Origin: a virus | Virus record (IMG/VR): IMGVR_UViG_3300045988_114220 | Reading direction: 5' to 3' (one strand) | Length of the DNA stretch: 59,525 nt | Shown here: positions 1 to 59,525 of the stretch, piece by piece | Layout: every line of letters starts with the position of its first letter | How positions within the stretch are numbered: position 1 is the stretch's first letter | The notes under the pieces: model-generated | The model's database searches: none | Told to the model about the DNA's origin: nothing | What the model saw: the letters and a program-made list of their open reading frames with translations, nothing else | Translations under genes and position numbers: made by a program

Positions 1-55
1 ACATCGGTTTCCGCTCCGCTCTGCTGTTGTGCCGGGACAAGGTGAAAATCCTACG
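1..55. repeat. Terminal direct repeat identical to 59471..59525; this is circular-genome assembly overlap, not a biological LTR
   Basis: Exact 55/55 nt identity between window start and end. The repeat begins inside the DGR template repeat. Confidence 0.9.
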
Positions 56-203
56 GGGTATCACACAGCGCACAACACCAAAGGGGCATATTTCCGACCC
101 AAAACAGGAATTGTTAGGGAAAAGATTTAATTGCCGTGAAAACGCCGCAAGGACGGCGAGGCAGGAATGTCACGCACGGCGCAAAGGCTTAGGAGGAAAG
201 ATT
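1..203 (+). ncRNA. DGR TR 3' end (1..20) plus TR-RT spacer region, presumably part of the DGR RNA
   Basis: Continues the TR from 59375..59490 across the junction. It lies between avd/TR and the RT start at 204. An RBS AGGAGG at 191-196 precedes the RT ATG. Confidence 0.45.
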
Positions 204-1340
204 ATGGAACAGCAGGCAGAGAGTCCGCCGATTAACTATCTGACGGACGCATACGAGCGGATTTATGATTACGAGGAATTGTATAATTCATACCTCGAAG
301 CAAGGAAGAACAAACGATACCGGGACGACGTGCTGAAATACACGGACAACCTCGAAAGCAACCTCATTGAATTGCAAAACGAACTGATATGGCAGACCTA
401 CAAGGTCGGAAAATACCGTCCGTTTTTCGTATATGAGCCGAAAAAGAGGCTCGTTATGGCGTTGAATTTCAAGGACCGTGTTGCTCAATGGAGTGTTTAC
501 AGACAACTCAACCCGTATTATGACCGTCTTTTTATCGGGGATAGTTACGCTTGCAGGAAAGGAAAAGGCTCTCACGCGGCGGCGGACCGTTTGCAGTATT
601 GGTTACGGCAGACGGGAAGAAAGCCGGGAAAATGGTACTACTTAAAGTTGGATATAAGCAAATATTTCTACCGGGTAGACCATTCCGTACTACTCAATAT
701 TCTTTCAAGGAGAATAAAGGACGAGAGGCTAATGGGACTGCTCCGCACGATAATCAATTCAGAGGAGCAGGCTTTCGGACTGCCGGCCGGCGTAGCGCCG
801 GACGATTGCCCGGAGGACGAATGGCTGTATGATGTGGGAATGCCTATCGGCAATCTGACATCACAATTATTCGCAAACATCTACCTCAACGAACTCGACC
901 AACATTGCAAGCACGACCTACACCTCCACTATTATATCCGATATATGGATGATATTATTATCCTCCACAACAGCAAAAGTGAACTACAAGCAATCAAGGA
1001 CGATATAGAGGTGTTTTTGGCGGAAAAACTGCACCTCAGTCTGAACAACAAGACGGCAATACGCCCGACGAGCCTCGGTATCGACTTTGTGGGGTATCGC
1101 ATATATGCGACACACCGCAAACTGAAAAAGCAGACCGCCCGGAGGATTATCCGAAGCGTTACGGCAATGAGCAAATCACTTGCGGCAGACACACTCTCAC
1201 GGGAGGATTTCGACCGCACAGCAGCCTCGTACAAGGGTATATTTCAGCATTGCAACAGTTTCGGATTGCGGCGGAAACTCAACGCAATTTTCAAGGAATA
1301 CGCCTTGTGCGGGAAAGGAGGAACAGCAAATGCAGTTTGA
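204..1340 (+). CDS. DGR reverse transcriptase
   Basis: ORF-track 27..1340 trimmed to the ATG at 204, which has an AGGAGG RBS. The protein has the motif PIGNLTSQLFANIYLNELD (a DGR-type I/VGxxxSQ) and YMDD. Confidence 0.9.
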   Translation: MEQQAESPPINYLTDAYERIYDYEELYNSYLEARKNKRYRDDVLKYTDNLESNLIELQNELIWQTYKVGKYRPFFVYEPKKRLVMALNFKDRVAQWSVYRQLNPYYDRLFIGDSYACRKGKGSHAAADRLQYWLRQTGRKPGKWYYLKLDISKYFYRVDHSVLLNILSRRIKDERLMGLLRTIINSEEQAFGLPAGVAPDDCPEDEWLYDVGMPIGNLTSQLFANIYLNELDQHCKHDLHLHYYIRYMDDIIILHNSKSELQAIKDDIEVFLAEKLHLSLNNKTAIRPTSLGIDFVGYRIYATHRKLKKQTARRIIRSVTAMSKSLAADTLSREDFDRTAASYKGIFQHCNSFGLRRKLNAIFKEYALCGKGGTANAV

Positions 1341-1662
1341 TTTTTGGCAATTTGTAGCGGCACTCGGAATACCGACGGCGTTTACAGGTCTATGTGTATG
1401 GCTCTTAAAAAAGCACCTCGACAAAAAAGACGAAGACCACGAACGCAAAGAGGAAGCACGAAAAGAACTTGATGTTATGCTCTTGCGCGGAGTCAGCGCC
1501 GCTATTTCGCTTGGAGAGGCCACAGCGAGAGCGGTACAGTGTATTCCAGACGCACATTGCAACGGAGATATGCACGCGGCTTTGAACTATGCTACAAAGG
1601 TTAAGCACGAACAAAAGGACTTTATGACCGAGCAAGGCGTAGAGCATTTGCACGACGATTAA
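1330..1662 (+). CDS. Small single-TM protein, holin-like
   Basis: Internal ATG at 1330 with RBS GGAGGAACAGCAAATG. An N-terminal hydrophobic segment is followed by a charged region. It sits next to the endolysin. Confidence 0.4.
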   Translation: MQFDFWQFVAALGIPTAFTGLCVWLLKKHLDKKDEDHERKEEARKELDVMLLRGVSAAISLGEATARAVQCIPDAHCNGDMHAALNYATKVKHEQKDFMTEQGVEHLHDD

Positions 1663-1676
1663 GGAGGCGAAACCCA

Positions 1677-2051
1677 ATGCAGAAACCCAAAAAGAGTGTG
1701 GGCGTGATGAATATAATTCTCGTCATTATTGCCCTCACCCTCGTTACATTTACAGTCGTTATGATAAGAACATTTTGGCTGTACGGAGCAATCCCGGACA
1801 CGCTTTGTACTTGCGTTTTCGGCGTACTCGGAACGGAGTGCGGCGCAATGGCTTGGATAAAGACTAACAAGGACAAGCACCGCGACCGCAAATACGAATT
1901 GGAGGACCGGGAGTATTACGACAAGAAGAACGGAGGAATTTCTATGACAGACAAGAAAACCGAAGTAACAGAGGAAATCAAGGATTTCCCGACACAGGAC
2001 ACATTCAACAGCGAGGATATGGCAGCAGAAAACGACGAGGAGGCGGAATAG
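1677..2051 (+). CDS. Small membrane protein with two predicted TM segments; possible holin/antiholin
   Basis: RBS AAGGAGGCGAAACCCAATG. The hydrophobic N-terminal half is followed by an acidic tail. It is immediately upstream of the endolysin. Confidence 0.4.
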
Positions 2052-2052
2052 T

Positions 2053-3672
2053 ATGTTCAAAATGCGTACAACGAAACCCGAAAAGGGCAACAAATACTAT
2101 AACACCAAAGGGAACGGCGGATATTCAAACGCTATCAAGGGCAGTCCCACCGATAAGGATTGCAATGTGCTTTCCAACTGCGTAGGATATGCCTACGGCC
2201 GTTTCAATGAAATCGGAGGCTATGGCTGTTGTAAATACCTCGCCCCGGTAAATGCGGAGAACTTTATGCAGTATAAAGGCTCTTGCAAAACCGGGCAGAC
2301 ACCGAAAGTCGGCGCGTGTATGGTGTGGCAAAAAGGCGCGACGCTCAAAGGCAACGACGGCGCAGGACACGTTGCTATCGTTGAAAAGGTAATCAGCCCG
2401 ACGGAGGTTGTCACCTCGGAAAGCGGTTGGGGCTGTAAAAATCCGTTTTGGACGCAGACCCGGAGAAAGGGCGCAAACGGGAATTGGGGCGCAGGAAGCG
2501 GCTACAAATTCCTCGGATTTATCTACAATCCTGCCGTAAAAGATACCGACACCGAGCCGGAGAAAACCTACACCGCCGGAGCGAGCAACGAGCAGACAAT
2601 TTACAACTATCTGACACAGGTAGCCGGACTCAACTGTGCGGCAGCTTGCGGCGTTCTTGCGAATATCGAGGCGGAGTCGGCTTTCCGCCCGAACAATTTG
2701 CAGAATTCATACGAAAGAAGCCTCGGCTATACAGACGAAACCTACACGGCGGAGGTAGACAGCGGAGCATACGGCAATTTCGTAAAAGACTGCGCGGGAT
2801 ATGGGCTTGCACAATGGACCTATTGGAGCAGAAAACAAAAGCTGCTCGAATTTGCCAAGAGCAAAGGAAAGTCAATCGGCGATATGGGTATGCAGCTTGA
2901 ATTTTTCGTGCAGGAAATCAAGCAGTACAGCGGCGTTTGGAAGTGCCTTACTACGGTAGCAAACACAGCCGAGGGCGCATACAACGCCGGACACACCGTT
3001 TGTTATTCATACGAAGCGCCGGCCGCAAAGGAAACCTCCTCGGTGACACGCGGCAACCGTGCAAAGGTGTTATATGCAAAGTATTCGGGTGAGCCGACAC
3101 AGAGCGGCGGGACCGTGCAGGACGGCGACACCGTATATACTGTAAAGAGGGGCGATACCCTGTCGGGAATTGCCGCAAAATACGGAACAACATATCAAAA
3201 ACTCGCCGCCTACAACGGCATTAAAAACCCGAACATCATCAGCGTAGGTCAGCAAATCAAAATCCCCGGCAACACAGCGGAAGCGCCTACCCCTGCGGTT
3301 AAGCCTGCCGAGCCGCCGCAGACGACAAAGCCGACAACGGAAACGACCGAAACGGTCTACACCGTAGTCAAAGGCGACACGCTTTCGGGAATTGCGAAAA
3401 AGTACGGGACAACCTACCAAAAACTCGCCGCATATAACGGTATCAGTAACCCGAATGTAATCAGCGTCGGGCAGAAAATCAAGATACCCGGAACGGCGGC
3501 GAAACAGCCGGAGGCGAGCCGTACTTATACCGTAGTCAGAGGCGACAGCCTGTGGGGTATTGCCGCAAAACTGCTCGGCAAAGGCTCACGCTACCCCGAA
3601 ATCAAGAGCCTTAACGGACTCACATCTGATGTCATTACAGCAGGGCAAGTGCTGAAAATCCCGGAGAAGTAA
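2053..3672 (+). CDS. Modular endolysin: CHAP-like peptidase + phage lysozyme-like domain + 3x LysM
   Basis: The N-terminus has a Cys/His CHAP-like region ([15 protein letters not shown]). The middle has [15 protein letters not shown], which is phage-lysozyme-like. Three repeats of [29 protein letters not shown] are LysM domains. RBS GAGGAGG. Confidence 0.85.
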
Positions 3673-3857
3673 TGGCGAAATGTTCAGTATGCGGCAAGGA
3701 AATAACCGAGGTTAAACCTTGCCCATACAATCGCCGTTTCGGACCGACCTGCGACGAGTGCTGTGAGGATTGCTTTGAGAGCGAGCCTTTCTCTTGCCCG
3801 GAACACAGCGCCCGGAGCGAAAACAAATCAAATACAAATAAGGAGAAAAAGAAATGA
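3672..3857 (+). CDS. Small Cys-rich, putatively zinc-binding protein
   Basis: 61 aa with CxxC...C...CxxCCxxC...C and a Lys-rich tail. It is coupled to the endolysin stop. Confidence 0.4.
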   Translation: MAKCSVCGKEITEVKPCPYNRRFGPTCDECCEDCFESEPFSCPEHSARSENKSNTNKEKKK

Positions 3858-4225
3858 ATGTCGTTAATTTCATCATTGCAAATTGGGATTTTATCCTGCT
3901 CGTTGTAGCGGCCGTAGCCGCCGTTGTATTCGCCGTTTTCAAGGGAAACAAATCCGTCGTTATGAAAATGCTTTATGCACTCGTAACCGAAGCAGAGAAA
4001 GACCTCGGCGGCGGAACAGGCTCGCTGAAACTCGCTACTGTTATCGAAACTATTTACCCAAAACTCCCGACGATTATCAAGGCTTTTGTTACAGACGCTA
4101 TGCTTGAAAAGTGGGTCGAGGAGGCTCTCGCCGCCGCAAAGACCGCTTGGGAGAAAAATGCGAAGATTGCGGAATATATTAAGAAACCCGCAAACGAAAA
4201 CGCCGATACAGCGCCGGAAGAGTAA
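3854..4225 (+). CDS. Putative holin, resembling the LL-H family
   Basis: N-terminal TM helix followed by ...EAEKDLGGGTGSLKLATVIE..., which resembles the phage holin LL-H family. It is the last gene of the lysis cassette before a terminator. Confidence 0.5.
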   Translation: MNVVNFIIANWDFILLVVAAVAAVVFAVFKGNKSVVMKMLYALVTEAEKDLGGGTGSLKLATVIETIYPKLPTIIKAFVTDAMLEKWVEEALAAAKTAWEKNAKIAEYIKKPANENADTAPEE

Positions 4226-4308
4226 ACCTCTTGCTATCACCCGCGATACTGCACATTTTTGGTGCTGATGAATAATGTCGTCCCGGACCGCCACCTACGG
4301 GACGAAAT

Positions 4309-4350
4309 CACCCCTCTATCGTTCACTTGGTAGAGGGGTGTTATTTTTTT
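4309..4350 (+). terminator. Rho-independent terminator
   Basis: Stem cacccctcta / tagaggggtg with a 12-nt loop, followed by ttattttttt. Confidence 0.7.
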
Positions 4351-4390
4351 GCTGATTTTCGGGACAAGTGAGGACAAAACAAAGTAAATA

Positions 4391-4399
4391 TGCTATAAT
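4391..4399 (+). promoter_or_regulatory. Extended -10 promoter (TGcTATAAT) for the lipoprotein moron
   Basis: TGCTATAAT lies about 24 nt upstream of the RBS AAGGGAGG. No good -35 is present. Confidence 0.4.
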
Positions 4400-4422
4400 A
4401 AAAATTCAAGGGAGGCACGGAT

Positions 4423-4935
4423 ATGAAAAAAGCGCTATCTATTTTCGGAGCAATTTTACTGCTCGTTTCTCTTTCCGCCTGCGGTAATCTGGAAGAAGTA
4501 AAAAACGTAGCTGAAACGCAGAAAACCGAAAGCAAGTATTCTTACGACGAACTGAAAGAAATACAAGACTACATAAATACCGAATTATCGGTTTATGGAT
4601 TTAAGTACGGTGTTTCTGTTAATGAACGAGAAGAAAAAGTAGATATATATATATCACTCAAATTATCGTATTTTGGTGCAGAGGAAACATTTGCAGACAC
4701 CGTAGAATGGGGAGTCCCTATTGTAAAGCAAGCACAAGAAAACTACGAATTTGAACTCTCAAAATTGGATATTTCTTTCCTACTATATTCAGGCTCTCTA
4801 AAAGAAGACCCCGACGCTGCTATAACATATTCTACAAGCGATTTATCAGCAGGATTGCTCATAGATACAAAAACGAAAGTTACCAAATCATCATTACCCT
4901 ACGAAAATATACGAGAAGAACTCTGTGAGCAATAA
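4423..4935 (+). CDS. Secreted lipoprotein (moron)
   Basis: Signal peptide with lipobox LVSLSAC|G. It is flanked by a promoter and terminators. Confidence 0.7.
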   Translation: MKKALSIFGAILLLVSLSACGNLEEVKNVAETQKTESKYSYDELKEIQDYINTELSVYGFKYGVSVNEREEKVDIYISLKLSYFGAEETFADTVEWGVPIVKQAQENYEFELSKLDISFLLYSGSLKEDPDAAITYSTSDLSAGLLIDTKTKVTKSSLPYENIREELCEQ

Positions 4936-4939
4936 CGAA

Positions 4940-4964
4940 GCCGCCCTTTGAGGCGGTTTTCTCT
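4940..4964 (+). terminator. Rho-independent terminator
   Basis: gccgcc-ctttga-ggcggc-like stem followed by ttttctct. Confidence 0.5.
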
Positions 4965-5003
4965 ATTATGTGCAAAAAAATAAAAAAATTTTGGAAAAAG
5001 GCC

Positions 5004-5032
5004 TTGACTTTTTGGGATACAAATGTTATAAT
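5004..5032 (+). promoter_or_regulatory. Sigma70-type promoter TTGACT-17-TATAAT with a TGn extended -10
   Basis: TTGACT at 5004-5009 and TGTTATAAT at 5024-5032. Confidence 0.6.
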
Positions 5033-5090
5033 TAGACTACAGTCAAGGGAAACCAAGACGAGTACGCGGCAAGTGCAGAAAGGAACGGAA

Positions 5091-5231
5091 ATGGACGAAG
5101 AGTTGAACTTGGGCGAAATGCTCCGCGAAGTCACAGAGGAAAATCAGACGAGAAAAATTCTTGAAATACTTAATTCCTGCAAGGACCTCGACGAAGCGAA
5201 AGAAAAGGTAAAGGCTCTGCTTAATAAATAA
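5091..5231 (+). CDS. Small hypothetical protein (46 aa)
   Basis: ATG at 5091 with RBS GAAAGGAACGGAAATG, downstream of a strong promoter. The ORF-track 4968..5231 would start inside the promoter. Confidence 0.3.
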   Translation: MDEELNLGEMLREVTEENQTRKILEILNSCKDLDEAKEKVKALLNK

Positions 5232-5370
5232 ACAGAGCCAAGTGGTAAAAAGGTTTGAGCGGTACTTGCCGCCGCTCTCACCTATTCCATTATAGCATAA
5301 GATATTCAAAAAGGCAAGAGGTAAGGAGGAAATAGCGACGGCTTATGTAAAAAAGACGAACAACCCGAAT

Positions 5371-5538
5371 ATGGGACGACCCTCGGTAAATCCGAGAAAT
5401 AACGATTTGAGAGTCCGCCTTTCAGACGCAGAGGAAGAAATGTTGCAAAAAATACTCCGTCAAACGGGGCGCAGCAAGACCGAAATTGTCGTCAAGGGTA
5501 TTGCACTCGTCTACAAAGAACTGCAAAAACAAAAGTAA
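5371..5538 (+). CDS. Small ribbon-helix-helix-like DNA-binding protein (55 aa)
   Basis: Manual translation gives MGRPSVNPRNNDLRVRLSDAEEEMLQKILRQTGRSKTEIVVKGIALVYKELQKQK. This has a beta-strand then two helices, typical of CopG/Arc/MobC-type RHH. It is below the ORF-track length cutoff and lacks a strong RBS. Confidence 0.3.
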   Translation: MGRPSVNPRNNDLRVRLSDAEEEMLQKILRQTGRSKTEIVVKGIALVYKELQKQK

Positions 5539-5695
5539 AAGAAAACAACGGCAAATCCCCACCGTCGAAAAGTATGGATTTACCGTTGCCCGAAACACTC
5601 TTGAAAGAGCGATTTCTGTATTTATTATACTTAAAATCAATGCTCCTGTCAAGGGTGAAGCGGAAAATTTCACAATTTGAAAAGGAGTATTCATT

Positions 5696-6175
5696 ATGAA
5701 AACCTACAAAGAAGTATTCACTTTTTATGAGGACAAGGACATTCACAAGCAGATACAAGAGGTTGAGGAACTCGAACTCAAAGTCAGCAGCTTATACGGC
5801 GATATTCGCCGATACCTCAACGACGAAACAGTAGAACGGCTCGACAGCCTTATCGGACAGATTTCCCGTGCATACGAATTACAGGGCTTCGCTTTTGCAC
5901 AGGAAGTATATCAGAAAAAATCTGATGAAGACAAGGCAAAGGCGGAGGAACTCGCCCTGCAGGAATTGAAAATGAGCCGGAAAAAGAAAACGAACGCCAA
6001 AGGCAAAAAAGGCGTACCGACCCGAATGGTTACGAGCAACGGTCTGACAAAAACAATTTCGGAATGGCTGAAACTTTTGCAATGCTCCTCCGGCACTCTG
6101 TATTGCCACTTGAATAAGTCTACCGCCCATTTCGATAAGTGGGTATCACAGCGTATGGAGTTGGTGGGCGTATGA
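5696..6175 (+). CDS. Hypothetical protein
   Basis: RBS GAAAAGGAG. The protein has a coiled-coil and basic character. Confidence 0.5.
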   Translation: MKTYKEVFTFYEDKDIHKQIQEVEELELKVSSLYGDIRRYLNDETVERLDSLIGQISRAYELQGFAFAQEVYQKKSDEDKAKAEELALQELKMSRKKKTNAKGKKGVPTRMVTSNGLTKTISEWLKLLQCSSGTLYCHLNKSTAHFDKWVSQRMELVGV

Positions 6176-6372
6176 CCGAAGTTGAAGAATGCGCCTGCGA
6201 AATACTCGAAAAAGCGAACACGCCAATAACAACAGAGGACGCTCAAAGAGCCATAGACAACGCTCGTGCGATATACAATGACCTCTATTCCGATTTTATA
6301 CAAAGGAAAAGAGCATTACGCACAATAGAGGTTTACAGCACAATAAAATCTATGCTATGCGGGGTACGCTAA
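6172..6372 (+). CDS. Hypothetical protein
   Basis: ATG at 6172 overlapping the upstream stop. The RBS is weak. Confidence 0.3.
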   Translation: MTEVEECACEILEKANTPITTEDAQRAIDNARAIYNDLYSDFIQRKRALRTIEVYSTIKSMLCGVR

Positions 6373-6460
6373 TTTTTTTAATCAGTTATGCCGTGAAATG
6401 GGGCAAATTTGTTTCACGTGCAACATTATAGACGCTAATTGCGTCATAGGAGGACATTCA

Positions 6461-6838
6461 ATGGAAACTATCACACACACCGCACTCGGAGTAACACACA
6501 CATTTGAAATTGTAGACTATATTCCTTGCGGGTATAAAATATGGAATATCGGCAAGAACGCCCCGGAGGGGTATCTACCCTTGTGTTGCTTGGGTCGGCA
6601 AAAATTTGAGGGCGGCAGAGAAATAGACCCGGACACTCTCAAAGCAATTAAAGTGGACGGAGCGGAGGCAATTCTCGCCGCCGTTGGTTTCGGACCGGCA
6701 ACGCTGTCGGAAATGGTGCGATATGTTAAGCGCTACGGCAGCTCAAAAACACCTTATGTCAAAAGCCGTGTAGAGCGTTGCAGAAAAGCAATCTACTATA
6801 TGCAAAAAATCAAGGGTATCGAAAATCTTTCAAACTGA
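6461..6838 (+). CDS. Hypothetical protein
   Basis: RBS AGGAGGACATTCAATG. Confidence 0.5.
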   Translation: METITHTALGVTHTFEIVDYIPCGYKIWNIGKNAPEGYLPLCCLGRQKFEGGREIDPDTLKAIKVDGAEAILAAVGFGPATLSEMVRYVKRYGSSKTPYVKSRVERCRKAIYYMQKIKGIENLSN

Positions 6839-6852
6839 ACGGAGGAAACATT

Positions 6853-7338
6853 ATGGAAATCAAAATCACAGTTAAGCGCCGCCGCTCCTCGGTTACGCAG
6901 GGTATGGTAGATGTGCTTGTCAACGGAGAGAAGATAATGGATTTCGGCGACAAAATCGAAATTATCCCGCCCGGAGAAAAATATTACGGCGAGTTAATAG
7001 GGAATTGGGCAAGCGTAGAGCCGGACACTTCTTTTATAATCGGAGCGCTGTATCACCCTCACGACGAATGCTATAATTTAAGTGACCTCGTGAAAAAGGC
7101 TCTTGCCAAAGCGGAACTGCAGGAACGGCAAAAAGCGCCAACAGCACCGACCGAATTACAGCGAGCCGCGGAAAAACACGGTTGGCCTTTGAGGATAAAG
7201 GCTCGCGGCGAGATTGCTCGGCTTGTATCAATACAGCCTCTCAACGACGGGACCGTAGAGCCGATATACCGTTTCCCCGGAGGCGACAGCCTCGTAGACA
7301 AAAGAGAAATGATACCCGCAGAGGATGGCGACGAATAA
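6853..7338 (+). CDS. Hypothetical protein
   Basis: RBS GGAGGAAACATTATG. Confidence 0.5.
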   Translation: MEIKITVKRRRSSVTQGMVDVLVNGEKIMDFGDKIEIIPPGEKYYGELIGNWASVEPDTSFIIGALYHPHDECYNLSDLVKKALAKAELQERQKAPTAPTELQRAAEKHGWPLRIKARGEIARLVSIQPLNDGTVEPIYRFPGGDSLVDKREMIPAEDGDE

Positions 7339-7499
7339 TGATAATCGGTGAGGTTGTAGAAACGCTTATTTACATAAAGGACAGCCCGACGCTTTCCGAC
7401 CGCGAACGCGAGGCGGTAATCGAGGCCTGCAATCTACTCGACAAGCTGCCGAGATTGGCAGAGGCTACCAAGTACGAGCCGGAAGCAGAAAATAGGTAA
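7338..7499 (+). CDS. Small hypothetical protein
   Basis: ATGA overlap with the upstream stop. Confidence 0.35.
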   Translation: MIIGEVVETLIYIKDSPTLSDREREAVIEACNLLDKLPRLAEATKYEPEAENR

Positions 7500-7800
7500 A
7501 GCGTTTTCGGTGATTTTCGGGGAGAAAAAGAACGGAAACCTCCCCGAAATTTCTGAATTGGAGCAGATACCCTCTTTGACCCCGTTTCAAGCCCGAATTT
7601 GAACGCAAAAAGTTGCATAGGCGATTTATGTAATCGGAACGAAAAGTGCGTTTTGAGGCAGTTTTCGGAACGGAAACACCACCAAAGCGGAGTAACCGAA
7701 ACGAAAACACCGCATAAGCGAAGTTTTCGGAGATATTCGGGTAATCAATCCACAAAGTAAAGTAAAGTAGAGTAAATAAGAGAAAAGTAAAGTATAGTAA
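7500..7800. repeat. Non-coding repeat region: multiple TTTTCGG/CCGAAA motifs, a hairpin, and a 9-copy AGTAA pentamer tract
   Basis: TTTTCGG occurs at 7504, 7514, 7662 and 7724, and CCGAAA at 7543 and 7696. Hairpin cggggag/ctccccg at 7518-7546. Tandem AGTAA-like pentamers at 7756-7800. Confidence 0.55.
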
Positions 7801-7818
7801 AGGAGGAATATATACGCC

Positions 7819-8094
7819 GTGATTTACGACTACAATCACTACAACGACCCCGCAAAAGGAAACAAACACATATACGCATACGGCGGACGCGGTGAAAGTA
7901 TAGAGTTTTGCGGTTTTATACACGCTGACAACAGGACGCAGGCACAAACAGTATTAAATGCTCATAATCGGGCGTGGGACGACTACGAGAGCGTTTTGCT
8001 CGACTACGACGAGCGGACCTGCAGAGCCGAATTACAACGCCGAGAGTCGGCGCAAAAGACAAAGGACGCAAACAGCGGCACGGAATATCATTGA
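7819..8094 (+). CDS. Hypothetical protein (GTG start)
   Basis: RBS AAAGGAGGAATATATACGCCGTG. Confidence 0.35.
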   Translation: MIYDYNHYNDPAKGNKHIYAYGGRGESIEFCGFIHADNRTQAQTVLNAHNRAWDDYESVLLDYDERTCRAELQRRESAQKTKDANSGTEYH

Positions 8095-8133
8095 TAACCT
8101 ATTGGAGCGTATTCGTCTAACCCAACAGGTTAT
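8092..8133. other. Imperfect inverted repeat; candidate attP core for the adjacent serine integrase
   Basis: gataacctattgg ...16 nt... ccaacaggttatc, with 12 of 13 arm positions matching. It lies about 45 bp beyond the integrase 3' end. Confidence 0.3.
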
Positions 8134-8176
8134 CAATGAGAAAACGGCGGAAGCCGTAAAGCCTCCGCCGGGACCG

Positions 8177-9769
8177 TTAATCAGATTTCGGTATTTTCGG
8201 ATATAGCGTAATCTCAAAATCGTCGGGAGCGTTATTCCACCGCCCGTTTTTGGTTTTGAGGTAGACAACCTTTTCTAACACCTCTTTGAGCATATCATTC
8301 TTTGCTTTTGCGGACGGAAGCGAGTCGTAGACGTCGAGCAGCTTCTCCACTTTGGGGATAATCTGCTTCCGCCCCCGCTCCCGTTTCTTGTCGGCGGCAA
8401 TATCCGCGCCGAGTGTGGAACGGTCCGCCTCGTTCTTTTTGATACGCTCGGAGAGTTTACGGGAACGGTCGAGAAATTGCTCGGTGGTGTAAACGCCCTG
8501 CTCCAAAAGGTCGTGAGCATTATCAAGTTGCTTATTGAGAGTGTCGTATTCGGTAGCGAGCCGTCGGAGCGCCTTTTCTTTCAAATCCACCGCCGAGGCA
8601 TTGTCGGAGGTATCGTCAGCGGTTTCCCATTGCAGGCGGTATTCAGCGAGCCAATCACTCAAAGCCTGCAATACTCGCTCCTCGACATAAAACAGCGCCG
8701 AGGAAATGTTATCGCAAGCGGTATCGGCGCAGAGCAATGTATCTGCTTGGTTACGGTCGTTATACGGTCGGCGTACCATTTTCTTTCCGCATTTCGCACA
8801 GACGACAAGCCCGGACAGAGGATTTTTTACTTTGTTACGCTCGCCTATCGGGTGCGGCGGATTTTGAGCCATATATTCCTGCGCTAATGCGAAAGTAGCG
8901 TCGTCAATCAGCGGAGGGTGTTTCCCGTCGGCAAGAACGCAGTCGTCTATCGAGGAACGAGGACGAGCAATAACAACACGTCCGTCCACCATTTTCTTTG
9001 AGTCCTTGCGCCAATTCCAACGAATTTTGCCGATATACACAGGATTTATCAAAATATCGCGGATAGTCGCAGGCGACCAGTGGTTACTCTTTCGAGGCGG
9101 AATACGCATATCATTGAGCCGACGAACAATACGGGAAACGCCGAGGCGCTTATAAGAGCCGTCCTCTTGCTCCTCGCCATTTGTGTAGAGTTGGAATATA
9201 AGACGGACAATATCAGCCTCCGCCGGAAGCGGAGCGAGGGTGTAGCCTTTATCTCCGACAAGTTTTTCCCTCTGATAGCCGTAGGGCGACTGACTGCCGA
9301 CATATTTTCCCTCTTTGACAGAGGCAATGCGACCGCGCTGTAAACGGCGGTTAATCGTTTTGTATTCGCGCCGGGACATAAACAAGCCGAACTCAAAATA
9401 TTCCTCGTCAAACTCATTGTTCGGGTCATAGTCCTTAATCGGGGTAATGATTTTGGTATCGGAGAATTTGAAAGTCTGCGCTACAATGCCTTGGTCTACG
9501 GTATCACCGCGAGCAAGACGCTCGACCTCCATAACGAGAACGCCGTCCCATAGACCTTGCTCAACCTCGGAAAGCAACTGTTGCATAACCGGGCGGGCAG
9601 CTATGGTTTCGCCGGAAACGATTTCCCGGTAGATTTGCGTTATATCCAAATGCCGCCGTTTCGCAAGGTCTAAAAGGGCGTTGATGTGCCTGGTGAGAGT
9701 TTCGCCCTCACCGCGAGCCTCCGCCTCTGCGTCCGCTCTTGATTTACGGACATATAAGCAATACGGCAT
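8177..9769 (-). CDS. Large serine recombinase (integrase)
   Basis: N-terminal resolvase-type catalytic domain (YVRKSR... with Ser-10). It also has a recombinase domain, a Cys4 zinc ribbon (CAKCGKK...CADTAC) and a C-terminal coiled-coil. 530 aa. Confidence 0.9.
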   Translation of the reverse strand: MPYCLYVRKSRADAEAEARGEGETLTRHINALLDLAKRRHLDITQIYREIVSGETIAARPVMQQLLSEVEQGLWDGVLVMEVERLARGDTVDQGIVAQTFKFSDTKIITPIKDYDPNNEFDEEYFEFGLFMSRREYKTINRRLQRGRIASVKEGKYVGSQSPYGYQREKLVGDKGYTLAPLPAEADIVRLIFQLYTNGEEQEDGSYKRLGVSRIVRRLNDMRIPPRKSNHWSPATIRDILINPVYIGKIRWNWRKDSKKMVDGRVVIARPRSSIDDCVLADGKHPPLIDDATFALAQEYMAQNPPHPIGERNKVKNPLSGLVVCAKCGKKMVRRPYNDRNQADTLLCADTACDNISSALFYVEERVLQALSDWLAEYRLQWETADDTSDNASAVDLKEKALRRLATEYDTLNKQLDNAHDLLEQGVYTTEQFLDRSRKLSERIKKNEADRSTLGADIAADKKRERGRKQIIPKVEKLLDVYDSLPSAKAKNDMLKEVLEKVVYLKTKNGRWNNAPDDFEITLYPKIPKSD

Positions 9770-9852
9770 AATTACACCTCCAAAAGAGAAGCCGCCCCGG
9801 AGAGGCGGCAGCGGTTAATCTTTTTTACGATAGTTGCTCCAATCCACATAGA

Positions 9853-10455
9853 TTATGTTGCCTTCCGTTCGGAGTATTCGAGGTCTTCTTTTTTGACTTC
9901 AAAGGCGGTGTCAATGTCGGCTTGCATAAGTTTATCGAGGACGGCGCATACCTCGTTTTTGAGGCTGTTTTGCAAATTCATAAGTTCAGACAGCAGAAGC
10001 GGGTCGGTAACTTGTCCGCCGCAGGAGTCAATAGCATTGCGTATTTTTGCCCGTGAGTCCTGCAACAAAGAGAAAAGGTCCGAATATAGCGCGAGGCGCT
10101 CCTCGTTGTTTTTAATCATATCACGGGACAGCAGGACATAGAAACTATCGTACATCTTTGCCACCGTCTGTTTTACGAGCGGAGGCAGACTGTCGTAATG
10201 GCGCTTGAAATTATTTGTGTCATTTATGAACACCGCCTCGCTATGAGTGCGGCAATCATCAATACCGAGCAAGTAATCGGTAGACACGCCGAAATATTCA
10301 GCCAAAGAGCAAAGCATTTCGTAATCGGGTTCTTTACCCTCGGTTTCGTAGCCCGAAACGGTAGAACGAGTTTTATGGATTGCTTTTGCAAGGTCTGATT
10401 GAGTCATTTGTCGCTCTTTTCGGAGAGCGATAAGCCGTGAGGAAAATGTCTTCAT
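9853..10455 (-). CDS. CI-like repressor (XRE-family HTH)
   Basis: The N-terminal HTH is LALRKERQMTQSDLAKAIHKTRSTVSGYE. It is divergent from cro. ATG at 10455 with RBS AAGGTGG. Confidence 0.75.
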   Translation of the reverse strand: MKTFSSRLIALRKERQMTQSDLAKAIHKTRSTVSGYETEGKEPDYEMLCSLAEYFGVSTDYLLGIDDCRTHSEAVFINDTNNFKRHYDSLPPLVKQTVAKMYDSFYVLLSRDMIKNNEERLALYSDLFSLLQDSRAKIRNAIDSCGGQVTDPLLLSELMNLQNSLKNEVCAVLDKLMQADIDTAFEVKKEDLEYSERKAT

Positions 10456-10570
10456 TGTTTTTACCACCTTTATATTTAAAATATTATATCATAAATGCCC
10501 CGATTTGTGTAGCGGTTGCCCCCAAAATCGGCATTTCCGAAAAATTTTTTAAAAAAAATCCCGAAAAAAC

Positions 10571-10599
10571 TTGACATTGCCCCCGAAAGGGGCTATAAT
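10571..10599 (+). promoter_or_regulatory. Early rightward promoter TTGACA-17-TATAAT with embedded palindrome gcccccgaaaggggc
   Basis: Perfect consensus hexamers. TTGCCCCC repeats at 10525 and 10574. Confidence 0.7.
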
Positions 10600-10651
10600 A
10601 TAGTTAAGGTCGAGAAAAAAGACCCAAAGCGGAACGAAAGGAGGACACGAA

Positions 10652-10870
10652 ATGAGGGTCAAACTCGTAAAGCTGCGAGAGGGGCGCGGATATACGCAGG
10701 CAACATTCTCAAAAGCCGTCGGCATTTCCCGTTCGCATTACTCGCAGATTGAAACCGGGGAAAAAGAGCCGTCGCTCAAAGTAAGCCTCAAAATCAAGCG
10801 CGTGCTTGATTACCCCTACGACGATATTTTTTTTAACGCAAAATGCCCCGTTTCGGGACACAAGGCGTAA
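10652..10870 (+). CDS. Cro-like XRE-family HTH regulator
   Basis: 72 aa containing YTQATFSKAVGISRSHYSQIETGEKEPS. RBS AAAGGAGG. Confidence 0.7.
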   Translation: MRVKLVKLREGRGYTQATFSKAVGISRSHYSQIETGEKEPSLKVSLKIKRVLDYPYDDIFFNAKCPVSGHKA

Positions 10871-10940
10871 AGCAAGGTCACGAACAGCGTCATATCCCCT
10901 GTTCACGATTATATTTTACAACGAGAGGAGGCAAAGATAA

Positions 10941-11450
10941 ATGCCTAAAATGGCGACGAAAGCCGCAGGAAATGTCTTTTATCAAGCACGAAAAGAAGCC
11001 TCAAAGTGGAACGACAGATTATCGTCCCGTGAGGGCGCGTCGGAAGAAACGGGCGTAGACAGAACAAGGCTCGCCTACATAGAACTCAATACGGTAAATC
11101 CCCACCCGGAGGAGGTGCTGATACTTTCGGAGGTTTACAACGCCCCGGAACTGTGTAATCACTTTTGCAGTAAGATGTGTCCCCTCGGAGTTAAGACCGT
11201 AAACGGGGTCGAGGTAACAGAACTCGAAAAAACCGTGTTGCAGTTGCTGTCGGCGTTTCAGAGCCTCCCACAAGTAAAAGCCGAATTGATAGACATTGCG
11301 GCGGACGGCGTGATAGACAATACCGAAAAACCGAGAATGGAAAACATCATTTCAAAACTCGACGAAGCGGCGACCAAAATTCAAGCCTTAAAAATCTACT
11401 TTCAGAAGCAGTATGGGAATAGGACAAATTACCAAACAAATAAACTTTGA
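10941..11450 (+). CDS. Hypothetical early protein, possibly DNA-binding
   Basis: RBS GAGAGGAGG. No confident motif. Confidence 0.4.
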   Translation: MPKMATKAAGNVFYQARKEASKWNDRLSSREGASEETGVDRTRLAYIELNTVNPHPEEVLILSEVYNAPELCNHFCSKMCPLGVKTVNGVEVTELEKTVLQLLSAFQSLPQVKAELIDIAADGVIDNTEKPRMENIISKLDEAATKIQALKIYFQKQYGNRTNYQTNKL

Positions 11451-11466
11451 AAAGGAGGTGCTATGT

Positions 11467-11637
11467 ATGGTTGCAACGGGAAATGTAGTTAAGGAAATGA
11501 GCATAGGAAACACCCGGATAAAAATATGCGACGACTACTGCCGAGAAAAGACAAAAGCAGAGGTCGAGGAAATACTCAAACGGATTGCAAGGAACGCTAT
11601 CGGGCCGCTCACAGTTGCGACCACACAAAGCGTATGA
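11467..11637 (+). CDS. Small hypothetical protein
   Basis: ATG at 11467 with RBS AAGGAGGTG. Confidence 0.35.
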   Translation: MVATGNVVKEMSIGNTRIKICDDYCREKTKAEVEEILKRIARNAIGPLTVATTQSV

Positions 11638-12275
11638 GAAAAATCGAAATAATAAAGCGAAGATTTCAAATCGGAGGAGCGTTACTGTTCGGCTCATTAT
11701 TCGCACTCGTTATGTTAGTCGGATTTGACGCAAAGAGCAGCGCCGTATCCAATACGGCGGACAAGCCCAACAGCGGAACAGCATTTACGGTCAATGACCT
11801 TGTATACCGAACGACCGTGCCGGAGATTTCGACAGAGCCACACGCAACAGAGCCGGACAAGCACTATTACGCTATACCGCTGTCAACGGACCTGCAGGAC
11901 TACATATTTACGACCGCCGACGATTACGGAGTGCCGCCCGAACTGATAATCGCCATTATTCAAAAAGAAAGCGATTACAGAGCGAACGCTACGGGAGCGG
12001 CCGGCGAACAGGGATATATGCAAATCCACCCGGTCAATTTTGAATGGCTCTCAGAGGAACTCGGCATTACAAATTTTTACGACCCGGAACAAAACATTCT
12101 CGCAGGGACCTATATGTTATCGGGGTTATGCGAAAAATACGACACTATTAACGAAATTCTGATGTGTTACAACTGCGGCGAGGGAGGAGCGAAAAGATTA
12201 TGGAAGAACGGTATTACCGAAACAGAGTATTGCAGAAAAATCGCAGATATTATCCAAAGCATAAAAAAGGCTTGA
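11634..12275 (+). CDS. Membrane-anchored lytic transglycosylase (SLT domain)
   Basis: N-terminal TM segment. The SLT catalytic motif IQKESDYRANATGAAGEQGYMQI is present. Confidence 0.7.
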   Translation: MRKIEIIKRRFQIGGALLFGSLFALVMLVGFDAKSSAVSNTADKPNSGTAFTVNDLVYRTTVPEISTEPHATEPDKHYYAIPLSTDLQDYIFTTADDYGVPPELIIAIIQKESDYRANATGAAGEQGYMQIHPVNFEWLSEELGITNFYDPEQNILAGTYMLSGLCEKYDTINEILMCYNCGEGGAKRLWKNGITETEYCRKIADIIQSIKKA

Positions 12276-12505
12276 CAGCAACAGAGGTCAAACGGCTCGT
12301 CGTGCTATTCATCATAGCGGCAGTAGCCGGAGTGATTGCCGGAGGAATTATGGCGGCGGTAGTATTACCGATTGCATACGCAGAGCGCGGCTATTACGCC
12401 TGCGGCTCGGAATGGATTTTAATATTTGCGGCCGCATACGCAGGCTTTTCAGTTTTCAATAACTACATTTTCGGCACGAAAAAGAGCCGAAAAGAAAGGA
12501 GATAA
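12200..12505 (+). CDS. Small membrane protein
   Basis: RBS AGGGAGGAG. Two hydrophobic helices. It overlaps the SLT 3' end in another frame. Confidence 0.35.
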   Translation: MEERYYRNRVLQKNRRYYPKHKKGLTATEVKRLVVLFIIAAVAGVIAGGIMAAVVLPIAYAERGYYACGSEWILIFAAAYAGFSVFNNYIFGTKKSRKERR

Positions 12506-12507
12506 AT

Positions 12508-12684
12508 ATGCCGTATTATCACGAATGCCCTTTCTGCGGCGGAAGTCTTGACCCCGGAGAAAAATGCGACTGTCAGCAGAACAGTAAGGAGGTGAAAGCA
12601 GTTGCAGGCGGTGTTACAAAAAGACGAATTAAAAACGCTGTCGGAGGAGTACCTCGCAGAGCCTTTGTCGGACACAGAGTATAA
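12508..12684 (+). CDS. Small zinc-ribbon protein (58 aa)
   Basis: RBS AAAGGAGATAAATATG. Contains CPFCGG...CDC. It overlaps the downstream TTG-start ORF. Confidence 0.3.
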   Translation: MPYYHECPFCGGSLDPGEKCDCQQNSKEVKAVAGGVTKRRIKNAVGGVPRRAFVGHRV

Positions 12685-12931
12685 GGAAGCAAAGGCGCAG
12701 GCAAAAAGAAAACTCGCCCGAATAATCGAGCGAGAGGGCGACGACGACGGAGAAAGGAGGAAACCGTATTATTTAGCACAACTTATCGCAGAGGCGGTAA
12801 GGGCAGAACGCTTTTCGGCGTTCACATTGGAACTCGGCGAACTTTTCAGATATGCCGAGGAAGAACACAAACGGCAGATACAGCAGAGAAAAAAAGAAAT
12901 GCCCGCAGCCAAAGCCGCAGGGCAAATCTAA
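12602..12931 (+). CDS. Hypothetical protein (TTG start)
   Basis: RBS AAGGAGGTG 8 nt upstream of TTG. Confidence 0.45.
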   Translation: MQAVLQKDELKTLSEEYLAEPLSDTEYKEAKAQAKRKLARIIEREGDDDGERRKPYYLAQLIAEAVRAERFSAFTLELGELFRYAEEEHKRQIQQRKKEMPAAKAAGQI

Positions 12932-12988
12932 ATCCGTATCTCTATTGTATCACATAATTTTTGAAAATGCAATAGGAGGTTGCAAAAA

Positions 12989-13954
12989 ATGGCGAACAAT
13001 TCTTTAACAATTACAGCGCAGTACCCGACGGACCGCTACAATCTGCTTGTTTCTATGCAGACCGTAGCGGAGATTGCGTCAATTCATAAGCCCGTGATGA
13101 ATGTCGTTTCTATCAGCGCGGACCTCAACGACAAGGAAATCTATGTGCAGGAAAAAGCCTATGGTAAAGACCCTGCAAAGTACGCTATCACCAAAAAGGG
13201 ACTCACGAAACTTATGAGGGCAGCGGGTATCAAAATCCTGTCCTCTCGCCCGGTAGTCCCCTCTACCTGTCAGAAATGTGCCAACATTAACGCGGGTATC
13301 GGGAAAGCCGTGAGGTGCGGTGCTTGCCCGAACAAGGACGTCAAATACGAAGTGCGTATCAGCGTTCCGCAGCTTACAGGCGAAAATATCGAGGTAGTCG
13401 CTCACAAGGAGATTATAGTTGACGATGTTACCGCCTCAATGACCGACAAGCAGAAAGCGGAGTTTCTGAAATTTAGAAACGAAATGTGCGAAACGAAAGC
13501 CCTCAACAGAGCGCTCCGAGCCGCTATGCAGATTAAAGGGACATATCTCATTGAGGAGTTTAAGAAGCCTTTTGTAGTCGCATACCTCGTCCCTAACCTT
13601 GACAATGCAGAGGTTAAGGAAAAGGCGGTGGAGGCTATGTTTTCCTCCTCTCACGAAATTTACGGCGGGAATGTGGATAACAACAACCGTCGGACCGTTT
13701 TCGTCGAAGACGACCCGGAAGACGCAAGCGGAGGCGAAGCACAGCAGACACCTATTGAACCCGCACCCGCACCGCAGGCGTTGCCGCCGGAGCGTCCGCA
13801 GGCAACAACCGCAAGACGCGCCGCACCGCCCGACCCGAATATTTGCACAGATTGCGGCAAGAAGATTTCAAACGGAGTTTCGGAGTATTCCATTGAGAAC
13901 TACGGAGCGCCGCTTTGTATGGACTGTCAGAAGAAAAGAGGAGGAAATCAGTAA
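12989..13954 (+). CDS. Hypothetical DNA-binding protein with internal and C-terminal zinc ribbons; possible single-strand annealing protein
   Basis: RBS AGGAGG. Cys clusters CQKC...CGAC and CTDCGKK...CMDC. It sits immediately upstream of the SbcCD fusion. Confidence 0.5.
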   Translation: MANNSLTITAQYPTDRYNLLVSMQTVAEIASIHKPVMNVVSISADLNDKEIYVQEKAYGKDPAKYAITKKGLTKLMRAAGIKILSSRPVVPSTCQKCANINAGIGKAVRCGACPNKDVKYEVRISVPQLTGENIEVVAHKEIIVDDVTASMTDKQKAEFLKFRNEMCETKALNRALRAAMQIKGTYLIEEFKKPFVVAYLVPNLDNAEVKEKAVEAMFSSSHEIYGGNVDNNNRRTVFVEDDPEDASGGEAQQTPIEPAPAPQALPPERPQATTARRAAPPDPNICTDCGKKISNGVSEYSIENYGAPLCMDCQKKRGGNQ

Positions 13955-14346
13955 TGACTACGATTATCACGCAGAACAGACAGCACATAGTCACCGCAGA
14001 GGTGATTGAGAGAATTTCAGTAGAAAAATCGAACGAGGGAAACGAAATTGTCGCACACACAATCAACGGCGTTGAAATTTCACTCGGTATTTACAAAAAG
14101 GCGGAAAACGCCGCAAAGGTTATGACATATCTTTCGTTCTGTATCACGGACGACGGAAAAACGATCGTTGTTCCCACAGAGGAAGTCGTTTCCAACGACA
14201 AGAAAATCGCCACCGATTTTATCGGAAAGGTTATGGAGGACATTATCAAAAAAGGACCGCCCGCAGGCGTTAAGGCCGAAAAGGTTACTATCGACCCCAA
14301 TCTGAAAGAATTTCTCGAAAAGCTGAAAGGCGGTGACAAAGAATGA
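13954..14346 (+). CDS. Hypothetical protein
   Basis: TAATG overlap with the upstream stop. RBS GAGGAGG. Confidence 0.5.
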   Translation: MTTIITQNRQHIVTAEVIERISVEKSNEGNEIVAHTINGVEISLGIYKKAENAAKVMTYLSFCITDDGKTIVVPTEEVVSNDKKIATDFIGKVMEDIIKKGPPAGVKAEKVTIDPNLKEFLEKLKGGDKE

Positions 14347-17300
14347 AGATACTCCATACGGGAGATTGGCATATCGGCAATTTTCCCGGTCCCGAAAGAA
14401 ACGGCGAAAATGTGAGATTTAATGACATCTGCCATTGCCTCGACACTCTTGTAGTCAAGGCGGAGGAAGCCGCCCCGGACTTTATCGTTATAGCGGGTGA
14501 TATTTTCCACCAAGCAAAGGTGTGGAGCGACCGAGGGCTGAAAGAAAACCGCACGGCAACGCACTATATCAGACTGCTTGAAAAAATCGCCCCGGTCATA
14601 ATCGTAAGAGGGACACCAAATCACGACAGCGAGCAGCAGTACGAAAACCTCGTGAGCGCATTCGAGGGCGACGACAGCTTACACATCATCACCGAGCCGC
14701 AGACACTCAAAGTATATGGGTATCACAGCGGCGTTTCGGTACAGATTGCGGGCCTGCCCGGATTTGACAGAGGCTTTTACCGTGCCAAGCACCCCGGACT
14801 CTCCAAAGAGGAGGAAAACGAGGTGTTCACGGAAGAACTCGAAAAAATCATACTCGGATTGAAAGCGAGCTGCGACAATTCAGCACCGACGGTTTTGGTT
14901 TCGCACTTCACTATCCCCGGTTGCAATATGGAGAGCGGTCAGACGGCATTTTTCAGCGCATTTGAGCCTGTTGTTTACCCCTCGGCACTTATGGCGGCAG
15001 GATTTGACCTCAACTGTTTCGGGCATATCCACCGCCCACAGCACATTGACGAAGCCGGACCGACATATTACTGCGGAGCGGTAAGCGCCCTCAACTTCAA
15101 CGACGAGGGGCAGGAACGCGGATTTTACATTCACGACATAGAGGCGGACGGCGTACACAGCACATTCTACGCACTCCCGACGCGAGAATACAAGACCATT
15201 CGGCTCGAAGACGAGGACGTAGCGAAGATTATCGGTGGAGATATGGAATGGCTAAACGCCGAGAACAATTACTCCGAGAAAGTAGTCAGAGTCCTTTACA
15301 GTTGCACCGACGAGCATAACAAAGCGCTCAACAAAGCGGCGCTCGAAACATTCTTGTATGAGGGCGGAGCATTTTGGGTGCAGGAAATCACCCCGGCGAA
15401 AATCTCTATCACGGTAAACAAGGAGGCTATGTCGGACGACAACTCCCCGGAAGAACACCTCCGCAGATATTTCGGTGACAAGGAATACAGCCCGGAGAGA
15501 ATTGCGGAACTTATCGACACCGCCGCACCATTTATTTCGGAGGCGGCAGAGGCAAAAGGAAGCGGAGCGCACACAGGCGTATTTATTCCCCTCAAAATTG
15601 AGGTGAAAAATTACCGAAACTACCGGGACGAGAGTTTTGACTATGACGGAATTCGTTTCTGCACTATCAACGGCGAAAACGGCGCAGGCAAATCCTCACT
15701 CTTTATGGACACTATGCTCGACGCACTTTTTGAAGAGCCGAGAGAGGGTGATTTGACCGGGTGGATTTGCAATGACCCGGACGTGAGAAGCGGCTCAATT
15801 CAGTTTACATTCAGCATTGGAGAAGCCACATACCGCGTAACGAGAACGCGCACAAAGAGCGGTAAAGCGACTCTGAATATCGCCGAACTCGTAGAGGGCG
15901 AATGGGAGGACCGTTCGGCGGAACGTTACAAGGACACGCAGGCGATTATTTCCGACATTATCGGAATGGATAGCCTCACGCTGAAAGCCTGCGGACTGAT
16001 TATGCAGGACCAGTACGGATTATTCTTGCAGGCCGACAAAGAGGCACGAATGAATATTCTCGGCAATATCCTTGGACTCGGAATTTACGACCGAATGGAA
16101 GACCTCGCCGCCACCGCGCTCACAAACAAAAACCGAGAAATCAAAAGTATTCTCGACAAGGTAGCCGACATCACAGCCGCCCTCCCGGACGCAGGAGAAC
16201 TCGCCGCCGCTATCGAGATAACGAAAAAAGATATTGCGGACCTGCAGAAACAGGCCGACGAAAAGGCCACAGAGATTGACGGCACGAAAGTACGGCTCAA
16301 CACAAAGGTTGAGGCTATGCAAAGGGCGGTCAGAATTCAAGCGGAAATTGCAACGCTTGAAATGAAGAAAAACACCGCTATCACAAACAAGACAACGCAG
16401 AGTCTTATTGCAAACGGAGCAGCCGCCGCATTGAGTGAGGAGGCACAGATAAAGGCCGGCGTAGCAGAATATGAGCAGTTGCTCGAACAGGAAAAGGCTC
16501 TTATTTCCGCACGGGACCGTCGGGACGACCTCGCCGAAAGAGGAAAGGCGCTCACAGACGAGGCAATCACTCTTTCCGCCGCAAAAGAAAAAGCAGAAAA
16601 GGTTCTGCAACAGACAACTGAACGCATTGCGACAATCAACTCTAAACTCTGCGACGCTCCTTTACTCGAAGAAAAACACGCCGAATACCTAAAAGTACAG
16701 GCGGCGGTCGAGGAAATGCAGAAATCAGCGGAAGAATATACCTCGCTCACCAAAGCGCTCGCCGAAGCGCAGGCAGAATATGCAAAGGTGGAGAGTAAAT
16801 ACGCCCTCGAAAAACGGACTATTGACGGCGAGATAGCCGCTTGCGAGGCGGAGGCTACATTACTTGAAAACAGCGATTGCCCGATTTCGGAAAAAGCCTC
16901 TTGTAAATTCCTCTCAAAAGCCATTGCCGCAAAAGAAAAACTCCCGGAATGGAAAGCAAACGCCGAAGAACTCGCTACAAATGAGTCAGAAGCGCTCGCA
17001 GAAAAGCAGAAAGCGGTCGATTTAGCGAGAGCGGCAGTTGAGGCAAGCAAGTATACCCCGGAAGCGTTAAACGCTTTGAGAGCCAATTTGAGCGCTTTGA
17101 GGGCATACGAGGAAAGATACGCCGAACTTGCTACGCTCAACTCGCAAAAGGAAACCGCCGACACGCTTTTGAAGACATACGCAGCTGCGGTCGAAGAAAA
17201 CGAAAAGAAACTCCGAAACACCGAAGCAGAGCGCGACAAGGTTATGGACGACCTCGCAAAAGCGCAGGAAGCCGCCGGAGGGTACGACGCTATATCCGCC

Positions 17301-18185
17301 AAAATCACCGCCGCAAAGGTGTGGTTGGAAAAAGAGAAAGAACTCCCGGCTATGCGCGAGCGCCTCGCCTCGGCCAGTGTGCGTATGGGGGAACTCGAAA
17401 CAGAAATCGCACAGTATGACGCAGATATAGCGCAGAAACGCGAGGAACACGCCGCCGAGAAAATTGCCTCGGAGGGTGCGGCAGACCTTGAAAAACTCGT
17501 GAAACAGGCTGACGAAATTATCAACGGACTGCGTACTGAAATTCAGCAGAAGTCAATGAGCCTCGGCGCACTCACCAAGCAGGCCGAAACAGCCGAGCAG
17601 AGCCGACAGACTGCAAAAGAGTTGCAGAAACAGACCGAGAGCCTTGCTCACACCGCCTCGCTTTATGAAGACCTCAAAAAAGCCTTTTCGCAGGACGGTA
17701 TTCCGCACAATGTTATTCGCTCACTTATTCCGATTTTCGAGGCAACGGCAACGGGAATACTCGGACAAATGAGCGGCGGCAAAATGAGTGTTGAATTTGT
17801 TACCGAAAAGGTGCTGAAATCCAACAACAAAAAAGAGGTCACGACCCTTGACATCATCATAAACGACTGCACGACCGGGCGACTCCCCTATATGAGCCGG
17901 AGCGGTGGAGAAAGAGTCAAGGCGGCACTTTCGGTCATTCTTGCACTTTCGGAGATAAAGAGTACAAAGGCCGGCGTACAACTCGGTTTCCTCTTTATTG
18001 ACGAGCCGCCGTTCCTTGACGCACAGGGCGTACAAGCCTACTGCGACGCTTTGGAAGCTATTCAGAGCCGCTATTCTGCATTGAAGATTATGGCAATCAC
18101 TCACGACCCGACAATGAAATCAAGATTTCCGCAGAGCGTGGATGTGGTGAAAACGGCAGACGGAAGCAAAGTTATTTATCAGTAA
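14343..18185 (+). CDS. Fused SbcD(Mre11)-SbcC(Rad50) nuclease/ATPase (1280 aa)
   Basis: The N-terminus has calcineurin-like phosphoesterase motifs (GDWH, GDIFH, GTPNHD, GHIHRP). A Walker A GENGAGKSS follows, then a Q-loop MQDQ, a long coiled coil, a signature SGGER, and Walker B/D-loop FLFIDEP with H-loop ITHD. Confidence 0.85.
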   Translation: MKILHTGDWHIGNFPGPERNGENVRFNDICHCLDTLVVKAEEAAPDFIVIAGDIFHQAKVWSDRGLKENRTATHYIRLLEKIAPVIIVRGTPNHDSEQQYENLVSAFEGDDSLHIITEPQTLKVYGYHSGVSVQIAGLPGFDRGFYRAKHPGLSKEEENEVFTEELEKIILGLKASCDNSAPTVLVSHFTIPGCNMESGQTAFFSAFEPVVYPSALMAAGFDLNCFGHIHRPQHIDEAGPTYYCGAVSALNFNDEGQERGFYIHDIEADGVHSTFYALPTREYKTIRLEDEDVAKIIGGDMEWLNAENNYSEKVVRVLYSCTDEHNKALNKAALETFLYEGGAFWVQEITPAKISITVNKEAMSDDNSPEEHLRRYFGDKEYSPERIAELIDTAAPFISEAAEAKGSGAHTGVFIPLKIEVKNYRNYRDESFDYDGIRFCTINGENGAGKSSLFMDTMLDALFEEPREGDLTGWICNDPDVRSGSIQFTFSIGEATYRVTRTRTKSGKATLNIAELVEGEWEDRSAERYKDTQAIISDIIGMDSLTLKACGLIMQDQYGLFLQADKEARMNILGNILGLGIYDRMEDLAATALTNKNREIKSILDKVADITAALPDAGELAAAIEITKKDIADLQKQADEKATEIDGTKVRLNTKVEAMQRAVRIQAEIATLEMKKNTAITNKTTQSLIANGAAAALSEEAQIKAGVAEYEQLLEQEKALISARDRRDDLAERGKALTDEAITLSAAKEKAEKVLQQTTERIATINSKLCDAPLLEEKHAEYLKVQAAVEEMQKSAEEYTSLTKALAEAQAEYAKVESKYALEKRTIDGEIAACEAEATLLENSDCPISEKASCKFLSKAIAAKEKLPEWKANAEELATNESEALAEKQKAVDLARAAVEASKYTPEALNALRANLSALRAYEERYAELATLNSQKETADTLLKTYAAAVEENEKKLRNTEAERDKVMDDLAKAQEAAGGYDAISAKITAAKVWLEKEKELPAMRERLASASVRMGELETEIAQYDADIAQKREEHAAEKIASEGAADLEKLVKQADEIINGLRTEIQQKSMSLGALTKQAETAEQSRQTAKELQKQTESLAHTASLYEDLKKAFSQDGIPHNVIRSLIPIFEATATGILGQMSGGKMSVEFVTEKVLKSNNKKEVTTLDIIINDCTTGRLPYMSRSGGERVKAALSVILALSEIKSTKAGVQLGFLFIDEPPFLDAQGVQAYCDALEAIQSRYSALKIMAITHDPTMKSRFPQSVDVVKTADGSKVIYQ

Positions 18186-18193
18186 TTCAAGTG

Positions 18194-18215
18194 CCGGGGA
18201 GCGTCCCCTCCCCGG
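18194..18215 (+). other. Perfect 8-bp hairpin after SbcCD; possible weak terminator
   Basis: ccggggag-cgtccc-ctccccgg. No U-tract follows. Confidence 0.3.
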
Positions 18216-18242
18216 CTACTGCGAAAGCGGAGGTGAAGCAAT

Positions 18243-19046
18243 ATGGGACGACCGAAAAAACAGACCGTCGATTATTTTCCTCACTTTGTTACAGGCTCTC
18301 GACGCACTATATCAATCCTTGAAGCAAGGTGGAAGAATGACGGGTATGCGTTTTGGTTTAAGCTGCTCGAATTACTCTGTATAACAGACGGACACGCTTT
18401 CAATCTGTCAACAGTAGCCAATCAAGAGTATTTATACTCATACACCAAAACAGACCCGGAAACGGCCGACAGCATTATAGAAATGCTTGTTGACCTCGAA
18501 AATATCGACAAGGAACTATGGGAGCAACACAAAATTATTTGGTGTCAATCGCTCGTGGATAATCTCAAACTCGTTTACGACAAACGAACGACACCAATGC
18601 CGAAAAAGCCGTTTTCCGTGGAGAATATACCCGAAAACCCGCCGAAAACGGACGAAAAACCTCAATCAGAGGACAATTCGGAGCGACAAAAGCCGAAACG
18701 AGGAAAGTCCGCCCCGAAAAAACCGCAGAAATCAAAACCCGACGAGCCGGAGAAAATCAAATATGCCGAATTCGTCCGTATGACCGAGGAGGAACACCGA
18801 AAACTCGTAGAGCAGTACGGAGAAAATGCGGCGGCAAGAATGATAACCGTCCTCGACAACTACAAAGGACAGAGCGGGAAGACCTACAAGAGCGATTACC
18901 GCGCAATCCTTAATTGGGTAGTGGAACGGGTGCAGGAAGAATTCAAGAAGAACGGAGGCGGAGGCTATGGCAGAAATGAAGTCCCTGCGGGACATAATGG
19001 GCCAAACCCCGGAGGCTTCAAGCCGTCGGGAGGCTTCAAAAAGTGA
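18243..19046 (+). CDS. Replication initiation/organiser protein (DUF4373/Lin1244-like N-terminal domain)
   Basis: Begins MGRPKKQTVDYFPHF.... The C-terminus is basic and low-complexity. Confidence 0.55.
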   Translation: MGRPKKQTVDYFPHFVTGSRRTISILEARWKNDGYAFWFKLLELLCITDGHAFNLSTVANQEYLYSYTKTDPETADSIIEMLVDLENIDKELWEQHKIIWCQSLVDNLKLVYDKRTTPMPKKPFSVENIPENPPKTDEKPQSEDNSERQKPKRGKSAPKKPQKSKPDEPEKIKYAEFVRMTEEEHRKLVEQYGENAAARMITVLDNYKGQSGKTYKSDYRAILNWVVERVQEEFKKNGGGGYGRNEVPAGHNGPNPGGFKPSGGFKK

Positions 19047-19926
19047 GAAAAACGAGCCGCTCTATTTGACGCCGGAGGAAGCGAAAGCAAAGGGGTACAG
19101 ATTTAAGTCACCTCCACCGCCTCCCGACAAGTGCCAATTCTGCGGCAAGGAAAATCCCCGTTCGGGAATTCCTTTTGGCGGCGAAATTCTTTTTTGGCAA
19201 CCGTTTCCGTCCCGTTGCGACTGCCCGGAGGCTGTTGAGTATTGGAAAAAGTACGACGCAGAACAGGCGGCAAAAAAGGAAGCGGAGCGCATTGCAGAGG
19301 AGCAAAAACGAAAGCGCGAGCGCATAGAACGGTTGCTCGGAAAGAGTGGTATCAAAAAGCGTTTTCAGCGCAGGACTTTCGATAACTTCAAGGCAGATAC
19401 GCCGGAGCGCCAAAAGTGCTACAAAATCGCAAAACGGTACGCCGACACATTCAAGCAGAGGTATGAAAACGGCGACGGGCTTTATATCGAGGGTACGAAC
19501 GGGACCGGCAAAACACACCTCGCCGCCGCAATCGCCTTGCAACTTATTAACGAGGGCGTCCCGGTAATTTGCAAAACCTCAACGGATATGCTCCTCGATA
19601 TAAAAAAGACATTTGAACGAGGCGACATAAGTGAGAGCGCTGTACTTGGAATTTACAAGTCGGCGGATTTGCTTATTATAGACGACCTCGGAAAGGAACA
19701 ATGCTCCGATTGGAGTATGTCAATCCTCTACTCTATCCTAAACGACAGGTACGAGGATATGAAACCGACCATTATCACTACAAATTACAGCGCGGAGGAC
19801 CTTATACGGGCGCTCACGCCCAAAGGCTACGACGACACCAAAATCGTCGCAATCATAAGCCGATTGAGGGAAACCTCGACGGTCATAACAATGGCGTGGG
19901 AAGACTACCGCACCGCGCAAGAATAG
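18967..19926 (+). CDS. DnaC/IstB-like AAA+ helicase loader
   Basis: Walker A GTNGTGKTHLAAAIA and Walker B LLIIDDLG. N-terminal zinc-binding CQFCGK...CDC. Confidence 0.8.
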   Translation: MAEMKSLRDIMGQTPEASSRREASKSEKNEPLYLTPEEAKAKGYRFKSPPPPPDKCQFCGKENPRSGIPFGGEILFWQPFPSRCDCPEAVEYWKKYDAEQAAKKEAERIAEEQKRKRERIERLLGKSGIKKRFQRRTFDNFKADTPERQKCYKIAKRYADTFKQRYENGDGLYIEGTNGTGKTHLAAAIALQLINEGVPVICKTSTDMLLDIKKTFERGDISESAVLGIYKSADLLIIDDLGKEQCSDWSMSILYSILNDRYEDMKPTIITTNYSAEDLIRALTPKGYDDTKIVAIISRLRETSTVITMAWEDYRTAQE

Positions 19927-19935
19927 GAGGACACT

Positions 19936-20721
19936 ATGGCAAACATAAAAACGCTGAACGAGGATTTAATACATAGAGCAAACTCGGTCAGTTTCGGAGG
20001 AAAACGCGGAGATTTGTCGAGAAGCGAATACACGGGATATGCCGAAAAAATTTTGGGGTGGCCTATCTCGGACGAGAAGAAACAAAAGCTGCTCGACAAA
20101 CTCTACGACAAGTGGACGGAAATATTGAGGCAGGAAGCACAGCATATCAGCGTAATGGTTGCGGGACCTGCAAAGTACAACTCACGCAAACTCGACCACA
20201 GCGACCAAATATTGAGGCTTTCGTCAGAATTCGTGGAGTGGTTTAAGGATTTGGAGGCGCAGGTCGAACAGGGACAGCGGAAGAACGACAAGGCGGAACA
20301 TCTTATCCGTATGGTGGAGTTTTGCAAAAAACCGGACAACCCGTGCGACCCGACCTCCCACCTCGCCGAACTCGCAATATACGACCAAAAGGCGTTTATC
20401 AAATATTACGAGGAACTCTACCCGACATACAAGTGGAGAAAAAACAGCAATATCGTCAAACTCTACAACTATGCAAAAGAGGGCAAACTCGTAGAGGTGA
20501 AAAAAGAGGTGTTTTTCGAGGACGAAAACCTCACGGCGTTTAAGGAGGGCGACCGCATTTATATCAAATTCCTTATGCGTCCGAAACGGCAGCTTATAGT
20601 TGCGCTCAAAAGCCGCGGATATTGGTGGAACAGCGGCAAGAGTGCTTGGAGTACCTACCCGGACAGGCTTGACAAAGAATGGGTAGAGTCTATCAGCAGT
20701 AGATACGGACAGTATCTTTGA
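19936..20721 (+). CDS. Hypothetical protein
   Basis: RBS AGGAGGACACTATG. Confidence 0.5.
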   Translation: MANIKTLNEDLIHRANSVSFGGKRGDLSRSEYTGYAEKILGWPISDEKKQKLLDKLYDKWTEILRQEAQHISVMVAGPAKYNSRKLDHSDQILRLSSEFVEWFKDLEAQVEQGQRKNDKAEHLIRMVEFCKKPDNPCDPTSHLAELAIYDQKAFIKYYEELYPTYKWRKNSNIVKLYNYAKEGKLVEVKKEVFFEDENLTAFKEGDRIYIKFLMRPKRQLIVALKSRGYWWNSGKSAWSTYPDRLDKEWVESISSRYGQYL

Positions 20722-20731
20722 GGAGGGCGCT

Positions 20732-21178
20732 ATGATAGAGATTTTTGAAAAAGAACGCTATTACGACGACAGCCCATTCACAGGACAATGCTATATGTAC
20801 CCGACATATATGCGGAAAGACGGCAAAGAGGTGTTTATGTTCAACCGCAGAGAGCCGGACGACGCTTGGAAACTGCGTGAGAACGAGGAACGCAAAGCAT
20901 TTCTCATTGCAAACGACGGCAAGTATTTCAAATTCTGCGGCTTTTATGACGACCCATTTGAAATGCTCAAAGAAATGGTGCGTCGCAAACACACATTCAC
21001 GGAGTCAGAAGAAAACAACTATCGGTGTTCCTTTGAGAAAAACGGCTTTATCGACTTTCACAGCAACCGCCGGGAGGTGTCGGCCGCATTCCACTATCGC
21101 ATTTATGACCCCGAAATGACACAGAAAATCAAAGAGGCCGTCCACCGTATTCACAAAAAGGAGTGGGACGCAGTATGA
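20732..21178 (+). CDS. Hypothetical protein
   Basis: RBS GGAGGGCGCTATG. Confidence 0.5.
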   Translation: MIEIFEKERYYDDSPFTGQCYMYPTYMRKDGKEVFMFNRREPDDAWKLRENEERKAFLIANDGKYFKFCGFYDDPFEMLKEMVRRKHTFTESEENNYRCSFEKNGFIDFHSNRREVSAAFHYRIYDPEMTQKIKEAVHRIHKKEWDAV

Positions 21179-21564
21179 GCAAGAAACAGAGCCGCAAGGC
21201 AAATCTAAATCCGAAAATCAGAGAAATCGCAGAAAGCCTCGAATGGACCGTCAGAGAATATGACGACGGCACGGTAGAGTTTGAAAAATACTCGCCCGCC
21301 GGAGAGGATTTCATTTTCACAGTAAACGCAGAGAACGCCGAAACCGAAATCTACGATTACTACGATAGTTTTGACGTAGACGACCATATCGAAATGTGGG
21401 TCAAGGCAAAAGAAAATGGCGTTGCAGGAGTCCCGTCTATTCGCAGGATTGTAGAGGACGCGGAGGCAATATCCGAAATGCTGAAAGAATTAGCGGGAGC
21501 GGTTGACACAAGGACAACAATCGGAGAGCAGCTTGCCGCAGTAAAGGAGAATAACAATGATTAA
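21175..21564 (+). CDS. Hypothetical protein
   Basis: ATGA overlap. Confidence 0.45.
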   Translation: MSKKQSRKANLNPKIREIAESLEWTVREYDDGTVEFEKYSPAGEDFIFTVNAENAETEIYDYYDSFDVDDHIEMWVKAKENGVAGVPSIRRIVEDAEAISEMLKELAGAVDTRTTIGEQLAAVKENNND

Positions 21565-21871
21565 GAATTTATCACAGTTAAAAAAGGAACTCGTACCCGG
21601 CGCAAAATTCGAGATTTTGGAGCATACCAGGTCTGAATGTGTCGGGCAGACGAGAGAAATCAATATTGCGAATACGCAGGGCTTTTACAGCATTATCCCC
21701 GGAGAGCCGGGACACCGCATTTCCCTTGCAAATTGCGGAAAAGGCTCGTGGCTTGCGTGGAGCAAAGCACCGTATTGGAGTTTCGAGGGCGATACTGCTA
21801 CGCTTTACGGTGACGAAGCGCACACCGAGGAACACCTCATAATGAAAATCAGAGTCGGAGGTGCGGTATGA
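21557..21871 (+). CDS. Hypothetical protein
   Basis: Coupled start. Confidence 0.45.
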   Translation: MIKNLSQLKKELVPGAKFEILEHTRSECVGQTREINIANTQGFYSIIPGEPGHRISLANCGKGSWLAWSKAPYWSFEGDTATLYGDEAHTEEHLIMKIRVGGAV

Positions 21872-22440
21872 ATTGCAGATACTTAAAAGGCTCGGAGCAT
21901 AGCCCCGAAAGCGTCGAATTTGATACAGAAAACACGACTTGCGTTGTGAATGTCGATTTACTGTTATGCGGAATAAAAAAATTCCCTTGCGGCGACGGAA
22001 GCGACAAAAACCTCTCTACCAAAGAGCGCTACGACATTCTGAATTTTGTTGAGCGGGAACGAGGGGAAATTATCCATAAAGCAGGTCCGAAGTCAATGGC
22101 GAGTTGGGAGAACAGTGGACTCGGCTCGTTTGACGATTATTTTGTTCCCGGAGATATTGTAACGGAAGATGTTTACGATAACTTTCTGAATATCCTGCCG
22201 CCTGCGACAATGTGGAAAAACCTACTACAAGTCGGAGGGTCGGTCGCATACGAAAAAGACCCGGAAACAGGAAAGTACAGAGCCACATACACGACTTTCG
22301 CAAAGGCTGACGGTCAATGGTGGTATGTCGGAGAGTGCTTTATCAGAGAAACAACAAACAGACGAACTCGACCCAACAAACTCTCATTGAGGATTTCAGA
22401 GGTCGAAAAAGAATTAAAAGCGGAGGCAGAAAAGAAATGA
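21868..22440 (+). CDS. Hypothetical protein
   Basis: ATGA overlap. Confidence 0.5.
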   Translation: MNCRYLKGSEHSPESVEFDTENTTCVVNVDLLLCGIKKFPCGDGSDKNLSTKERYDILNFVERERGEIIHKAGPKSMASWENSGLGSFDDYFVPGDIVTEDVYDNFLNILPPATMWKNLLQVGGSVAYEKDPETGKYRATYTTFAKADGQWWYVGECFIRETTNRRTRPNKLSLRISEVEKELKAEAEKK

Positions 22441-23780
22441 GAAAATACACCGTAAATGACTTCTTCTGCGGTGCAGGGGGGGTGGCGCTCGGATTTATTA
22501 AAGCCGGATTTGATGTGATTTGGGCGTGCGATTTTGACAAGCATTGCGTAAAGACCTACGCCCACAATGTAGGCGATTGGGTGCGAGAGGCTGATGTAAC
22601 AAAGATTACATACAAGGATATTCCGAAAGCGGACGGTTGGACTTTCGGTTTTCCGTGCCAAGACCTCTCCGTAGCCGGGAAGCAAGCCGGATTTCAATTC
22701 CGTTGCCTCGACTGCGGAACAGAATGGAAACACGAACACGAGGGGCTTTCCCCTATCTGCCCCAAATGCGGAGCAACGAACTATACGGCAATCACCCGAA
22801 GCGCTTGCTTTTTTGAGATTATGCGCCTACTCGACGAAACAGAGCGAAACGCCCCGGAGAATTACCCCTCGTTTCTACTCGCCGAAAATGTAAAGGGGCT
22901 GAAACCGTATATCCCCGTTTTGACAGAGCAGCTCGAACAGAGAGGTTTTGACGTGCATATTCAACTTTACAATTCAAAGTATTGGAATGTGCCGCAGAAC
23001 AGAGAGCGCTATTTTATCGTTGCCACGCCGAAAGGAAAAGGAAATTTCAAATTCCCGGAGGAACAACACGAATATGTGCCGAAACTCTCCTCCGCCCTCG
23101 ATAAAGAGGTGGACGAGAAATACTATATCCCCGACGAAAAGGCGCAGACGATTATCCTACAAGCGTTGCAGAAAATCGAAAATCTCGGCAATGCTCACCC
23201 GTGCATTACGCCGGACCGTCTGAGCAAGAGGCAGAACGGGCCAAGAGCAAAAGGCGACGAGGCGGAAATGTTCACGCTCACCGCGCAGGACATTCACGGA
23301 ATTATAATTCAAGAGCGCAAGGGCGTGAGCCGGGACGCAATGAAATACATTTCGGACAAGCTGCTCGAATTTGTCGAAAAGAAAGGATATATCCCAAAGT
23401 TTTTCAATCCGTATAACTGCTCGGATTGCGGAGAACTCGCACCGACGGCAACAACCGCTTGCGGCGGACTCACAACCTCGGCGACGGTACTCGTGTTCAC
23501 GGACAAGAACAGCGGAGAGCCTGTCATTATTCAGTTACCGAGAGGCAAAAACGGAGGCAACATTCACGACGTCGCTCCGACCTTAACCGCCAACGCGTAT
23601 GAGCAGAACAACTATGTTTGTGAAAATATCGAGGCGGTCGAGAGCAAAATCTGCAACGAGAGCGGATTGCTTGACCCGGAGGGGCAAGGAAAAACGCTCC
23701 GCGTTGGCGGGGGGGGGTCGCTGACAAAGAAGCACAATTATCAGCACATTTTAGTGAAACAGTCCGAGGCGGAGTCTTGA
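22437..23780 (+). CDS. DNA cytosine-5 methyltransferase, N-terminal portion (motifs I-VIII plus several TRD-like TL repeats); reading frame terminates after a G9 tract
   Basis: Motif I FFCGAGGVALGF, motif IV GFPCQDLSVAGK, ENV (motif VI) and QNRERYF (motif VIII). TRD-like segments MFTLTAQDIHG and VAPTLTANAY. A Cys4 ribbon is inserted after motif IV. Confidence 0.85.
   Translation: MRKYTVNDFFCGAGGVALGFIKAGFDVIWACDFDKHCVKTYAHNVGDWVREADVTKITYKDIPKADGWTFGFPCQDLSVAGKQAGFQFRCLDCGTEWKHEHEGLSPICPKCGATNYTAITRSACFFEIMRLLDETERNAPENYPSFLLAENVKGLKPYIPVLTEQLEQRGFDVHIQLYNSKYWNVPQNRERYFIVATPKGKGNFKFPEEQHEYVPKLSSALDKEVDEKYYIPDEKAQTIILQALQKIENLGNAHPCITPDRLSKRQNGPRAKGDEAEMFTLTAQDIHGIIIQERKGVSRDAMKYISDKLLEFVEKKGYIPKFFNPYNCSDCGELAPTATTACGGLTTSATVLVFTDKNSGEPVIIQLPRGKNGGNIHDVAPTLTANAYEQNNYVCENIEAVESKICNESGLLDPEGQGKTLRVGGGGSLTKKHNYQHILVKQSEAES
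23709..23717 (+). repeat. G9 homopolymer inside the MTase gene (frameshift hotspot)
   Basis: ggcgggggggggtcg. The +1 frame downstream (23718..23896) is open and encodes ...GIFVGVSPTLIATDYKGPHLVIED. Confidence 0.9.
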
Positions 23781-23888
23781 AAAAGCAACGTAACGGAAAA
23801 GGCATATTTGTAGGCGTTTCCCCAACGCTTATAGCAACGGACTACAAAGGTCCACATCTCGTAATTGAAGACAAGGAGGACGGCAAAA

Positions 23889-24548
23889 ATGAGTAAAGAA
23901 TATCTCGAATGCGTCGTAAATGACAGAGGCTTTGTAAGCAAGCCCGCGCAGATAACACCAATCGCACCAACGCTCCGAGCGCAGGATCACGGAAATCAGC
24001 CGAAAGTCGTTGAGGTGAAAAGCGAAGCAACGCCCGGAATTGAAGTAATCGGAATGCTTGAAAACAGCGGAACAACACAGCAGCACAATAACCGGGTACA
24101 CAGCGTAGACGGAATATCGCCGACGCTCACGGCCGTTTCGGGCGGCACACATCACATTAAAATCTTTGATATTTCTCGGTTTAGAGTCCGCAAACTCACG
24201 CCGACGGAATACGGTCGCTTGCAGGCTTTCCCTGTTGACGACGGTTGGGAACAGGTCGTTTCCGACAGCCAAGCCTACCACCAATTCGGCAACGCCGTTA
24301 CGGTGTCGGTAGTCGAGGCAATCGGACAGGCAATCGGGAGTTATCTTGACAGCATTTTCGGAGTTGAGGCGGAGGCAGTCGAAGTCACCGACTTGTCCGA
24401 CGCACCGCAGGAAATCAAAGAACAGATTATATCCAATGCCGAGGCGCTCGAAGCAAAGGAAGAAAAGGCACATACAAGCGGGCTTGAATTCTTCTCAAAT
24501 GAGGAACTGCTCGCAGAACTCAACCGCCGAATGACGGTACACGCATAA
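23889..24548 (+). CDS. DNA cytosine-5 methyltransferase, C-terminal portion (TRD-like segments plus motifs IX-X)
   Basis: RBS AAGGAGG then ATG at 23889. Contains IAPTLRAQDHG and ISPTLTAVSGG. Motif X is RKLTPTEYGRLQAFPVDDGWE...QFGNAVTVSVVEAI. Confidence 0.75.
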   Translation: MSKEYLECVVNDRGFVSKPAQITPIAPTLRAQDHGNQPKVVEVKSEATPGIEVIGMLENSGTTQQHNNRVHSVDGISPTLTAVSGGTHHIKIFDISRFRVRKLTPTEYGRLQAFPVDDGWEQVVSDSQAYHQFGNAVTVSVVEAIGQAIGSYLDSIFGVEAEAVEVTDLSDAPQEIKEQIISNAEALEAKEEKAHTSGLEFFSNEELLAELNRRMTVHA

Positions 24549-24561
24549 GGAGGACAAAGAA

Positions 24562-25623
24562 ATGAAACTATTTAGCACAGAACAGGTATCAAAGTATCAC
24601 CCTGACAAATACGCAGACCAAATCAGCGACGCTATCCTCACCGCTTGTTTGAGAGATGACAAAAACAGCCGTGTAGCCTGCGAGTGTATGGTAAAGGGAC
24701 GGACTGTTATTCTCGCCGGAGAAATCACCACTACGGCAAAGGTAGACTATGCGGAAATCGCAAAGAGAGTCGGAAAGAAACTCGGATATGAGGTTGACAC
24801 CGTAATTCAGCAGATTTGCACACAGTCACCCGAAATCGCCGGAGGCGTAAAGAGCGGCGACGAACTTTGTGCCGGGGACCAAGGCATTATGTTTGGATAT
24901 GCCTGTGACGACACAGAAAGCGGCCTGCCCTACGCTTTTGATATGGCGAATAGAATTATCCGTCTATTGGAAAAAGACACGACAGCGCCGAATTCAGCAC
25001 TCAAAGGGGACGCGAAATGCCAAGTAACCGTAGACACCGAGAAACCCAAAGACGACCGCAGCCTCGTAGAAATCCTCGTCAGCGTATGCCACAAAGAACA
25101 GTATAAGCTAAAAGACATCAGAGAGTATGTGCGAAACCTTATCAAATACAGCGGAATTGACATTGGAGAAGCAACACTCAATATCAACCCGGCAGGCGTA
25201 TGGACTTTCGGAGGACCGGCGGCAGATTGCGGACTCACGGGCAGAAAAATCGTATGCGACCAATACGGCGGATTTTGCGCTGTTGGCGGCGGAGCGTTCA
25301 GCGGAAAAGACCCGTCAAAGGTTGACCGCTCGGCGGCATATATGGCGAATTATATCGCCCGCGACCTCGTAAAAAATCACGGACTGAAATCCTGCGAGGT
25401 ACAGATTGCCTACGCCATCGGAGAAAGCGCGCCTATGAGCGTTTCGGTAAAATCCTCGTCCCCGGTCGAAGACGCATATTTCGCAAAACTTGTAGAGGAA
25501 AAATACGACCTCACACCGGCCGGCATTATCAAATACCTCGACCTCCTCAATGTGGACTACGAGAAACTCGCCGAGGGCTGTCATTACAGAATGGAGCTGC
25601 CGAAAAGAGGAACAAACAAATGA
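24562..25623 (+). CDS. metK: S-adenosylmethionine synthetase
   Basis: HPDKYADQISDAIL, GDQGIMFGYA and GGGAFSGKDPSKVDRSAAY are hallmark MetK motifs. RBS AAGGAGG. Confidence 0.9.
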   Translation: MKLFSTEQVSKYHPDKYADQISDAILTACLRDDKNSRVACECMVKGRTVILAGEITTTAKVDYAEIAKRVGKKLGYEVDTVIQQICTQSPEIAGGVKSGDELCAGDQGIMFGYACDDTESGLPYAFDMANRIIRLLEKDTTAPNSALKGDAKCQVTVDTEKPKDDRSLVEILVSVCHKEQYKLKDIREYVRNLIKYSGIDIGEATLNINPAGVWTFGGPAADCGLTGRKIVCDQYGGFCAVGGGAFSGKDPSKVDRSAAYMANYIARDLVKNHGLKSCEVQIAYAIGESAPMSVSVKSSSPVEDAYFAKLVEEKYDLTPAGIIKYLDLLNVDYEKLAEGCHYRMELPKRGTNK

Positions 25624-26582
25624 GGGAAAACAAATACACGGTTGCCGATTTAACGGCTATGCAAGCGTGGCCCCTTTCTCGGAAAATTCAAGTAACACAA
25701 ACGCGCATTATTGAGTGGTACATAAAAAACGAGGGGCGGGTCTATGTGTCATTCAGCGGAGGCAAGGACAGCACGGTTTTGCTCGACCTTGTAAGACGAA
25801 TATATCCAGAAGTCCCTGGCGTGTTTTTAGATACTGGGCTTGAATATCCCGAAATTCGAGATTTTGTCAAAACAAAGGAGAATATTGTTTGGTTAAAGCC
25901 CGAAATGAATTTCCGAAAAGTCATAGAAACATACGGCTACCCACTTGCAAGCAAAGAAATTTCTAAACAAATAAGCGCAGCCCGGCGAGGTGCGAAAAAT
26001 GCAATCCTCGCTTTTGACGGCAAAGATGTCGCAGGAAACGAAACCGAGCACAGGAAGCGATATAAAAAATGGAAATTTCTATACGAAAGCAATATTCCAA
26101 TTTCGGAAAAATGCTGTGAAGTTATGAAAAAGAAGCCTGCAAAGAAATATGAGAAAGAAACCGGGAGAAAGCCAATTATTGCGACTATGGCGGAAGAAAG
26201 CACTTTAAGAGCGCAGGCGTGGTTGAAGAACGGTTGCAACGCATTCGACGGAAAACGCCCCACATCACAACCTATGTCGTTTTGGACCGAGCAAGATGTT
26301 CTAACATACCTCAAAGAATACCATATACCGTATGCGCCTGTATATGGAGAAATCGAGGAAATAAACGGAGCATTAAAGACTACGCTATGCGATAGAACAG
26401 GGTGCGTATTTTGCGGTTTTGGTTGCCATTTAGAAAAAGAGCCGAACAGATTTCAACGGTTAAAAATAACTCACCCGAAGTTGTGGGAGTATTGTATGAA
26501 GCCGTGGGAAGCCGGAGGGCTTGGAATGAAAACACCGCTTGAATTCATAGGGGTAAAGACAGAAACGGAGGAAGAATTATGA
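25620..26582 (+). CDS. PAPS-reductase-like ATP pyrophosphatase (PP-loop) with C-terminal Cys cluster (IbrA/DndC-like)
   Basis: PP-loop VSFSGGKDSTV. C-terminal CDRTGCVFCGFGC. Confidence 0.8.
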   Translation: MRENKYTVADLTAMQAWPLSRKIQVTQTRIIEWYIKNEGRVYVSFSGGKDSTVLLDLVRRIYPEVPGVFLDTGLEYPEIRDFVKTKENIVWLKPEMNFRKVIETYGYPLASKEISKQISAARRGAKNAILAFDGKDVAGNETEHRKRYKKWKFLYESNIPISEKCCEVMKKKPAKKYEKETGRKPIIATMAEESTLRAQAWLKNGCNAFDGKRPTSQPMSFWTEQDVLTYLKEYHIPYAPVYGEIEEINGALKTTLCDRTGCVFCGFGCHLEKEPNRFQRLKITHPKLWEYCMKPWEAGGLGMKTPLEFIGVKTETEEEL

Positions 26583-27283
26583 AGCCGATATACGAGCCGA
26601 AAGGCAAAGCAAAAGAATACGGCGACTATGCGCTGAATATCTACACAGGCTGTCCGCACCGCTGTTTTTACTGTTTCGCCCCGAATGTTTTGCATAAGGA
26701 CCGTGAGATATTTTACTCAAACATAGAGCCGAGGACAGATATAGTCAAGGCGACAAAGCGGCAGCTTGAAAACGAAATGATAACCGGGAAACTCATTCAT
26801 CTCTGTTTCACTTGCGACCCGTACCCGACAGGCTACGACACTACACCTACACGAGAAATAATCAGAGCCATTAAGGAACACGGGAACAATGTTCAAATAC
26901 TCACCAAAGGCGACGGGAGCAGGGATTTTGATTTGCTCGGCCCGGAGGATTGGTACGGCATAACCCTCGACGGAGCGACAACTCGAACAGGACATTTTGA
27001 TAACGCACCCCTTTTCAGATACACCAATCTCATAAAGGCACACGAAAAAGGCATAAGGACTTGGGTATCATTCGAGCCTGTGCTGAACGCCGAAAATGTA
27101 CTCGGAATGATAAAGGACATAGCACCACACACAGATAAGGTAAAAATCGGGAAACTGAACTACCACAAGTCAGATATAAATTGGGCGGAATTCGGGAGAA
27201 AAGCCGAGGAACTCTGTCAAAAACTTGGACTTGACTGTTATATCAAAGAAAGCCTACGAGCAGAAATGGAGGCAAAGAAATGA
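26579..27283 (+). CDS. SPL-type (DNA photolyase-like) radical SAM protein, copy A
   Basis: TGCPHRCFYCFA is a CxxxCxxC motif in the SplB-like GCxHxCxYCFA context. Confidence 0.6.
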   Translation: MKPIYEPKGKAKEYGDYALNIYTGCPHRCFYCFAPNVLHKDREIFYSNIEPRTDIVKATKRQLENEMITGKLIHLCFTCDPYPTGYDTTPTREIIRAIKEHGNNVQILTKGDGSRDFDLLGPEDWYGITLDGATTRTGHFDNAPLFRYTNLIKAHEKGIRTWVSFEPVLNAENVLGMIKDIAPHTDKVKIGKLNYHKSDINWAEFGRKAEELCQKLGLDCYIKESLRAEMEAKK

Positions 27284-27702
27284 AAACCCCGGAAGAAATA
27301 AAGCATTTACCAAATCTCCTTATAGCACAGACGAGCGAAGACGGAGGGTGTGGCGTACTGTTTAGGCTCGGAAAGAGGTTTGCCTCTGTTATTTGGAGTG
27401 ACGGAGGCGGTTGGGAACACGTCAGTATATGCCCGTTCAAACGCTCCTATATGCCCTCTTGGGACGATATGTGCCAACTCAAAGATATGTTCTTCAAAGA
27501 GAACGAAACCGTCGTGCAGTATCACCCGGCAAAGAGCGAGTATGTAAACAATATGGCAAACTGCCTACATTTGTGGCGACCGACGAATGGCGTACTTCCA
27601 ACACCGCCCTCTATTATGGTGGGAACGAAAAAGGGCCAAAGCAGAGCAGAAATCGAAGCAGCAATTAAGGAGGTTTGCGAAAATGAGCAGATACACAGAT
27701 AG
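27280..27702 (+). CDS. Hypothetical protein
   Basis: ATGA overlap. Contains the conserved-looking stretch WEHVSICP...SWDDM. Confidence 0.5.
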   Translation: MKTPEEIKHLPNLLIAQTSEDGGCGVLFRLGKRFASVIWSDGGGWEHVSICPFKRSYMPSWDDMCQLKDMFFKENETVVQYHPAKSEYVNNMANCLHLWRPTNGVLPTPPSIMVGTKKGQSRAEIEAAIKEVCENEQIHR

Positions 27703-28126
27703 CATTCAGAAACTTGTTGACCTTGCGAAAGAACACCCGGACCTGCCTATCGTTGCAATGGTAGACGGAGAAATAGTCGGTGGTGACGACTATGGGCGTT
27801 GGTTGGGGAGCGTCGGAAACGTGGAACTCGGCGAATATGTACTGTTTGACGACCGTTTTATCGACGACCGCGAGGAATTCAAAGAAAGGTATTATGACTA
27901 CAACGACGACGAACTCTGCGAGAAATTCGGATATGAGCCGGGTATCAATGAATACACCCTCAAAAACGGGCATTGTACGAGGAAGCGGTACGAGGAAAAC
28001 AAGGAAAACGAAAAACGCCTCGAAGCATACCTCGACGAAGTGGCGGAGCGAGCGTTCAAAGCGGCGATTATCGTCAACATTGACCTCCCGGACGACGTCG
28101 AAACATTTGAGGAGGGCGTCAAGTAA
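27683..28126 (+). CDS. Hypothetical acidic protein
   Basis: RBS AAGGAGG and ATG at 27683. Confidence 0.45.
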   Translation: MSRYTDSIQKLVDLAKEHPDLPIVAMVDGEIVGGDDYGRWLGSVGNVELGEYVLFDDRFIDDREEFKERYYDYNDDELCEKFGYEPGINEYTLKNGHCTRKRYEENKENEKRLEAYLDEVAERAFKAAIIVNIDLPDDVETFEEGVK

Positions 28127-28500
28127 TGAGAGGTGCAAAACCGGAACTGCTGAAAGAACTCTCTAAATACTCGAAAGAGGACATAATCGAGGCTCTCGGA
28201 CGGCAATACCAAGCGGATTTTATCATCAGCGGCATTGTAGGCGACCTTGAATATATAGCCTCAAAAAGACTGCTCGACGAACACGGTAAGGCTATTAAAG
28301 CACGCGAGGACGCTTTTGGAGCGTATGTGGAGTGGCGCAATCAAATGTGCATAGCCTACGGCGACGGCAAAAGCGTTAAATTGACAAATATACCGCCGAA
28401 AGAAATAACAAAAGGCACAGCCCTTGTAAGAGCGTTAAAAAGTGCAACCGAAGCCGAGCAGAAACTCGACAAAAAAATCAGCAAAATGCTGAAAATTTAG
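28126..28500 (+). CDS. Hypothetical protein
   Basis: Coupled start. Confidence 0.45.
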   Translation: MRGAKPELLKELSKYSKEDIIEALGRQYQADFIISGIVGDLEYIASKRLLDEHGKAIKAREDAFGAYVEWRNQMCIAYGDGKSVKLTNIPPKEITKGTALVRALKSATEAEQKLDKKISKMLKI

Positions 28501-28513
28501 GAGGACAATAAAT

Positions 28514-28837
28514 ATGAAAAACATATCAGAACTCTCCGACCTTATGTTGGAAATTCTCGAAAGCTGCCCGGATTTTAAGTTAAATCCGCGAGGGATTGAG
28601 ATAATCAATGAGATTGCGGATTACGCCGAGCAGACAGACATATTCAAAGCAAACAAGGAACGCGGCGAAATCTTTGACGGGCAGACTGCAAAAAACATAT
28701 TTTGTTATATGCTCGACCGCGTTGTAAATGCACCAACGGTATTACATAGAAATTCGAGCGTAATTCTTATTATGCCGTTTGTAAGAAAAAGACTGAACGA
28801 AGAAATGGCAGGAGGAAACGATAATGTCAAAAATTAA
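28514..28837 (+). CDS. Hypothetical protein
   Basis: RBS AGGAGGACAATAAATATG. Confidence 0.45.
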   Translation: MKNISELSDLMLEILESCPDFKLNPRGIEIINEIADYAEQTDIFKANKERGEIFDGQTAKNIFCYMLDRVVNAPTVLHRNSSVILIMPFVRKRLNEEMAGGNDNVKN

Positions 28838-29948
28838 AATCACAGCAGAAAACAACATTCAGTTTGAAGCGGAGGGCGAAGACCGTTTCGTGCAGGAAGA
28901 ACGCAGAGCCTTTATGGAAATGCTCGCCGACAAAAACACGGTCAAGGCGGTTAAAGCGGTACAGGAAGCAATCACACCCCGCACGGTCCGCCCGGACGGG
29001 CTTGCAGAGGAAACAGTAGTCATTTACGACGACTACGGTATTCCCTCGATTATGAGGAAAATCAGCAAGGTAACAAACGCAGAGTTATTCGGCGGCGCAA
29101 ACAAAACGCACTCGGCGTTTATTATCGACGGCGAGGAATACGACGAGATTTATATTTCCGTATATCCGAACTGCGTTATCAACGGCCGCCCCTATTCTCT
29201 GCCTTATATGAAACCGTGGACGGACCTGACAAATGACGCGGCAGCAAAGGCGTGTTTCAGCAAGGGCGACGGTTGGCATTTAATGACGGCGGCAGAATGG
29301 GGACTCGTAGCGAATATCTGCAACCGGGACGGCACATATCCGCACGGCAACACGAAACACGGTAAATATCACGCAGACCCGTCCGAGGAGGGCGCTACAT
29401 TCGACGGAGGCACAGGCAAAACCCTCACGGGAAGCGGGCCGGCGACGTGGACGCACAATCACAAGCCGGACGGCATACACGACCTCTGCGGCAATGTGTG
29501 GGAAATGATTAGAGGCCTCCGCATTATTAACGGAAAAATCGAAGTCGCAAAGGACAATAACGCCGCACTTGACATTGACCTCACCGAAGCGGGCGACGAT
29601 TGGCAGCCTCTCACCGCTCCGAACGGTAAGCCGATAAATTTCTCCGTAGGCGACGATTTCAAATTCACAACGGACGAGCCGGAGGACGGCTACAACGGGA
29701 CCGAATGGGAAAATGTTTACTCGGATTTCGGATTTTCGGACGAACTCAAAGAACTTGCACTCTACCCCGGAGAAGACAACGCCTATCTGTATGTAGATAG
29801 CACCGAGGGCGAATATCTGCCGTATCGTGGTGGCAGCTGGAACAACGGGGCGAATGCGGGCGTGTTCTACACGAATTTGGATGGCGGGCGCACGGCTGCG
29901 GGCGGCGGCGTCGGTTTCCGCTCCGCTTATTTCAAAAAGAAAGACTGA
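28824..29948 (+). CDS. Remote DGR target protein with an FGE/C-type-lectin-fold C-terminus carrying VR1
   Basis: C-terminal YRGGSWNNGANAGVFYTNLDGGRTAAGGGVGFRSAYF. The GDGWHLMTAAEWG core is paralogous to the tail-fibre target 57822..58892. Confidence 0.85.
   Translation: MSKIKITAENNIQFEAEGEDRFVQEERRAFMEMLADKNTVKAVKAVQEAITPRTVRPDGLAEETVVIYDDYGIPSIMRKISKVTNAELFGGANKTHSAFIIDGEEYDEIYISVYPNCVINGRPYSLPYMKPWTDLTNDAAAKACFSKGDGWHLMTAAEWGLVANICNRDGTYPHGNTKHGKYHADPSEEGATFDGGTGKTLTGSGPATWTHNHKPDGIHDLCGNVWEMIRGLRIINGKIEVAKDNNAALDIDLTEAGDDWQPLTAPNGKPINFSVGDDFKFTTDEPEDGYNGTEWENVYSDFGFSDELKELALYPGEDNAYLYVDSTEGEYLPYRGGSWNNGANAGVFYTNLDGGRTAAGGGVGFRSAYFKKKD
29819..29928 (+). repeat. DGR variable repeat VR1
   Basis: Aligns to TR 59382..59490 with 14 mismatches, all at TR adenines. 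The 3' block cggtttccgctccgct is identical. Confidence 0.85.
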
Positions 29949-29970
29949 CAACTGATTACTGAAAAACTGT

Positions 29971-29993
29971 CGGGGCGGTCGAAAGACCGCTCC
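29971..29993 (+). other. GC-rich hairpin (GAAA loop) 43 nt downstream of VR1
   Basis: ggggcggtc-gaaa-gaccgctcc. Confidence 0.5.
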
Positions 29994-30011
29994 ACAGAGA
30001 AAGGAAACGAT

Positions 30012-30431
30012 ATGCCCGAAAGAATTTATACAGCGCCGTACACTTGCGTATCGTGCGGCGGACCGAAGACGAGGACGGAGGACGACCTCTGCCCCGCTTG
30101 TATCGAAAAGGCAAAGCGGAGCGCGGAAATCAAAATGGACGAGGCAACCCTACGCAGAGCAATCGCCGCATACGGTAAAAACGCACAGGTGGATATGGCG
30201 ATAGAGGAAATGAGCGAACTGACAAAGGCACTATGCAAGGAGCGGAGGTATGAACTCGTAAAAGGGACACACGCCGAGGCTCACGCAAATGTTATCGAGG
30301 AAATTGCAGATGTGCTGATTATGTGCAGGCAACTGCTCATTATTTTCGACCGGGACGAAGAAATCCAAGCCGAAATCAATTACAAAATTCAGCGCCTCAA
30401 ACAGAGGCTCGACAAACGAGAGGAGCAATAA
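30012..30431 (+). CDS. MazG-like nucleotide pyrophosphohydrolase with N-terminal zinc ribbon
   Basis: Contains EEMSELTKAL...EEIADVLIM and CVSCGG...CPAC. Confidence 0.45.
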   Translation: MPERIYTAPYTCVSCGGPKTRTEDDLCPACIEKAKRSAEIKMDEATLRRAIAAYGKNAQVDMAIEEMSELTKALCKERRYELVKGTHAEAHANVIEEIADVLIMCRQLLIIFDRDEEIQAEINYKIQRLKQRLDKREEQ

Positions 30432-30434
30432 TCT

Positions 30435-30830
30435 ATGAATATGGTTGTTTTGGTAGGAAGAACTACCACCGACATTGAGTTAAAGACCACACCGAACGGC
30501 GTTTCGGTTGCGTCGTTCGTATTAGTGGTTGACCGCAGAACAAAAGAGGACGCGGCGGACTTTCCGACCGTGGTGGCGTGGAGGCAGACGGCGGAATTTG
30601 CCTCGAAGTATATCCAAAAGGGGCGCAAAATCGTCGTACAGGGCGAAATCCGTACCCGCAACTATGAAGACCGGGACGGAAAGAAACGAAAGGTCACGGA
30701 GATACACGCGACGAATATTGAGTTTGCGGATAGCAAGCCGACCACAGGCAACGGAAACAGCACAACGACCGCACCGGGACCGGCAGAGGGCTTTGACGAA
30801 ATCCCCGGCGACGAAGATTTACCGTTTTGA
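30435..30830 (+). CDS. ssb: Single-stranded DNA-binding protein
   Basis: OB-fold MNMVVLVGRTTTDIELKTTPNGVSVASF...VVAWR and an acidic C-terminal tail DEDLPF. Confidence 0.85.
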   Translation: MNMVVLVGRTTTDIELKTTPNGVSVASFVLVVDRRTKEDAADFPTVVAWRQTAEFASKYIQKGRKIVVQGEIRTRNYEDRDGKKRKVTEIHATNIEFADSKPTTGNGNSTTTAPGPAEGFDEIPGDEDLPF

Positions 30831-31045
30831 TTAGAAAAGTAAAACTCACGCCGGAGGACAAAAGGATATTCGCAACAGAGGTAAAGAAACTCTCCGCCCC
30901 GGAATTTGTGCAGCTGACAAAAGAACTTGAAATTTTCAAAGAACGATTTACCGCCGAGGATTGGAAATATATCTGCTCGCACACAGGACGGAGAGCGGAG
31001 CGGCTGTTGCGAAATGTAGCCGAGCATTACAGTTTTGACGATTAG
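30827..31045 (+). CDS. Hypothetical protein
   Basis: Coupled start. Confidence 0.4.
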   Translation: MIRKVKLTPEDKRIFATEVKKLSAPEFVQLTKELEIFKERFTAEDWKYICSHTGRRAERLLRNVAEHYSFDD

Positions 31046-31058
31046 GAGGAATAACACA

Positions 31059-31331
31059 ATGGCAAAGAAAAGAAATTGCAGACGAACCCCGGAAGAAATC
31101 GAAATTCACGAGGAGGCGGTAAAACTGCGTAAAATGACGGACGAGCAGCTCGTAATGGCGTTCAGAGCCTCCTCTGCCTCCTCTCGTGGCGTTTCGGAGA
31201 AACCCATAGAGAAGAACACGGACGGAGTGAAAATGCTGATTGAGGGGCTTTCTCGTGGCGATTGCAAGGGCGTAAAGGGAGCGACCGCATACAAGATTGC
31301 GGAATATGCCGAAGAAATGGGGCTGATGTAA
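31059..31331 (+). CDS. Hypothetical protein
   Basis: RBS AGGAGGAATAACACAATG. Confidence 0.4.
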   Translation: MAKKRNCRRTPEEIEIHEEAVKLRKMTDEQLVMAFRASSASSRGVSEKPIEKNTDGVKMLIEGLSRGDCKGVKGATAYKIAEYAEEMGLM

Positions 31332-31837
31332 TGGACGCAAAGCGACACCAACACACCATACAGGGGTATAGGAACAAATACAACGGGCAGTTATTTGAGA
31401 ATATCATAACCGCCTCCTGCCATTATTACTATCAGCAGAAAAAGGCGCTTATAATCAAAACGCCCGAACCTATGAAACCGATAAAAGACCTCGGCGGCGG
31501 AAAATTTGTCGCATATTACGAGAAACACGCACAGCCAGACTACAAAGGGACATTCAGCACCGGGCAAACGGTTATTTTCGACGCAAAGCACACCGAGGAG
31601 GACCGTTTGAAACAGTCGGCGGTAACCCCGGCGCAGACAGAGTCGCTGAACAAGCACTACGATTTTGGGGCGCGTTGCTTTATAGTCGTGTCATTCGGTT
31701 TTCAACAATTTTTCAATGTCCCGTGGGAAGTTTTCCGGGAAATGAAAGAGCGATACGGACGAAAGTACATAAAGCCGGAGGATATTCCCGAATACCGGGT
31801 ACAATTCGACGGAAGCATAGTAAAATTTTTAGGATAG
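31331..31837 (+). CDS. recU: RecU-like Holliday-junction resolvase
   Basis: IIKTPEPMKP...DYKGTF...VIFDAKHTEE...CFIVVSF matches the RecU core. Confidence 0.7.
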   Translation: MDAKRHQHTIQGYRNKYNGQLFENIITASCHYYYQQKKALIIKTPEPMKPIKDLGGGKFVAYYEKHAQPDYKGTFSTGQTVIFDAKHTEEDRLKQSAVTPAQTESLNKHYDFGARCFIVVSFGFQQFFNVPWEVFREMKERYGRKYIKPEDIPEYRVQFDGSIVKFLG

Positions 31838-31848
31838 GAGGAAACACT

Positions 31849-32100
31849 ATGAAACTGTTTCAAAAATGGCGTATCAGAAAGCACCGACAGGAAATTGAGG
31901 AACGCATAGAGGAATACAATACTGCGCTCGCCTCTCTTTCGGAAGCAGCCGCCGGACTGCTGAAAGTCGCCGAAAGCTGCAACATCTCCACCGAAACGCT
32001 ACGGCAGACGGTTGAGCAGATGAAAGAAATCGCAGAGAAAGCGGCAATCACGCCGGAGGACCTGCAGAGAGGAGGAACAAAGCATTATGGGAAAGAGTAA
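31849..32100 (+). CDS. Hypothetical protein
   Basis: RBS TAGGAGGAAACACTATG. Confidence 0.4.
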   Translation: MKLFQKWRIRKHRQEIEERIEEYNTALASLSEAAAGLLKVAESCNISTETLRQTVEQMKEIAEKAAITPEDLQRGGTKHYGKE

Positions 32101-32755
32101 ATCCGAACTCGAATTGCAGAACATAATTCAGACGGCCGTAACAGCAGCTTTTGAGGTTGCAAATCAGAATATCGAGGAGAAATTGCAGAAAGCGGTTGAA
32201 CTCGGAACAAAAATAGGCGCAGCCGTCGGAGCGGAAGTCGGAGCGAAAGCGGCGGTAAAGGCCGTGGAGCGCGAGAAAAAGAGAGTCAGAGAAAGACTGT
32301 ACGACAGACGCTATCACAACACCAAACTCCTCTTGCAGAATTACAGACACCTCAATGAGCATTTCAAGAACGCTATTTTTGAAATAGAGCAGGCAGAAGA
32401 ATTCGACGAAACATTCTACGACATTATGGAATGTATGAACAGCCGAGGATATGACGACGAGATTTATGTGGAGGGCATTAAGCAAAGCACTATCCGCACG
32501 AAAATCATAATGACGCACGTAAACCGTATGCTCGACATCTATGGGATTATGTGTGAAAGGTCAAGCCGAGAGGACGATAAGCGTCACTACCGTATTTTGA
32601 GGGCAATGTATATCGACGAAACACCAACCACAGCGCAGGCAATAGCAGACCGGGAGAAAATCGACAAAAGAACGGTATACAGGGACATTGACGCGGCTAC
32701 GGCCTGCCTCACCTCGTTACTTTACGGCGCAGACGGACTTGACAAAATGAAATGA
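32087..32755 (+). CDS. Putative late-gene transcriptional activator (ArpU/sigma-region-4-like C-terminal HTH)
   Basis: The C-terminus is TPTTAQAIADREKIDKRTVYRDIDAATACLTSLL. It precedes a strong promoter and the packaging genes. Confidence 0.45.
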   Translation: MGKSKSELELQNIIQTAVTAAFEVANQNIEEKLQKAVELGTKIGAAVGAEVGAKAAVKAVEREKKRVRERLYDRRYHNTKLLLQNYRHLNEHFKNAIFEIEQAEEFDETFYDIMECMNSRGYDDEIYVEGIKQSTIRTKIIMTHVNRMLDIYGIMCERSSREDDKRHYRILRAMYIDETPTTAQAIADREKIDKRTVYRDIDAATACLTSLLYGADGLDKMK

Positions 32756-32780
32756 CCCGCTCCGTGTCACAAACTCGCCA

Positions 32781-32810
32781 TTGACGTGTCAATACGGCGT
32801 GTGGTATAAT
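32781..32810 (+). promoter_or_regulatory. Promoter TTGACG-18-TATAAT
   Basis: TTGACG at 32781-32786 and TATAAT at 32805-32810. Confidence 0.55.
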
Positions 32811-32920
32811 GTAAACTGTAAAATTACAGATACGGCCGCTCGGCGAAAACCGGGCGGCTATATTTTTTACCTTGCAATGCCCCGAATTGGGACAATTCAA
32901 ACAAAAAGAGGTGCGTACCT

Positions 32921-33511
32921 ATGGAGATACGCAAAGTTAAAGTAAGCGATTTGCGGCCGGCGGAGTACAATCCGAGGCAGGACCTCAAACCCGGTGACCG
33001 CGAATACGAAAAAATCGCTCGCTCTATCGACGAGTTTGGGTATGTAGAGCCGATTGTGTGGAACGAAACAACGGGAAACATTGTAGGCGGACACCAAAGG
33101 CTCAAAATCCTTATTGAGCGAGGCGAAACCGAGGTGGAGGTTTCGGTCGTAAGACTGAACGAACACGACGAAAAGGTGCTGAATGTTGCGCTGAACAAAA
33201 TTACCGGGCGTTGGGACACCGGGAAACTGACCGACTTGCTGAAAGAATTGCAGGCGGAGGGCGCAATGGAGGTAACGGGCTTTGAAGATTGGGAACTCGA
33301 CGCATTGAGTATGCAGTACGACCATATCGACGATTTGCTCAACGAGGATTTCTCGGAGTTTGCCGCCAAAGAGCCGAAAGACACCTTTACAATGACATTT
33401 ACCCTCCCGGAAGATGTAAAAACCGCCGTACAGGAATATATCGAAACGACACCGAACGCAAAAGCGGAACTTGCTACGGCGATTATCAACAAGGTTAAGG
33501 GGGTGTCATAA
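32921..33511 (+). CDS. ParB/Srx-like nuclease-domain protein, paralog 1
   Basis: Contains DLRPAEYNPRQ and VGGHQRL. Confidence 0.75.
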   Translation: MEIRKVKVSDLRPAEYNPRQDLKPGDREYEKIARSIDEFGYVEPIVWNETTGNIVGGHQRLKILIERGETEVEVSVVRLNEHDEKVLNVALNKITGRWDTGKLTDLLKELQAEGAMEVTGFEDWELDALSMQYDHIDDLLNEDFSEFAAKEPKDTFTMTFTLPEDVKTAVQEYIETTPNAKAELATAIINKVKGVS

Positions 33512-34081
33512 ATGATTATCGCAAAGAAACGCATAGACGAAATGGACCGGGCGAAGTATAACCCGCGAATTGAACTGCGACCGGGCGACGACGAATACGA
33601 GAAGCTGCACGGCAATATTCTCCGTTTCGGAATGGTGTTACCTATCGTATGGAACGAGAGGACGAACACGGTCGTCGGAGGACATCAGCGCCTCACCGTT
33701 TTGGAAAACGACGGCGTGGAGGAGGTTGAGGTATCGGTAGTAAACCTCGACGAGAAGCAGGAAAAGCAGCTTAATATCGCCCTCAATAAGACGGGCGGTA
33801 ATTGGGACGAGGCAAAACTCACGGCGTTGCTCGACGAACTCGGCGACGACGCACTCGAAACGGGATTTAGCGAAATGGAAATTGAGGCGTTACAGAACGA
33901 CATTGACGACCTCGTAGACGGAGGATTTCTGAACGACGAATTATCGACGCTCGAAAAACTCTTTAACCTGTCACTCACATTCAATTCGGCGGACCGTGCG
34001 GACATTAACGCATATATCAAGGACTACGGAAAAGAGGACCTTGTGAAAGTGATTATCCAAAAAGTGAGAGGAGAGATATAA
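33512..34081 (+). CDS. ParB/Srx-like nuclease-domain protein, paralog 2
   Basis: Contains YNPRIELRPGDDEYEKL, VGGHQRL and LNIALNKTGGNWD. It is in tandem with paralog 1. Confidence 0.75.
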   Translation: MIIAKKRIDEMDRAKYNPRIELRPGDDEYEKLHGNILRFGMVLPIVWNERTNTVVGGHQRLTVLENDGVEEVEVSVVNLDEKQEKQLNIALNKTGGNWDEAKLTALLDELGDDALETGFSEMEIEALQNDIDDLVDGGFLNDELSTLEKLFNLSLTFNSADRADINAYIKDYGKEDLVKVIIQKVRGEI

Positions 34082-35100
34082 TGGGGTGCATTTGCGGAAG
34101 CCAAGCAATCCTATGCAACCTACCTATTCGCTTTGACACCTACAAGGGGTGTAGTCACGGTTGCCGATATTGCTTTGCACAGAAAAAGCAGGACATAGCC
34201 AAAATCGGAAAAGGTGAAACGGCGGAAAGCCTGCGGAATTTTATCGAGGGAAAGCGCACCGACACGACGAATTGGTGCGATTGGAAAATCCCCATTCATT
34301 GGGGCGGAATGAGCGACCCGTTTCAGCCTATCGAACGGAAATACAGAGTATCGTATGAGTGCTTGAAGCTGCTCGCCGAAACGAAGTACCCATTTGTCGT
34401 AAGCACAAAGGGCCGACTTGTGGCAACGCCGGACTACATAGAACTGCTGTCGAAATGCAACTGCGTCGTACAGATTTCTATGGTGTGCAGTAAATACGAC
34501 AAACTCGAAAGAGGTTGCCCGCCTTATGAGGAGCGCCTCGAAATGGTGCGGAAACTCGCCCCGAAAGTACAGAGAGTCGTTGTCAGAATTCAGCCGTATA
34601 TGTTGGAAGTATTCGACGACGTGATGAAAAACATTCCCCGCCTCGCAGAAGCAGGCGTATACGGAGTTGTCGTAGAGGGAATGAAATTTTTTAAGGCAAA
34701 AGAGGGTATGGTGAAAATCGGAGGCGATTATTGCTATCCTCTGCCGCGTATCCGCAGAGATTTTGAGGCTATCCGAGCGGAGTGCCACCGAAACGGCATT
34801 AAATTCTACGCGGGAGAAAATAGGCTGCGCGCAATGGGCGACAATATGTGCTGTTGCGGCATAGACGGCCTGCCCGATTTCAAGGGAAACGACTACAACC
34901 TATGTATGCTATTGAATGGTAAAAACCCACAGCCGACGGAACTTATGAAAACAGTCGGGACCGGCGGTTGCTTCAAGGCTCTTAATCAGAGCGCAGGAAG
35001 CAGCAGAAAACTCACGAAGCAGTCTTTTTACGGGCTTATGCAAGAAGAACTCGCAACAAAACTTGATTACCATAGAAAGGTGTTCGGACTTGACGAATAG
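34081..35100 (+). CDS. SPL-type radical SAM protein, copy B
   Basis: Contains YKGCSHGCRYCFA. Confidence 0.7.
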   Translation: MGCICGSQAILCNLPIRFDTYKGCSHGCRYCFAQKKQDIAKIGKGETAESLRNFIEGKRTDTTNWCDWKIPIHWGGMSDPFQPIERKYRVSYECLKLLAETKYPFVVSTKGRLVATPDYIELLSKCNCVVQISMVCSKYDKLERGCPPYEERLEMVRKLAPKVQRVVVRIQPYMLEVFDDVMKNIPRLAEAGVYGVVVEGMKFFKAKEGMVKIGGDYCYPLPRIRRDFEAIRAECHRNGIKFYAGENRLRAMGDNMCCCGIDGLPDFKGNDYNLCMLLNGKNPQPTELMKTVGTGGCFKALNQSAGSSRKLTKQSFYGLMQEELATKLDYHRKVFGLDE

Positions 35101-35935
35101 CCTCACCCCGGTACAAGAAATAAACGGACTGCTGATGAAGCGTGAGGACCTTTACGCTCCTTTCGGGAGAGGAGAGGTAAACGGAGGAAAACTGAGGCAA
35201 TGTATGATGTTGACGGATAGCGTCCTCGCTGCCGACAATGGCGTACAATGCCTCTTTACTTATTGTAGCATACATTCACCACAAGCGCCGATAACGGCCG
35301 CCTCTGCCCGTTCTCACGGCTTGCCCTGCTACATTGTATACGGAGGAGGAAAAGCAGAGAATGTTAAAACATTGCCTATGCCGCGATTGGCAATGAAATA
35401 CGGCGCTCAAATAATTATCGGAGCGAGGAGCGGGCGGCATAATGTTCTTTATGCGGCTACGAAGCCTCTTTCCGAGAAAAAACGCGGATTTATAGTACAA
35501 TACGGCATTAACCTCGTAGGCTATGGTGATGTACTTCTCGACGCTGTATCAGCACAGGTTGAAAATATCCCGAATGAGATAGAAAATCTTGTTATGACTT
35601 GCGGAAGCGGAATAACCGCCTCCGGCGTAATGATAGGACTACACAAATACGGGAAAAAGGTCAAGAATGTTCACCTCGTAGCAACCGCCCCAGACAGACG
35701 AGCGTTTATACACGCAAATTTAAGGCAATACGGAGCGGACAGAGAATTTCATTATCACAGTCTATTCCATACGCCCGGATTTGTATATGAAAAAGGCGCA
35801 AAGGCGGTATGGGGGGGTCTAACGCTTCACCCACATTACGAGGCGAAGACAATGCAATGGTTTATGCAAAGCGGACTCAACCCCTCCGACACCCTCTTTT
35901 GGATAGTCGGCGCAGAGCCGTCGAATAGAGCGTAA
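35088..35935 (+). CDS. PLP-dependent fold-type-II enzyme (ACC deaminase/D-cysteine desulfhydrase-like)
   Basis: Contains LMKREDLYAPFGRGEVNGGKLRQ. The start is uncertain: TTG at 35088 after AAAGGTG, with alternatives at 35063 and ATG 35135. Confidence 0.5.
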
Positions 35936-35948
35936 AGGAGGGAGGAAA

Positions 35949-36452
35949 ATGCCAAGTTATACCAATAGCACAGCCCCGTGGGAACGACAAAAGGGAGAAA
36001 GCGAAAAGGCATACGAGGCGTTTTCCTTGTATCTCAAATTAGGGGCGGAACGCACAATTTCGGCGGTGGTAAAAGAGTTAAAAAAAAGTAGGAGTTTAAT
36101 CGACCGTTGGAAAGACCGTTGGGATTGGGAAGAAAGAGTACGCGAATACGACAACGACACCGAGCGGAAAGCAAAAAAAGAAGCGGAAAAAGGACTGCGG
36201 GAAATGTATACCCGACAGGTCAAGGTCGCTATGACAATGCAGGCCAAAGCGCTGAAAGCGTTGGATATGCTTGATGTTGAGGCTATGTCGCCGAAAGACA
36301 TAAAAGAGTATATCAAGATAGCGACGGACCTTGAACGCCTTAACCGCACTATGAGCGCAGGCAAGGCAGACGAAGCGGCGCAGAATACCGAGAGCATAGC
36401 GGATATGATAACCTCCGCTTATGAAAAGCGCAAAGGAGGCGGCGGAGTATGA
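35949..36452 (+). CDS. Terminase small subunit (putative)
   Basis: Immediately upstream of TerL. HTH-like N-terminus. RBS GGAGGGAGG. Confidence 0.55.
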   Translation: MPSYTNSTAPWERQKGESEKAYEAFSLYLKLGAERTISAVVKELKKSRSLIDRWKDRWDWEERVREYDNDTERKAKKEAEKGLREMYTRQVKVAMTMQAKALKALDMLDVEAMSPKDIKEYIKIATDLERLNRTMSAGKADEAAQNTESIADMITSAYEKRKGGGGV

Positions 36453-37855
36453 GTATGAGCCAAGAGGCGATTTTATTTTATGCCGACCACCCCGTAGAGT
36501 TTGTAGAAGACATTCTACACGCCAAGCCGGACGAACAGCAGGCCGCAATCCTGCGGAGCGTTGCCGCAAATCCTATGACGACGGTGCGAAGCGGACACGG
36601 TATCGGTAAATCGGCTGTTGAGGCGTGGATAGTCATTTGGTTTATGATTACTCGCCCTTATCCGAAAATACCTTGCACCGCACCGACACAACACCAATTA
36701 TTTGATATTTTGTGGGCGGAAATAAGCAAGTGGAAGCGTAACAACCCGGTACTCGAAAAGGAACTGATATGGACGAAAGAGAAAATCTACCTCAAAGGAC
36801 ACCAAGAGGAATGGTTTGCAGTCGCCCGAACAGCAACGACCCCGGACGCTTTGCAAGGCTTTCACGCTGAAAATGTGCTTTACATTATCGACGAGGCAAG
36901 CGGCGTAAAGGACGCTATTTTTGAGCCTGTACTCGGTGCGTTGTCAACCGAGGGCGCAAGGCTATTGATGTGCGGAAACCCGACGCAGCTTCAAGGCTTT
37001 TTCTATGAGAGCCATACGAAGAACAGAGCCTCGTACAGCACCTTTCACGTTGACGGGCGAAAGAGCAGCCGCGTATCAAAGGAATATGTTGACCGCATAA
37101 TCCGAATGTACGGCGAGGAGAGCAATGTTTTCCGTGTGCGTGTCGCCGGGGAATTCCCACTCGCCGAGGACGACGTGTTTATTCCGCTTTATCTCCTCGA
37201 AAAGTCCATTATGACGGAGTTTTCTCCCCGAAAAAACCCGAATATCCTCCGAATAGGTTGCGACGTAGCCCGTTTCGGCGACGACAAGACCGTAATCGGG
37301 ACGAGAGTTGACGAAAAGGTTACTTTGGAGAAGAAGCGCAACGGGCAGGACACTATGAAGACGGCGGACGACATTGTAATGCTTTACTACGACCTACTGA
37401 AACGCTACCCGAACTACAAGGGCAGTATTATTGTCACGGTGGACGACAGCGGCGTAGGCGGCGGCGTTGTGGACCGTTTGAAACAAATGCAGAGGAACAG
37501 CCCCAAGCTGCTCGCTCAAATGCTCGTCGTTCCCATTATTTTCGGTCAGCGGATAAAACACAAATACTATCACGACAGCACCACCTATATGATGTCGTGC
37601 GTAAAGGAACTGTTATCACCGACCGACCAAGACGGCAAGGAAAAGCCGATAGAACTGATTTTACCAAACGACGACGACCTCGTGGCTCAACTGTCGGGCA
37701 GAAAATACGCCCTCACGGAAAACAGCAAAGTCAAGGTCGAAAGCAAGGACGCTATGAAGAAGCGCGGTATGCCCTCCCCGGACGAGGGCGACTGCGTATT
37801 ACTGCTTTGTGTGCCTGTAAAGACACCGAAGACGAAAGGAGTACAAGCAAAATGA
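36449..37855 (+). CDS. Terminase large subunit
   Basis: Walker A RSGHGIGKS and Walker B LYIIDEASG. C-terminal nuclease domain. Confidence 0.85.
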   Translation: MSMSQEAILFYADHPVEFVEDILHAKPDEQQAAILRSVAANPMTTVRSGHGIGKSAVEAWIVIWFMITRPYPKIPCTAPTQHQLFDILWAEISKWKRNNPVLEKELIWTKEKIYLKGHQEEWFAVARTATTPDALQGFHAENVLYIIDEASGVKDAIFEPVLGALSTEGARLLMCGNPTQLQGFFYESHTKNRASYSTFHVDGRKSSRVSKEYVDRIIRMYGEESNVFRVRVAGEFPLAEDDVFIPLYLLEKSIMTEFSPRKNPNILRIGCDVARFGDDKTVIGTRVDEKVTLEKKRNGQDTMKTADDIVMLYYDLLKRYPNYKGSIIVTVDDSGVGGGVVDRLKQMQRNSPKLLAQMLVVPIIFGQRIKHKYYHDSTTYMMSCVKELLSPTDQDGKEKPIELILPNDDDLVAQLSGRKYALTENSKVKVESKDAMKKRGMPSPDEGDCVLLLCVPVKTPKTKGVQAK

Positions 37856-38286
37856 AACGAATATTATCAATTCTTTTAGTGCTGATTATGCTGTCGCTCA
37901 CCGCTTGCGGCGCGACACCGAATAAGCAGACGGAAGCAGACCCGCCCGACGGAGAGCGGACGGAGGAATACGAAAGCGTATGCGTCGATATAGGCGTACA
38001 CGACGACGGATATTATGGCTTAATGGCGAATGTATCAATCCATTACAACGAGGACGGTACGCTCGGTTGGATAACCGTGCTTGACCCGGCTCTGCTCGCC
38101 TTTAATGTTTCCTCTACGCTCGGCGGAGGCGTTTATATTATCAACCTCCCGGACGGAAACAAGGCTATCGACGAACTATCCTCTGTTTCGGAGGCTCTGA
38201 AAGCCGCAGGAATGACCGATTATGCAGAGCGGATAGACGCTGTTATTGCTATTATAGGCTCACCTATTACGCAGGCAAGCACATAA
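37852..38286 (+). CDS. Lipoprotein
   Basis: MKRILSILLVLIMLSLTAC|G lipobox. Confidence 0.6.
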   Translation: MKRILSILLVLIMLSLTACGATPNKQTEADPPDGERTEEYESVCVDIGVHDDGYYGLMANVSIHYNEDGTLGWITVLDPALLAFNVSSTLGGGVYIINLPDGNKAIDELSSVSEALKAAGMTDYAERIDAVIAIIGSPITQAST

Positions 38287-38299
38287 GGAGGGCGGCAGA

Positions 38300-39856
38300 A
38301 TGAGCGAAAAGAAACTACCGAGGTACGGCGTAACGATTATAAAAGCGACGAACGAAAGCCCGGTAAAGAAGTCAAACAAAAGCGAGCAGCTTGACGCGAG
38401 AGAGGAACTCTCGGCGGCGGATTGGATTTCACCGCCGATTGACCTTATAGGGCTGAAAGAACTTGAAACAGAGTCCTCTATTCTGCCGCAATGTATCAGA
38501 GCCTACAAAAATAACATTGCGGGCTTTGGTATCGGCATTAGGTACAAAGACGACATTGAGGAAACGACCGAAATGGCGGCGGAGTACACGCGAGCGGAGG
38601 ACATCATTCAGTTGCTCAATTTGGAGCAGGACACCAAAGAGGTATTCGAGGACTTGATAGAGGCCCGCGAAACCTACGGTATCGCATATCTCGAAGTAAT
38701 CAGAAACCTCGCAGGCGAAGTTGTGCAGATTGAGTTTGTCAAGGACACCCCGACCGTAAAGAAAACAAAGCCATTAGAGCCGTATGTTGATACGGCGTTT
38801 TTCTATAAGGGCGAGGAAATTACCCGAAAGCGGAAATTTCGGAAGTATTGCCAAGACATTAACGGCAAGACGGTCTATTTTAAGGAATTCGGCGACCCTC
38901 GTGTTATGGATAAGCGCAACGGAGAGTATGTCGGAGAGGGCGGGACCGTTGACCTCGATAATCAAGCTAACGAGATTATGGAGTTTGCAATCGGCACAAT
39001 GCCATACGGCGAGGTGCGTTGGATAGGACAGATACTCGGCGTAGACGGTAGCCGCAGAGCCGAATATCTGAATAACAACTATTTCAAGAACGGCAGGCAT
39101 ACGCCGCTGATGATACTTATTAAGGGTGGAACGCTCACGGACGACTCTTTTACCAAACTCACGGAGTATATGAACGGTATCAAGGGCGAAGCCGGACAAC
39201 ACGCCTTTATCGTACTTGAAGCGGAGTCGGTAGACAACCGGGCAGGCTTTGACGACGAGCAAAAGCCGGAGATTGAGGTAAAGGACCTTGCCTCTATTCT
39301 GCAAAAAGACGAATTATTCCAAGACTACCTCGACAACAACCGCCGCAGGGTGCAGTCCTCTTTTCAGTTGCCCGATTTGTATGTCGGATATACAACCGAT
39401 TTCAACCGAGCGACCGCACAGACGGCAATGGAAGTCACGGAAAAGCAAGTATTTCAGCCGGAGCGGAAAAGCCTTGCGTGGGCTATCAACAACCGTCTGC
39501 TCAACGGCTACAATTTCAAGTATGTTGAAGCGTACTTCAAAGAGCCGGACATCAACAACCCTGACGATATGTATAAAATCCTCACCGTCGGCAACAACGC
39601 AGGCGGTCTGACACCAAACAAGGCGAAAGAGATTATCTATTCTTTGCTCGGCGATAATTACGAGCCATTCGACGAGGAGTGGGGCGATATTCCCCTCGCA
39701 TACGCAAAGACGCAACAGACGGCGAATTTCCCCGACCTCACGGCGCAGCTTGAAAAGCAGATAAAGAAAGCCGCCGGAGCGCAGGACGACGCTATCGTGG
39801 CAGTAATGAAAGAGGTGCGCTCCCTGCTCGTAAAAATGAGCGAGGAGGCGGAGTGA
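38300..39856 (+). CDS. Portal protein
   Basis: 518 aa. Sits between terminase and the Mu-F head morphogenesis gene. RBS AAGGAGGG. Confidence 0.7.
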   Translation: MSEKKLPRYGVTIIKATNESPVKKSNKSEQLDAREELSAADWISPPIDLIGLKELETESSILPQCIRAYKNNIAGFGIGIRYKDDIEETTEMAAEYTRAEDIIQLLNLEQDTKEVFEDLIEARETYGIAYLEVIRNLAGEVVQIEFVKDTPTVKKTKPLEPYVDTAFFYKGEEITRKRKFRKYCQDINGKTVYFKEFGDPRVMDKRNGEYVGEGGTVDLDNQANEIMEFAIGTMPYGEVRWIGQILGVDGSRRAEYLNNNYFKNGRHTPLMILIKGGTLTDDSFTKLTEYMNGIKGEAGQHAFIVLEAESVDNRAGFDDEQKPEIEVKDLASILQKDELFQDYLDNNRRRVQSSFQLPDLYVGYTTDFNRATAQTAMEVTEKQVFQPERKSLAWAINNRLLNGYNFKYVEAYFKEPDINNPDDMYKILTVGNNAGGLTPNKAKEIIYSLLGDNYEPFDEEWGDIPLAYAKTQQTANFPDLTAQLEKQIKKAAGAQDDAIVAVMKEVRSLLVKMSEEAE

Positions 39857-40818
39857 GTATGTGCAACTGCGAAAAGCTGCTGAAAGCGATTGATAACTAT
39901 ATCGCAAAGGCGGACGACGATCTCAAAGACGCTCTAAAAGACGAGGGATATGCCGAGCCGGGAAAGACGGTAAAACGCATATCTGACATTGAGGACGCTA
40001 TCGCCGAGGCTTTGGAGGAAGAAAGCGACCTGTTTATTACCAATGCGAACACCTGTATCGACGTCGAAACATTCGCCGCAAGAGTGTGGCCCGGAGTAAA
40101 ACTCGACGACCGCACGGCCGAGAAAATACGGGAGATTTTCATTGAGCAAATGCAGGAGTTTTTACCCGACCTTGTGAAACCGTACCTCAAACGGACGGAC
40201 AAGGCGCTCACGCTCACGACCATTTCAAAGCGAACCTCTGCGTGGGTGTCGGAATGGGGCGACCAACTCGGAAAACTGATGAAACTCACCTCGCATACGG
40301 AGTTGGAAAAGATACTCGACAAAAACCTCAAAGACGGCAAAGGCATACAGGACTTTATATCCGACATTCAGAACAGCGGCATTCGCAACGAGAGATACAG
40401 AGCGAGGGCGACCGCCGTTACAGAGGCTTTGCGGGCGCACAGCGTAGCGCAGGAAGAAGCGATACAGCAGTCCCCGGCTGTCAAAGAAAAAGAATGGGTA
40501 CACACCGGGTCGTACCGAAACGACCCCCGACCAAATCACGAGGCAATGAGCGGTCAGACCGTACCAAAAGGTCAGCCCTTTACCCTATATGGAGCAGACG
40601 GAGGCGTATATTACCCGCAATACCCCCGCGACTCTCTGCTACCCGCAAGCGAAAGTGTCAACTGCCATTGCATACACCGAGGCATTATTTCGGAGGATAT
40701 TCTCGGTTTGCCGCTCGCCCGCAGAAAAGAACTGCAGGCCGAGGCAATCGCCGAAATGGACGACGAATGGGAAAAGGAACTCAACGCCCGGAACAAATTA
40801 AAAGCAGGGATTTTATAA
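39853..40818 (+). CDS. Head morphogenesis protein (Mu F/SPP1 gp7-like)
   Basis: C-terminal ...SESVNCHCIHRGI.... Position is consistent. Confidence 0.7.
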   Translation: MSMCNCEKLLKAIDNYIAKADDDLKDALKDEGYAEPGKTVKRISDIEDAIAEALEEESDLFITNANTCIDVETFAARVWPGVKLDDRTAEKIREIFIEQMQEFLPDLVKPYLKRTDKALTLTTISKRTSAWVSEWGDQLGKLMKLTSHTELEKILDKNLKDGKGIQDFISDIQNSGIRNERYRARATAVTEALRAHSVAQEEAIQQSPAVKEKEWVHTGSYRNDPRPNHEAMSGQTVPKGQPFTLYGADGGVYYPQYPRDSLLPASESVNCHCIHRGIISEDILGLPLARRKELQAEAIAEMDDEWEKELNARNKLKAGIL

Positions 40819-40920
40819 TCCCCTAATTCACGGAAAAAGCGGCGCTATGCGTCGTTTTTTTATGTCGTCCTACGGGACGGCTTTATAACCTTAACACGCA
40901 CAGAGAGGAGGTGAAAGAAA

Positions 40921-42219
40921 ATGAATAACGTGCAAAAGGCAATCGCAATTACCGACGCGAGAATATCGTTTGTGTCGCTCGTAGACAAGGCGGCCAATAA
41001 AAGGTCATTCCTCATTACGAAAGCGACAGACGGTAAAGCGCAATTCTCCACCTACGGCCGAATTATCAAAGCCGACGCAGAACATCACTTCATTACGGGC
41101 ATTGTGTATGAGCCGAACACCGAGGACGCTCACGGCAATTTTATGACCGAGGAAGAAATCACCAAAGCGGCATATTGGTACGCAAAGAACGGTAACAATG
41201 TGGACCTGCAACACGATTTTGAGGCGCTCGAAAACGCCGATGTTGTGGAAAGTTGGGTAGCAAAGGCGGATTTCAAAATCGGCGAGGAAACCGTGAAAAA
41301 AGGAACTTGGCTAATGACGGTCGAAGTAACTGATGATGATATTTGGGACGCTGTTCAGAAAGGCGAAATCACAGGCTTTTCTATGGGCGGCGTTGGAAAA
41401 TACGATACGGAGGACACGGATTTGGAGAATGTCGAAAAAGGCGGCACACCCGCCACAAACGAGCAGGCCGAACGCAAGGGCATTTTTAAGAAACTCGCCA
41501 CTATGTTTGGCTTTGATGTCGTCGAAAAGGGCGAAATGAAAGACGAATACGAGAAGCGCAATAAGGCGTCTTCTTTTTGGAACGCCTTTTATACCCTCGA
41601 AGACATACTCTACCGCTACGACTACTCGCAGGACCGTTGGAGTTTTGAAAACGACGAGCAGACCATTAGAGAGGCTCTGTTGGATTTCAATAACATTATC
41701 TCCGACATTCTCGCAGGAAGCGGTATTGCGAAATCGCTCGCCCCCTCAAAGGGCGAAATGAGCGCCGGAAGAAAAACGGCGCTTGAAAATATCCAAAAAT
41801 CAGTCGGCACAATTCTTGCCGACGCAAACAACGAAACGGAGGAAATCGAAATGACAAAGACCGAAATCGAGAAAATCGTTGCGGACGCTGTCGCAAAGAG
41901 CCTCAACGCTCCTGCGGCCGGCGAAGCAGCACCCGAAACCCCTGCGGCCCCGGAAACCGAAAATCCTGCCGCTCCCGCTGAAATCACCCCGGAGAGCGTT
42001 CAGAAAATGGTTGACGAGGCTGTGAAAAAGGCTCTCGCCCCGGAAACCGAGGAAAAGCCTCTTACCGCCGAGGACGTACAGAAGTGCGTCAATGAGGCTG
42101 TAAAAAAGGCCATTGAGCCTATTATGAAATCCCGCGCTCTGCCTACCGCTATCGGCGGCGACGGCGAGGGACAGGTCGAAAAATCCGGCGAACAGCACTA
42201 TCTCGCCGGAATTCTTTAA
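40921..42219 (+). CDS. Prohead protease-like N-domain (XkdF-like) fused to an Ala/Glu/Pro-rich scaffold-like C-terminus
   Basis: ISFVSLVDKAANKRSF at the N-terminus. Repeated VxKxVxEAVKKA units and PAAPETENPAAPAE low complexity. Confidence 0.5.
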   Translation: MNNVQKAIAITDARISFVSLVDKAANKRSFLITKATDGKAQFSTYGRIIKADAEHHFITGIVYEPNTEDAHGNFMTEEEITKAAYWYAKNGNNVDLQHDFEALENADVVESWVAKADFKIGEETVKKGTWLMTVEVTDDDIWDAVQKGEITGFSMGGVGKYDTEDTDLENVEKGGTPATNEQAERKGIFKKLATMFGFDVVEKGEMKDEYEKRNKASSFWNAFYTLEDILYRYDYSQDRWSFENDEQTIREALLDFNNIISDILAGSGIAKSLAPSKGEMSAGRKTALENIQKSVGTILADANNETEEIEMTKTEIEKIVADAVAKSLNAPAAGEAAPETPAAPETENPAAPAEITPESVQKMVDEAVKKALAPETEEKPLTAEDVQKCVNEAVKKAIEPIMKSRALPTAIGGDGEGQVEKSGEQHYLAGIL

Positions 42220-42240
42220 TTTACAAGGAGGACAAACACT

Positions 42241-43287
42241 ATGAACAACAATGCAAGTATTGTCAAAGACGCAATCAAGACCGGGACGCTCACAAACGGA
42301 TTGCTCAATCCTGAACAGTCCCGCCGCTTTTTGCAGCAGACTTTTGACGCAACCCCGCTCGGCGCACTCGTTCGTCACGAAATCCGCAGAGCAAAGACTG
42401 GCGAAATCGACAAAATCGGTATCGCTTCCCGTATCATTCGCCGCAAGACCGAGAATACCGACGACGGCTACCGCGCAAGCGTAAAGACCTCTGCGGTAAA
42501 CTACTCCACCACCGCAGTCAGACTGCCGTGGGAAATCACCGAGGAAACTCTCCGCGAGAATATCGAGGGCGAGGGCTTTGAGGCGACGGTCACCAACCTT
42601 ATGACCCGTCAGCTCGGCGTAGACCTTGAAGACCTCTATCTCAACGGCGACGAAAGCACAAAGGACGCAGCTGCTTTTTCGGCAACTGAGGCATATTCTG
42701 TCGGTGATAAGGTTACTTATGACGGCGGACTGTATGTGTTCACCGCTGCCCACACCGCCGGAGCGTGGAACTCGGCACAGGTTAAGGAACTCGGTGCGGC
42801 CGGTGATGTTGATTTCTTGAAAATCAATGACGGTTGGATTAAGCAGATTAAGGCAGGCGGACACATCTACGACGCTTCCTCTGCTTCCTCTATGAGCCTT
42901 GACATTTTCTACAAGACCCTTGCCGCTATGCCGAATAAGTACAACAACGGCAAACTCCGTTGGATTATGTCGCCTCACAGAGCGCAGGAATGGGAACTGT
43001 TCTTGATGAACAAAGTTATCGGCGCAGGCGGCGCAGTACCCGACAATGTATACACCGCTCCTGCAAAAATCCCCACCGTCGAAGTACCCGCCCTTTCGGA
43101 CGACGTTATCCTGCTCACCGACCCGAAAAACCTCATTGTGGTAAACACCTATGATGTTAAAATCCGCAAGACGAACGAGGGCAAGGAGGCAATTATGATG
43201 GATAAGCGCTTCTACACCACTCACCTTGACTTTGACCCGATTATCGAGGAAACCGACGCAACCGCAATCATCACCAATTTGAAGTAA
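42241..43287 (+). CDS. Major capsid protein
   Basis: 348 aa directly after the protease/scaffold gene. RBS AAGGAGGACAAACACTATG. Confidence 0.65.
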   Translation: MNNNASIVKDAIKTGTLTNGLLNPEQSRRFLQQTFDATPLGALVRHEIRRAKTGEIDKIGIASRIIRRKTENTDDGYRASVKTSAVNYSTTAVRLPWEITEETLRENIEGEGFEATVTNLMTRQLGVDLEDLYLNGDESTKDAAAFSATEAYSVGDKVTYDGGLYVFTAAHTAGAWNSAQVKELGAAGDVDFLKINDGWIKQIKAGGHIYDASSASSMSLDIFYKTLAAMPNKYNNGKLRWIMSPHRAQEWELFLMNKVIGAGGAVPDNVYTAPAKIPTVEVPALSDDVILLTDPKNLIVVNTYDVKIRKTNEGKEAIMMDKRFYTTHLDFDPIIEETDATAIITNLK

Positions 43288-43305
43288 AGGAGGAGGGGTG
43301 ACGCT

Positions 43306-43662
43306 ATGTATCATTTGAGAATGATTAAGGGTCGTTCATACACGAGCGACGCTTTCAGAGCAACTGCAAAATATCCCGACGTTTACACCGAGGACGAGCA
43401 GGCGGCAATCGCCGCACTCAATTCGGGACACTTTGCAAAAATCGAGGACGAAACCGTAACCGACACTCCCGGCACGGAGGACGAGGCTCACCTCGACAAA
43501 GAGGACCTTAACAAAATGACGGTCGCCAACCTCACCAAACTCGCAAAGGATATGGGGATTGACACAAAGGATATGAAGAAAGCCGAACTCATTGAGGCTA
43601 TCTCCGCGCAGAGCGTCGCCCCCGGCCCGGAAACTTCTGCCGATTACGGTGAGGAAGACTGA
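43306..43662 (+). CDS. Head-associated protein with SAP/Rho-N-like motif
   Basis: Contains LNKMTVANLTKLAKDMGIDTKDMKKAELIEAI. Confidence 0.4.
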   Translation: MYHLRMIKGRSYTSDAFRATAKYPDVYTEDEQAAIAALNSGHFAKIEDETVTDTPGTEDEAHLDKEDLNKMTVANLTKLAKDMGIDTKDMKKAELIEAISAQSVAPGPETSADYGEED

Positions 43663-43685
43663 TAACGAGGAAAGGAGGGTGTGTT

Positions 43686-44072
43686 ATGGCTGAAAGACCG
43701 TGGGCTACCCCGGAGGAAGTCAAAGAATACACCGACTATCCCTCTGTCAAGAAGCGCGACGACGCAAAACTCAAAATCGACATAACGAGAGCGGAACAGT
43801 ATGTTATTTCCTACACGAATAACAAGTTTGAGGACTACGAAACAGTCCCCGAACAGGTCAAAACGGCCGTTATCCTTGTAGCGGAGGCGTTTGCCTATAA
43901 CACGGCGCTCACATCACGGGAAATGAAATCGGAGCAATTCGACGACTACTCCTACACGGTGTCGGACGCAGGACCGATTGACATATCGGGACTTGGACTC
44001 GGCTCTCTGCTTGAAGATTTTTGCGTTTCGGAGGCAAAACGCGGCTTAACCCTCCGAATGAGAGCATTGTGA
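43686..44072 (+). CDS. Head-tail connector (gp6-like)
   Basis: Position and size. N-terminal ...TPEEVKEYT.... Confidence 0.5.
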   Translation: MAERPWATPEEVKEYTDYPSVKKRDDAKLKIDITRAEQYVISYTNNKFEDYETVPEQVKTAVILVAEAFAYNTALTSREMKSEQFDDYSYTVSDAGPIDISGLGLGSLLEDFCVSEAKRGLTLRMRAL

Positions 44073-44084
44073 GGAGGACGGGCT

Positions 44085-44456
44085 ATGAGCATTGAGGCAT
44101 TATTCGACCATACTTGCGATATTTACCATATCGTAGAGGGCGAAAACAACCCCGGCTACAACTTGCCCTCCTCTCCCTCGTTTTCCTATCCCTCTGTTGC
44201 CGACGAGAATGGCGTACAATGCCATTTTACCGTTAGGGTAGGAAATAATACCTCTATGGTGCAAAACGAGCCACAGAACGAATATTCGGCGCGTATCAAG
44301 TTGAATTTACCCGTCGGGACAGATATAAGACTGCACGACAAGGTCGTAGATTGCGACACGAAACTCGAATATACCGCCGTAACACCTCCTCGAAACATAC
44401 GAGGAAATCACAGTATCGTTTACATTGAGAGGACACGGGAGCAGAAACCGCTATGA
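44085..44456 (+). CDS. Head closure/adaptor protein
   Basis: Gene order. Confidence 0.4.
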   Translation: MSIEALFDHTCDIYHIVEGENNPGYNLPSSPSFSYPSVADENGVQCHFTVRVGNNTSMVQNEPQNEYSARIKLNLPVGTDIRLHDKVVDCDTKLEYTAVTPPRNIRGNHSIVYIERTREQKPL

Positions 44457-44962
44457 AGTATGTCGATTTTGATACCGCCGGAGCGGATAAATTTTTCGAC
44501 GCGCTCGAAGCGGCCGCACGGGGCGGATTTCGCAAGGAATTGGAACTGTTCTTGGAGGGGCTCGGCAACGAATTTCTGCGTATAGTTGAGGACGAAATCA
44601 TACGCCGCAAGGTCCTCGACACCCGTTTGTTACTCGCCTCGTTCCATAAGGGCGACGGCAACAACCTATGGGAACTGACGGAGGGAAACCTCACGCTCGA
44701 AGTCGGCTCGACACTCGAATACGCAGGATATGTGAATGACGGACATTGGACCAACCCCAAAGGCGTAGACAGGCGGTTTGTTCCCGGCTATTGGCAGGGC
44801 GACCGCTTTATATACGACCCGACGGCGGAGGGCGGTATGGTGTTAAAGCAGCATTTTGTAGACGGAAAACCCTACTTCGACTCCGCTTTACGCATACTCG
44901 ATAAAATGCTCCCAGAATTCCTTGACAAGAAGCTACAAGAGTGGCTCGACAATTACTTTTAG
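44453..44962 (+). CDS. HK97 gp10-like tail component
   Basis: Gene order and size. Confidence 0.4.
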   Translation: MKYVDFDTAGADKFFDALEAAARGGFRKELELFLEGLGNEFLRIVEDEIIRRKVLDTRLLLASFHKGDGNNLWELTEGNLTLEVGSTLEYAGYVNDGHWTNPKGVDRRFVPGYWQGDRFIYDPTAEGGMVLKQHFVDGKPYFDSALRILDKMLPEFLDKKLQEWLDNYF

Positions 44963-44976
44963 CGGAGGTGGTGCAA

Positions 44977-45537
44977 ATGCTTGAACAGGAAATAGCAAGC
45001 ATTATCAAATTCACGCTCGACAGTGCGGGCAACCCTGCACCGTACTACAACGAAGTGAAAGAGAATTTTATCGTTCCGTCGTGCTATTTTCCGTCGCCGG
45101 AGATTGACACCGACGGCGAAACATTCCGCACCTACCGACTGCATTACGCTTGGTTTATCAAATTCTTTCACAAGACTACGGAGGACTCCTATGCTATGGC
45201 GTTGAGAGTCCTCCTCGCTTTGAAAGGCGCGAGAAACCTTATACCGCTTATCGGTACGGACGGAAAGAAGACGGGCGACGGACTGCGTATCAATGACCCG
45301 GAACTGAAAAAGGTCGATAGTGGCGTTTACCAAATCAAAATCGAATGGGACAGCCGCCGGCCGTACAACGACCCGGAGTATCTGTATATGCAGGACTATC
45401 ACATTGAGGGGTGGAGCAACCCGGATATATACCTCGAAAGGAAATTTACGGCGGAGGTACTCTCGGAAATAGAGTCCTATGTCGCAAATTATCATACCAC
45501 CGAGGGCAAAGCCGGGACCTATCCACCAAAGAAATAG
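44977..45537 (+). CDS. Tail completion protein (putative)
   Basis: ATG at 44977 after GCGGAGGTGG. Confidence 0.4.
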   Translation: MLEQEIASIIKFTLDSAGNPAPYYNEVKENFIVPSCYFPSPEIDTDGETFRTYRLHYAWFIKFFHKTTEDSYAMALRVLLALKGARNLIPLIGTDGKKTGDGLRINDPELKKVDSGVYQIKIEWDSRRPYNDPEYLYMQDYHIEGWSNPDIYLERKFTAEVLSEIESYVANYHTTEGKAGTYPPKK

Positions 45538-45549
45538 GAGGCTATCAAA

Positions 45550-45753
45550 ATGGCAAAAGAAACTAATGCAGCCGTCGAAAAGGCGGAGGCGACACCCAAG
45601 TTTACCATTGAGAAACTCCGCGAGAACTGCTATGCCGTTTTCGGCATTTCCAAAAGCACTTTTGACGGAGCGACTTATGGACTCGACGGCGAATATACCG
45701 TCGAAGAAATGAAAAACGCCATTGAGAAATGGCAGAATAAGGAGGCAAAATAA
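45550..45753 (+). CDS. Small hypothetical protein
   Basis: RBS AGGAGGCTATCAAAATG. Confidence 0.4.
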   Translation: MAKETNAAVEKAEATPKFTIEKLRENCYAVFGISKSTFDGATYGLDGEYTVEEMKNAIEKWQNKEAK

Positions 45754-45755
45754 CT

Positions 45756-47096
45756 ATGGCAGGCGGAAGATTTGACAAACTCGCAGGCAAGGTCAGACCC
45801 GGCACATATATCAACTTTGAAAGCACCCGTGTCGGAACTGTCGGAGTCAGCGAGAGGGGTATCGTAGTAATGCCGTTTATCGGTCACGACTACGGCCCTG
45901 CAAAAGAATTTATCCACATCACCAACGCCGCACCCGACGCAGAGAGCGCAAAACTCGGTCATAGCATTTATGACGACAACACCAATATTCTCCTCGTCCG
46001 TGAGGCGCTGAAAAATGCGTCGGAGGTGTATATCTACATTGCCGCCGCAGCAGGCACAAAGGCAACAGGAACGGGCGGCGGTGTAAAGGGTACGGCTCAT
46101 TACGGCGGCTCACGTGGCAACAAACTCGCTTATGCGATTGCTGCAAACCCGGTGAGCGGCTTTGACATCACCGTAACGCTCGACGGGGCGACCGTCAATC
46201 TTTATGAGGGCGTAGCGACTATTGCGGACCTCGTCGCAAAGAACGACGCATATATCACATTTGAGGCGGCGTCCGACTCGTCCACTCTTGCAGCCGTTGC
46301 GGGTGTAACCCTTGCGAACGGCGCAGACGGAGCAAGCGCCAACAATGATGTAACGGCATTCCTTGACGCAATCGAGGGCGTTAAGTTTAATGCGCTCTGC
46401 TTCCCGTCAACCGAAACTACACTCTGCGCCGCCGCAAAGAGCAAAATCAAGTATCTGCGCGAGAATGTCGGCAAGGGCGTAATTGGTGTTCTTGCGAACA
46501 CGGCGGCAGACTACGAGGGCATTATCAATGTTACGAACGGCGTTGTCGTAGACGGTCACACCCTCACAGCGGCGCAGGCAACCGCTTGGGTAGCCGGAGC
46601 GACCGCCGGAGCGACCTATGTGCAGAGCAACACCTACAAGCAGTACGACGGGGCGACGGCCATTAACGGCGTTAAGACTCACGAGGCGGCTGTTGCCGCT
46701 ATTCAGAACGGCGAATTTTTCTTCTCGTACTCCGAGGAGGGCAAAATCGTCGCAGAATACGACATTAACAGCCTTGTAACATTCACGGACAAGAAAGACG
46801 ACACCTACCGCAAGAACCGCGTTATCCGCGTGTTTGACACCTTTACGGAGAGTGTGCAGCTTAATTTCCCGCCCAATAAGTACCCGAACTCCCCGGACGG
46901 TTGGGATATTATGGAGGGTGTAGGACGCTCCATTCTCAAACAGTTTGCGGACGCAGGAGCAATCAAAAATGTTGACTACGACAACGATTTTCTCGTAGAC
47001 CGTGAAAAGAGTGTAGGCGACGAAACATATTTCAACGTCGGACTCGAAGCGGTTGACAGCGCCGAGAAACTCTACTTTACCGTAGCGACAAGATAA
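45756..47096 (+). CDS. Tail sheath protein (XkdK-like)
   Basis: N-terminal MAGGRFDKLAGKVRPGTYINFES. 446 aa, followed by the tube gene. Confidence 0.8.
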   Translation: MAGGRFDKLAGKVRPGTYINFESTRVGTVGVSERGIVVMPFIGHDYGPAKEFIHITNAAPDAESAKLGHSIYDDNTNILLVREALKNASEVYIYIAAAAGTKATGTGGGVKGTAHYGGSRGNKLAYAIAANPVSGFDITVTLDGATVNLYEGVATIADLVAKNDAYITFEAASDSSTLAAVAGVTLANGADGASANNDVTAFLDAIEGVKFNALCFPSTETTLCAAAKSKIKYLRENVGKGVIGVLANTAADYEGIINVTNGVVVDGHTLTAAQATAWVAGATAGATYVQSNTYKQYDGATAINGVKTHEAAVAAIQNGEFFFSYSEEGKIVAEYDINSLVTFTDKKDDTYRKNRVIRVFDTFTESVQLNFPPNKYPNSPDGWDIMEGVGRSILKQFADAGAIKNVDYDNDFLVDREKSVGDETYFNVGLEAVDSAEKLYFTVATR

Positions 47097-47109
47097 GGAG
47101 GACGACGCA

Positions 47110-47544
47110 ATGAGTATGAAGTATAACAAAAATCCTATCTCTCTGCGTGAGGGAAAGGTGTTCATTGACGGCGTAGAGGTACTTGATAGCGTAAAATGCG
47201 ACATTAAGTTTACCCCCGACGTGTGGACCGGCAGAGTAATCGGCGAGAGAACGCCGAGCAGCCGTTGGCTCGGATATGCGGTAAAGGGTAGCATTACCCG
47301 CCGCCGCTCTACTCCGTGGCTCAAAGAGAAGATTGCCGAGTATAAGAAAAACGGCTCTACGCCGGAAATGACTATACAGGGCATTATGAACGACGAGAAC
47401 AGCGACTACTACAAGGACAACGGCAATGACACCGTAACTTGTGTTGGGTGCGTTCTCACGGGCGACATTCCCCTCACCGCACTCGACAGCGCAGGCGAGG
47501 TTGTTGACGACGCTATTTCGTTCAACGCAAAGGATATTGTCTGA
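47110..47544 (+). CDS. Tail tube protein (XkdM-like)
   Basis: 144 aa after the sheath gene. Confidence 0.7.
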   Translation: MSMKYNKNPISLREGKVFIDGVEVLDSVKCDIKFTPDVWTGRVIGERTPSSRWLGYAVKGSITRRRSTPWLKEKIAEYKKNGSTPEMTIQGIMNDENSDYYKDNGNDTVTCVGCVLTGDIPLTALDSAGEVVDDAISFNAKDIV

Positions 47545-47556
47545 TAACGATTGAAG

Positions 47557-47593
47557 CCCCTCCGCCCTATGACGGAGGGGTATTTCATTATTC
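47557..47593 (+). terminator. Rho-independent terminator
   Basis: cccctccg-ccctatga-cggagggg followed by tatttcattattc. Confidence 0.7.
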
Positions 47594-47619
47594 AAAAAAC
47601 ATAAAGGAGATTTACCGCT

Positions 47620-48093
47620 ATGGCAAAGAAAGACTTGAAGTGGTTTATGCGCGAGCATAAGCAGGAAATTATCACCGTAAAAGGCCCGGACACCATTAAG
47701 GACGACGAGGGCAACGTTATCGAACTCGAAATCAAGGTGCTTTCGCAGGAGGAAATCACCCGCATTAACGACGCTTACAGAAAGCGCACTATCGCCACCG
47801 ATAAAAAGGGTAACCCCTATATCAATAACGGCGAGGTCGTATTCAAAACAGAGAGGGACAGCGCAAAGGCGACCCGCCACATCATTGTGGAGGCGTTGCA
47901 GTACCCCAACCTCAAAGACGAGGAACTGATGAAGTATTACGGTTGCGTAGATGTGACCGATATGCCGCTCAAAGTTTTTCCGTCCCCGGAGGAATTTCAG
48001 CACGTTTCCCGCGTTGTTTTTGCGGCGCTCGGTATCGGCTCTTTCACCGACGAGGACGAGGCCGACACTACGGTAGACGAAGCAAAAAACTAA
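47620..48093 (+). CDS. Tail assembly chaperone (XkdN-like), short form
   Basis: Position between the tube and tape measure genes. Confidence 0.6.
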   Translation: MAKKDLKWFMREHKQEIITVKGPDTIKDDEGNVIELEIKVLSQEEITRINDAYRKRTIATDKKGNPYINNGEVVFKTERDSAKATRHIIVEALQYPNLKDEELMKYYGCVDVTDMPLKVFPSPEEFQHVSRVVFAALGIGSFTDEDEADTTVDEAKN

Positions 48094-48245
48094 TCTCCCG
48101 CGAGGGGTCTGACGGCTTTTGGGCGCACATTTTATGGCAAAAACATAATCTGCGCCCGGAAGAATTCGAGGCTATGTCGGCACGTAAACGAGCGTTCTAT
48201 ATCGCCTCGGAAATCAAAGCCGCAGAGGACTCCCGTGGGAAATAA
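48082..48245 (+). CDS. -1 frameshift extension of the tail chaperone, starting at slippery A_AAA_AAC (48082..48088)
   Basis: Heptamer AAAAAAC lies 2 codons before the stop. The -1 frame is open to 48245 and encodes ...LISREGSDGFWAHILWQKHNLRPEEFEAM.... Confidence 0.55.
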
Positions 48246-48263
48246 AGAAAGGAGGCGGAATGA

Positions 48264-51200
48264 GTGGCAAGTATATCGGCAAAGTTTAAGCTGATTGATG
48301 AAATGTCCGCCAAACTCGACAAAATCGCACAGAGCGGGCGCTCCGCTCTATCCCAATGGGAAAAAGCGGGAGCGGCTATCGACGCGGCGTTTGACGGTGC
48401 GGCGACCGAAACCGCACAGACGGCGCAATCTATCAACACATCTACTGACGCAGTTGATAAATTCGGCGAAGCGACCGCACGAGCGGCAGACAAAGCCGAC
48501 GAATTCACGGCGGCAATGGACGAAATGGAGAACGCCACAAACGCCGCCTCCACCGCTTCTGATGAACTCGCCTCCGCCGGGAACGAAACCGAGGAGGCAC
48601 TCAACGGCGTTACAGAGTCGAGCGAACAGGCCGGCAAAAAGGTCAAGGACTATGGAGAGGAAAACGAGGAGGCTGGCCGAAAATCAAAGAAATTCGGTGA
48701 GGAAACAACCGAGGCTATTCAATCTATCGAGGACCTGCTAATTACTGTCGGCATTACAAAACTGCTCAAAGGTATCGGCGACGCTTTTGTAGACTGCGTG
48801 GGCGACGCTATCGAATTTGAAAGCGCAATCACGGGTGTTTATAAGACCGTTGACGGTACGCCGGAGCAGTTAGCGCAGATTTCGGACGAAGTAAAGGACC
48901 TTGCGCTGAACATACCCGCCACAACGACGGAAATTGCGGCAGTAGCAGAGGCCGCCGGACAGTTGGGCATTGCAACGGAAAATGTTATGGCGTTTTCAGA
49001 GGTTATGATAAACCTCGGTGAAGCAACAAACCTCACCTCTGACGAAGCAGCGTCGGCTCTTGCGAAGTTTACAAACATTACAGGTACATCAGCGGAAGAA
49101 TACGAAAACCTAGGCTCGACTATCGTTGCACTCGGTAACAATTTCGCCACAACAGAGGCAGATATTGTTGCAATGTCAACCCGTATGGCTTCCGCCGGAA
49201 CGCTCGCAGGAATGACGGAAAGCGACATTTTAGCACTTGCGGCGAGCCTGTCGTCCGTAGGTATTGAAGCAGACGCGGGCGGCTCGTCTATGTCAACGCT
49301 TATTTCAAAAATGCAGCTTGCGGTAGAAACCGGGAACGAGCAACTCGAACAGTTTGCGTCGGTTGCCGGGTATTCCGCAGACGAATTTACGAAAAAGTGG
49401 GGCGAGGACGCGGCACAAGCGCTGTATGCGTTTATCGCAGGACTGCAAGACACCGAGAGAAACGGAATGTCGGCGACGGCTGTACTCGACGATATGGGTA
49501 TCACCGAAATTCGGCTTTCCAACGCTATTAAGGCGCTGTCGAACAACAGCGACAGCCTCGGTCAAGCGCTCACATTTGCAAACGGCGCGTGGGAGGAAAA
49601 CACCGCACTTGCAACAGAAGCAAATACACGATATTCGACGCTCGAAAGCAAACTCGGAATGACAAAGAACGCCGCAAACAATTTGAGCATTGCTGTGGGT
49701 GATGTATTCACTCCGACGATTTCAAAGGCGGCAGGCGTAGGCCATTCGATTTTGACGGGGCTGACCGACTTTGTAAAGGCAAATCCGACCGTAGTAAAAG
49801 GCGTGGCGGCAATTACTATCGGTGTAGGCGCATTTACCGCCGCTATTGTGGCATATACCGTCGCAACAAAGGCGGCAAAGGTAGCGCAGGCGGCGCTGAA
49901 CGCCGTGCAACTCGCCAACCCCTACTACCTTGTAGGTGCGGCTATTGCGGCTGTTACAATAGGCATTGTTGCTTTTGCCGCTTCTATGTCGGACGCACAG
50001 AACAAAAGCCAAGAACTTTCCGCAGCTTCAAAGAAGCAGGAAGAACAACTCAAATCGCTTGAAGCGGAGTACAAAACCGCTTGCGACACATACGGTGAAA
50101 CCTCATATCAGGCGCAGGAATTGTCGTGGAAAATTGAGAGTCTTTCGGCAGAGTACGAAGCGAGCAAACAGACCGTACAGGAATTCTACGACTCACTCGA
50201 ACAAACCCACAAAGAGTATGAGGAGATGTGTGCAAGGCACGACGAAACTATCGAAAAAGCGAACAAAGAAAGTGCGAGCATTATGTCGCTTGCTTTCAGA
50301 CTTGAAACTCTCGCCGAAAAGACGAATGTTTCAGCCGGAGAGCAGGAAGAAATCCTCGCTATTATTCAGCGCCTCAATCAAGAAGTGCCGGACCTTTCGC
50401 TTTCATACGATAAGTTATCGCACAGTTTTTCCACATCTGCTGACGCAATAGTTAGTCTTGCAAAAGCCGAGGCGACATCGAGAAAGCAAAAGGCTCTTTA
50501 TGAGTCGCTTGTTGAGCAGATGTCGGAACTCGACGTACTCGAAGAGAAGAGAACGCAGGCGCTACAACAGCAAGCCTCGGAGCAGGAAAAAGTCAATGCG
50601 CTTGTAAACAGCTCAAAATACAAGCAAATGATGGACGAGGTCAAGAGCGTTGGAGACGAGGTATCGGGTAGAAATTACGCCTCGAAATGGGCGTCTTTCT
50701 CCGATGAAATCAATAAGGCTAACGAGGCTTTGGCAAAAGCCAACGGAGCAGTAGAACAAGCAACCGAAGACTACGACAACTGTTCAGATAAAATAGACGA
50801 GATAAAAGGAAAACTCGTTGAATTATCAGGCGGAATAGATGAGTCAAGCGACAAAATGCTTACCTACGAGCAGGCAGTCGAAAAATCGCTATCAAGCGTC
50901 AACGCGCAGATTACGGAACTCTGTCAAAAGTACGACGAGGCATACGAAGCGGCCCGCGAGAGTATCGACGGTCAAATAGGTTTGTTTGACAAAATCGTAG
51001 TCAAAGCGGAGTTGTCTATCGCCGATATGCAAGGGGCGTGGGAAAGCCAAATCCTGTACCTCACCTCTTATACGGAAAATCTCAAAAAGGCTATGGATTT
51101 CGGGCTTGATAGGTCGTTGGTAGAGAAATTGTCCGACGGCAGCGAGGAGAGCGCGGCTCAACTCGACACTATCATCAGCAAAGTCGAGAGCCTCGGAGGG

Positions 51201-52043
51201 AAAACCGAAGCGGCGAAGAAGTTTGTGGACGACTTTAACACAAAATTCCGAGAGGCAGAAAAGGCAAAGGACGATTTCGCCAAACAGGTAGCCGACATTG
51301 AAACGGATTTCACCGGGACAATGAAAACCCTCGAAGACCAACTCGACAGCACCATAGACGAAATGAATATGGAGGCGGACGCAGCTGCGGCGGCAAAGGC
51401 AACAATGCACGGCTATATCTCCGAGATAATCGCCGGAGGAAACTCGGCTGTTGCGGCGGCGGCAGACGCGGCGGCAAGAGTCAGAGCGGCTCTGCAATCG
51501 GGCGTTGCTACTACTGCGTCGGGCGGCGGTTGGGCCTCATACGCAGACGCGGCGGCAGCGGGCTATTCAAACATCCGAACGGCTTCTGAATTTGCAAGAG
51601 GTGGCGCAGACAAGAACAAATACGGCTCTTATCAAAACTACCTTGACGCAATGTATAAGCAGTATGGCGGATATGCAGAGGGTACAGATTACGCTGACGC
51701 AGGCCTGAAACTCGTCGGCGAACACGGTCCAGAACTCGTCGAATTTGCAGGAGGCGAAAAAGTCTACACCGCTGACGAAACCGAGGGTATTCTCGCAAGG
51801 TCGGCGGCAAAAGAATTCTACGCTACGCCGCAGGGCGATATAGGCAAGTCGGAAACGCCGAAAGACAGCGACGGTCCGAAGATTATCAGACTTGAAATCA
51901 ACGGAGCGGGCGCAATCGAGGTTGACGAGAATGTGGACGAGGCAACGGTCGTTGCAATTATGCAACAGCACCTCAAACCCGTACTCACGAGCATTGTCAA
52001 GCAGGAAATCTACGAGGAGGGAGATTTGTCCTATGATTATTAA
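48264..52043 (+). CDS. Tail tape measure protein
   Basis: 1259 aa, coiled-coil rich with central TM segments. GTG start after AAGGAGG. Confidence 0.85.
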   Translation: MASISAKFKLIDEMSAKLDKIAQSGRSALSQWEKAGAAIDAAFDGAATETAQTAQSINTSTDAVDKFGEATARAADKADEFTAAMDEMENATNAASTASDELASAGNETEEALNGVTESSEQAGKKVKDYGEENEEAGRKSKKFGEETTEAIQSIEDLLITVGITKLLKGIGDAFVDCVGDAIEFESAITGVYKTVDGTPEQLAQISDEVKDLALNIPATTTEIAAVAEAAGQLGIATENVMAFSEVMINLGEATNLTSDEAASALAKFTNITGTSAEEYENLGSTIVALGNNFATTEADIVAMSTRMASAGTLAGMTESDILALAASLSSVGIEADAGGSSMSTLISKMQLAVETGNEQLEQFASVAGYSADEFTKKWGEDAAQALYAFIAGLQDTERNGMSATAVLDDMGITEIRLSNAIKALSNNSDSLGQALTFANGAWEENTALATEANTRYSTLESKLGMTKNAANNLSIAVGDVFTPTISKAAGVGHSILTGLTDFVKANPTVVKGVAAITIGVGAFTAAIVAYTVATKAAKVAQAALNAVQLANPYYLVGAAIAAVTIGIVAFAASMSDAQNKSQELSAASKKQEEQLKSLEAEYKTACDTYGETSYQAQELSWKIESLSAEYEASKQTVQEFYDSLEQTHKEYEEMCARHDETIEKANKESASIMSLAFRLETLAEKTNVSAGEQEEILAIIQRLNQEVPDLSLSYDKLSHSFSTSADAIVSLAKAEATSRKQKALYESLVEQMSELDVLEEKRTQALQQQASEQEKVNALVNSSKYKQMMDEVKSVGDEVSGRNYASKWASFSDEINKANEALAKANGAVEQATEDYDNCSDKIDEIKGKLVELSGGIDESSDKMLTYEQAVEKSLSSVNAQITELCQKYDEAYEAARESIDGQIGLFDKIVVKAELSIADMQGAWESQILYLTSYTENLKKAMDFGLDRSLVEKLSDGSEESAAQLDTIISKVESLGGKTEAAKKFVDDFNTKFREAEKAKDDFAKQVADIETDFTGTMKTLEDQLDSTIDEMNMEADAAAAAKATMHGYISEIIAGGNSAVAAAADAAARVRAALQSGVATTASGGGWASYADAAAAGYSNIRTASEFARGGADKNKYGSYQNYLDAMYKQYGGYAEGTDYADAGLKLVGEHGPELVEFAGGEKVYTADETEGILARSAAKEFYATPQGDIGKSETPKDSDGPKIIRLEINGAGAIEVDENVDEATVVAIMQQHLKPVLTSIVKQEIYEEGDLSYDY

Positions 52044-52695
52044 AAACAAATATGAAGTATGGATTACATTCAATGGAGAGAAAGAAAAAATCCGACTCCC
52101 CGTTCTCCCGGAAGAATTCAATATGTCTATGGGGTCGAAAGACCAAAGCGTAGATATTATCGGACTCGGAGAAATCCTCGTGGCGCAAAGCAGACCGGCG
52201 ACGGAATTCAGTTTTTCGTCATTTCTCCCGGCGGCAACATTCCCCGGCATTCAATTTTCACGCATTTACGAGCCAAAGACCATTCGTGACAAACTTATCG
52301 GGTGGAAGAACAGCAAAAAGCCCGTACATCTGATAATTACGGGCTTAAATGTTGATTGTTATTGCCGTATCACGAAATTTCAGCCGACAGAAAAAGGCGG
52401 AGATGTAGGAACGGTGCATTACTCAATAGCGTTCAAGGAGTACCGGGAAACAAAAGTCCGTCAAGTCAAAGTTGAGGTCAAAACAGCGACGGCTACGGTG
52501 TCGTCAAACACGGCGCGGACAGATAATACCACACCGCCGAAGACCTACACTGTGAAGCGCGGCGACTGCCTGTGGAATATCGCAAAACGCTTTCTCGGAA
52601 GCGGAGCGAAGTACACGCAGATATACAATCTCAACCGCGATAAGATAAAAAACCCGAACTTGATTTATGTGGGGCAAGTCCTCACATTGCCGTGA
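52040..52695 (+). CDS. XkdP-like tail protein with C-terminal LysM
   Basis: C-terminal YTVKRGDCLWNIAKRFLGSGAKYTQIYNLNRDKIKNPNLIYVGQVLTLP. Confidence 0.7.
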
Positions 52696-52710
52696 TAAAG
52701 GAGGGGTTTT

Positions 52711-53949
52711 ATGGCGGACGGAGTTAATCTCATTGTTATCAAAGGGTCGCAGGGCTACGACGTTACGGACCTTGTGCAACAGGTAAAGTGGAGCGGGAGG
52801 AAAGGCTCGTCCTCCCGCTATATAGAGGTGTCAATGCTCGACGACGAGGACCGGGCAGACCGGGCAAATATCGACGTCGAAAAAGGACATCAATGTATTT
52901 TTAGCTACAACGGAGCGGAACTGTTCAGAGGTATTATTATGCGCCTGCAACAGACCGGGCGGAAGCAACTCACATTTAAGGCTTATGACAACGGTATCTA
53001 CCTCGCAAACAACAAAGATACATTCAATTACAGCAACAAAACATTGAGCGAAATTTTCAAAGATGTATGCTCACGATTTGGTATGCCGTATTCGGAATGT
53101 ACCGACACCAATTACAGAATACCCGAACTCACAAAGCCGAAAACGACCGCCTTTGACGCGCTCTGCGACGCTATGAGCCAAACATACGCGGCAAGCGGGC
53201 AAAGATACTATATCGACTCTCAAAAAGGCTCTCTGCGCCTTTTGCGGCGGCGAGAGAATGTTATGCAATGGGTAATTGAGCCTAATTCAAACTTAATCTC
53301 GTACACGAACAGCATTTCGATAGAGAAAGTTAGAACGAGGGTCAAGCTGCTCTCCGACGAGGGGACCGTACTCGCAGAAAAGTCAAATCCAACGCTCGAA
53401 AAGGCTATCGGCGTTATGCAGGACATTGACAAGCCGGACGAAACCCTCAATTCGGCGCAGCTTCAAACGCTTGTGTCAAGTATGCTCGCAGAAAAGAGCG
53501 CCCCGGAGCGTTCACTCAAAGTTGACGCTTTGGGAATACCCGAAGTAATCGCCGGACTCGGCGTATTCGTGATTATTCCGTCGCTAAACACATCAAAAAC
53601 CTACTATGTAGACGAGGACACGCATATTTTCAAGGACAACTACCACAAAATGAGCCTCACGCTCAATCTTGCGAACGACTCCGAATATGACAAATCCAAG
53701 AACAGCACCGCACAGCAAAGCGGCGGCAGCTACAAAGTCGGTGATGTGGTGAACTTCAACGGCGGAAATCATTACATTTCGTCCGTTTCGTCCTCACCTG
53801 TCGGCGGAACGAGAAAAGGCGGAAAAGCAAAAATCACATACACAGCACCCGGCGCAAAGCACCCGTATCACCTCGTCGGCGGAGCATACAACAACCTCGG
53901 AGGGAGTTGCAATGTCTACGGTTGGGTCGATAGTGGGTCATTCAGTTAA
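52711..53949 (+). CDS. XkdQ/late-control-D-like tail protein
   Basis: Gene order. 412 aa. Confidence 0.5.
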   Translation: MADGVNLIVIKGSQGYDVTDLVQQVKWSGRKGSSSRYIEVSMLDDEDRADRANIDVEKGHQCIFSYNGAELFRGIIMRLQQTGRKQLTFKAYDNGIYLANNKDTFNYSNKTLSEIFKDVCSRFGMPYSECTDTNYRIPELTKPKTTAFDALCDAMSQTYAASGQRYYIDSQKGSLRLLRRRENVMQWVIEPNSNLISYTNSISIEKVRTRVKLLSDEGTVLAEKSNPTLEKAIGVMQDIDKPDETLNSAQLQTLVSSMLAEKSAPERSLKVDALGIPEVIAGLGVFVIIPSLNTSKTYYVDEDTHIFKDNYHKMSLTLNLANDSEYDKSKNSTAQQSGGSYKVGDVVNFNGGNHYISSVSSSPVGGTRKGGKAKITYTAPGAKHPYHLVGGAYNNLGGSCNVYGWVDSGSFS

Positions 53950-53961
53950 AGGAGGCAGACT

Positions 53962-54441
53962 ATGGCGAACAATACCCCGGAAGAAAGCACAAGCATTAAG
54001 GGACTGTTTCAAGGACTTATCCCCGACGCTTGCGGCGTAATTCAAGGGACCGTCACCTCGGTTTCCCCTCTTTCTATTCGTGTAGTGAACGACGAAAAAC
54101 TTACCCTCAACGCCTCGATACTGATTGTACCGAAGCATTTGACGGACTATACGGCTACGGTCGATATAGTGCAAGGGAAAGGCTCAGTCACCGGCAAGAC
54201 GGCGACAGACGGCGGACACACGCACAAATACAACGGCAACACCGAGAACGGCGGAGAGCCGGACCATAATCACGGGTACAAAGGCACGACGGAGGAAACA
54301 AAGCACTCCCACAGCCTTGCGTCATTCAATATCTACAAGGCGACTATGACGGTTTACAATGCGTTGAAAGTCGGTGAAAAGGTACACCTCCTCTCCTTTG
54401 ACAACGGCAAAAAATACTATGTTTTGGATAGGGTGGTGTGA
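53962..54441 (+). CDS. Baseplate spike/XkdR-like protein
   Basis: Gene order. His/Gly-rich. Confidence 0.4.
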   Translation: MANNTPEESTSIKGLFQGLIPDACGVIQGTVTSVSPLSIRVVNDEKLTLNASILIVPKHLTDYTATVDIVQGKGSVTGKTATDGGHTHKYNGNTENGGEPDHNHGYKGTTEETKHSHSLASFNIYKATMTVYNALKVGEKVHLLSFDNGKKYYVLDRVV

Positions 54442-54851
54442 TTATGGAAAGCGTATTTATCCCTATACCCGTAACGGAGGTTACGGAAGCACAGGAGAAA
54501 CCGTCGCTGACCTACAAACTCGACCTCGACAAAGGGCGAATAGTGGGGACGGTAGATGGACTCGAAGCAGTAAATCAAGCAATACGGAAAGCGATTATTA
54601 CACCCCGGTTTAAGTGCTTGATTTACGATAATCAGTATGGCAGCGAAATAGAGGCTACGGTGATAGACAAAGACGCTACGCCGGAACTCATAGAGGCTGT
54701 TATCCCCGGCTTTGTAAAAGACGCACTCAAACCCGACACTCGAATATTAAAGGTCTACGACTTTGCATTTGAGTTTAAGGGAGAGAGCGCGTATATCTTT
54801 TTCAGAGCCGACACTATTTTCGGCGAAACCGAATTCGAGGAGGTGATTTAA
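54438..54851 (+). CDS. Baseplate wedge protein (gp25/XkdS-like)
   Basis: Size and position before baseplate J. Confidence 0.45.
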   Translation: MIMESVFIPIPVTEVTEAQEKPSLTYKLDLDKGRIVGTVDGLEAVNQAIRKAIITPRFKCLIYDNQYGSEIEATVIDKDATPELIEAVIPGFVKDALKPDTRILKVYDFAFEFKGESAYIFFRADTIFGETEFEEVI

Positions 54852-55939
54852 TGTTTTCGGAAGAGTACACATACGAGCGACTTTTACAAGATGTCCTCGA
54901 CAATGCGCCGGAGGGCATAGACACCCGACAAGGCAGTATATTCTACGACGCTATATCAGGCGTTTTAATGAAAGTCGCAAAACTCTATGTCGATATTGAT
55001 ATGATTGCCGAACTTGTTTATATCGACAGCGCAACGGGCGACTACCTCGACCGCAAGGCGTCGGAACATTCCGTAACACGCCTGCCCGCCACCTGTGCGA
55101 AATACTATGTTACATTTGAGGGCGTAACCCCCGACCTCGGAGAGCGGTTTTATACCGACGGCCTGTATTTTGTGTTAAAGCAGGACGACGAGGAGCGGCA
55201 TTACCTCGAAGCGGAGGAAGCAGGAACGGGCGCAAACGGCGTTTACAGCGGTACGGCCGCAATCCCGGTTAATAATATACCAGGTCTAACCGCCGCAACA
55301 TTCGGCGCGGCAGCGGAACTCGGCTCGGACGAAGAAAGCGACGACGCACTCCGTGAAAGACTACGCGAGAAAATGTCGGGACCTGCAGAAAACGGAAACA
55401 GACAGCATTACAGAACGTGGTGCGAGGAGGTAGACGGCGTAGGCAGAGCGAGAATTATCCCGCTTTGGAACGGCCCGAACACGGTCAAGGGCATTATTAT
55501 TGACCCAAACGGTTTGCCGGCCGGCAATGCCGTCGTTGAGCGTGTGCAGGAATATATAGACCCGGACGAAGATAACGACGGAGAGGGCGACGGACTCGGC
55601 GAGGGTGTTGCAAATCTCGGCGCACATTTTACGGCGGTCAGCCCGACAAAATGCACTATAAATGTGTCGTTCAATGCCGTACTGACAGGCGGAGCAACAC
55701 AACAGCAGGCGGCTGAGGAAGCACGGACGGCTATCGCAAACTACCTTAAAGACCTCACGCTCAACACGGAGGACGAGGAGAATATTGTGGTGCGTATTTC
55801 CGCCGTCGGCGCTATTATCAACGGTCTATCTTCTATTATCGACTACAATAACCTTACCTTTAACGGCGAAACGTCAAACATTGAGCCGAGCAAGGAAGCG
55901 GTTGCGGTCGTTGGGGAGGTGACGGTGAGTGTATTATAG
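54851..55939 (+). CDS. Baseplate J-like protein (XkdT)
   Basis: 362 aa. Typical order. Confidence 0.7.
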   Translation: MFSEEYTYERLLQDVLDNAPEGIDTRQGSIFYDAISGVLMKVAKLYVDIDMIAELVYIDSATGDYLDRKASEHSVTRLPATCAKYYVTFEGVTPDLGERFYTDGLYFVLKQDDEERHYLEAEEAGTGANGVYSGTAAIPVNNIPGLTAATFGAAAELGSDEESDDALRERLREKMSGPAENGNRQHYRTWCEEVDGVGRARIIPLWNGPNTVKGIIIDPNGLPAGNAVVERVQEYIDPDEDNDGEGDGLGEGVANLGAHFTAVSPTKCTINVSFNAVLTGGATQQQAAEEARTAIANYLKDLTLNTEDEENIVVRISAVGAIINGLSSIIDYNNLTFNGETSNIEPSKEAVAVVGEVTVSVL

Positions 55940-56618
55940 CAATGGATTTGACAGCGCCTATGAGGAACTTATCACCTTTTACCCTGTTTTTTACCGTGAT
56001 GTTTTTGAAATGCGAGCGATACTCGAAGCCGAGGGAAAAATCATTGACGAAGCAACGGCGACGATAAACGGCGTAATCGAAAACTCATTCGTAGAGTCAG
56101 CGGACGAGGCAACGATAACACGACTCGAAGCGTGGTTACACTTACAGACAGACACGAGCCGCCCTTTGGAGGAGCGCAGGAGGCTCGTGTATTCGTTTTT
56201 TGTTGGCTTTGGTAAATTATCCGCCTCAAAGTTAAAAGAGGCCCTGCGAGCGTTCACGGGCGCTGACAGCAACATTTATTTCAAACCGACGGACGAAGCG
56301 GGCAACAACACGCTCATTATCGAAATGGGGCGCGGCGAAAATGCGGATATAAGTTATTCCGACATAAAAACCGTACTCGATAAAAAGATACCCGCCCACA
56401 TTGCCTATAAAGCGTTTGTTACCTACTCCGCCGCTATCGCAATATCAAAGCGGAGGGCGCATTACAAACACGAATACAGGCTATGCGGTTTAGAGCCGGA
56501 TATTGCCCTGCTCGGTAAAAAGCAAACGAAAACCTCGGTAACAGAGAGCGACGCAGCCGCAGAGAGTTACGGCACGGACTATCGTTACTGCGGAACGGCG
56601 TTGGCGGGCAATGTTTGA
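55929..56618 (+). CDS. XkdU/YmfQ-like tail protein
   Basis: Gene order. Alternative start codon. Confidence 0.45.
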   Translation: MYYSNGFDSAYEELITFYPVFYRDVFEMRAILEAEGKIIDEATATINGVIENSFVESADEATITRLEAWLHLQTDTSRPLEERRRLVYSFFVGFGKLSASKLKEALRAFTGADSNIYFKPTDEAGNNTLIIEMGRGENADISYSDIKTVLDKKIPAHIAYKAFVTYSAAIAISKRRAHYKHEYRLCGLEPDIALLGKKQTKTSVTESDAAAESYGTDYRYCGTALAGNV

Positions 56619-56635
56619 GAAAGGAGGAGCAGGCT

Positions 56636-56938
56636 ATGTTTTGGAAAGACGAATTTCTTGCAAAGCGCAGAGCCGAATGGTTGCGAAGCCTTGACCGATT
56701 TCAGTATTTGACAAACGGCGAATGGAAAGACGCTGTTATCACGGAGAAAAAGGTCGAGGGCAACGCTATTAAAATCACGACCGTAACGAACGACGACGCA
56801 AGCGCCGCCAATATTACGGGAGTGCGTATTCTCGACCGGGACGGCATTGTAGCCGGACAGTTGACCGAGAATATCGAAAAGAAAGCAACGCAGGGCGTTT
56901 TGACGCTTTGGGAATTCCCACTATACGAAATCGAATAG
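56636..56938 (+). CDS. Hypothetical tail protein
   Basis: RBS GAAAGGAGGAGCAGGCTATG. Confidence 0.4.
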   Translation: MFWKDEFLAKRRAEWLRSLDRFQYLTNGEWKDAVITEKKVEGNAIKITTVTNDDASAANITGVRILDRDGIVAGQLTENIEKKATQGVLTLWEFPLYEIE

Positions 56939-56951
56939 GAGGTGAACAGAA

Positions 56952-57485
56952 TTGTATAGTATTCTCATTTGGAAAGACCACTCAATCAACCCGAACAACA
57001 CCTACACAGTCAAGGAGAATTCTGACGGTACTGTAACGCTCACCCCATACGGGACCGTGTTACAGCAGGGTACGAATATGTCGGCGACTAACTTCAACAA
57101 TATGGAGTTTGGAATTGCGGACGCAGACCTCGCCGCCCGAATTCTTACCATTGCCGTGAGGGACGCAAACGACCGTCTGACTGCAAATGCGGCAGACATT
57201 ACCGCCGCAGTCGCCGCATACACAAAAGAGTTTGCGGTGGAAGAAAAGACGATCACCCTCACCAACAGCGTAGGCTACCCGTTCAATAATTCCGTGCAGA
57301 CCGTGAGTATGACCCCTGTGCGGAAAAGCAAAAACTACCTTGTAGAATACAGCATTACAACGAAGAACGGCAACGTCGGAGAGGTTGAAATCTCTGACAA
57401 GCAGCTCAACGGTTTTAAGGTTGCATTTACGGGCAGCGCAAAGAGCGTAACGCTCAAATTATTTATCAAAGGAGGAACAATCTAA
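56952..57485 (+). CDS. Tail-fibre-associated protein (TTG start)
   Basis: RBS GGAGGTG then TTG. Confidence 0.4.
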   Translation: MYSILIWKDHSINPNNTYTVKENSDGTVTLTPYGTVLQQGTNMSATNFNNMEFGIADADLAARILTIAVRDANDRLTANAADITAAVAAYTKEFAVEEKTITLTNSVGYPFNNSVQTVSMTPVRKSKNYLVEYSITTKNGNVGEVEISDKQLNGFKVAFTGSAKSVTLKLFIKGGTI

Positions 57486-57808
57486 TGATTATCGTAGAAA
57501 AGAATGTCGGCCCGAAAATCGGGTATGAGGTAAACAACAAATCCGTGTGCCTCGACGACGACCTCACAATCAATCTTGCAAAGCGTCAGAAAGACTGGCC
57601 CGTGCATATCGACGTGTGCAGCGACGAGGACGGCGCACTCGTTATCGGCGCGGAAAGCGGTCGTTTCTATGTGGTGCAGTTTGATATTCCTACAACGGAA
57701 TACAGCGAGCCGGAAACCGAGGAGGAAACTCCGACCGCCCTGCCGCTTGATATGGATAAGGTTACAATGACCTTGTGGGCGCTTGAAAACCGCCCGACGG
57801 AAGAATAA
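57485..57808 (+). CDS. Hypothetical tail protein
   Basis: Coupled start. Confidence 0.4.
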   Translation: MIIVEKNVGPKIGYEVNNKSVCLDDDLTINLAKRQKDWPVHIDVCSDEDGALVIGAESGRFYVVQFDIPTTEYSEPETEEETPTALPLDMDKVTMTLWALENRPTEE

Positions 57809-57821
57809 GGAGGAATAAGCA

Positions 57822-58892
57822 ATGAGTAATTTTGACCTTACGGGGCTTGCCGTTAGTTCGGTATTCCCGACAAACAAAGTAATCACCGACGACAAGGGAC
57901 TCCCCTCTGTTATGGTGTATATTCCGAAATTCAAGATGTCCGACGTTATCACGGGCGGAAGCGACAGCGTACACCCGGCGTTTATCGTAGACGGCGTTGA
58001 GAAGAACGGTATCTACATCTCGAAGTATCAGAACAAGGTATACGACGGTCGTGCGTACTCTCTCCCCGGAGAAGACCCGGCCACAGGTATCAACTTTGAT
58101 AATTCTATCGCCCGCTGCACCGCAAAGGGTGCGGGGTGGCACTTAATGACTGCTATGGAATGGGGCGCTATCGCCTTGTGGTGCAAGAAAAACGGTTGGT
58201 TGCCCTACGGCAATAACAACTACGGCAAGGACACACGCGAGAGCCTCTATAAAGCAGTACCGACGCTCTACGGCTCTGACGGCAAAATTAACCGCGTAGC
58301 AACAGGTACAGGCCCGGTCGAATGGAGTCATAATAAGCAGCTCGACGGTATATACGACCTCAACGGCAATGTATTTGAATGGGTCGGCGGTATGCGTCTT
58401 GTCAAGGGTGAATTACAAATCCTTGAAAACAACAACGCCGCAAACGGAAGCAACTCGCAGACGGCGGCCTCGGCGCAATGGAAAGCGATTGACGGAACAA
58501 CGGGCGAACTCATTACGCCGAACGGGACCGGCACAACCGAAAACTCCCTCAAACTTGATTATGTATCAAGCAAGTGGAAGTGGATTACGGGTACTATCTC
58601 CTCGGCGACTGACGAGGCGCGCGGCTGTACTTTTGCCAATGTGAGCGCAGACGATAATGTTTGCGCGGAGGCAAAAGGACTCCTTTACGCGATTGCAATG
58701 CTACCCGATAGCACCTCGTTCGATTACGAGGGCGACTACTTCTATGCCAACAACGGCAACGCAGAGCGGTCGCCGAGTCGTGGTGGCAGCTGGGGCTACG
58801 GGACGTATGCGGGCGTGGTCTACTCGGATTTGGGTCACGGGCGCGCGAGTACGAGCATCGACATCGGTTTCCGCTCCGCTTTTTATGATTAA
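57822..58892 (+). CDS. DGR target: tail-fibre/receptor-binding protein with FGE/C-type-lectin fold and C-terminal VR2
   Basis: C-terminal RGGSWGYGTYAGVVYSDLGHGRASTSIDIGFRSAFYD. It is the last tail gene before avd. Confidence 0.85.
   Translation: MSNFDLTGLAVSSVFPTNKVITDDKGLPSVMVYIPKFKMSDVITGGSDSVHPAFIVDGVEKNGIYISKYQNKVYDGRAYSLPGEDPATGINFDNSIARCTAKGAGWHLMTAMEWGAIALWCKKNGWLPYGNNNYGKDTRESLYKAVPTLYGSDGKINRVATGTGPVEWSHNKQLDGIYDLNGNVFEWVGGMRLVKGELQILENNNAANGSNSQTAASAQWKAIDGTTGELITPNGTGTTENSLKLDYVSSKWKWITGTISSATDEARGCTFANVSADDNVCAEAKGLLYAIAMLPDSTSFDYEGDYFYANNGNAERSPSRGGSWGYGTYAGVVYSDLGHGRASTSIDIGFRSAFYD
58765..58880 (+). repeat. DGR variable repeat VR2
   Basis: Aligns to TR 59375..59490 with about 15 adenine-site and 2 non-adenine mismatches. 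Confidence 0.85.
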
Positions 58893-58919
58893 CTGATAAC
58901 TGCATACTGAACGACTGAC

Positions 58920-58941
58920 GGGAGGGGCGGTAGCCCCTCTC
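58920..58941 (+). other. GC-rich hairpin 39 nt downstream of VR2
   Basis: gggaggggc-ggta-gcccctctc. Confidence 0.5.
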
Positions 58942-58964
58942 TATTTCGTTGGAAAGGAAAGACT

Positions 58965-59351
58965 ATGGATATTGAGAAAATCAATTATGGCAAAGACACA
59001 ACCTCTTTTATTCTCAAAGAAAAGATTGCCGATATGATAGCATACGGCAAGCCCGCCGTAGACAACTTTCCGAGGAGAGAACGGCAGACCGCCGACGAGA
59101 TACGAGCAACTATGCTGAATATGCTCCGACTGTCTATCAAGATTGAGAAAAAGTATTATTCCAAAACCGACTTACGGGACCTTGATATAGAACTCGACAC
59201 CCTGCGTCATTTTATCCGCTTTGCGCAGGATAAGAGATACTATAACCCAAATGTCGCACCGCCTCTTGCTTTCAAAAAGTACGAGGTGTGGAGCAAAATG
59301 CTGAACGAAATCGGCAGGATAATCGGAGGCTATATGAAGTACCTCAAATAG
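58965..59351 (+). CDS. avd: DGR accessory variability determinant
   Basis: 128 aa basic helical protein between the target gene and TR. Confidence 0.8.
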   Translation: MDIEKINYGKDTTSFILKEKIADMIAYGKPAVDNFPRRERQTADEIRATMLNMLRLSIKIEKKYYSKTDLRDLDIELDTLRHFIRFAQDKRYYNPNVAPPLAFKKYEVWSKMLNEIGRIIGGYMKYLK

Positions 59352-59374
59352 TGCAAAGCGGGAATATGCCATTT

Positions 59375-59490
59375 AGCGGTCGCCGTATCGTGGTGGCAAC
59401 TGGAACAACGGGACGAATGCGGGCGTGTTCTACACGAATTTGAATAACGGGCGCACGAATACGAGCAACAACATCGGTTTCCGCTCCGCT
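59375..59490 (+). repeat. DGR template repeat (TR); its 3' end is duplicated at 1..20
   Basis: Adenine-rich invariant copy of both VRs. It lies between avd and the RT. Confidence 0.85.
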
Positions 59491-59525
59491 CTGCTGTTGT
59501 GCCGGGACAAGGTGAAAATCCTACG

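What the first reader, a model, noticed from the sequence alone, without database searches (positions are those of the whole stretch)
14343..18185. Single-polypeptide SbcD(Mre11)-SbcC(Rad50) fusion with an atypical hook-like CPx6C
All phosphoesterase motifs and the Rad50 Walker A, Q-loop, signature and Walker B motifs are in one 1280-aa ORF. These proteins are normally encoded by two genes. The mid-coiled-coil apex contains DCPISEKASC (16877..16903) rather than the canonical CxxC zinc hook.
Basis: partly seen in the sequence, partly recalled or inferred. Interest (0 to 1): 0.6.

Follow-up and report, generated by a model that had tools for sequence, protein, structure and literature searches.

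The report
Fused phage Mre11–Rad50 with widened hook
A temperate gut-Clostridia phage encodes its DNA-end nuclease (Mre11/SbcD) and its ATPase partner (Rad50/SbcC) as one protein; that fusion was already described in 2011 and is common, but the zinc-hook motif at the tip of its long arm has a wider cysteine spacing that I could not find described.

Summary
ORF 14343..18185 (+) encodes 1280 aa with every Mre11/SbcD phosphoesterase motif, a helix-loop-helix, a short linker, then a complete Rad50/SbcC ATPase split by two ~260-residue coiled-coil arms.

It is not an assembly artefact. 153 of 160 independent loci keep one uninterrupted ORF, and full-length relatives extend down to about 29% identity.

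The fusion is not new. Yoshida, Claverie and Ogata (Virol J 2011) described Mre11/Rad50 fusions, including a Clostridium kluyveri plasmid protein that is a full-length 37.5% homologue of this one. The family sits in at least 144 species-representative genomes and at least 336 viral contigs.

The interesting residue is the hook. C846 and C854 are invariant, bracket the only break at the predicted coiled-coil apex, and replace the canonical CxxC with C-x7-C (x5, x6 and x11 in relatives). The variant also occurs in unfused relatives such as Moorella phage MTATph1, while a fused Listeria phage protein keeps CPTC. The two traits are therefore independent. I found no description of this hook variant.

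Most likely it is a homodimeric MR-type end-processing nuclease with an expanded zinc hook, serving phage recombination and replication. Zinc binding and the biological role are inferred, not shown.

The parts
14343..18185 (+). Whole fused SbcD(Mre11)-SbcC(Rad50) gene, 1280 aa plus stop
   Evidence: ORF listing. Pfam Metallophos 1-232, AAA_23 418-637, SMC_N 418-1273. PHROG SbcD-like 1-409 and SbcC-like 257-1279.
14343..15137 (+). Mre11/SbcD phosphoesterase (nuclease) domain, aa 1-265, motifs I-V
   Evidence: phmmer against solved SbcD/Mre11 chains (7dog E=1.7e-15; T. maritima Mre11 3qg5 E=1.8e-13). Motifs invariant.
15138..15446 (+). Region equivalent in position to the Mre11 capping domain, aa 266-368 (assignment inferred)
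   Evidence: Alignment to SbcD 7dog runs to aa 293. PHROG SbcD-like profile covers 1-409. Only aa 340-368 were modelled, at pLDDT below 55, so the fold is untested.
15447..15560 (+). Helix-loop-helix, aa 369-379 and 384-406: putative Rad50-binding domain
   Evidence: AF2 model of aa 340-1280: helices at model residues 30-40 and 45-67, pLDDT about 87-92. Position and length match the HLH described for fused proteins in PMC3175470. Docking onto the coiled-coil root could not be checked.
15561..15581 (+). Short fixed-length linker, aa 407-413, joining the Mre11 part to Rad50 strand beta-1
   Evidence: AF2 secondary structure. No indels at the junction in 121 homologues.
15582..16082 (+). Rad50 N-terminal ATPase lobe, aa 414-580 (Walker A 444-452, Q-loop 552-557)
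   Evidence: Family profile matches E. coli SbcC 6s6v_C (E=1.3e-10) and P. furiosus Rad50 3qkt (E=1e-7).
16083..16871 (+). Outgoing coiled-coil arm, aa 581-843 (263 residues)
   Evidence: AF2 helices. Low sequence conservation, 0.66 mean column identity. Foldseek top hit is Rad50 of 7zr1.
16872..16904 (+). Apex loop SDCPISEKASC, aa 844-854, bracketed by invariant C846 and C854: the hook-like C-x7-C
   Evidence: Only central non-helical segment in two AF2 models. Both Cys 100% conserved.
16905..17687 (+). Returning coiled-coil arm, aa 855-1115 (261 residues), starting with the conserved K/R-F-L motif
17688..18182 (+). Rad50 C-terminal ATPase lobe, aa 1116-1280 (signature 1185-1190, Walker B/D-loop 1216-1226, H-loop 1251-1255)
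   Evidence: NCBIfam TIGR00618 SbcC best stretch 885-1277. Foldseek hits to Rad50 heads.
12980..13954 (+). Conserved upstream partner gene, 324 aa, unknown function (phrog_13782), with a C-terminal CxxC...CxxC zinc ribbon
   Evidence: Homologue found upstream of the fused gene within the 3-kb flank in 136 of 163 loci, including C. kluyveri pCKL555A. No annotation obtained.
13915..14346 (+). Small ORF (143 aa) whose stop overlaps the fused gene's start; a 119-aa ORF sits at this position in L005-L007, and no such ORF in L002-L004
   Evidence: No family match.
18243..19926 (+). Downstream replication genes: replisome organiser (18243-19046) and DnaC-like helicase loader (18967-19926)
   Evidence: Pfam Lin1244_N and IstB_IS21; PHROG replisome organiser and DnaC-like loader. 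Same order in related prophages.

Best explanation
This is the single-chain Mre11-Rad50 (SbcDC) nuclease/ATPase of a complete, temperate, myovirus-type phage of gut Clostridia.

Architecture, shown by sequence and models: an N-terminal Mre11/SbcD phosphoesterase, a helix-loop-helix, a roughly 7-residue linker, and a full Rad50/SbcC ABC ATPase. The two lobes of the ATPase are separated by an antiparallel coiled coil of about 260 residues per arm.

Assembly and action, inferred from established Mre11-Rad50/SbcCD mechanism: two chains form the equivalent of the M2R2 complex. The ATPase heads engage on ATP and clamp DNA ends or hairpins, and the tethered Mre11 dimer cuts.

Hook, inferred: the helix-loop-helix grips the coiled-coil root as in unfused complexes. 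The two invariant cysteines at the apex, C846 and C854, pair with those of the second chain around one metal ion, most likely Zn. That would make an expanded zinc hook, C-x7-C in place of CxxC.

Role, inferred from gene order: it processes DNA ends for phage recombination and replication. Likely partners are the conserved upstream unknown protein, the phage SSB and the Holliday-junction resolvase.
For: Identity:
- Pfam, PHROG, NCBIfam and PDB matches to both halves.
- All catalytic motifs invariant.
- Foldseek top hits are Rad50 chains.

Real fusion:
- At least 120 90%-identity clusters, all 1276-1301 aa at 100% coverage.
- About 60 full-length 50%-identity representatives down to 29% identity.
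- 153 of 160 loci have an uninterrupted ORF.
- No indels at the junction.

Known precedent: PMC3175470, with a 37.5% full-length match to the C. kluyveri plasmid protein.

Hook:
- Both Cys invariant at the only apex break, between arms of 263 and 261 residues.
- Pair retained with spacings of 5-11 residues while the loop sequence varies. This points to the cysteines as the selected element.
- Two Cys per chain gives the same 4-Cys stoichiometry as a canonical hook.

Context:
- Strict synteny of integrase, repressor..., unknown, SbcDC, replisome organiser, DnaC-like loader.
- SSB and HJ resolvase present, and no other recombination exonuclease or annealase recognised among the roughly 36 ORFs scanned.
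Against: - No metal-binding, dimerisation or nuclease data exist.
- AF2 confidence at the apex is low (pLDDT about 56), and I could not read coordinates, so Cys geometry and helix-loop-helix docking are unverified.
- C-x7-C is not a classical zinc-knuckle spacing.
- The 7-residue linker is at the short end of the 9-12 residues estimated for cis docking, so docking may be in trans.
- The protein scores below NCBIfam's curated SbcC and SbcD cut-offs, so it is a divergent clade whose substrate preference may differ.
- The biological role rests on gene order only.
Confidence: 0.7

Rival explanations
1. The single ORF is an assembly or sequencing artefact: a missed frameshift or stop that joins two adjacent genes, sbcD and sbcC.
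For: Separate genes are the usual arrangement. Relatives such as Bacillus phage Mawwa and Moorella phage MTATph1 have two genes.
Against: - 153 of 160 independent loci from different samples and assemblers have one uninterrupted ORF of at least 1258 aa; 6 are cut by contig ends and only L169 is truncated.
- Protein clusters from 99% to 29% identity are all full length.
- The junction has no indels.
- Complete isolate genomes and the finished C. kluyveri plasmid carry the same fusion.
Confidence: 0.01
2. The apical Cys pair is not an inter-chain zinc hook. It may form an intramolecular disulfide or metal site that only stiffens the turn, or it may bridge two chains through another cofactor such as an Fe-S cluster.
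For: - The spacing of 5-11 residues is unlike CxxC.
- 29 of 130 relatives carry a third Cys two residues upstream (CGCP...), which hints at different coordination chemistry.
- The hosts are strict anaerobes, where Fe-S cofactors are common (host taxonomy).
- Hook loss and duplication are known in the related LmuB proteins.
Against: - A cytoplasmic disulfide is unlikely in anaerobic Clostridia (general knowledge).
- The position, the CP start, the 2-Cys-per-chain count and the flanking coiled coil all mirror canonical hooks.
- No additional conserved His, Cys or Asp ligand lies nearby.
Confidence: 0.17
3. The protein serves conflict, not recombination: a prophage-borne defence or exclusion nuclease related to Lamassu or other SMC-type systems, or a host-DNA degradation or anti-defence function.
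For: - Weak PADLOC matches to LmuB (E=4e-14, 50.7 bits), mad3 and AriA.
- Lamassu is proposed to derive from SbcCD.
- The gene lies in a prophage, and the upstream partner is unknown.
Against: - Matches to SbcC and SbcD families are far stronger: PHROG 327.7 and 132.8 bits, NCBIfam SbcC 121.5 bits.
- An intact Mre11 nuclease is fused in place of an LmuA-type effector, and the neighbours match no defence model.
- The gene sits in the early replication module next to the replisome organiser and helicase loader in all related phages. It is not in a variable moron or defence island.
Confidence: 0.12

Closest known systems
Mre11/Rad50 (SbcD/SbcC) fusion proteins of Yoshida, Claverie and Ogata 2011 (Virol J 8:427), specifically the 'Clostridium-Ruminococcus group' (C. 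kluyveri pCKL555A protein A5F9P1 / WP_011930361)
   Same: Same order (N-terminal Mre11, C-terminal Rad50) and similar length (1258 against 1280 aa). Full-length 37.5% identity in one tblastn piece. Helix-loop-helix plus a short linker, as that paper describes. The same conserved upstream gene. A non-canonical position relative to cellular SbcCD.
   Different: This copy sits in a complete integrase-bearing temperate phage, not a plasmid. The hook loop is one residue longer (C-x7-C against C-x6-C). The paper never mentions hook, zinc or cysteine.
Canonical bacterial SbcCD (E. coli, PDB 6S6V) and archaeal or T. maritima Mre11-Rad50
   Same: All nuclease and ABC-ATPase motifs, the coiled-coil hairpin, and a predicted Rad50-binding helix-loop-helix. 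Sequence and profile matches and fold matches.
   Different: One polypeptide in place of two. C-x7-C in place of the CxxC hook. Below the curated NCBIfam cut-offs: SbcC 121.5 against 478.5 bits, SbcD 73.1 against 77.65 bits.
Listeria phage LMTA-57 'recombination exonuclease' AID17555 (Herelleviridae)
   Same: Also a single fused SbcD-SbcC CDS in a phage.
   Different: Shorter (1009 aa), only about 21% identical, and it keeps the canonical CPTCG hook. It comes from a virulent phage family.
Moorella phage MTATph1 SbcC-like subunit WPA89628
   Same: About 31% identity to the Rad50 part and the same C-x7-C apex motif, PCNDKLKPSCPLL.
   Different: Not fused. SbcD is a separate gene three ORFs upstream. 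The protein is shorter (710 aa).
Phage T4 gp46/gp47
   Same: A phage-encoded Mre11-Rad50 pair used for end processing in recombination-dependent replication (background in PMC3175470). This is the functional model adopted here.
   Different: Two genes and a much shorter coiled coil. No detectable similarity appeared in the phage tblastn top list. Not aligned directly here.

Membership tests
Mre11/SbcD nuclease (calcineurin-like phosphoesterase) | Phosphoesterase motifs I-V (DxH, GDxxD/H, GNHD/E, H, GHxH) | tested here: met
   GDWHIG, AGDIFH, GTPNHD, VSHFT and GHIH are all present and invariant in 121 homologues.
Mre11/SbcD nuclease (calcineurin-like phosphoesterase) | Significant sequence similarity to structurally characterised SbcD/Mre11 | tested here: met
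   7dog SbcD E=1.7e-15; T. maritima Mre11 E=1.8e-13; E. coli SbcD E=6e-7. Profile search confirms this.
Mre11/SbcD nuclease (calcineurin-like phosphoesterase) | Reaches the curated NCBIfam SbcD subfamily cut-off (TIGR00619) | tested here: not met
   73.1 bits against a cut-off of 77.65. A divergent, non-canonical clade.
Mre11/SbcD nuclease (calcineurin-like phosphoesterase) | C-terminal helix-loop-helix that binds the Rad50 coiled-coil root | tested here: inconclusive
   A confident helix-loop-helix is predicted at aa 369-406. No coordinates were available to check docking.
Rad50/SbcC (SMC-like ABC ATPase) | Walker A, Q-loop, signature, Walker B, D-loop and H-loop split between N- and C-terminal lobes | tested here: met
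   All present and invariant.
Rad50/SbcC (SMC-like ABC ATPase) | Long antiparallel coiled coil inserted between the lobes | tested here: met
   AF2 shows continuous helices with one apex, arms of 263 and 261 aa. Foldseek top hit is Rad50 7zr1.
Rad50/SbcC (SMC-like ABC ATPase) | CxxC zinc hook at the coiled-coil apex | tested here: not met
   The apex has C846-x7-C854. Only 1 of 130 distinct relatives has any CxxC in the coiled coil, while all 130 have C-x(6,7,11)-C followed by x-F/Y-L.
Rad50/SbcC (SMC-like ABC ATPase) | Zinc-dependent dimerisation through the apex | not testable with these tools
   Needs metal analysis or multimer modelling. Only monomer AF2 without coordinates was available.
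Rad50/SbcC (SMC-like ABC ATPase) | Profile similarity to solved SbcC/Rad50; curated NCBIfam SbcC cut-off | tested here: inconclusive
   The profile hits E. coli SbcC (E=1.3e-10) and P. furiosus Rad50 (E=1e-7). TIGR00618 scores 121.5 bits, below its 478.5 cut-off.
Mre11/Rad50 fusion proteins (Yoshida et al. 2011) | Both domains in one ORF in the order Mre11 then Rad50, with homology to a published member | tested here: met
   37.5% identity over 100% of its length to the C. kluyveri pCKL555A protein.
Lamassu LmuB (defence SMC) | Operon with an LmuA effector and LmuC, and a strong LmuB model match | tested here: not met
   Only a 50.7-bit LmuB hit. The neighbours match no PADLOC model. The neighbours are replication genes.

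The most novel reading that the evidence does not exclude
The C-x(5-11)-C apex is not merely a stretched zinc hook. It would be a distinct dimerisation or sensing module, for example an inter-chain Fe-S or redox-sensitive metal bridge, possibly using the third Cys seen in about a fifth of relatives. It would define a large, previously unrecognised clade of phage and mobile-element Rad50 proteins whose arm-tip chemistry differs from every studied Mre11-Rad50 complex.
Probability: 0.12. Interest if true: 0.65.

Novelty: new variant of a known kind. Interest (0 to 1): 0.35.

Why it matters
The fusion adds little, because single-chain Mre11-Rad50 proteins were catalogued in 2011 and this work only shows how common one clade is in gut Clostridia prophages.

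The hook is the useful part. The field treats CxxC as the defining apex motif of Rad50/SbcC, to the point of calling the class "CxxC SMCs". A large, well-sampled clade that keeps two invariant cysteines but tolerates 5-11 residues between them is a natural experiment. It shows what the hook needs: the ligands, not the knuckle geometry.

A single-chain MR enzyme with fixed 1:1 stoichiometry might also be a convenient object for biochemistry and cryo-EM. Several cultured mouse- and human-gut isolates carry related prophages, so genetics may be feasible.

Tried and rejected
1. AF2 of residues 81-1280 (1200 aa) failed and was not counted. I replaced it with 600-1110 and 340-1280. Residues 1-339 were therefore never modelled.

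2. No model coordinates are exposed to scripts. I could not measure the Cys-Cys distance, the heptad register or helix-loop-helix docking.

3. Foldseek of the bare coiled coil has low specificity. Rad50 is on top, but TM-scores are low and other SMC arms follow.

4. My memory-based lead was that the upstream 324-aa protein (motif ETKALNRALRAA) is a Rad52/Sak/Erf-type annealase. Nothing supported it:
   - Single-sequence and profile searches against PDB sequences gave only weak zinc-finger hits.
   - Pfam per member gave nothing.
   - PHROGs gave only the unknown family phrog_13782.
   - PADLOC and NCBIfam gave nothing.

5. Literature searches for a C-x7-C or atypical Rad50/SbcC hook found nothing relevant. 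The ABC-ATPase classification paper that I recall (Krishnan et al., NAR 2020) is not held. Prior mention there cannot be excluded.

6. The defence-system reading was considered and set aside.

7. The frameshift reading was tested and rejected.

8. T4 gp46/gp47 was not aligned directly, because it did not appear among the listed tblastn hits.


Full report
**1. The observation**

ORF 14343..18185 on the + strand is an ATG-initiated reading frame of 1280 codons. Its start overlaps the stop of the upstream ORF (ATGA), which suggests translational coupling.

- Pfam finds Metallophos at residues 1-232, and AAA_23 and SMC_N from 418 to 1273.
- PHROGs finds the SbcD-like family over 1-409 and the SbcC-like family over 257-1279.
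- A single-sequence search of PDB chains hits SbcD/Mre11 structures: 7dog at E=1.7e-15 and T. maritima Mre11 at about 1e-13.
- A family profile additionally hits E. coli SbcC (6s6v_C, E=1.3e-10) and Rad50 from P. furiosus, T. maritima and M. jannaschii.

| Motif | Sequence | Residues |
|---|---|---|
| Mre11 I | GDWHIG | 7-12 |
| Mre11 II | AGDIFH | 51-56 |
| Mre11 III | GTPNHD | 90-95 |
| Mre11 IV | VSHFT | 186-190 |
| Mre11 V | GHIH | 227-230 |
| Walker A | GENGAGKSS | 444-452 |
| Q-loop | LIMQDQ | 552-557 |
| Signature | SRSGGE | 1185-1190 |
| Walker B/D-loop | FLFIDEPPFLD | 1216-1226 |
| H-loop | AITHD | 1251-1255 |

DCPISEKASC is residues 845-854 (nt 16875-16904).

**2. The fusion is real**

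- The word-indexed protein search returned at least 120 distinct 90%-identity clusters. All are 1276-1301 aa, all cover 100% of the query, and identity runs from 99% to 56%.
- The exhaustive HMMER search, with residues 81-1280 as query, found 8285 relatives at E below 1e-3 and 638 below 1e-30. About 60 full-length 50%-identity representatives align end to end down to 29% identity.
- I fetched 160 loci from species-representative genomes and IMG/VR. Of these, 153 carry one uninterrupted ORF of at least 1258 aa, 6 are cut by contig ends and one (L169) is truncated.
- The junction region has no length variation in 121 sequences.

An assembly artefact is excluded.

**3. The element that carries it**

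- The first 55 bases of the window equal the last 55, which is the signature of a circularly closed assembly. The window is therefore a complete genome of about 59.47 kb.
- It encodes small and large terminase, portal, head morphogenesis protein, tail sheath, tape measure, endolysin, a large serine integrase, a CI-like repressor, DNA methyltransferases, SSB and a Holliday-junction resolvase.
- Related copies lie integrated in bacterial contigs next to host genes, including cotJA/B/C.
- Carriers are mostly Lachnospiraceae, Oscillospiraceae and other Clostridia, including cultured isolates.
- Gene order around the fused gene is strict: integrase(-), repressor(-), cro-like..., conserved 324-328-aa unknown, an optional small ORF, the fused gene, replisome organiser (Lin1244_N), DnaC-like loader.

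**4. The fusion is already known**

Yoshida, Claverie and Ogata (Virol J 2011, PMC3175470) described Mre11/Rad50 fusions in these sources:
- Mimivirus R555
- several eukaryotes
- Deferribacter
- Bacillus phage 0305phi8-36
- a "Clostridium-Ruminococcus group" (C. kluyveri plasmids and Ruminococcus sp. 5_1_39BFAA)
- Anaerostipes caccae, reported separately

They noted that the fused forms fall outside canonical SbcCD/MR clades and retain capping and helix-loop-helix regions. They also estimated that a linker of 9-12 residues would span the roughly 28 Å from the Mre11 C-terminus to the Rad50 N-terminus.

The C. kluyveri pCKL555A protein (WP_011930361, 1258 aa) matches the whole of our protein at 37.5% identity in one piece. 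Our protein therefore belongs to that published group.

A cultured Listeria phage, LMTA-57, also carries a single 1009-aa fused CDS. In agreement with the "non-canonical" label, our protein ranks SbcC, Rad50 and SbcD models first in NCBIfam but stays below their curated cut-offs.

**5. The hook**

- In the 121-sequence alignment the two coiled-coil arms average about 0.66 column identity. A 30-residue island around the Cys pair reaches 0.82, with consensus LL-x-[ND]-S-G-C-P-x-x-E-x-A-[ST]-C-[KR]-F-L.
- C846 and C854 are 100% conserved, while the protein's other coiled-coil cysteines (C770, C834) are not.
- An AF2 model of residues 600-1110 has mean pLDDT 87.7 and is helical throughout, apart from short 1-5-residue interruptions in the arms. 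The only central break, 11 residues long, is at residues 844-854.
- An independent model of residues 340-1280 (pLDDT 74.9) places the same break.
- The arms on either side are 263 and 261 residues long, so the Cys pair brackets the apex exactly. Local pLDDT is low there (about 56), as expected for a site that needs a partner chain and a metal.
- Across 130 distinct proteins from the fetched loci, the spacing is x7 in 108, x6 in 21 and x11 in 1. None lacks the pair, 29 have an extra Cys two residues upstream, and only one has any CxxC in the coiled coil.
- Among 50%-identity representatives, x5 also occurs.

The variant is not tied to the fusion:
- Unfused ~850-aa relatives (P0259, P0260, P0264, P0266) have it.
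- The unfused SbcC-like protein of Moorella phage MTATph1 has it (PCNDKLKPSCPLL).
- The fused LMTA-57 protein has canonical CPTCG.
- The unfused SbcC of Bacillus phage Mawwa has canonical CPVCG.

The 2011 paper contains no occurrence of hook, zinc, CxxC or cysteine. Reviews and a recent Lamassu study treat CxxC as the defining hook, with only loss or duplication noted in LmuB. My searches for a C-x7-C or atypical hook found nothing. One classification paper that I recall could not be read.

**6. Mechanism**

Shown:
- Both catalytic modules are intact.
- A confident helix-loop-helix lies at residues 369-406, followed by about 7 residues and then Rad50 strand beta-1.
- The coiled coil is a long hairpin with the conserved Cys pair at its tip.

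Inferred from established Mre11-Rad50/SbcCD mechanism:
- Two chains form an M2R2-equivalent homodimer.
- ATP engages the heads on DNA ends or hairpins, and the tethered Mre11 dimer cleaves.
- The four apical cysteines coordinate one Zn.

The loop length varies while the cysteines are invariant. That argues the ligands are the selected feature. The linker is slightly shorter than the 9-12 residues estimated in 2011, so helix-loop-helix docking could be in cis with a frayed helix end, or in trans. I could not test this.

Role:
- The gene lies in the early replication module.
- Among the roughly 36 ORFs scanned, the phage has an SSB and an HJ resolvase but no recognisable RecT/Erf/Redβ or lambda-Exo/RecE.
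- I therefore favour end processing for recombination and replication, as for T4 gp46/47. This rests on gene order only.

**7. Rivals**

- Frameshift artefact: rejected (section 2).
- A non-zinc apex (disulfide, purely structural, or an Fe-S bridge) cannot be excluded by computation. The occasional third Cys and the anaerobic hosts keep it alive at low probability.
- A defence or exclusion role is weakly suggested by low-scoring LmuB, mad3 and AriA matches. These reflect general SMC-type similarity. The neighbours match no defence model, and the gene's conserved place is among replication genes.

**8. The conserved upstream gene**

- A homologue of window 12980-13954 lies upstream of the fused gene within the 3-kb flank in 136 of 163 loci, and in pCKL555A.
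- It has a conserved N-terminal domain of about 230 aa, a low-complexity linker and a C-terminal CxxC...CxxC zinc ribbon.
- My idea that it is a Rad52-like annealase found no support in PDB, Pfam, PHROG, PADLOC or NCBIfam searches.
- It remains an unexplained likely partner.

**9. Verdict**

- The fusion is a member of a published and very common class.
- The apical C-x7-C is a conserved clade-wide variant of the Rad50 hook that I could not find described. Its chemistry is untested.
- Interest is modest overall and lies in the hook, not the fusion.

Noticed in passing
window 58765-58880 (VR), 59375-59490 (TR), 27-1340 (RT), target ORF 57822-58892: A diversity-generating retroelement spans the circular junction. 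It has a 116-nt template/variable repeat pair at 85% identity. 15 of the 17 differences fall on template adenines. The variable repeat sits at the 3' end of a 356-aa ORF at the end of the tail-gene block, and a reverse transcriptase (phrog_1423, E=3e-139) follows.
   Followed up: partly
window 1-55 and 59471-59525: The first and last 55 bases are identical, which is the overlap signature of a circularly closed assembly. The window is a complete phage genome of about 59,470 bp.
   Followed up: yes
window 12980-13954: A 324-aa protein of unknown function (phrog_13782) with a C-terminal zinc ribbon is conserved upstream of the fused gene, within the 3-kb flank, in 136 of 163 loci and in C. kluyveri pCKL555A. 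It is a likely functional partner. No family, structure or defence model matches it.
   Followed up: partly
L001 (C. kluyveri pCKL555A, NC_009466.1, 59,182 bp): This 'plasmid' is almost the same size as the phage in the window. It shares the unknown-gene plus fused-SbcDC pair, and it carries HTH repressors and an ORF6N domain protein. It may be a phage-plasmid or episomal prophage. I did not look for structural genes.
   Followed up: no
L009 2495-5524 (Listeria phage LMTA-57, KJ591605.1): A cultured Herelleviridae phage has a single 1009-aa CDS that fuses SbcD and SbcC and keeps a canonical CPTCG hook. Other Herelleviridae in the hit list annotate two genes. I did not check whether this is a true fusion or a strain-specific read-through.
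   Followed up: partly
fetched loci L011-L170, hook region: 29 of 130 distinct relatives have a third cysteine two residues before the first hook Cys (for example DCGCPVENPECRFL). This could alter metal coordination.
   Followed up: no
window 18193-18216: A G+C-rich inverted repeat (CCGGGGAG cgtc CCTCCCCGG) lies just after the fused gene's stop. No T-run follows it, and the RBS and start of the replisome-organiser gene come next. It may be an RNA hairpin or attenuator.
   Followed up: no
window 22317-26582: A cluster of two DNA methyltransferase ORFs, a conserved unknown (phrog_1569) and a PAPS-reductase-like protein. It looks like a DNA-modification module.
   Followed up: no

Follow-up and report, generated by a model that had tools for sequence, protein, structure and literature searches.

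Is the DNA methyltransferase (MTase) gene that stops at position 23780 of this viral sequence broken by the homopolymer just upstream, or does the homopolymer choose among alternative forms of the enzyme? The window, by which we mean the whole 59,525-nt stretch analyzed here (IMG/VR record IMGVR_UViG_3300045988_114220), contains an MTase locus on the plus strand from 22437 to 24548. A first-pass annotation placed a G9 run at 23709–23717 and the ORF1 stop at 23780, and all of these coordinates are confirmed. That annotation regarded the MTase as interrupted at the tract; our analysis indicates instead that the tract is a switch between alternatives. In the reading that we consider probable, the hypermutable tract acts as a three-state switch, providing TRD4, TRD5 or neither, in a split multi-TRD phage C5-methyltransferase.

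The source of the window is a temperate siphophage whose hosts are Gram-positive gut Clostridia, known no finer than Clostridia. A megablast search with the locus against 50,697 phage records gave no matches, and the relatives found in GTDB, which come from Clostridiaceae, Lachnospiraceae and Oscillospiraceae, are at most 57% identical.

Division of the methyltransferase between two genes

The coding layout of the locus is as follows.

22437–23780, plus strand: ORF1, the alpha subunit in the G9 state; ATG at 22437, frame 0, 447 aa, TGA at 23778–23780
23873–23879, plus strand: Shine–Dalgarno (SD) sequence AAGGAGG for ORF3; most aligned relatives keep a GGAGG-type site 5' of the ORF3 start
23889–24548, plus strand: ORF3, the beta subunit; ATG at 23889, 219 aa, own SD
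23889–23896, plus strand: ATGAGTAA, where the ORF3 start lies over the −1 frame stop in a translational-coupling arrangement

ORF1 carries C5-MTase motifs I (FFCGAGG), IV (GFPCQDLS), VI (ENV) and VIII (QNRERYF), with a Zn-ribbon insert between motifs IV and VI and recognition modules A–D after motif VIII. It matches the N-terminal part of the PF00145 profile (E = 2e-42), as well as M.HaeIII and M.HhaI over motifs I–IV. ORF3 contains modules F (IAPTLRAQDHGNQPKVVEV) and G (ISPTLTAVSGGTHHIKIF), both TL segments, together with motif IX (RKLTPTEYGRLQAFP) and motif X (QFGNAVTV), and its C-terminal tail is acidic. In PF00145 it corresponds to the C-terminal portion of the profile (positions 237–323, E = 3e-13), and it aligns with M.HhaI residues 223–323. 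Across the two genes, motifs I, IV, VI, VIII, IX and X of PF00145 are all present in canonical order. The original identification of a multi-TRD C5-methyltransferase is therefore borne out by the PF00145 matches, with the TL-type modules of alpha and beta counted here as seven (A–G), and the description of a downstream ORF with its own RBS, an ATG at 23889, two TL segments and motifs IX–X is likewise correct.

All close relatives have ORF3 as a separate gene, with its own SD and an ATG or GTG start. Its cluster has 81 members, mostly of 219 aa, and the gene is intact in most of them. ORF1 and ORF3 have the layout of M.AquI, in that the genes are adjacent and motifs I–VIII and IX–X are divided between them. 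Alpha consists of motifs I–VIII plus tandem modules, and beta, translated from its own SD and ATG, would complement it non-covalently, as in M.AquI.

Two recognition modules in overlapping frames

The region between the ORF1 core and ORF3 contains the tract and the two modules whose reading depends on it, and a second poly-G tract lies near the start of ORF1.

22476–22482, plus strand: second poly-G tract (G7), inside motif I (GCA GGG GGG GTG)
23628–23756, plus strand: TRD4 (module D), IEAVESKICNESGLLDPEGQGKTLRVGGGGSLTKKHNYQHILV, in frame 0, with its Gly run encoded by the G tract
23709–23717, plus strand: G9 tract, apparently hypermutable, the proposed switch; exactly nine G and the longest homopolymer in the window
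23717–23767, plus strand: out-of-frame linker VADKEAQLSAHFSETVR, 18 residues, read only in the −1 frame state
23768–23872, plus strand: TRD5 (module E), GGVLKKQRNGKGIFVGVSPTLIATDYKGPHLVIED, in the −1 frame, ending in ...VSPTLIATDYKGPHLVIED

Frame 0 beyond the tract had been taken for a dead end. It encodes the second half of TRD4 (SLTKKHNYQHILV; ...GGGGSLTKKHNYQHILV), and the first 39 nt after the tract have a pN/pS of 0.05 in this frame versus 1.27 in the −1 frame. TRD4 is also in frame in single-chain relatives, both in P0010, P0015, P0028, P0068 and P0091, where it is complete and includes GGGGSLTKKHNYQHILV, and in P0058. Some single-chain relatives encode the Gly run without a homopolymer, as GGC GGA GGC GGT in L052 and GGT GGC AGT GGC in L037. 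These comparisons indicate that TRD4 is the ancestral occupant of frame 0.

The alternative frame is open from 23675 to a TAA at 23894–23896, a span of 73 codons that encodes ...KGIFVGVSPTLIATDYKGPHLVIEDKEDGKNE up to the stop. It is reached by one added G, so that the +1 frame of the first-pass annotation is −1 in translational terms. The proposal that it encodes a TRD-like segment proves right: the single-chain relatives P0024, P0026 and P0085 contain TRD5-like modules in frame, and in L037 TRD4 shares one frame of a single chain with a TRD5-like module. Over nt 63–150 after the tract, which fall in TRD5, pN/pS is 0.20 in the −1 frame and 1.4–2.6 in four of the five other frames; the fifth, a wobble-sharing antisense frame, has a value of 0.38 but contains stop codons. 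The linker, which spans the end of TRD4 and the ORF1 tail, is stop-free in 17 of 17 loci and is without purifying selection in the −1 frame over its first 39 nt, while positions +39 to +63 are relaxed in both frames. Purifying selection thus acts on both frames downstream of the tract, on TRD4 in one and on TRD5 in the other.

Each of the 17 loci keeps the TRD5 frame open from the tract onward, and in every lineage the stop of that frame overlaps the ORF3 start by 4–8 nt (ATGAGTAA, GTGAATAA, ATGAGTGA, ATGGATAA, ATGAATAA or ATGA). Judging from these alignments, TRD5 has no conserved route to translation other than the frame set by the tract.

Three other ways of reading the region were considered and rejected. 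TRD5 is not an independent mini-ORF, since its own start codon is not conserved: a TTG at 23777 is found only in the window's sublineage and L003, L009 has GTG, and other lineages lack a start codon. A ribosomal frameshift at +39 to +63 joining TRD4 to TRD5 was set aside because no slippery sequence is conserved in this zone and both frames are relaxed there. Antisense ORFs at 23527–23805 and 23829–24473 were not accepted as coding, because their constraint mirrors that of the sense frames and there are stops in the stretches analyzed.

Variation in tract length and competing explanations

The number of G residues (n) determines how alpha ends. When n mod 3 is 0, TRD4 is completed and alpha has 447 aa in this window. 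When n mod 3 is 1, translation enters the −1 frame with TRD5 and alpha has 485 or 486 aa. When n mod 3 is 2, alpha ends at 428 aa in RVGGGGR with neither module.

Among 17 DNA loci the tract is G7, G8, G9 or G12. Scans for the exact tract and flanks gave only two loci in IMG/VR, two in JGI metagenomes and none in GTDB genomes, so the length distribution was taken from protein clusters, and the variation is that seen between assemblies. Lengths inferred for 69 distinct relatives are G7 (10), G8 (26), G9 (22), G10 (5), G11 (2), G12 (1) and G14 (1); by frame, the same set gives 29 in frame 1, 23 in frame 0 and 15 in frame 2. Of seven clusters examined, defined at 90% identity, six contain every one of the three frames; in the remaining cluster frame 1 is present, and frame 2 is represented solely by a variant with a 2-nt deletion. 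A contig with G7 (L002) and three contigs with G9 from different samples (L006, L007 and L008) have no mismatches over 3527, 3145 and 2501 nt, respectively, and the 2-nt tract length is their sole difference. Frameshifts are almost confined to the two poly-G tracts, the exceptions being small indels right at the tract in P0157 and P0177; the remaining length outliers resemble contig-end truncations. The locus therefore has two features by which SSR contingency loci are recognized: a repeat in a coding region whose length sets the frame, and polymorphism of that repeat in otherwise identical contigs.

A lone G9 in 59.5 kb is by itself only mildly unexpected. Against this chance expectation stand the rarity of GGG, which makes up just 12% of Gly codons here, the retention of the tract in lineages that have diverged at the synonymous sites around it (pS about 0.3), and the purifying selection in both downstream frames. 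The motif-I tract is G7 or G8 in all loci, with G8 in other lineages. Eight proteins (P0125, P0174, P0130, P0131, P0134, P0137, P0144 and P0145) either enter from a different frame or have their start at V16, just past this tract, which would probably switch the entire alpha subunit, and hence the enzyme, ON or OFF.

The layout is kept from 99% down to about 50% identity. At 50–76% identity it is combined with at least four different alternative-frame TRD cassettes and sometimes with extra poly-G tracts; the relatives with exchanged cassettes are P0012, P0020, P0023, P0027, P0070, P0076, P0086, P0106, P0154, P0158 and P0172. The same design is found in a Lachnospiraceae MAG (L018) and, with G8 and G10 tracts, in the cultured and isolate-sequenced Roseburia phage Shimadzu. 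Single-chain relatives of 680–695 aa also exist (P0028, P0058 and P0091), and in L053 all tracts are in phase. Modules A–G are each present or absent independently among single-chain relatives, a pattern that, by sequence comparison, suggests mosaic cassettes. The only single-chain member of the close clusters is P0149, in which a deletion took the tract, TRD5, the ORF3 start and module F.

The interpretation that we favor is that the G9 run, located in the Gly loop of TRD4, changes length most likely by slipped-strand mispairing at replication. With n = 9 or 12, TRD4 would be completed (...GGGGSLTKKHNYQHILV) and alpha would end. With n = 7 or 10, TRD4 would be cut after the Gly run and followed by the 18-residue linker, by TRD5 (...VSPTLIATDYKGPHLVIED) and by the stop over the ORF3 start, and with n = 8, 11 or 14 alpha would end without either module. 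Slippage as the mechanism, with its reversibility and rate, is inferred here, as is a difference in specificity between TRD4 and TRD5. A phage population would then be mixed in the sequences it methylates, with one lineage probably varying its targets. A plausible benefit is bet-hedging, with protection against the host's restriction enzymes on one side and exposure to methylation-dependent restriction on the other. G8, which gives neither module, is the commonest tract in assemblies, and this would also fit a gene that is often broken.

We regard it as unlikely that the tract acts mainly at the RNA or protein level, with transcriptional slippage or −1 ribosomal frameshifting on G_GGG_GGG yielding several alpha isoforms in a set ratio and DNA tract-length variation being secondary. 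This mode is compatible with the DNA-level switch and would explain selection on both frames within a single genome; the G9 state gives a valid X_XXY_YYZ heptamer on which a −1 slip lands exactly in the TRD5 frame, and the overlap with the ORF3 start shows that the −1 frame is meant for translation. However, beyond the slippery heptamer, neither a conserved site nor a downstream structure of the kind associated with programmed −1 frameshifting is found. The tract varies from 7 to 14, whereas a programmed site is normally conserved, the fold of 23700–23800 (z = −0.12) reveals no stimulatory RNA structure downstream, and no SD-like stimulator lies at the usual distance. In addition, bacterial runs described as prone to slippage are mostly of A/T. 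We favor the DNA-level switch, to which slippage of RNA polymerase or the ribosome on the tract could also contribute.

Homopolymers are classic sites of indel error and the relatives are metagenome assemblies whose coverage is not given, so that one true, fixed tract length could in principle lie behind artefactual frames in the databases, as the first-pass annotation had allowed. We consider this very unlikely: the lengths range from 7 to 14, the three frames are seen in similar numbers, and a 2-nt difference separates contigs from independent samples that are identical in all other respects. The 447-aa G9 product (P0121) is found in unchanged form on eight contigs from four sources (NCBI, JGI, Logan and ENA), so G9 is no one-off error of this assembly, and the pattern recurs in a cultured, isolate-sequenced phage. 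Selection on the alternative frame, the kept stop/start overlap and the exchange of cassettes are all beyond what error would produce. The same annotation had offered a phase-variable or a split enzyme as alternatives; with a tract whose length varies in nature and a split present in all close relatives, both descriptions apply at once.

A decaying gene, in which frameshifts have broken up a former single-chain multispecific MTase and left its downstream pieces as pseudogene remnants, would account for the single-chain relatives (L037 and L053) and for the truncated G8 state being commonest. It is nevertheless highly improbable in view of the purifying selection on TRD5 and the ORF3 modules (pN/pS 0.20), the integrity of ORF3 in most of its 81 cluster members, the retention of SD, start codon and stop/start overlap, and an architecture that persists from 99% to about 50% identity with functional-looking replacement of cassettes. 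Finally, the earlier suggestion of a single polypeptide of about 700 aa through one more G in the tract and one fewer A in the A5 run is arithmetically sound (G10 with A4 gives a 703-aa ORF) and has a parallel in the single-chain relatives of 680–695 aa, but such an enzyme is scarcely credible here, because the fusion occurs in none of about 70 close relatives, A5 is not conserved, the SD and start of ORF3 are conserved and independent, the sole single chain in the clusters (P0149) arose by deletion, and the G10 reading would destroy the conserved half of one module to gain another.

Relation to known systems and implications

The multispecific C5-MTases of Bacillus phages each consist of one polypeptide whose set of modules is fixed, and we know of no homopolymer switch described for them. 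These enzymes (M.SPRI, M.Phi3TI, M.Rho11sI and M.H2I; Trautner and colleagues, cited in PMC8936443 and PMC12707154) resemble the window's in being phage-encoded, with one catalytic core (I–X) and tandem TL-type modules between motifs VIII and IX that, in comparisons of relatives, behave like exchangeable cassettes. The window's enzyme differs in being split over two genes, with a hypervariable poly-G tract at a module boundary and a module in an overlapping frame, and its sequence is only partially similar to Bacillus phage records.

Split or fragment-complemented C5-MTases include M.AquI and M.EcoHK31I and fragments of M.BspRI, M.BsuRI, M.HhaI and M.SssI (PMC3404938). M.AquI likewise has adjacent genes for a larger subunit with motifs I–VIII and a portion of the variable region and a smaller one with the distal region and motifs IX–X (PMC3404938). 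It differs in having a single specificity (CYCGRG) and no phase-variable tract, whereas the window's subunits each carry several modules and the alpha C-terminus is variable.

Poly-G switching is known from two chromosomal systems. The CpG C5-MTase of Mycoplasma agalactiae has a mid-gene poly(G) of 6–11 that varies between and within strains and sets the frame (PMC9465063); there the outcome is ON/OFF (full length or truncated) for a single specificity, whereas the phage locus has three states, two of them with different modules. In the Type I system NgoAV of Neisseria gonorrhoeae, a polyG at the end of the specificity region of hsdS1 yields a truncated or an extended, fused polypeptide depending on the number of G, and its length alters the target (GCAN8TGC versus GCAN7STCA; PMC9577141). 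The distribution of G6–G9 among strains is comparable to that in the window's family (PMC9577141). NgoAV differs as an m6A system with a separate HsdS and a downstream hsdS2, whereas in the phage the tract lies in the catalytic polypeptide of a Type II-like C5-MTase and the alternative module in an overlapping frame.

Our best reading is that the locus belongs to a known kind, the SSR phase-variable methyltransferases, and that its novelty is a split multi-TRD phage enzyme in which poly-G swaps overlapping-frame modules. Most documented cases of SSR phase variation come from Proteobacteria, Campylobacter/Helicobacter and Mollicutes. In the literature searched, with incomplete coverage, a poly-G switch of TRDs is not described for phage C5-methyltransferases, and we found no report there of SSR phase variation in Clostridia phages. 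Genes of the family have one to three poly-G tracts (window, L018, Shimadzu and L053) in addition to the motif-I tract. We tentatively raise the possibility that methyltransferases of gut Clostridia phages share a general, modular system of phase variation built on poly-G tracts at module boundaries or in Gly loops, with each tract independently turning off one module or exchanging it for another in an overlapping frame.

Such genes are now annotated as a truncated or fragmented 'methyltransferase' plus a 'hypothetical', for example orf41/orf42 of Roseburia phage Shimadzu, and the presence of the design in a cultured phage makes direct testing possible. The locus also offers a clean natural case of two protein modules selected in overlapping frames behind a mutable switch. 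Phage multispecific methyltransferases are classic counter-defence enzymes that have hitherto been treated as fixed. If the proposed switch is correct, a phage would vary its own epigenetic coat stochastically and heritably, which bears on how gut phages face diverse and mutually opposing host restriction by Type II and methyl-dependent Type IV systems. If the more general system exists, one genotype would give rise to combinatorial methylation repertoires, a phage-borne 'phasevarion' evading both classical and methylation-dependent restriction, and host methylation in lysogens might be reprogrammed as well.

Organization of the split methyltransferase locus

The first-pass annotation described a methyltransferase reading frame that ends shortly after a run of nine G residues, a second frame that stays open beyond the run, and a separate downstream start. 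Every coordinate it gave is right:

22437 (ATG) to 23778–23780 (TGA): ORF1, 447 aa
23709–23717: G tract, nine G; no longer homopolymer occurs in the window
23675 to 23894–23896 (TAA): open −1 frame (entered when one G is added), encoding …VRGGVLKKQRNGKGIFVGVSPTLIATDYKGPHLVIEDKEDGKNE*
23889 (ATG) to 24548: ORF3, 219 aa, preceded by AAGGAGG at 23873–23879

In the match to the Pfam profile PF00145, ORF1 (the alpha subunit) supplies the N-terminal motifs, with motifs I–IV aligning to M.HaeIII and M.HhaI, and ORF3 (beta) covers profile positions 237–323. ORF3 aligns to M.HhaI residues 223–323, a stretch with motifs IX and X and the TL recognition loop. ORF1 carries, between motifs IV and VI, a CxxC…CxxC zinc-ribbon insert (FRCLDCGTEWKHEHEGLSPICPKCGATNY; 22686–22793) that is found across relatives with variable sequence and gives weak, below-cutoff Pfam matches to Zn_ribbon_8 and DUF7130.

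All close relatives keep ORF3 as a gene of its own, with a Shine–Dalgarno sequence and an ATG or GTG start, and the −1 frame stop overlaps this start by 4–8 nt (ATGAGTAA, GTGAATAA, ATGAGTGA, ATGGATAA, ATGAATAA or ATGA). The earlier proposal that one extra G and a shortened A5 run would yield a single ∼700-aa enzyme does not fit this arrangement: the A5 run is not conserved among relatives, the fusion is absent from all close relatives, and it would cost the recognition module that spans the tract (TRD4) its conserved half. A search with the protein as it would read after the repair gave no close match over its full length. The one single-chain member of the close clusters, P0149 (568 aa; NCBI MBR5818153.1, from a Clostridia bacterium MAG), lends the fusion no support, its state having arisen by deletion of the tract, the −1 frame module (TRD5), the ORF3 start and module F. 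The deletion joins …ICNESGLLDP of TRD4 straight to DGISPTLTAVSGG of the last module, which points to recombination between modules.

Tract length and selection on two frames

The repaired-protein query matched proteins of ∼428, 447 and 485 aa (75–99% identity) whose sequences part exactly at the Gly run. Beyond it, frame 0 relatives continue as RVGGGGSLTKKHNYQH…, −1 frame relatives as RVGGG(G)VADKEAQLSAHF…TRD5…, and third-frame relatives end as RVGGGGR*. The tract is 7, 8, 9 or 12 G long in the DNA of 16 related contigs. The sequences of 69 distinct relatives, grouped in seven clusters at 90% identity, imply lengths of G7 (10), G8 (26), G9 (22), G10 (5), G11 (2), G12 (1) and G14 (1). Six of these clusters contain all three frames; the remaining one has frame 1, with frame 2 represented solely by a 2-nt deletion variant. 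Contig L002 (G7) has no mismatch to the G9 contigs L006, L007 and L008 over 3527, 3145 and 2501 nt, respectively, the sole difference being 2 nt of tract length between different samples. The window's exact G9 product is recorded on 8 contigs from four source collections.

Among ten unique relatives, pN/pS over the first 39 nt after the tract (SLTKKHNYQHILV) is 0.05 in frame 0, 1.27 in the −1 frame and 0.63 in the third sense frame; over nt 39–63 the values are 0.58, 0.84 and 1.05. Over nt 63–150, corresponding to TRD5, they are 0.20 in the −1 frame and 1.80 in frame 0, with 1.4–2.6 in three further frames and 0.38 in the wobble-sharing antisense frame, which contains stop codons. These patterns indicate that the sequence beyond the tract codes for protein in both frame 0 and the −1 frame. 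The frame 0 peptide completes TRD4, which is in frame in the single-chain relatives P0010, P0015, P0028, P0058, P0068 and P0091 as GKTLRVGG[GHA]GS[LI][ST]KKHNYQH[IVL]. In some relatives the codons of the Gly run form no homopolymer (GGC GGA GGC GGT in L052; GGT GGC AGT GGC in L037); in L037 a TRD5-like module shares the frame of its Gly run, and P0024, P0026 and P0085 also carry such modules in frame. Because no conserved start codon of TRD5's own was found among the relatives and its frame stays open from the tract onward in 17 of 17 loci, the tract is the only conserved route to TRD5 translation.

The same gene has a G7 tract in motif I (22476–22482; GCA GGG GGG GTG), which probably acts as a second ON/OFF contingency tract. 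All relatives keep it at G7 or G8, and it is frameshifted in eight database relatives, whose ORFs enter from another frame or begin at V16.

Cassette exchange and layouts among relatives

At 50–76% identity, relatives are products of the −1 frame in which a shared out-of-frame linker is followed by one of at least four different recognition cassettes (P0012, P0020, P0023, P0027, P0070, P0076, P0086 and P0106), and different-cassette −1 frame products also occur inside the close clusters (P0154, P0158 and P0172). At the Lachnospiraceae MAG locus L018, TRD4 contains a G9 tract, the −1 frame encodes an alternative module, and the last module holds a second tract, G8. At L018 2812–3000, the motif IX–X end of another C5-methyltransferase is fused in frame upstream and starts the methyltransferase ORF, which suggests tandem methyltransferase genes. 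The cultured Roseburia phage Shimadzu (LR596903.1; L050) has a window-like split layout. Its TRD4 holds a poly-G tract of G8 and its last TLTTCGGG module one of G10 (L050 positions 2708 and 3001); GenBank lists the pieces as orf41 and orf42, separated by a stretch that carries no annotation.

A single-chain 680-aa relative (L053/L054) has three poly-G tracts, all in phase (G8, G9 and G9 at L053 gene positions 982, 1039 and 1327). In its variant P0062 the first two are shifted in a compensating way that restores the frame and scrambles only the second half of TRD4. L051 (P0010) has a G9 tract without an open alternative frame, which makes it a plain ON/OFF layout. From these layouts, the relatives form a stepwise series: no tract, a tract in a single chain, and the window's type, in which the gene is split and a tract occurs together with a module in an alternative frame.

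The proposed switch and its phage setting

The most likely reading of the nine-G locus is a contingency locus. Slipped-strand mispairing would change the number of G residues and thereby decide which of three C-termini alpha receives: a complete TRD4, TRD5 in its place, or neither module. Beta, made independently, would complement alpha. M.AquI and M.EcoHK31I are natural two-subunit C5-methyltransferases, and fragment complementation at the variable region is established (PMC3404938). A C5-methyltransferase of Mycoplasma agalactiae is under poly(G) control (PMC9465063), and polyG drives a specificity change in NgoAV HsdS (PMC9577141).

Ribosomal or transcriptional slippage on the same G run is formally possible, given that G_GGG_GGG is a valid slippery heptamer, but the tract length is not conserved and no structure lies downstream (z = −0.12). 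Sequencing error would leave unexplained the dual-frame selection, the conserved stop/start overlap, the cassette exchange and the 2 nt by which otherwise identical contigs differ. The dual-frame selection and an intact 81-member ORF3 cluster are at odds with pseudogene decay. We consider three narrower statements very probable: the tract length genuinely varies, selection acts on both frames, and the split of the enzyme is natural. Beyond these, we infer that the subunits complement each other and that TRD4 and TRD5 confer distinct specificities, as well as the rate and reversibility of switching; the switch model as a whole is rather likely.

The phage represented by the window is temperate and siphovirus-like, has a Gram-positive host and also encodes a portal protein, a tape-measure protein, a CHAP/LysM endolysin and a small terminase subunit. 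Other features are:

8177–9769, minus strand: serine recombinase
24562–25623: MetK, a phage-encoded SAM synthetase, directly downstream of the methyltransferase locus
25620–26582: PAPS-reductase-like protein
26579–27283: radical-SAM protein

The region 24562–27283 resembles a gene cluster for SAM supply and DNA modification. At its position, the related locus L001 additionally has a Dam-like MethyltransfD12 gene. A third G7 run (35811–35817) lies within an ORF of unknown function (35063–35935; phrog_3650) just upstream of the small terminase gene.

Multispecific phage C5-methyltransferases, split C5-methyltransferases and phase variation of methyltransferases through simple sequence repeats, including polyG-driven specificity change, are all known; a description of them combined was not found in the literature searched, the coverage of which is incomplete. 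The combination here would be a split, multi-module C5-methyltransferase carried by a phage, with a poly-G tract that, on balance, appears to toggle between recognition modules encoded in overlapping frames.

Follow-up and report, generated by a model that had tools for sequence, protein, structure and literature searches.

Introduction

In the 5-aminoethyl-dU pathway of Pseudomonas phage M6, the spore photoproduct lyase (SPL)-like radical SAM glycinyl-thymine isomerase gp53 and the PLP-dependent decarboxylase gp52 are experimentally established DNA-acting enzymes, both of which work post-replication on DNA-borne thymine derivatives; a 5-hmdU kinase and an amino-acid:DNA transferase act ahead of gp53 (PMC8989533). 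In other phages, ParB homologues load or activate thymine dioxygenases on DNA, as in the pair 5mYOX176 and ParB176, and the best structural matches of these ParBs are the C. crescentus and M. xanthus proteins CcParB and MxParB (PMC13229309). The same is done for DpdA by DpdB in 7-deazaguanine DNA modification, where the base-modifying enzyme requires this ParB-fold NTPase as a partner (PMC10164549).

Here we analyze a gut phage gene set that resembles each of these systems in part. A preliminary description had grouped MetK, a PAPS-reductase-like protein, two radical SAM proteins (rSAM_A and rSAM_B), two ParB-like proteins, and a PLP enzyme into a single DNA hypermodification island. Pfam, PHROG, and PDB-fold matches confirm every one of these genes, all on the + strand, at essentially the claimed coordinates (Table 1); only the PLP start moves, from 35088 to a TTG at 35090 that is preceded by a GAAAGG ribosome binding site at 35075-80. 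Hypermodification remains the best reading for ParB1, ParB2, rSAM_B, and the PLP enzyme, but not for MetK, the PAPS-reductase-like protein, or rSAM_A. As judged from sequence comparison, the set is a mosaic and not one pathway, with the ParB1-ParB2-rSAM_B-PLP cassette as its sole conserved functional unit.

Table 1. Features of the gene set and its surroundings in the window (the whole 59,525-nt stretch of DNA that was analyzed)
Feature	Position	Strand	Assignment
C5-cytosine DNA methyltransferase, two ORFs	22317..24548 (22317-23780, 23865-24548)	+	split C5-MTase
MetK (SAM synthetase)	24562..25623	+	phrog_1569
PAPS-reductase-like PP-loop ATPase	25620..26582	+	PAPS_reduct 74.9 bits
rSAM_A, 234 aa	26579..27283	+	CPHRCFYCF; phrog_13321
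Candidate late-operon leader	32781..32859	+	consensus matches only; putative function
ParB1	32921..33511	+	short ParB-like protein; phrog_620/498
ParB2	33512..34081	+	tandem paralogue of ParB1
rSAM_B	34081..35100	+	SPL-like radical SAM enzyme; CSHGCRYCF
PLP fold-II enzyme	35090..35935	+	PALP; M6 gp52 homologue
terS	35949-36452	+	context only
terL	36449-37855	+	context only

Results and Discussion

A Conserved Cassette Precedes the Terminase Genes

The ParB1-ParB2-rSAM_B(-PLP) cassette (32921-35935) is the only unit conserved across about 160 related loci. It lies directly 5′ of terS/terL and is translationally coupled: gaps or overlaps from ParB1 through terL measure 0-13 nt, the ParB2 stop codon and the rSAM_B start codon share 1 nt, and the PLP gene overlaps the end of rSAM_B, stop codon included, by 11 nt. 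The cassette forms the first genes of a tightly packed packaging (late) operon. In the 165-nt gap upstream of ParB1 sits a candidate leader, where the best sigma-70-like promoter of a 13-kb scan (TTGACG-18-TATAAT with a TG extension) is followed on its 3′ side by the strongest hairpin and T-run of that scan.

Across 80 viral rSAM_B loci, ParB1 occurs in 75, ParB2 in 76, TerS in 76, TerL in 65, and the PLP gene in 53, while MetK, rSAM_A, and the PAPS-reductase-like gene occur in 6, 3, and 1, respectively. The terminase genes adjoin the cassette in >90% of loci. The association with ParB extends to genome loci (Clostridia, Coriobacteriia, Bacteroidales, Planctomycetota, Elusimicrobia, Victivallales, and others), where a ParB gene lies at most four genes from rSAM_B in 65 of 78 loci. 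HMM matches to this ParB subfamily were found in 70/80 rSAM_B genome loci from many anaerobe phyla, in 7/64 rSAM_A loci, and in 3/80 PAPS-reductase-like loci. Divergent relatives carry a single ParB.

rSAM_B and the PLP Enzyme Are Remote Homologues of the M6 Pair

rSAM_B is the predicted catalytic core of the cassette. Its CxxxCxxC motif comprises C24, C28, and C31, and the invariant motifs are WGGMSDPFQPIE, ENRLR, and CCG; the family counts 258 clusters at 50% identity (E<=1e-30). The AF2 model (pLDDT 91) has spore photoproduct lyase 4fhc as its best PDB fold match (E 2.6e-8, TM 0.55), and SplB and rSAM_B share the radical SAM TIM-barrel fold. DNA thymine-methyl radical chemistry is the theme of the spore photoproduct lyase family. 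At the sequence level, however, rSAM_B matches no PDB entry for SPL (E<=1) and no SPL family model. It does match M6 gp53 (BLASTP 9e-7, hhalign 92.7%) and a sister family, rSAM_C (hhalign 99.5%).

The PLP enzyme scores 35.1 bits against the Pfam PALP cut-off of 35, and its best PDB sequence match is 1j0a. Its alignment with M6 gp52 runs end to end (5e-5) and pairs the Lys of its GGKLRQ motif with K36, the proposed aldimine lysine of the M6 protein. The gene is found only beside rSAM_B, directly 3′ of it in 41 of 42 loci. The two stay together in L077, a high-GC locus that has no ParB and retains them apart from any terminase gene, and they stand in the M6 gene order in L291. The PLP gene is missing from one third of viral loci, from most genome loci, and from half of the phages whose ParB1 is identical; it is a dispensable, optional tailoring step.

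Taken together, the alignments place gp53 and gp52 as the closest characterized relatives of the two cassette enzymes, albeit as remote homologues with identities of only 21-24%. In both phages, an SPL-like radical SAM gene adjoins a gene for a fold-II PLP enzyme, both proteins are detectably homologous, and the PDB relatives are the same (4fhc/4fhe for the radical SAM protein, 1j0a for the PLP enzyme). In contrast to gp53, rSAM_B is 140 aa shorter and has the CCG and ENRLR motifs as its own; the PLP partner is optional; and two ParB genes are fixed partners in the window, whereas M6 has none. M6 also requires an upstream dUMP hydroxymethylase, 5-hmdU DNA kinase, and amino-acid:DNA transferase, but neither the window nor any rSAM_B locus was found to encode one of the three. 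Initiating the modification would thus fall to rSAM_B alone, which is unprecedented.

The ParB Pair and an Interchangeable Slot

ParB1 and ParB2 are 45% identical; their Pfam ParB_N matches are marginal, while phrog_620/498 match at 1e-37 to 1e-46. In ParB1, a disordered linker joins an N-terminal NTP-binding-type domain (NPR...GGHQR) to a two-helix C-terminal domain, and no HTH DNA-binding domain is predicted. Profile comparison places ParB1 nearest to the N-terminal domain of DNA methyltransferases with a ParB fusion (MTase_II model PDLC03229, 7.5e-41). Its AF2 model, which is of low confidence (pLDDT 69.5), has CcParB and MxParB as best fold matches and in this agrees with the ParBs of the phage thymine dioxygenase systems. 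By analogy, we propose that ParB1 may be a loader or activator that places rSAM_B onto duplex DNA.

This arrangement resembles the 5mYOX176/ParB176 system, in which a short ParB of the same layout (N- and C-terminal domains joined by a linker, without a DNA-binding domain) stands beside a post-replicative DNA modifier, frequently in a terminase neighborhood. The differences are that the 5mYOX176 system has one ParB rather than two paralogues as putative partners and that 5mYOX176 is an Fe(II)/2-oxoglutarate dioxygenase, whereas the cassette partner is a radical SAM enzyme.

A comparison of phages related by TerL shows that the slot before the terminase is interchangeable while orthologous ParB pairs persist. 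Its other occupants are a ParB with a DpdA-like transglycosylase (TGT) and a Vut transporter; a ParB fusion plus methyltransferases; ParB with PAPS_reduct proteins; and ParB with rSAM_C. The DpdA-like enzyme thus adjoins ParB1/ParB2 orthologues in the same slot, although its guanine transglycosylation chemistry and enzyme class differ from those of rSAM_B; the window contains no DpdA or preQ0 genes. rSAM_C is accompanied by a TET-associated glycosyltransferase (TAGT), an amino-acid:DNA transferase (ADDT), a P-loop kinase/APH, GNAT, a cytidylyltransferase, and, once, a C5-MTase. The accessory families of phage TET/JBP enzymes are the same, and the thymine dioxygenase toolkit (glycosyltransferase, kinase/APH, GNAT, amino-acid transferase) equals that of rSAM_C.

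Does the Cassette Act on DNA?

We consider it unlikely that the ParBs serve packaging, partition, or late-gene regulation while rSAM_B, with or without the PLP enzyme, modifies a protein, an RNA, or a small molecule for counter-defense or metabolism. Phage terminase genes often have ParB-like nucleases and regulators nearby, and the terminase-side position of the cassette is also compatible with a packaging-related ParB role. Furthermore, action of rSAM_B on DNA is something we only infer, and five TerL-related loci have ParB genes without any radical SAM gene (four with a ParB pair, L403 with a single hybrid ParB). In these rSAM-less loci, however, the neighbors of the ParBs are a precursor transporter and a DpdA-like DNA transglycosylase, so that a DNA modifier is still at their side. 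The methyltransferase-type ParB profile, the DNA-acting homologues of both rSAM_B and the PLP enzyme, and the terminase-independent pair in L077 also argue against this reading.

Still less probable is a repair device, an SPL-like lyase that ParB targets and that undoes thymine photoproduct-type or other radical-repairable lesions in phage DNA before packaging. Such a role would fit the best solved-structure match of rSAM_B, the many spore-forming Clostridia among the hosts of its family, and the SplB-like radical SAM genes of bacterial SOS and repair neighborhoods (PMC3765255). Besides the missing SPL sequence match, the family also occurs in non-sporulating phyla of dark, anoxic habitats, and its context of ParB, PLP enzyme, and terminase is unlike that of SplB. 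The partners are biosynthetic rather than repair-related (a decarboxylase homologue for rSAM_B; a glycosyltransferase, an amino-acid:DNA transferase, a kinase, and an acetyltransferase for rSAM_C), and the slot is interchangeable with DpdA and MTase cassettes.

The Remaining Genes Are Separate Additions

None of the genes for MetK, the PAPS-reductase-like protein, rSAM_A, and the split C5-MTase is a step of the cassette pathway; each is an add-on that moves or was acquired separately. The two halves of the set lie 5.6 kb apart, with unrelated genes (DUF7694, a DGR target protein, SSB, RecU, and an HTH protein) at 27.3-32.9 kb. MetK, in which three of three S-AdoMet synthetase domains exceed the Pfam cut-offs, probably supplies SAM for SAM-consuming enzymes of the phage. 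Synteny with the cassette is rare. In two distant loci (L075 and L251), however, a MetK-like gene immediately follows rSAM_B, which makes the suggested SAM-supply link plausible. rSAM_A falls just below the Pfam Radical_SAM cut-off (28.2 against 29.5) and matches its PHROG at 8e-17; it shares this PHROG with rSAM_B, the resemblance being limited to the cluster motif. It is a solo accessory gene, with no conserved neighbor in 55 viral loci. The C5-MTase could provide a 5mC substrate and is otherwise an independent DNA-modification gene.

The PAPS-reductase-like gene is likewise a solo accessory that behaves as mobile. All of 73 homologues retain its PP-loop SGGKDST and Cys165/166, 206, 262, and 265, and this CC...C...CxxC set is compatible with an Fe-S cluster. 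The protein shares a PP-loop ATP-pyrophosphatase domain with DndC/SspD/BrxP and IbrA-IbrB. The IbrA/IbrB-type pairing suggested earlier does not hold, as the ParBs go with rSAM_B; the gene lacks the partner genes, and DUF3440 was not detected. A single SAM-intensive pathway of all the genes with DndA/DndC-like sulfur insertion, in which the PLP enzyme frees sulfur and the PP-loop enzyme passes it to DNA, draws on the PP-loop and cysteines, a weak N-terminal similarity to BrxP, SspD, and DndC, weak NCBIfam matches of the PLP enzyme (D-cysteine desulfhydrase family, C-S/C-C lyases), and the shared genome and strand, but is very improbable given that the similarity is confined to the PP-loop region (residues ~20-110), that no DndA/D/E-like genes were found, that the gene has no conserved neighbor in 77 viral loci and never has the PLP gene tied to it, that 98-99% identical phages lack it (L001) or the PLP gene (L002), and that the PLP enzyme, a homologue of a DNA-acting decarboxylase, scores 27.7 bits against a DcyD/ACCD cut-off of 289.

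Proposed Function of the Cassette

The reading that we favor, to which we give slightly better than an even chance, is that the cassette would be a ParB-assisted, post-replicative, oxygen-independent hypermodification module for the phage's own DNA. The ParB paralogues, both without a classical DNA-binding domain, would form a dimeric partner through which the enzyme is loaded or activated on duplex phage DNA once this has been replicated. rSAM_B would then cleave SAM, the supply of which MetK may plausibly raise, and the resulting 5′-deoxyadenosyl radical would functionalize a base; our guess is that the target is most plausibly the C5-methyl of thymine or of phage-made 5-methylcytosine and that the product bears an amino-acid-type group. 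Where present, the PLP enzyme, as a homologue of the M6 gp52 and ViI gp226 decarboxylases, might trim the added group, for example by decarboxylation. The modified DNA would finally be packaged, shielded from host nucleases. With a radical SAM enzyme as the catalytic partner instead of an Fe(II)/2-oxoglutarate dioxygenase, this chemistry would not need O2, in keeping with the strictly anaerobic hosts.

Organization and Conservation of the ParB-rSAM_B Unit

The genes that the preliminary description had joined into one DNA hypermodification island are all present in the window, namely, MetK, a PAPS-reductase-like gene, two radical SAM genes (rSAM_A and rSAM_B), ParB1 and ParB2, which are tandem paralogues with 45% identity, and a PLP fold-II enzyme (hereafter PLP). 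Their coordinates are collected in the table below. On the basis of homologue comparison and of the sequence itself, the PLP start is moved from 35088 to a TTG codon, with a ribosome-binding site ahead of it and an overlap with the rSAM_B stop codon. The genes do not form a contiguous island, as the stretch between rSAM_A and ParB1 is occupied by unrelated genes (DUF7694, small ORFs, a DGR target protein, a MazG-like ORF, SSB, RecU, and an HTH protein). The cassette of ParB1, ParB2, rSAM_B, and PLP is packed gap-free into an operon that runs on into terS and terL. A scan of 24-37 kb placed its best promoter-like site in the interval that separates the HTH gene from ParB1, and the strongest hairpin and T-run comes 24 nt later in the same interval. 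Together they may mark a late-operon leader whose terminator is read through, or else a small RNA.

Features of the window discussed in the text, with their coordinates
Feature	Coordinates	Remarks
Terminal direct repeat	1-55; 59471-59525	exact
DGR reverse transcriptase	27-1340	
Phosphoesterase-SMC/AAA ATPase fusion	14343-18185	1280 aa, early region
C5-cytosine methyltransferase, first ORF	22317-23780	zinc-ribbon insert
C5-cytosine methyltransferase, second ORF	23865-24548	same frame as first ORF
MetK	24562-25623	
PAPS-reductase-like	25620-26582	
rSAM_A	26579-27283	
Unrelated genes	27.3-32.9 kb	between rSAM_A and ParB1
DGR target g28824	28824-29948	early region
DGR variable repeat	29812-29927	3' end of g28824
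Candidate promoter and hairpin	32781-32859	between HTH gene and ParB1
ParB1	32921-33511	
ParB2	33512-34081	
rSAM_B	34081-35100	
PLP	35090-35935	TTG start
DGR target gene	57822-58892	
DGR variable repeat	58765-58880	3' end of gene 57822-58892
DGR bAvd	58965-59351	
DGR template repeat	59375-59490	

To establish what travels together, we gathered loci around relatives of each gene, with flanks of up to 10 kb. The 80 viral rSAM_B loci contain ParB1 in 75 cases, ParB2 in 76, TerS in 76, TerL in 65, and PLP in 53; the corresponding counts are only 6 for MetK, 3 for rSAM_A, and 1 for the PAPS-reductase-like gene. When 78 genome loci were clustered by neighborhood, one genome per species, a ParB gene lay within four genes of rSAM_B in 65, mostly directly upstream, and a profile of the ParB subfamily matched in 70 of 80 such rSAM_B loci, in 7 of 64 rSAM_A loci, and in 3 of 80 PAPS-reductase-like loci. 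The adjacency of ParB and rSAM_B is thus conserved in viral and genome loci alike. The genome loci reach 46% identity and come from Clostridia, Collinsella, Bacteroidales, Planctomycetota, Elusimicrobia, Victivallis, and gut Alphaproteobacteria; in divergent lineages a single-copy ParB stands beside rSAM_B. The ParB1 protein recurs in identical form on 156 contigs.

PLP lies directly 3' of rSAM_B in 41 of 42 loci; it is kept beside rSAM_B in a high-GC, ParB-less locus (L077), and the order is reversed in another (L291). Six near-identical phages whose ParB1 is 100% identical to that of the window (L484-L489) carry PLP in three cases and have cleanly deleted it in the other three, leaving behind the first ∼5 and last ∼20 nt of the gene; the tailoring step is polymorphic within the species. 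Elsewhere among near-identical phages, one is without the PAPS-reductase-like gene and another without DUF7694 and PLP. From the neighbor comparison we therefore take the unit to be one or two ParB genes plus rSAM_B, with PLP optional.

Fusions of ParB with rSAM_B were considered as a Rosetta-stone link and rejected. Four of them (P0067, P0075, P0077, and P0079) have unrelated N-termini, from ParB, DnaC-like, or portal fragments, attached to one and the same rSAM variant at a shared junction (...IERDESVDGLRSF...) and have no Fe-S cluster motif; they are probably chimeric products of public run assemblies and a potential trap for analyses of domain fusion. The sole clean in-frame ParB2-rSAM_B fusion (P0010) is a single sequence and was left out of the evidence.

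MetK, the PAPS-Reductase-like Gene, and rSAM_A

MetK is identified by its N-terminal, central, and C-terminal domains (96.9, 77.1, and 156.5 bits, respectively, all above cut-offs). The two genes that follow it had been counted as parts of the same system; across the compared loci, neighborhood clustering found no conserved partners for either rSAM_A (55 loci) or the PAPS-reductase-like gene (77 loci), and each travels alone. In the PAPS-reductase-like protein, both the PP-loop and a CC...C...CxxC cysteine set, which is a probable Fe-S site, are invariant; its gene is very common in phages, the viral collection yielding >600 matches. An assignment to the DndC/SspD/BrxP type is not supported, as these proteins are matched over the PP-loop only (residues ∼20-112), the score on the DndC model TIGR03183 is 15.5 bits (cut-off 290), and no DndA/D/E, SspA-C, or BREX partner genes were found in the window. 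Nor is there an IbrA/IbrB-type pair, given the scarcity of ParB matches in its loci, the lack of an adjoining ParB in the window, and the lack of DUF3440. A role in adenylating or thiolating nucleic acids would be plausible for this protein.

We note one AT-rich viral contig (L155:6960-8948) in which an rSAM_B-like ORF immediately precedes a homologue of the PAPS-reductase-like gene, the sole such adjacency seen. The ORF, as called, is without the N-terminal CxxxCxxC segment, and the pair lies downstream of a C5 methyltransferase and a methyltransferase that reads as Dam-like by sequence only.

rSAM_A carries CPHRCFYC. It was considered as a close paralogue of rSAM_B and rejected, the likeness being limited to 16 residues around the cluster motif. 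Both proteins match phrog_13321, and both fall just below the Pfam PF04055 cut-off of 29.5 (28.2 bits for rSAM_A and 26.2 bits for rSAM_B).

rSAM_B and PLP Are Related to Enzymes of Phage M6

The CxxxCxxC motif of rSAM_B (C24, C28, and C31) is invariant in 37 homologues, and we place the protein in the radical SAM superfamily on the strength of this motif and its fold, the Pfam score being below cut-off. The family comprises 258 clusters at 50% identity (E ≤ 1e-30). In the predicted structure (pLDDT 91), the top match among solved structures is spore photoproduct lyase (SPL); a phmmer search of PDB sequences did not return SPL at E ≤ 1, and NCBIfam gave only sub-threshold matches to the PA0069, Rv2578c, and mobile-pair-B models, so that the modeled likeness to SPL is at the level of the fold only. 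PADLOC defence-system models gave no matches to rSAM_A, rSAM_B, or PLP.

The closest characterised relative of rSAM_B is gp53 of Pseudomonas phage M6, a radical SAM enzyme of SPL-like type whose reaction is the isomerisation of N-alpha-glycinyl-thymine in DNA; the adjoining gp52, a PLP enzyme for which PDB 1j0a served as the modelling template, decarboxylates the product to 5-aminoethyl-dU (PMC8989533). The two radical SAM proteins align with a BLASTP value of 9e-7 over 216 aa (hhalign 92.7%, E 4e-7) and have in common the cluster motif and a ...DPF.PIE... motif. For PLP, 1j0a is the best match among PDB sequences, and the alignment with M6 gp52 runs end to end (BLASTP 5e-5). In the alignment of this family (A3), the Lys of the PLP motif GGKLRQ falls in the column of M6 gp52 K36, the proposed aldimine lysine, and KRxDL and an SG loop are invariant. 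By these alignments, PLP is a remote homologue of DNA decarboxylases of the M6 gp52/ViI gp226 type with the aldimine lysine conserved. It had been described as ACC-deaminase- or D-cysteine-desulfhydrase-like, an assignment that the family models do not bear out (TIGR01275, 27.7 bits versus a cut-off of 289.4; PRK14045, 18.8 versus 550).

The likeness to M6 stops at these two steps. Homology searches and Pfam scans of ORFs found no dUMP hydroxymethylase, 5-hmdU DNA kinase, or amino-acid:DNA transferase in the window, nor were homologues of the three found in 160 rSAM_B loci, so that the hydroxymethylase, kinase, and transferase steps of the M6 pathway are lacking in both. DNA hypermodification stands as the best reading for one module, the ParB-rSAM_B cassette, and to that extent the earlier interpretation is right; what it got wrong is how the genes connect, since they do not make up a single island, PLP follows no sulfur logic, and an IbrAB-type pairing is lacking.

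ParB1 and ParB2

Both ParB proteins find their best match in ParB-fused DNA methyltransferases, namely in the ParB domain at the N-terminus. The ParB1 model, at a mean pLDDT of only 69.5, consists of an N-terminal domain (residues 1-95), short helices, a disordered segment (132-155), and two C-terminal helices, and at this modest confidence no HTH domain is predicted. Its top fold matches are the ParB proteins of C. crescentus (CcParB) and M. xanthus (MxParB). ParB homologues activate phage thymine dioxygenases on double-stranded DNA, and in that 5mYOX-ParB system the architecture that the ParB1 model suggests, and the same two structural relatives, are described (PMC13229309). From that system, 5mYOX176 and ParB176 have been co-expressed aerobically in E. 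coli. A second precedent for a ParB-fold partner of a DNA modifier is DpdB, an ATPase with this fold on which the DNA transglycosylase DpdA depends (PMC10164549).

The Pre-terminase Slot and the Sister Family rSAM_C

We surveyed the position ahead of the terminase genes in 47 TerL-related phages with enough upstream sequence. The slot holds ParB-ParB-rSAM_B in 32/47 and ParB-ParB with a second radical SAM protein, rSAM_C (471 aa), in 2/47. Five of the 47 (L395, L397, L400, L402, and L403) have orthologous ParB gene(s), 46-49% identical, and no rSAM; four of these have the ParB pair, and L403 has a single hybrid in which two ParB genes have recombined. Full reading of two of the rSAM-less loci showed the ParBs to be directly preceded by a DpdA-like transglycosylase (phrog_887) and by a transporter of the Vut family (YhhQ-like), which suggests a ParB-assisted 7-deazaguanine cassette. 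One phage has two ParBs, a ParB fusion, and a class-I methyltransferase at this position, one has two PAPS_reduct proteins interleaved with ParBs, and 6/47 have none of these modules. We read the pre-terminase slot as a modification slot.

rSAM_C is a sister family of rSAM_B (hhalign 99.5%, 28% identity), with the N-terminal, WGG..D.F, and CCG motifs in common; its members (L372/L427-L482) are about 430-471 aa long, ParB-coupled, and pre-terminase. Their neighbors are a hypermodification toolkit: of 56 loci, a TET-associated glycosyltransferase (TAGT, PF20691) is found in 26, a P-loop nucleotide kinase in 12, a GNAT and an rSAM-SPASM protein in 8 each, an amino-acid:DNA transferase of the M6 gp51 family (PF18724) in 7, and a cytidylyltransferase in 5. 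A Pfam scan of 14 rSAM_C loci adds APH-type kinases as well as a C5-MTase, which occurs in a single locus together with TAGT; no TET/JBP family was among the 25 best-represented Pfam families in these 14 loci. Tailoring genes of the rSAM_C type were not found in rSAM_B loci.

Other Features of the Phage Genome

Because of its exact 55-nt terminal direct repeat, we regard the window as a circularly closed, complete phage genome of 59,470 bp. Nearly all genes are on the plus strand, with a serine recombinase and a CI-like repressor encoded on the minus strand, and tail sheath, baseplate J, and portal proteins are encoded; the phage is temperate with a contractile tail. Its relatives by terminase are gut Firmicutes phages, and the source names of its protein homologues are Oscillospiraceae, Faecalispora, Anaerotruncus, and Oscillibacter. 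For prophages with the cassette, Faecalispora jeddahensis and Anaerotruncus colihominis (proteins P0033 and P0061) are candidate hosts by source name. No DNA shared between the region and any cultured phage was found, and a tblastn search of the phage collection with rSAM_B returned two unannotated faecal contigs only.

The genome carries a DGR with two targets, and the repeat mismatches fall at template-adenine positions; the second target, g28824, lies within the span of the formerly proposed island. Both targets give weak FGE-sulfatase/C-type-lectin-like matches. The two ORFs of the C5-cytosine methyltransferase are separated by four stop codons and represent either a natural two-subunit enzyme or a pseudogene. 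The calcineurin-like phosphoesterase fused to an SMC/AAA ATPase is SbcC-SbcD-like and weakly matches LmuB/AriA-type defence ATPases.

Proposed Mechanism and Implications

The cassette has conserved synteny, translational coupling, a recognizable fold, remote homology to DNA-acting enzymes, and an interchangeable slot. In the mechanism that we propose, ParB1/2 would act late in infection by loading rSAM_B onto replicated duplex DNA or activating it there, the 5'-deoxyadenosyl radical of rSAM_B would yield a functionalised base, and PLP would then strip a carboxylate or otherwise trim the amine-bearing group. To our knowledge, the characterised relatives of PLP all need an alpha-amino-acid moiety on the base, and because no separate transferase is present, rSAM_B itself would have to install a group of this type. 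SPL and M6 gp53 both handle a 5-thymidyl radical, which makes the thymine C5-methyl the favoured target; alternatively, the target may be 5mC made by the phage's own C5-MTase. The C5-MTase and TAGT arrangement of the one rSAM_C locus is seen with phage TET enzymes. In two distant loci, MetK-like genes lie directly 3' of rSAM_B, consistent with heavy SAM use. The source genomes of rSAM_B are nearly all MAGs from gut, rumen, termite, or sediment samples, and such sources fit an O2-independent replacement for dioxygenase chemistry.

A broader proposal, which we put forward tentatively and consider rather unlikely, is that the ParB-coupled SPL-like radical SAM proteins (rSAM_B and rSAM_C) are O2-independent counterparts of TET/JBP. 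Together with ParB, they would take a hydrogen off the C5-methyl group that thymine or 5-methylcytosine carries in duplex DNA, and so start hypermodification on canonical or methylated DNA, with interchangeable tailoring by the PLP decarboxylase for rSAM_B and, for rSAM_C, by TAGT, a kinase, an amino-acid:DNA transferase, or a GNAT; phages of anaerobes, including abundant human-gut prophages, would then have a widespread class of base modification that has so far gone unseen.

Among known phage DNA-hypermodification systems, the cassette is best classed as a variant. No description of it was found in the literature searched, and as far as that literature shows, the combination of ParB with an SPL-like radical SAM protein is undescribed. 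For annotation, a shared genome alone does not make a phage "PAPS reductase" and a "DNA repair photolyase" one pathway. If the cassette modifies DNA, new nucleosides are predicted, ParB-fold proteins would gain a third enzyme class under the emerging rule that they are adaptors for DNA modifiers, and new enzymes for site-directed DNA functionalisation would become available; it may also explain gut phage DNA that resists restriction, cloning, or sequencing. So far as we are aware, the known routes to post-replicative hypermodification of pyrimidines begin either with 5-hydroxymethyl-dUTP/dCTP synthesised ahead of replication or with O2-dependent TET/JBP dioxygenases. The gut virome is dominated by phages of strict anaerobes, to which the oxidative route should be closed, and a ParB-assisted radical SAM initiator would fill this gap and is a common candidate for it.

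Follow-up and report, generated by a model that had tools for sequence, protein, structure and literature searches.

Diversity-generating retroelements (DGRs) that serve a target away from their own cassette have been described in several settings. In a 2018 survey by Wu et al. (PMC5758913), remote targets were found in 45 of 372 DGRs, which agrees with an earlier sequence-only reading of the present locus that had called such targets less common, and many phage-associated DGRs paired an adjacent target with a non-adjacent one no more than 50 kb away. For Faecalibacterium phage FP_Lagaffe, two variable repeats (VRs) were reported in 2024 (PMC11792537). Its gene order runs from the tail module through a near target, Avd, template repeat (TR), RT and lysis genes to a paralogue of the near target, set among early genes; the near target gp26 and the distal target gp40 are ~40% identical to each other, and the mismatches in both VRs fall only at adenines (13/13 and 11/11). 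Four gut prophages reported in 2025 (PMC12629997) carry a distal second VR in the same prophage, near DNA methyltransferase or counter-defence genes; that paper was written without orthology or TR co-variation analysis. In the tentaclin DGRs of gut phages (PMC10743442), two C-type-lectin (CLec) targets are diversified from one TR, and the role of the second is unclear. One TR also serves several VRs in trans in the systems with non-adjacent targets from Treponema, Legionella, cyanobacteria and prophages. Surveys confined to the vicinity of the RT miss such distal targets (PMC8144416).

We analysed a 59,525-nt stretch of viral DNA, called the window throughout. It is a circular assembly in which bases 1-55 repeat bases 59471-59525, leaving a unit of 59,470 bp, and the phage has a serine integrase. 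The phage is not a deposited isolate; a nucleotide search of the phage collection returned no close relative, only short matches of 70-78% to Dulem viruses. The features of the cassette and of its two targets are as follows.

204..1340, + strand: DGR reverse transcriptase (RT); RVT_1 4e-24, IGNLTSQ and YMDD motifs
28824..29948, + strand: distal ("remote-type") target gene, 374 aa, TaqVP-like CLec fold; phrog_2889 3e-102, matches to 5VF4
29819..29927, + strand: distal VR, codons 333-368 of ORF 28824-29948; 14 mismatches vs TR
57822..58892, + strand: near-type target gene, last in the baseplate/tail module, 356 aa; phrog_2889 3e-125
58765..58880, + strand: near VR; 17 mismatches vs TR, 15 at adenines and 2 at thymines
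58965..59351, + strand: Avd (accessory variability determinant); Pfam bAvd 5e-23, NCBIfam DivGenRetAVD 91.1 bits (cut-off 80)
59375..59490, + strand: TR, of which 59382-59490 is common to the distal VR; overlaps the terminal duplication of the circular assembly

The RT translation contains the IGxxxSQ and YxDD signatures of the DGR clade and its gene adjoins the TR; together with an Avd that scores above the NCBIfam cut-off, these motifs identify the cassette as a genuine DGR. The RT reading frame is already open at base 27, with the first ATG at 204, and alignments to the RTs of relatives begin only at about residue 41-72 of the ORF counted from base 27. Baseplate genes lie upstream of the near-type target gene. 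The window contains exactly two VRs, the near VR and the distal VR. The distal VR lies 29,563 bp from the TR in one direction and 29,907 bp in the other, so that its placement almost antipodal to the cassette, noted from the sequence alone, holds on the circular unit.

The window has the Lagaffe-type layout, in which one TR supplies both a target beside the cassette and a paralogue of it far away in the early region. The near target is the orthologue of gp26 and the distal target that of gp40, and the two window proteins are full-length paralogues with 37% identity. The window differs from Lagaffe in several respects: in Lagaffe ~9 kb separate the TR from the distal VR, against 29.6 kb in the window, gp40 is only 37% identical to the window distal protein, the gp40 VR is internal with the ORF running ~118 aa past it, there is no clear hairpin in the 90 nt after the gp40 VR, and the Lagaffe genome is 48 kb with an IS30-type integrase. 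The species that carry DGRs in the 2025 study are mostly Bacteroidota phages, whereas the relatives of the window reside in Clostridia genomes. Both tentaclin targets are inside the cassette, unrelated in sequence and equipped with Ig-like domains, whereas the window targets are paralogues, one of them distal. The bacterial remote targets are chromosomal lipoproteins or signalling proteins, often >100 kb away, whereas the window target travels with the phage genome. Since Lagaffe, the four gut prophages and the non-adjacent phage targets of 2018 precede it, the distal-target arrangement is not new; it is already known in related phages, and the window adds another member.

An ungapped alignment of TR 59382-59490 with window positions 29819-29927 (109 nt) contains 14 mismatches, every one of them at a TR adenine (13 A>G, 1 A>C). 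Half of the 28 adenines are thus altered, and the 81 non-adenine positions agree without exception; a hypergeometric test gives P=2.5e-10 for 14 mismatches falling on adenines alone. These counts reproduce what had been read from the sequence, as does the identity of the 3′ block, the last 17 nt (TCGGTTTCCGCTCCGCT) being the same in the TR and both VRs. The start of the repeat was also placed correctly, but its end had been put at 29928, one base too far, as homology stops at 29927 and T29928 faces C59491 of the TR. The distal VR is the closer match to the TR outside the adenines (0 non-adenine mismatches, against 2 for the near VR) and is more skewed towards A>G (13/14, against 10/15 in the near VR), a skew that could reflect selection or chance. 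The TR codons that contain adenine are ten AAY, four ACG, one AGC, one ATC and two TAY, with 28/28 adenines at codon positions 1-2. Since no TR adenine occupies a third codon position, mutagenesis cannot create stop codons; the 18 rewritable codons of the distal VR allow ~4e16 protein variants, none of them truncated by a stop. The distal VR ends 21 nt before the stop codon of its ORF.

Both VRs have similar cis elements in or after them, which are as follows.

29911..29927, + strand: invariant GC-rich 3′ block of the distal VR, IMH-like (TCGGTTTCCGCTCCGCT); 17 nt identical in the TR and both VRs
29944..29969, + strand: AACTG repeats with a 7-nt period, between the distal VR and the hairpin; found by motif search in the window
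29972..29993, + strand: GC-rich hairpin/cruciform with a 9-bp stem and a GAAA (GRNA-type) loop; DNA fold -13.7 kcal/mol, z=-5.0
58892..58940, + strand: near-VR flank, with AACTG repeats at 58892-58917 and a GGTA-loop hairpin at 58921-58940; found by fold and motif search

In the window the AACTG flank motif occurs at the two VR flanks only (0 expected by chance), and the repeats downstream of VRs are kept across the clade. At the distal VR they put a TGA in all three frames (29946, 29953 and 29960). The spacing from VR to hairpin is 40-44 nt at the two VRs. Guo et al. 2011 (PMC3240598) described a GC hairpin with a 4-nt GRNA loop, 4-34 nt from the VR, as a DGR recognition element; the distal hairpin fits this element, but its distance of 44 nt is slightly past the tabulated range. 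The distal VR is found at the 3′ end of its gene with an invariant GC-rich end and a GC hairpin. The same arrangement is seen in Bordetella phage BPP-1, which shares with the window the adenine-specific transfer from TR to VR, the Avd and RT cassette, a 3′-terminal VR in the gene of a CLec-fold protein, and the downstream GC hairpin with a GRNA loop. BPP-1 differs in having a single adjacent target and a hairpin 4 nt away, whereas in the window 40-44 nt and AACTG repeats intervene.

The paralogy of the two target genes would fit a distal repeat that the DGR has ceased to rewrite, either a duplication relic or a defunct target, and Dulem virus 37, where 7 of 23 mismatches in the distal VR are non-adenine, suggests decay in that one genome. 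In the window, the 100% DNA identity at 81 non-adenine VR positions, set against 37% identity in the rest of the proteins, and the better fit of the distal VR than of the near VR at non-adenine sites argue against such a relic. The VRs of relatives were sought with each genome's own TR; BLAST with the window TR was too insensitive on loci L004-L016. In a close relative, contig IMGVR_UViG_3300045988_101051, the TR has three non-adenine changes relative to the window TR, and its distal VR carries two of them, at positions retained unmutated; the third is a change of G to adenine, where the distal VR reads G. Against its own TR, this distal VR has 14/14 mismatches at adenines. The comparison was extended to 8 more genome pairs with divergent TRs, whose RTs are 61-77% identical. 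There, each distal VR differs from the TR of its own genome at 11-17 positions, of which 0-1 are non-adenine (P=5e-8 to 8e-14), and the TR and the distal VR are ~6-34 kb apart. At loci L002 and L003, the TR has GGC in place of GGT, and this change has been copied into the VR.

Natural variation points the same way. Among 27 distal-target homologues with 93-96% identity, the mean column entropy is 0.049 bits over residues 1-331 and 1.22 bits over residues 332-364. Of the 20 most variable columns, 17 are at adenine-containing TR codons in the VR and 3 are outside it (21, 35 and 179), and the residue repertoire of the VR in these homologues is rich in Tyr, Ser, Gly, Asn and Asp. The outcome that had been named as evidence against diversification, a lack of variation confined to TR-adenine sites, was given by neither the nine-genome co-variation nor the 27 homologues. 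We reject an assembly artefact, as many independent contigs show this arrangement. Co-variation and hypervariability together effectively refute the relic, whose probability we regard as negligible. Since the distal VR follows its own TR in nine relatives and varies at adenine codons in 27 homologues, we conclude from sequence comparison, with a probability of roughly 0.93, that 29819-29927 is a true and currently active second target of the single DGR of this phage. Its rewriting presumably depends on the RT.

The distal target gene has a strong AGGAGG ribosome-binding site, and its product is most similar, in both sequence and fold, to TaqVP, the target of a Thermus aquaticus prophage DGR (PDB 5VF4; profile E=4e-49, Foldseek E=1.8e-20, TM 0.68). 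TaqVP chains were the only matches in a Foldseek search of the PDB at E<=0.001. The two proteins are of similar length, each with a single FGE-subtype CLec domain and a C-terminal VR, and the distal VR aligns to TaqVP VR residues 342-383. TaqVP is however only ~27% identical, is monomeric, is without the additional ~60-aa N-terminal segment of the window protein, and is the cassette-adjacent and only known target of its DGR. Of the FGE/C-type-lectin fold proposed from the sequence, the fold itself is borne out by the TaqVP profile and structure matches, while the Pfam FGE-sulfatase model (PF03781) stays below threshold in the distal protein (18.3 bits vs 23.3); some distal-target homologues carry a precomputed PF03781 match. 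An AlphaFold2 model built on a 65-sequence alignment is good in the core, but pLDDT is <50 for residues 327-363, across the VR, and so the putative placement of the variable residues on a binding face is taken from the TaqVP alignment.

The Mtd protein of BPP-1 is an obligate trimer with β-prism and β-sandwich domains, whereas the window proteins are TaqVP-like and single-domain; consistent with this fold, the Mtd-type N-terminal trimerisation domains were not found in the distal protein. The search for an effector or known anti-defence domain likewise gave only the binding domain. Neither a signal peptide nor a transmembrane segment is present; Kyte-Doolittle hydropathy over 19 residues peaks at 0.49. 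Residues 1-66 showed no similarity to other window ORFs (blastp, E up to 50) or to Pfam, which led us to abandon the idea that the N-terminal extension is the counterpart of small ORFs located upstream of the near target.

The distal target lies outside the tail module. Upstream of it are C5 methylase, SAM synthetase, PAPS-reductase-like and radical-SAM genes, and downstream are MazG-like, SSB and resolvase genes, which bears out the earlier assignment of this stretch to a non-structural early/modification region. The start of the gene overlaps the upstream early ORF. A promoter and terminator scan of 26500-31000 gave only weak consensus matches near background (7 vs 3.9 expected; 11 vs 6.4) and hence no evidence for an independent transcription unit, and the distal target appears to belong to an operon with early genes. 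When target proteins were compared with the VR removed, every cassette-adjacent target scored higher to the near target of the window, and every distal target, including Lagaffe gp40 and Dulem virus 37 34247-35392, scored higher to the distal one. These comparisons indicate that near-type and distal-type targets are two orthologous groups and that the distal lineage is old and separate. Its members in every lineage examined are encoded amid early, DNA-modification or accessory genes: methylase, SAM synthetase, PAPS-reductase-like, radical-SAM and MazG-like genes are their neighbours in the window, Dulem virus 37 and Lagaffe, along with Lar/anti-restriction or early recombination genes. Within a given genome pair, sequence change is faster in the distal-type target than in the near-type one.

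Our best guess for the distal protein is a hypervariable ligand binder, encoded separately, that would act in host interaction. We give about even odds that the virion carries it as a second receptor-binding or adhesin protein, whose gene lies apart from the tail module and which would dock via its ~60-aa N-terminal extension. Its full-length paralogy with the tail-module target, the Foldseek matches in a viral library that are mostly annotated as tail collar fibre proteins, the presence of a binding domain without an effector domain and a VR composition like that of binding sites are consistent with a virion protein, and the characterised phage DGR targets are virion proteins (PMC3240598; PMC12636319). 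Against this stand its absence from the structural module across examined lineages with different gene orders, its overlap with the upstream early ORF without a flanking terminator or convincing promoter, its faster evolution, an N-terminal extension unlike any virion protein in the window and the missing trimerising domains of Mtd. The term "mass spectrometry" does not occur in the Lagaffe paper, and we found no proteomic data on gp40 or on the window distal protein.

The same gene context raises the possibility, which we hold tentatively and consider less likely than a virion adhesin, of a non-virion, early-expressed binder acting inside the cell: a cytoplasmic "antibody-like" protein diversified against variable host defence proteins or rival phages, for example in counter-defence or superinfection exclusion, so that the distal lineage would be a counter-defence paralogue lineage of Clostridia phages. 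The conserved position beside methylase, SAM, MazG-like and anti-restriction genes in three phages, the apparent operon with early genes and the lack of a signal peptide or transmembrane segment are in keeping with it, as are the distal second VRs beside counter-defence genes in the 2025 study (PMC12629997) and the cytoplasmic CLec DGR sensors proposed in bacteria (PMC10907252). This support is guilt by association, however; the protein has no effector or known anti-defence domain, and genes of an early region can still be transcribed late. To our knowledge, an intracellular action has yet to be demonstrated for any phage DGR target.

For the rewriting itself, we propose that the RT (204-1340) and Avd (58965-59351) would copy TR RNA (59375-59490) into cDNA, misincorporating opposite adenines, and that the mutated cDNA would replace either of the two VRs. 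Each VR would be marked by the common cis set of a GC-rich 3′ block, a 40-44-nt spacer in which AACTG recurs every 7 nt and a GRNA-looped GC hairpin. The second VR lies ~29.6 kb off, half-way round the 59.5-kb genome. Its rewriting would alter 18 C-terminal codons of a soluble, single-domain, TaqVP-like C-type-lectin protein.

Taken together, these results suggest that, across a widespread clade of temperate gut Clostridia phages, a single retroelement is the source of diversity in two proteins, and that the distal target is maintained as well as the tail target. If the distal protein is a virion adhesin, a single TR would supply variation to two surfaces used in host recognition; an intracellular role would mean that phage DGRs serve counter-defence in addition to host recognition. 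The orthologue set defined here includes a protein of the cultured phage Lagaffe (gp40), which makes the question of its role directly testable.

A repeat search of the window returned a single three-copy family (29812-29927, 58765-58880 and 59375-59490) in a circular assembly, in which positions 1-55 repeat 59471-59525 and leave a unit of 59,470 bp. The copy at 59375-59490 is non-coding and is flanked by the genes for the accessory variability determinant (bAvd) and the reverse transcriptase (RT), and therefore it is the template repeat (TR) of the diversity-generating retroelement (DGR). The other copies are the variable repeats (VRs) of a distal target and of a near, cassette-adjacent target.

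RT open reading frame, open from base 27, first ATG at 204 (RVT_1, 4e-24; DGR-type IGNLTSQ motif and YMDD motif)
28824-29948, distal target (374 aa, with an AGGAGG ribosome-binding site); distal VR in codons 333-368
57822-58892, near target, the last gene of the baseplate module
58965-59351, bAvd gene (Pfam 5e-23; NCBIfam DivGenRetAVD, 91.1 bits, cut-off 80)
59375-59490, TR, non-coding, between the bAvd gene and the RT

All 28 TR adenines (28/28) occupy codon positions 1 or 2 (10 AAY, 4 ACG, 1 AGC, 1 ATC and 2 TAY), so that adenine mutagenesis never yields a stop codon, and in theory 15^10 x 4^8 proteins, about 3.8e16, can be encoded. The stretch 3' of the TR (59491-59525 and 1-203; CTGCTG…GCCGG…CACCAAAGGGG) is kept across the RT clade, including loci L017-L026 of relatives, and presumably forms a structured spacer of the DGR RNA.

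When TR 59382-59490 was aligned without gaps to 29819-29927, all 14 mismatches were at TR adenines (14/14; 14 of the 28 adenines changed; hypergeometric P = 2.5e-10), while the 81 non-adenine positions were identical (81/81). The sequence-only reading had reported a second, remote VR at 29819-29928 with these same counts, which hold; its end coordinate was one base too long. Thirteen substitutions were A>G and one was A>C, and this skew (13/14) gives an Ala/Gly-rich patch, AAGGGV, at 29895-29910. The distal VR of phage Lagaffe (NC_047911) is also skewed (9/11), while the remaining relatives show no such bias (6-9 A>G among 11-17 mismatches), and chance or selection may account for the skew. 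In the near VR, two mismatches to the TR were at non-adenines (T>A at 58776 and T>G at 58818, against TR 59386 and 59428), compared to none in the distal VR, and thus the distal copy is the closer match to the present TR in this genome.

Searching viral contigs with the distal protein gave two close relatives (94% amino acid identity) and 13 full-length homologues (50-58%). One close relative, IMGVR_UViG_3300045988_101051, also carries the cassette, with an RT 99% identical to that of the window. Five positions distinguish its TR from the window TR, and three of these are non-adenines in the window TR (G91A, C98T and T104C); C98T and T104C are also present in its distal VR, and at position 91, where its TR now has an adenine, its distal VR reads G, one of its 14 adenine-site mismatches. 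None of these 14 is at a non-adenine (7 A>G, 4 A>T and 3 A>C), and the set differs from that of the window. The substitutions in a third genome differ again, and 13/13 are at adenines. Crossing a profile-based scan with an RT scan gave nine contigs on which the RT is separated from a distal-type target by about 6-34 kb, and in all nine (9/9) the distal VR matches its own diverged TR, with 11-17 mismatches and 0-1 at non-adenines (P = 5e-8 to 8e-14). In one distal-type homologue (locus L015, about 11090-11143), a one-base length change within the VR garbles the C-terminus (…NARWLPRFPLRLF, then stop); either homing introduced this indel or the assembly is in error.

A large protein search yielded 26 clusters at 93-96% identity, each of 374 aa, in which mean column entropy was 0.049 bits over residues 1-331 versus 1.22 bits over residues 332-364. 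Twenty columns were flagged for the highest variability. Seventeen lie in the VR (334, 338, 340, 341, 343, 344, 349, 351, 353, 354 and 357-363), and 17/17 of these correspond to TR codons that contain adenine; columns 21, 35 and 179 fall outside the VR and show ordinary variation only. Because population variation sits at TR-adenine positions, the distal target is active in nature. A lack of variation confined to such positions was what the sequence-only reading had said would count against it, and the opposite is clearly seen. The observation of that reading is confirmed and its interpretation supported: the DGR has a second, active target at the distal site.

The distal VR closes with 17 nt, TCGGTTTCCGCTCCGCT, that the TR and the near VR share without change. 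The motif ACTGAYAACTGNNTACTGAANNACTG occurs twice in the window (0 expected by chance), each time flanking a VR, and both VR downstream flanks share this motif and a strong GC hairpin, whereas the TR has neither.

29972-29993, distal hairpin, 9-bp stem and GAAA loop (-13.7 kcal/mol, z=-5.0)
58921-58940, near hairpin, GGTA loop (z=-3.7)

Homing is directed by the IMH and a 7-10-bp GC hairpin with a 4-nt GRNA loop 4-34 bp past the VR, and these suffice to retarget a heterologous gene (Guo et al. 2011, PMC3240598). Both window sites fit this element, although their spacer is slightly longer (40-44 nt versus 4-34). Between each VR and its hairpin are 3-4 AACTG units with a 7-nt period (29944-29969 and 58892-58917, and the VR flanks of relatives L002-L042). 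Clade-wide, these repeats flank near and distal targets alike: of 160 distinct IMH-like core sites, 86 carry the repeats, most of the others being TRs. The window distal repeats place TGA in all three frames (29946, 29953 and 29960), and the AACTG repeats might act in recognition or as a stop block for the three frames. No description of this element was found in the DGR literature examined.

The window phage is temperate, with an integrase and a repressor gene; the other genes in this list lie upstream or downstream of the distal target.

8177-9769, minus strand, serine integrase
9853-10467, minus strand, repressor
22317-23780 and 23865-24548, C5 DNA methylase split over two ORFs, upstream of the distal target
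24562-25623, SAM synthetase, upstream
25620-26582, PAPS-reductase-domain protein, upstream
26579-27283, radical-SAM-like protein, upstream
DUF7694 protein and small ORFs, upstream
MazG-like pyrophosphohydrolase, SSB, Holliday-junction resolvase, two ParB-like proteins and then terminase, downstream

The start codon of the distal target overlaps the preceding ORF, and neither a promoter nor a terminator was convincingly identified on the flanks of the gene. In other lineages, too, the distal type lies outside the structural module. In Lagaffe the distal target follows lysis and regulator genes and precedes exonuclease, Gam, ERF and SSB; in Dulem virus 37 (PP511443) the surrounding genes encode a type I methyltransferase subunit, HTH proteins and Lar; and in an NCBI MAG relative it has the same arrangement. 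The immediate neighbours of the distal type are not conserved. Relatives are found in genomes of Blautia, Oscillospiraceae and other Clostridia. Elsewhere in the window, 22317-27283 and 34081-35935 form a dense DNA-modification or metabolism cluster, including two radical-SAM-like proteins and a PLP-dependent enzyme, that may serve in DNA hypermodification or against restriction; a 1280-aa ORF (14343-18185) joins an N-terminal SbcD-like region to an SbcC-like region; and a 539-aa ORF (2053-3672) with three LysM-like repeats (YTV.RGD.L..IA) at 3126-3570 is probably an endolysin.

Both targets match phrog_2889 (3e-102 distal, 3e-125 near) and, weakly and under the Pfam cut-off, FGE-sulfatase, and they share 37% identity over almost their full length. 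A 65-sequence profile matched TaqVP (5VF4) at E=4e-49, aligning the window VR with the TaqVP VR. TaqVP, from a Thermus aquaticus prophage DGR, is a monomeric, single-domain, FGE-subtype CLec protein, unlike Mtd, which has trimerising β-prism and β-sandwich domains (PMC6328139). An AlphaFold2 model of the distal protein (pLDDT 69, pTM 0.74) matched 5VF4 in Foldseek (E=1.8e-20, TM 0.68) and no other PDB entry at E<=0.001. Since the model is unreliable over the VR (pLDDT <50), homology is the basis for placing the variable residues on the binding face, where they would be expected to lie. The distal protein has an additional N-terminal segment of about 60 aa, with no relatives detectable among window ORFs or in Pfam, and no hydrophobic segment was found.

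We consider a virion-associated adhesin the leading reading of this protein (probability about 0.5), as it is paralogous to the tail target, all characterised phage DGR targets set this precedent, and its structural neighbours carry tail-fibre annotations. However, its gene consistently keeps company with early and counter-defence genes even where the gene order has been rearranged, and it stands in an operon arrangement with early genes, the distal type evolves faster, and the protein lacks Mtd-type attachment or trimerisation domains. These same features favour an early, intracellular binder outside the virion, which we regard as a possible but less probable role; some other role takes the probability that is left.

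Non-adjacent targets were reported in 45/372 DGRs, and many phage-associated DGRs have one adjacent and one non-adjacent target in the same prophage (Wu et al. 2018, PMC5758913). A 2024 study described two VRs in Lagaffe, in two Mtd-like targets 40% identical to each other, with cognate genomes varying at both VRs (PMC11792537); we verified adenine-only mismatches at both. In 2025, a distal VR next to counter-defence genes was reported for four gut prophages (PMC12629997). Large metagenome surveys explicitly miss targets of the distal kind (PMC8144416). Given these precedents, the window is a well-supported case of an arrangement already described, not a new type of system. What is added here is TR/VR co-variation across nine genomes, the definition of a conserved distal-type orthologue group including a cultured phage, and a conserved AACTG-repeat spacer. 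Lagaffe differs in that its distal VR (32602-32706) is internal, the ORF running to 33060, about 118 aa past the VR, through CTCTG repeats that encode an acidic tail rich in D, S and L; the 90 nt after this VR showed no clear hairpin. In the GenBank record of Dulem virus 37, the TR (24807-25022) is annotated as a CDS, 'enediyne biosynthetic pathway protein', and both targets (23202-24281 and 34247-35392) as 'CalU17 biosynthetic pathway protein'.

When target sequences were scored with the VR removed, all cassette-adjacent targets scored higher to the window near target (about 75 loci, Lagaffe gp26 and Dulem virus 37 23202-24281), whereas all distal targets scored higher to the window distal target (L001-L016 and Lagaffe gp40). 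Compared over the same pairs of genomes, the distal type has diverged faster, with identities to the window of 54% versus 71% for the near type in Dulem virus 37 and 37% versus 61% in Lagaffe. The Dulem virus 37 distal VR may be decaying, since 7/23 of its mismatches are at non-adenines. The clean separation of the near and distal groups shows that the duplication predates these phage lineages, and both paralogue copies have been retained as DGR targets.
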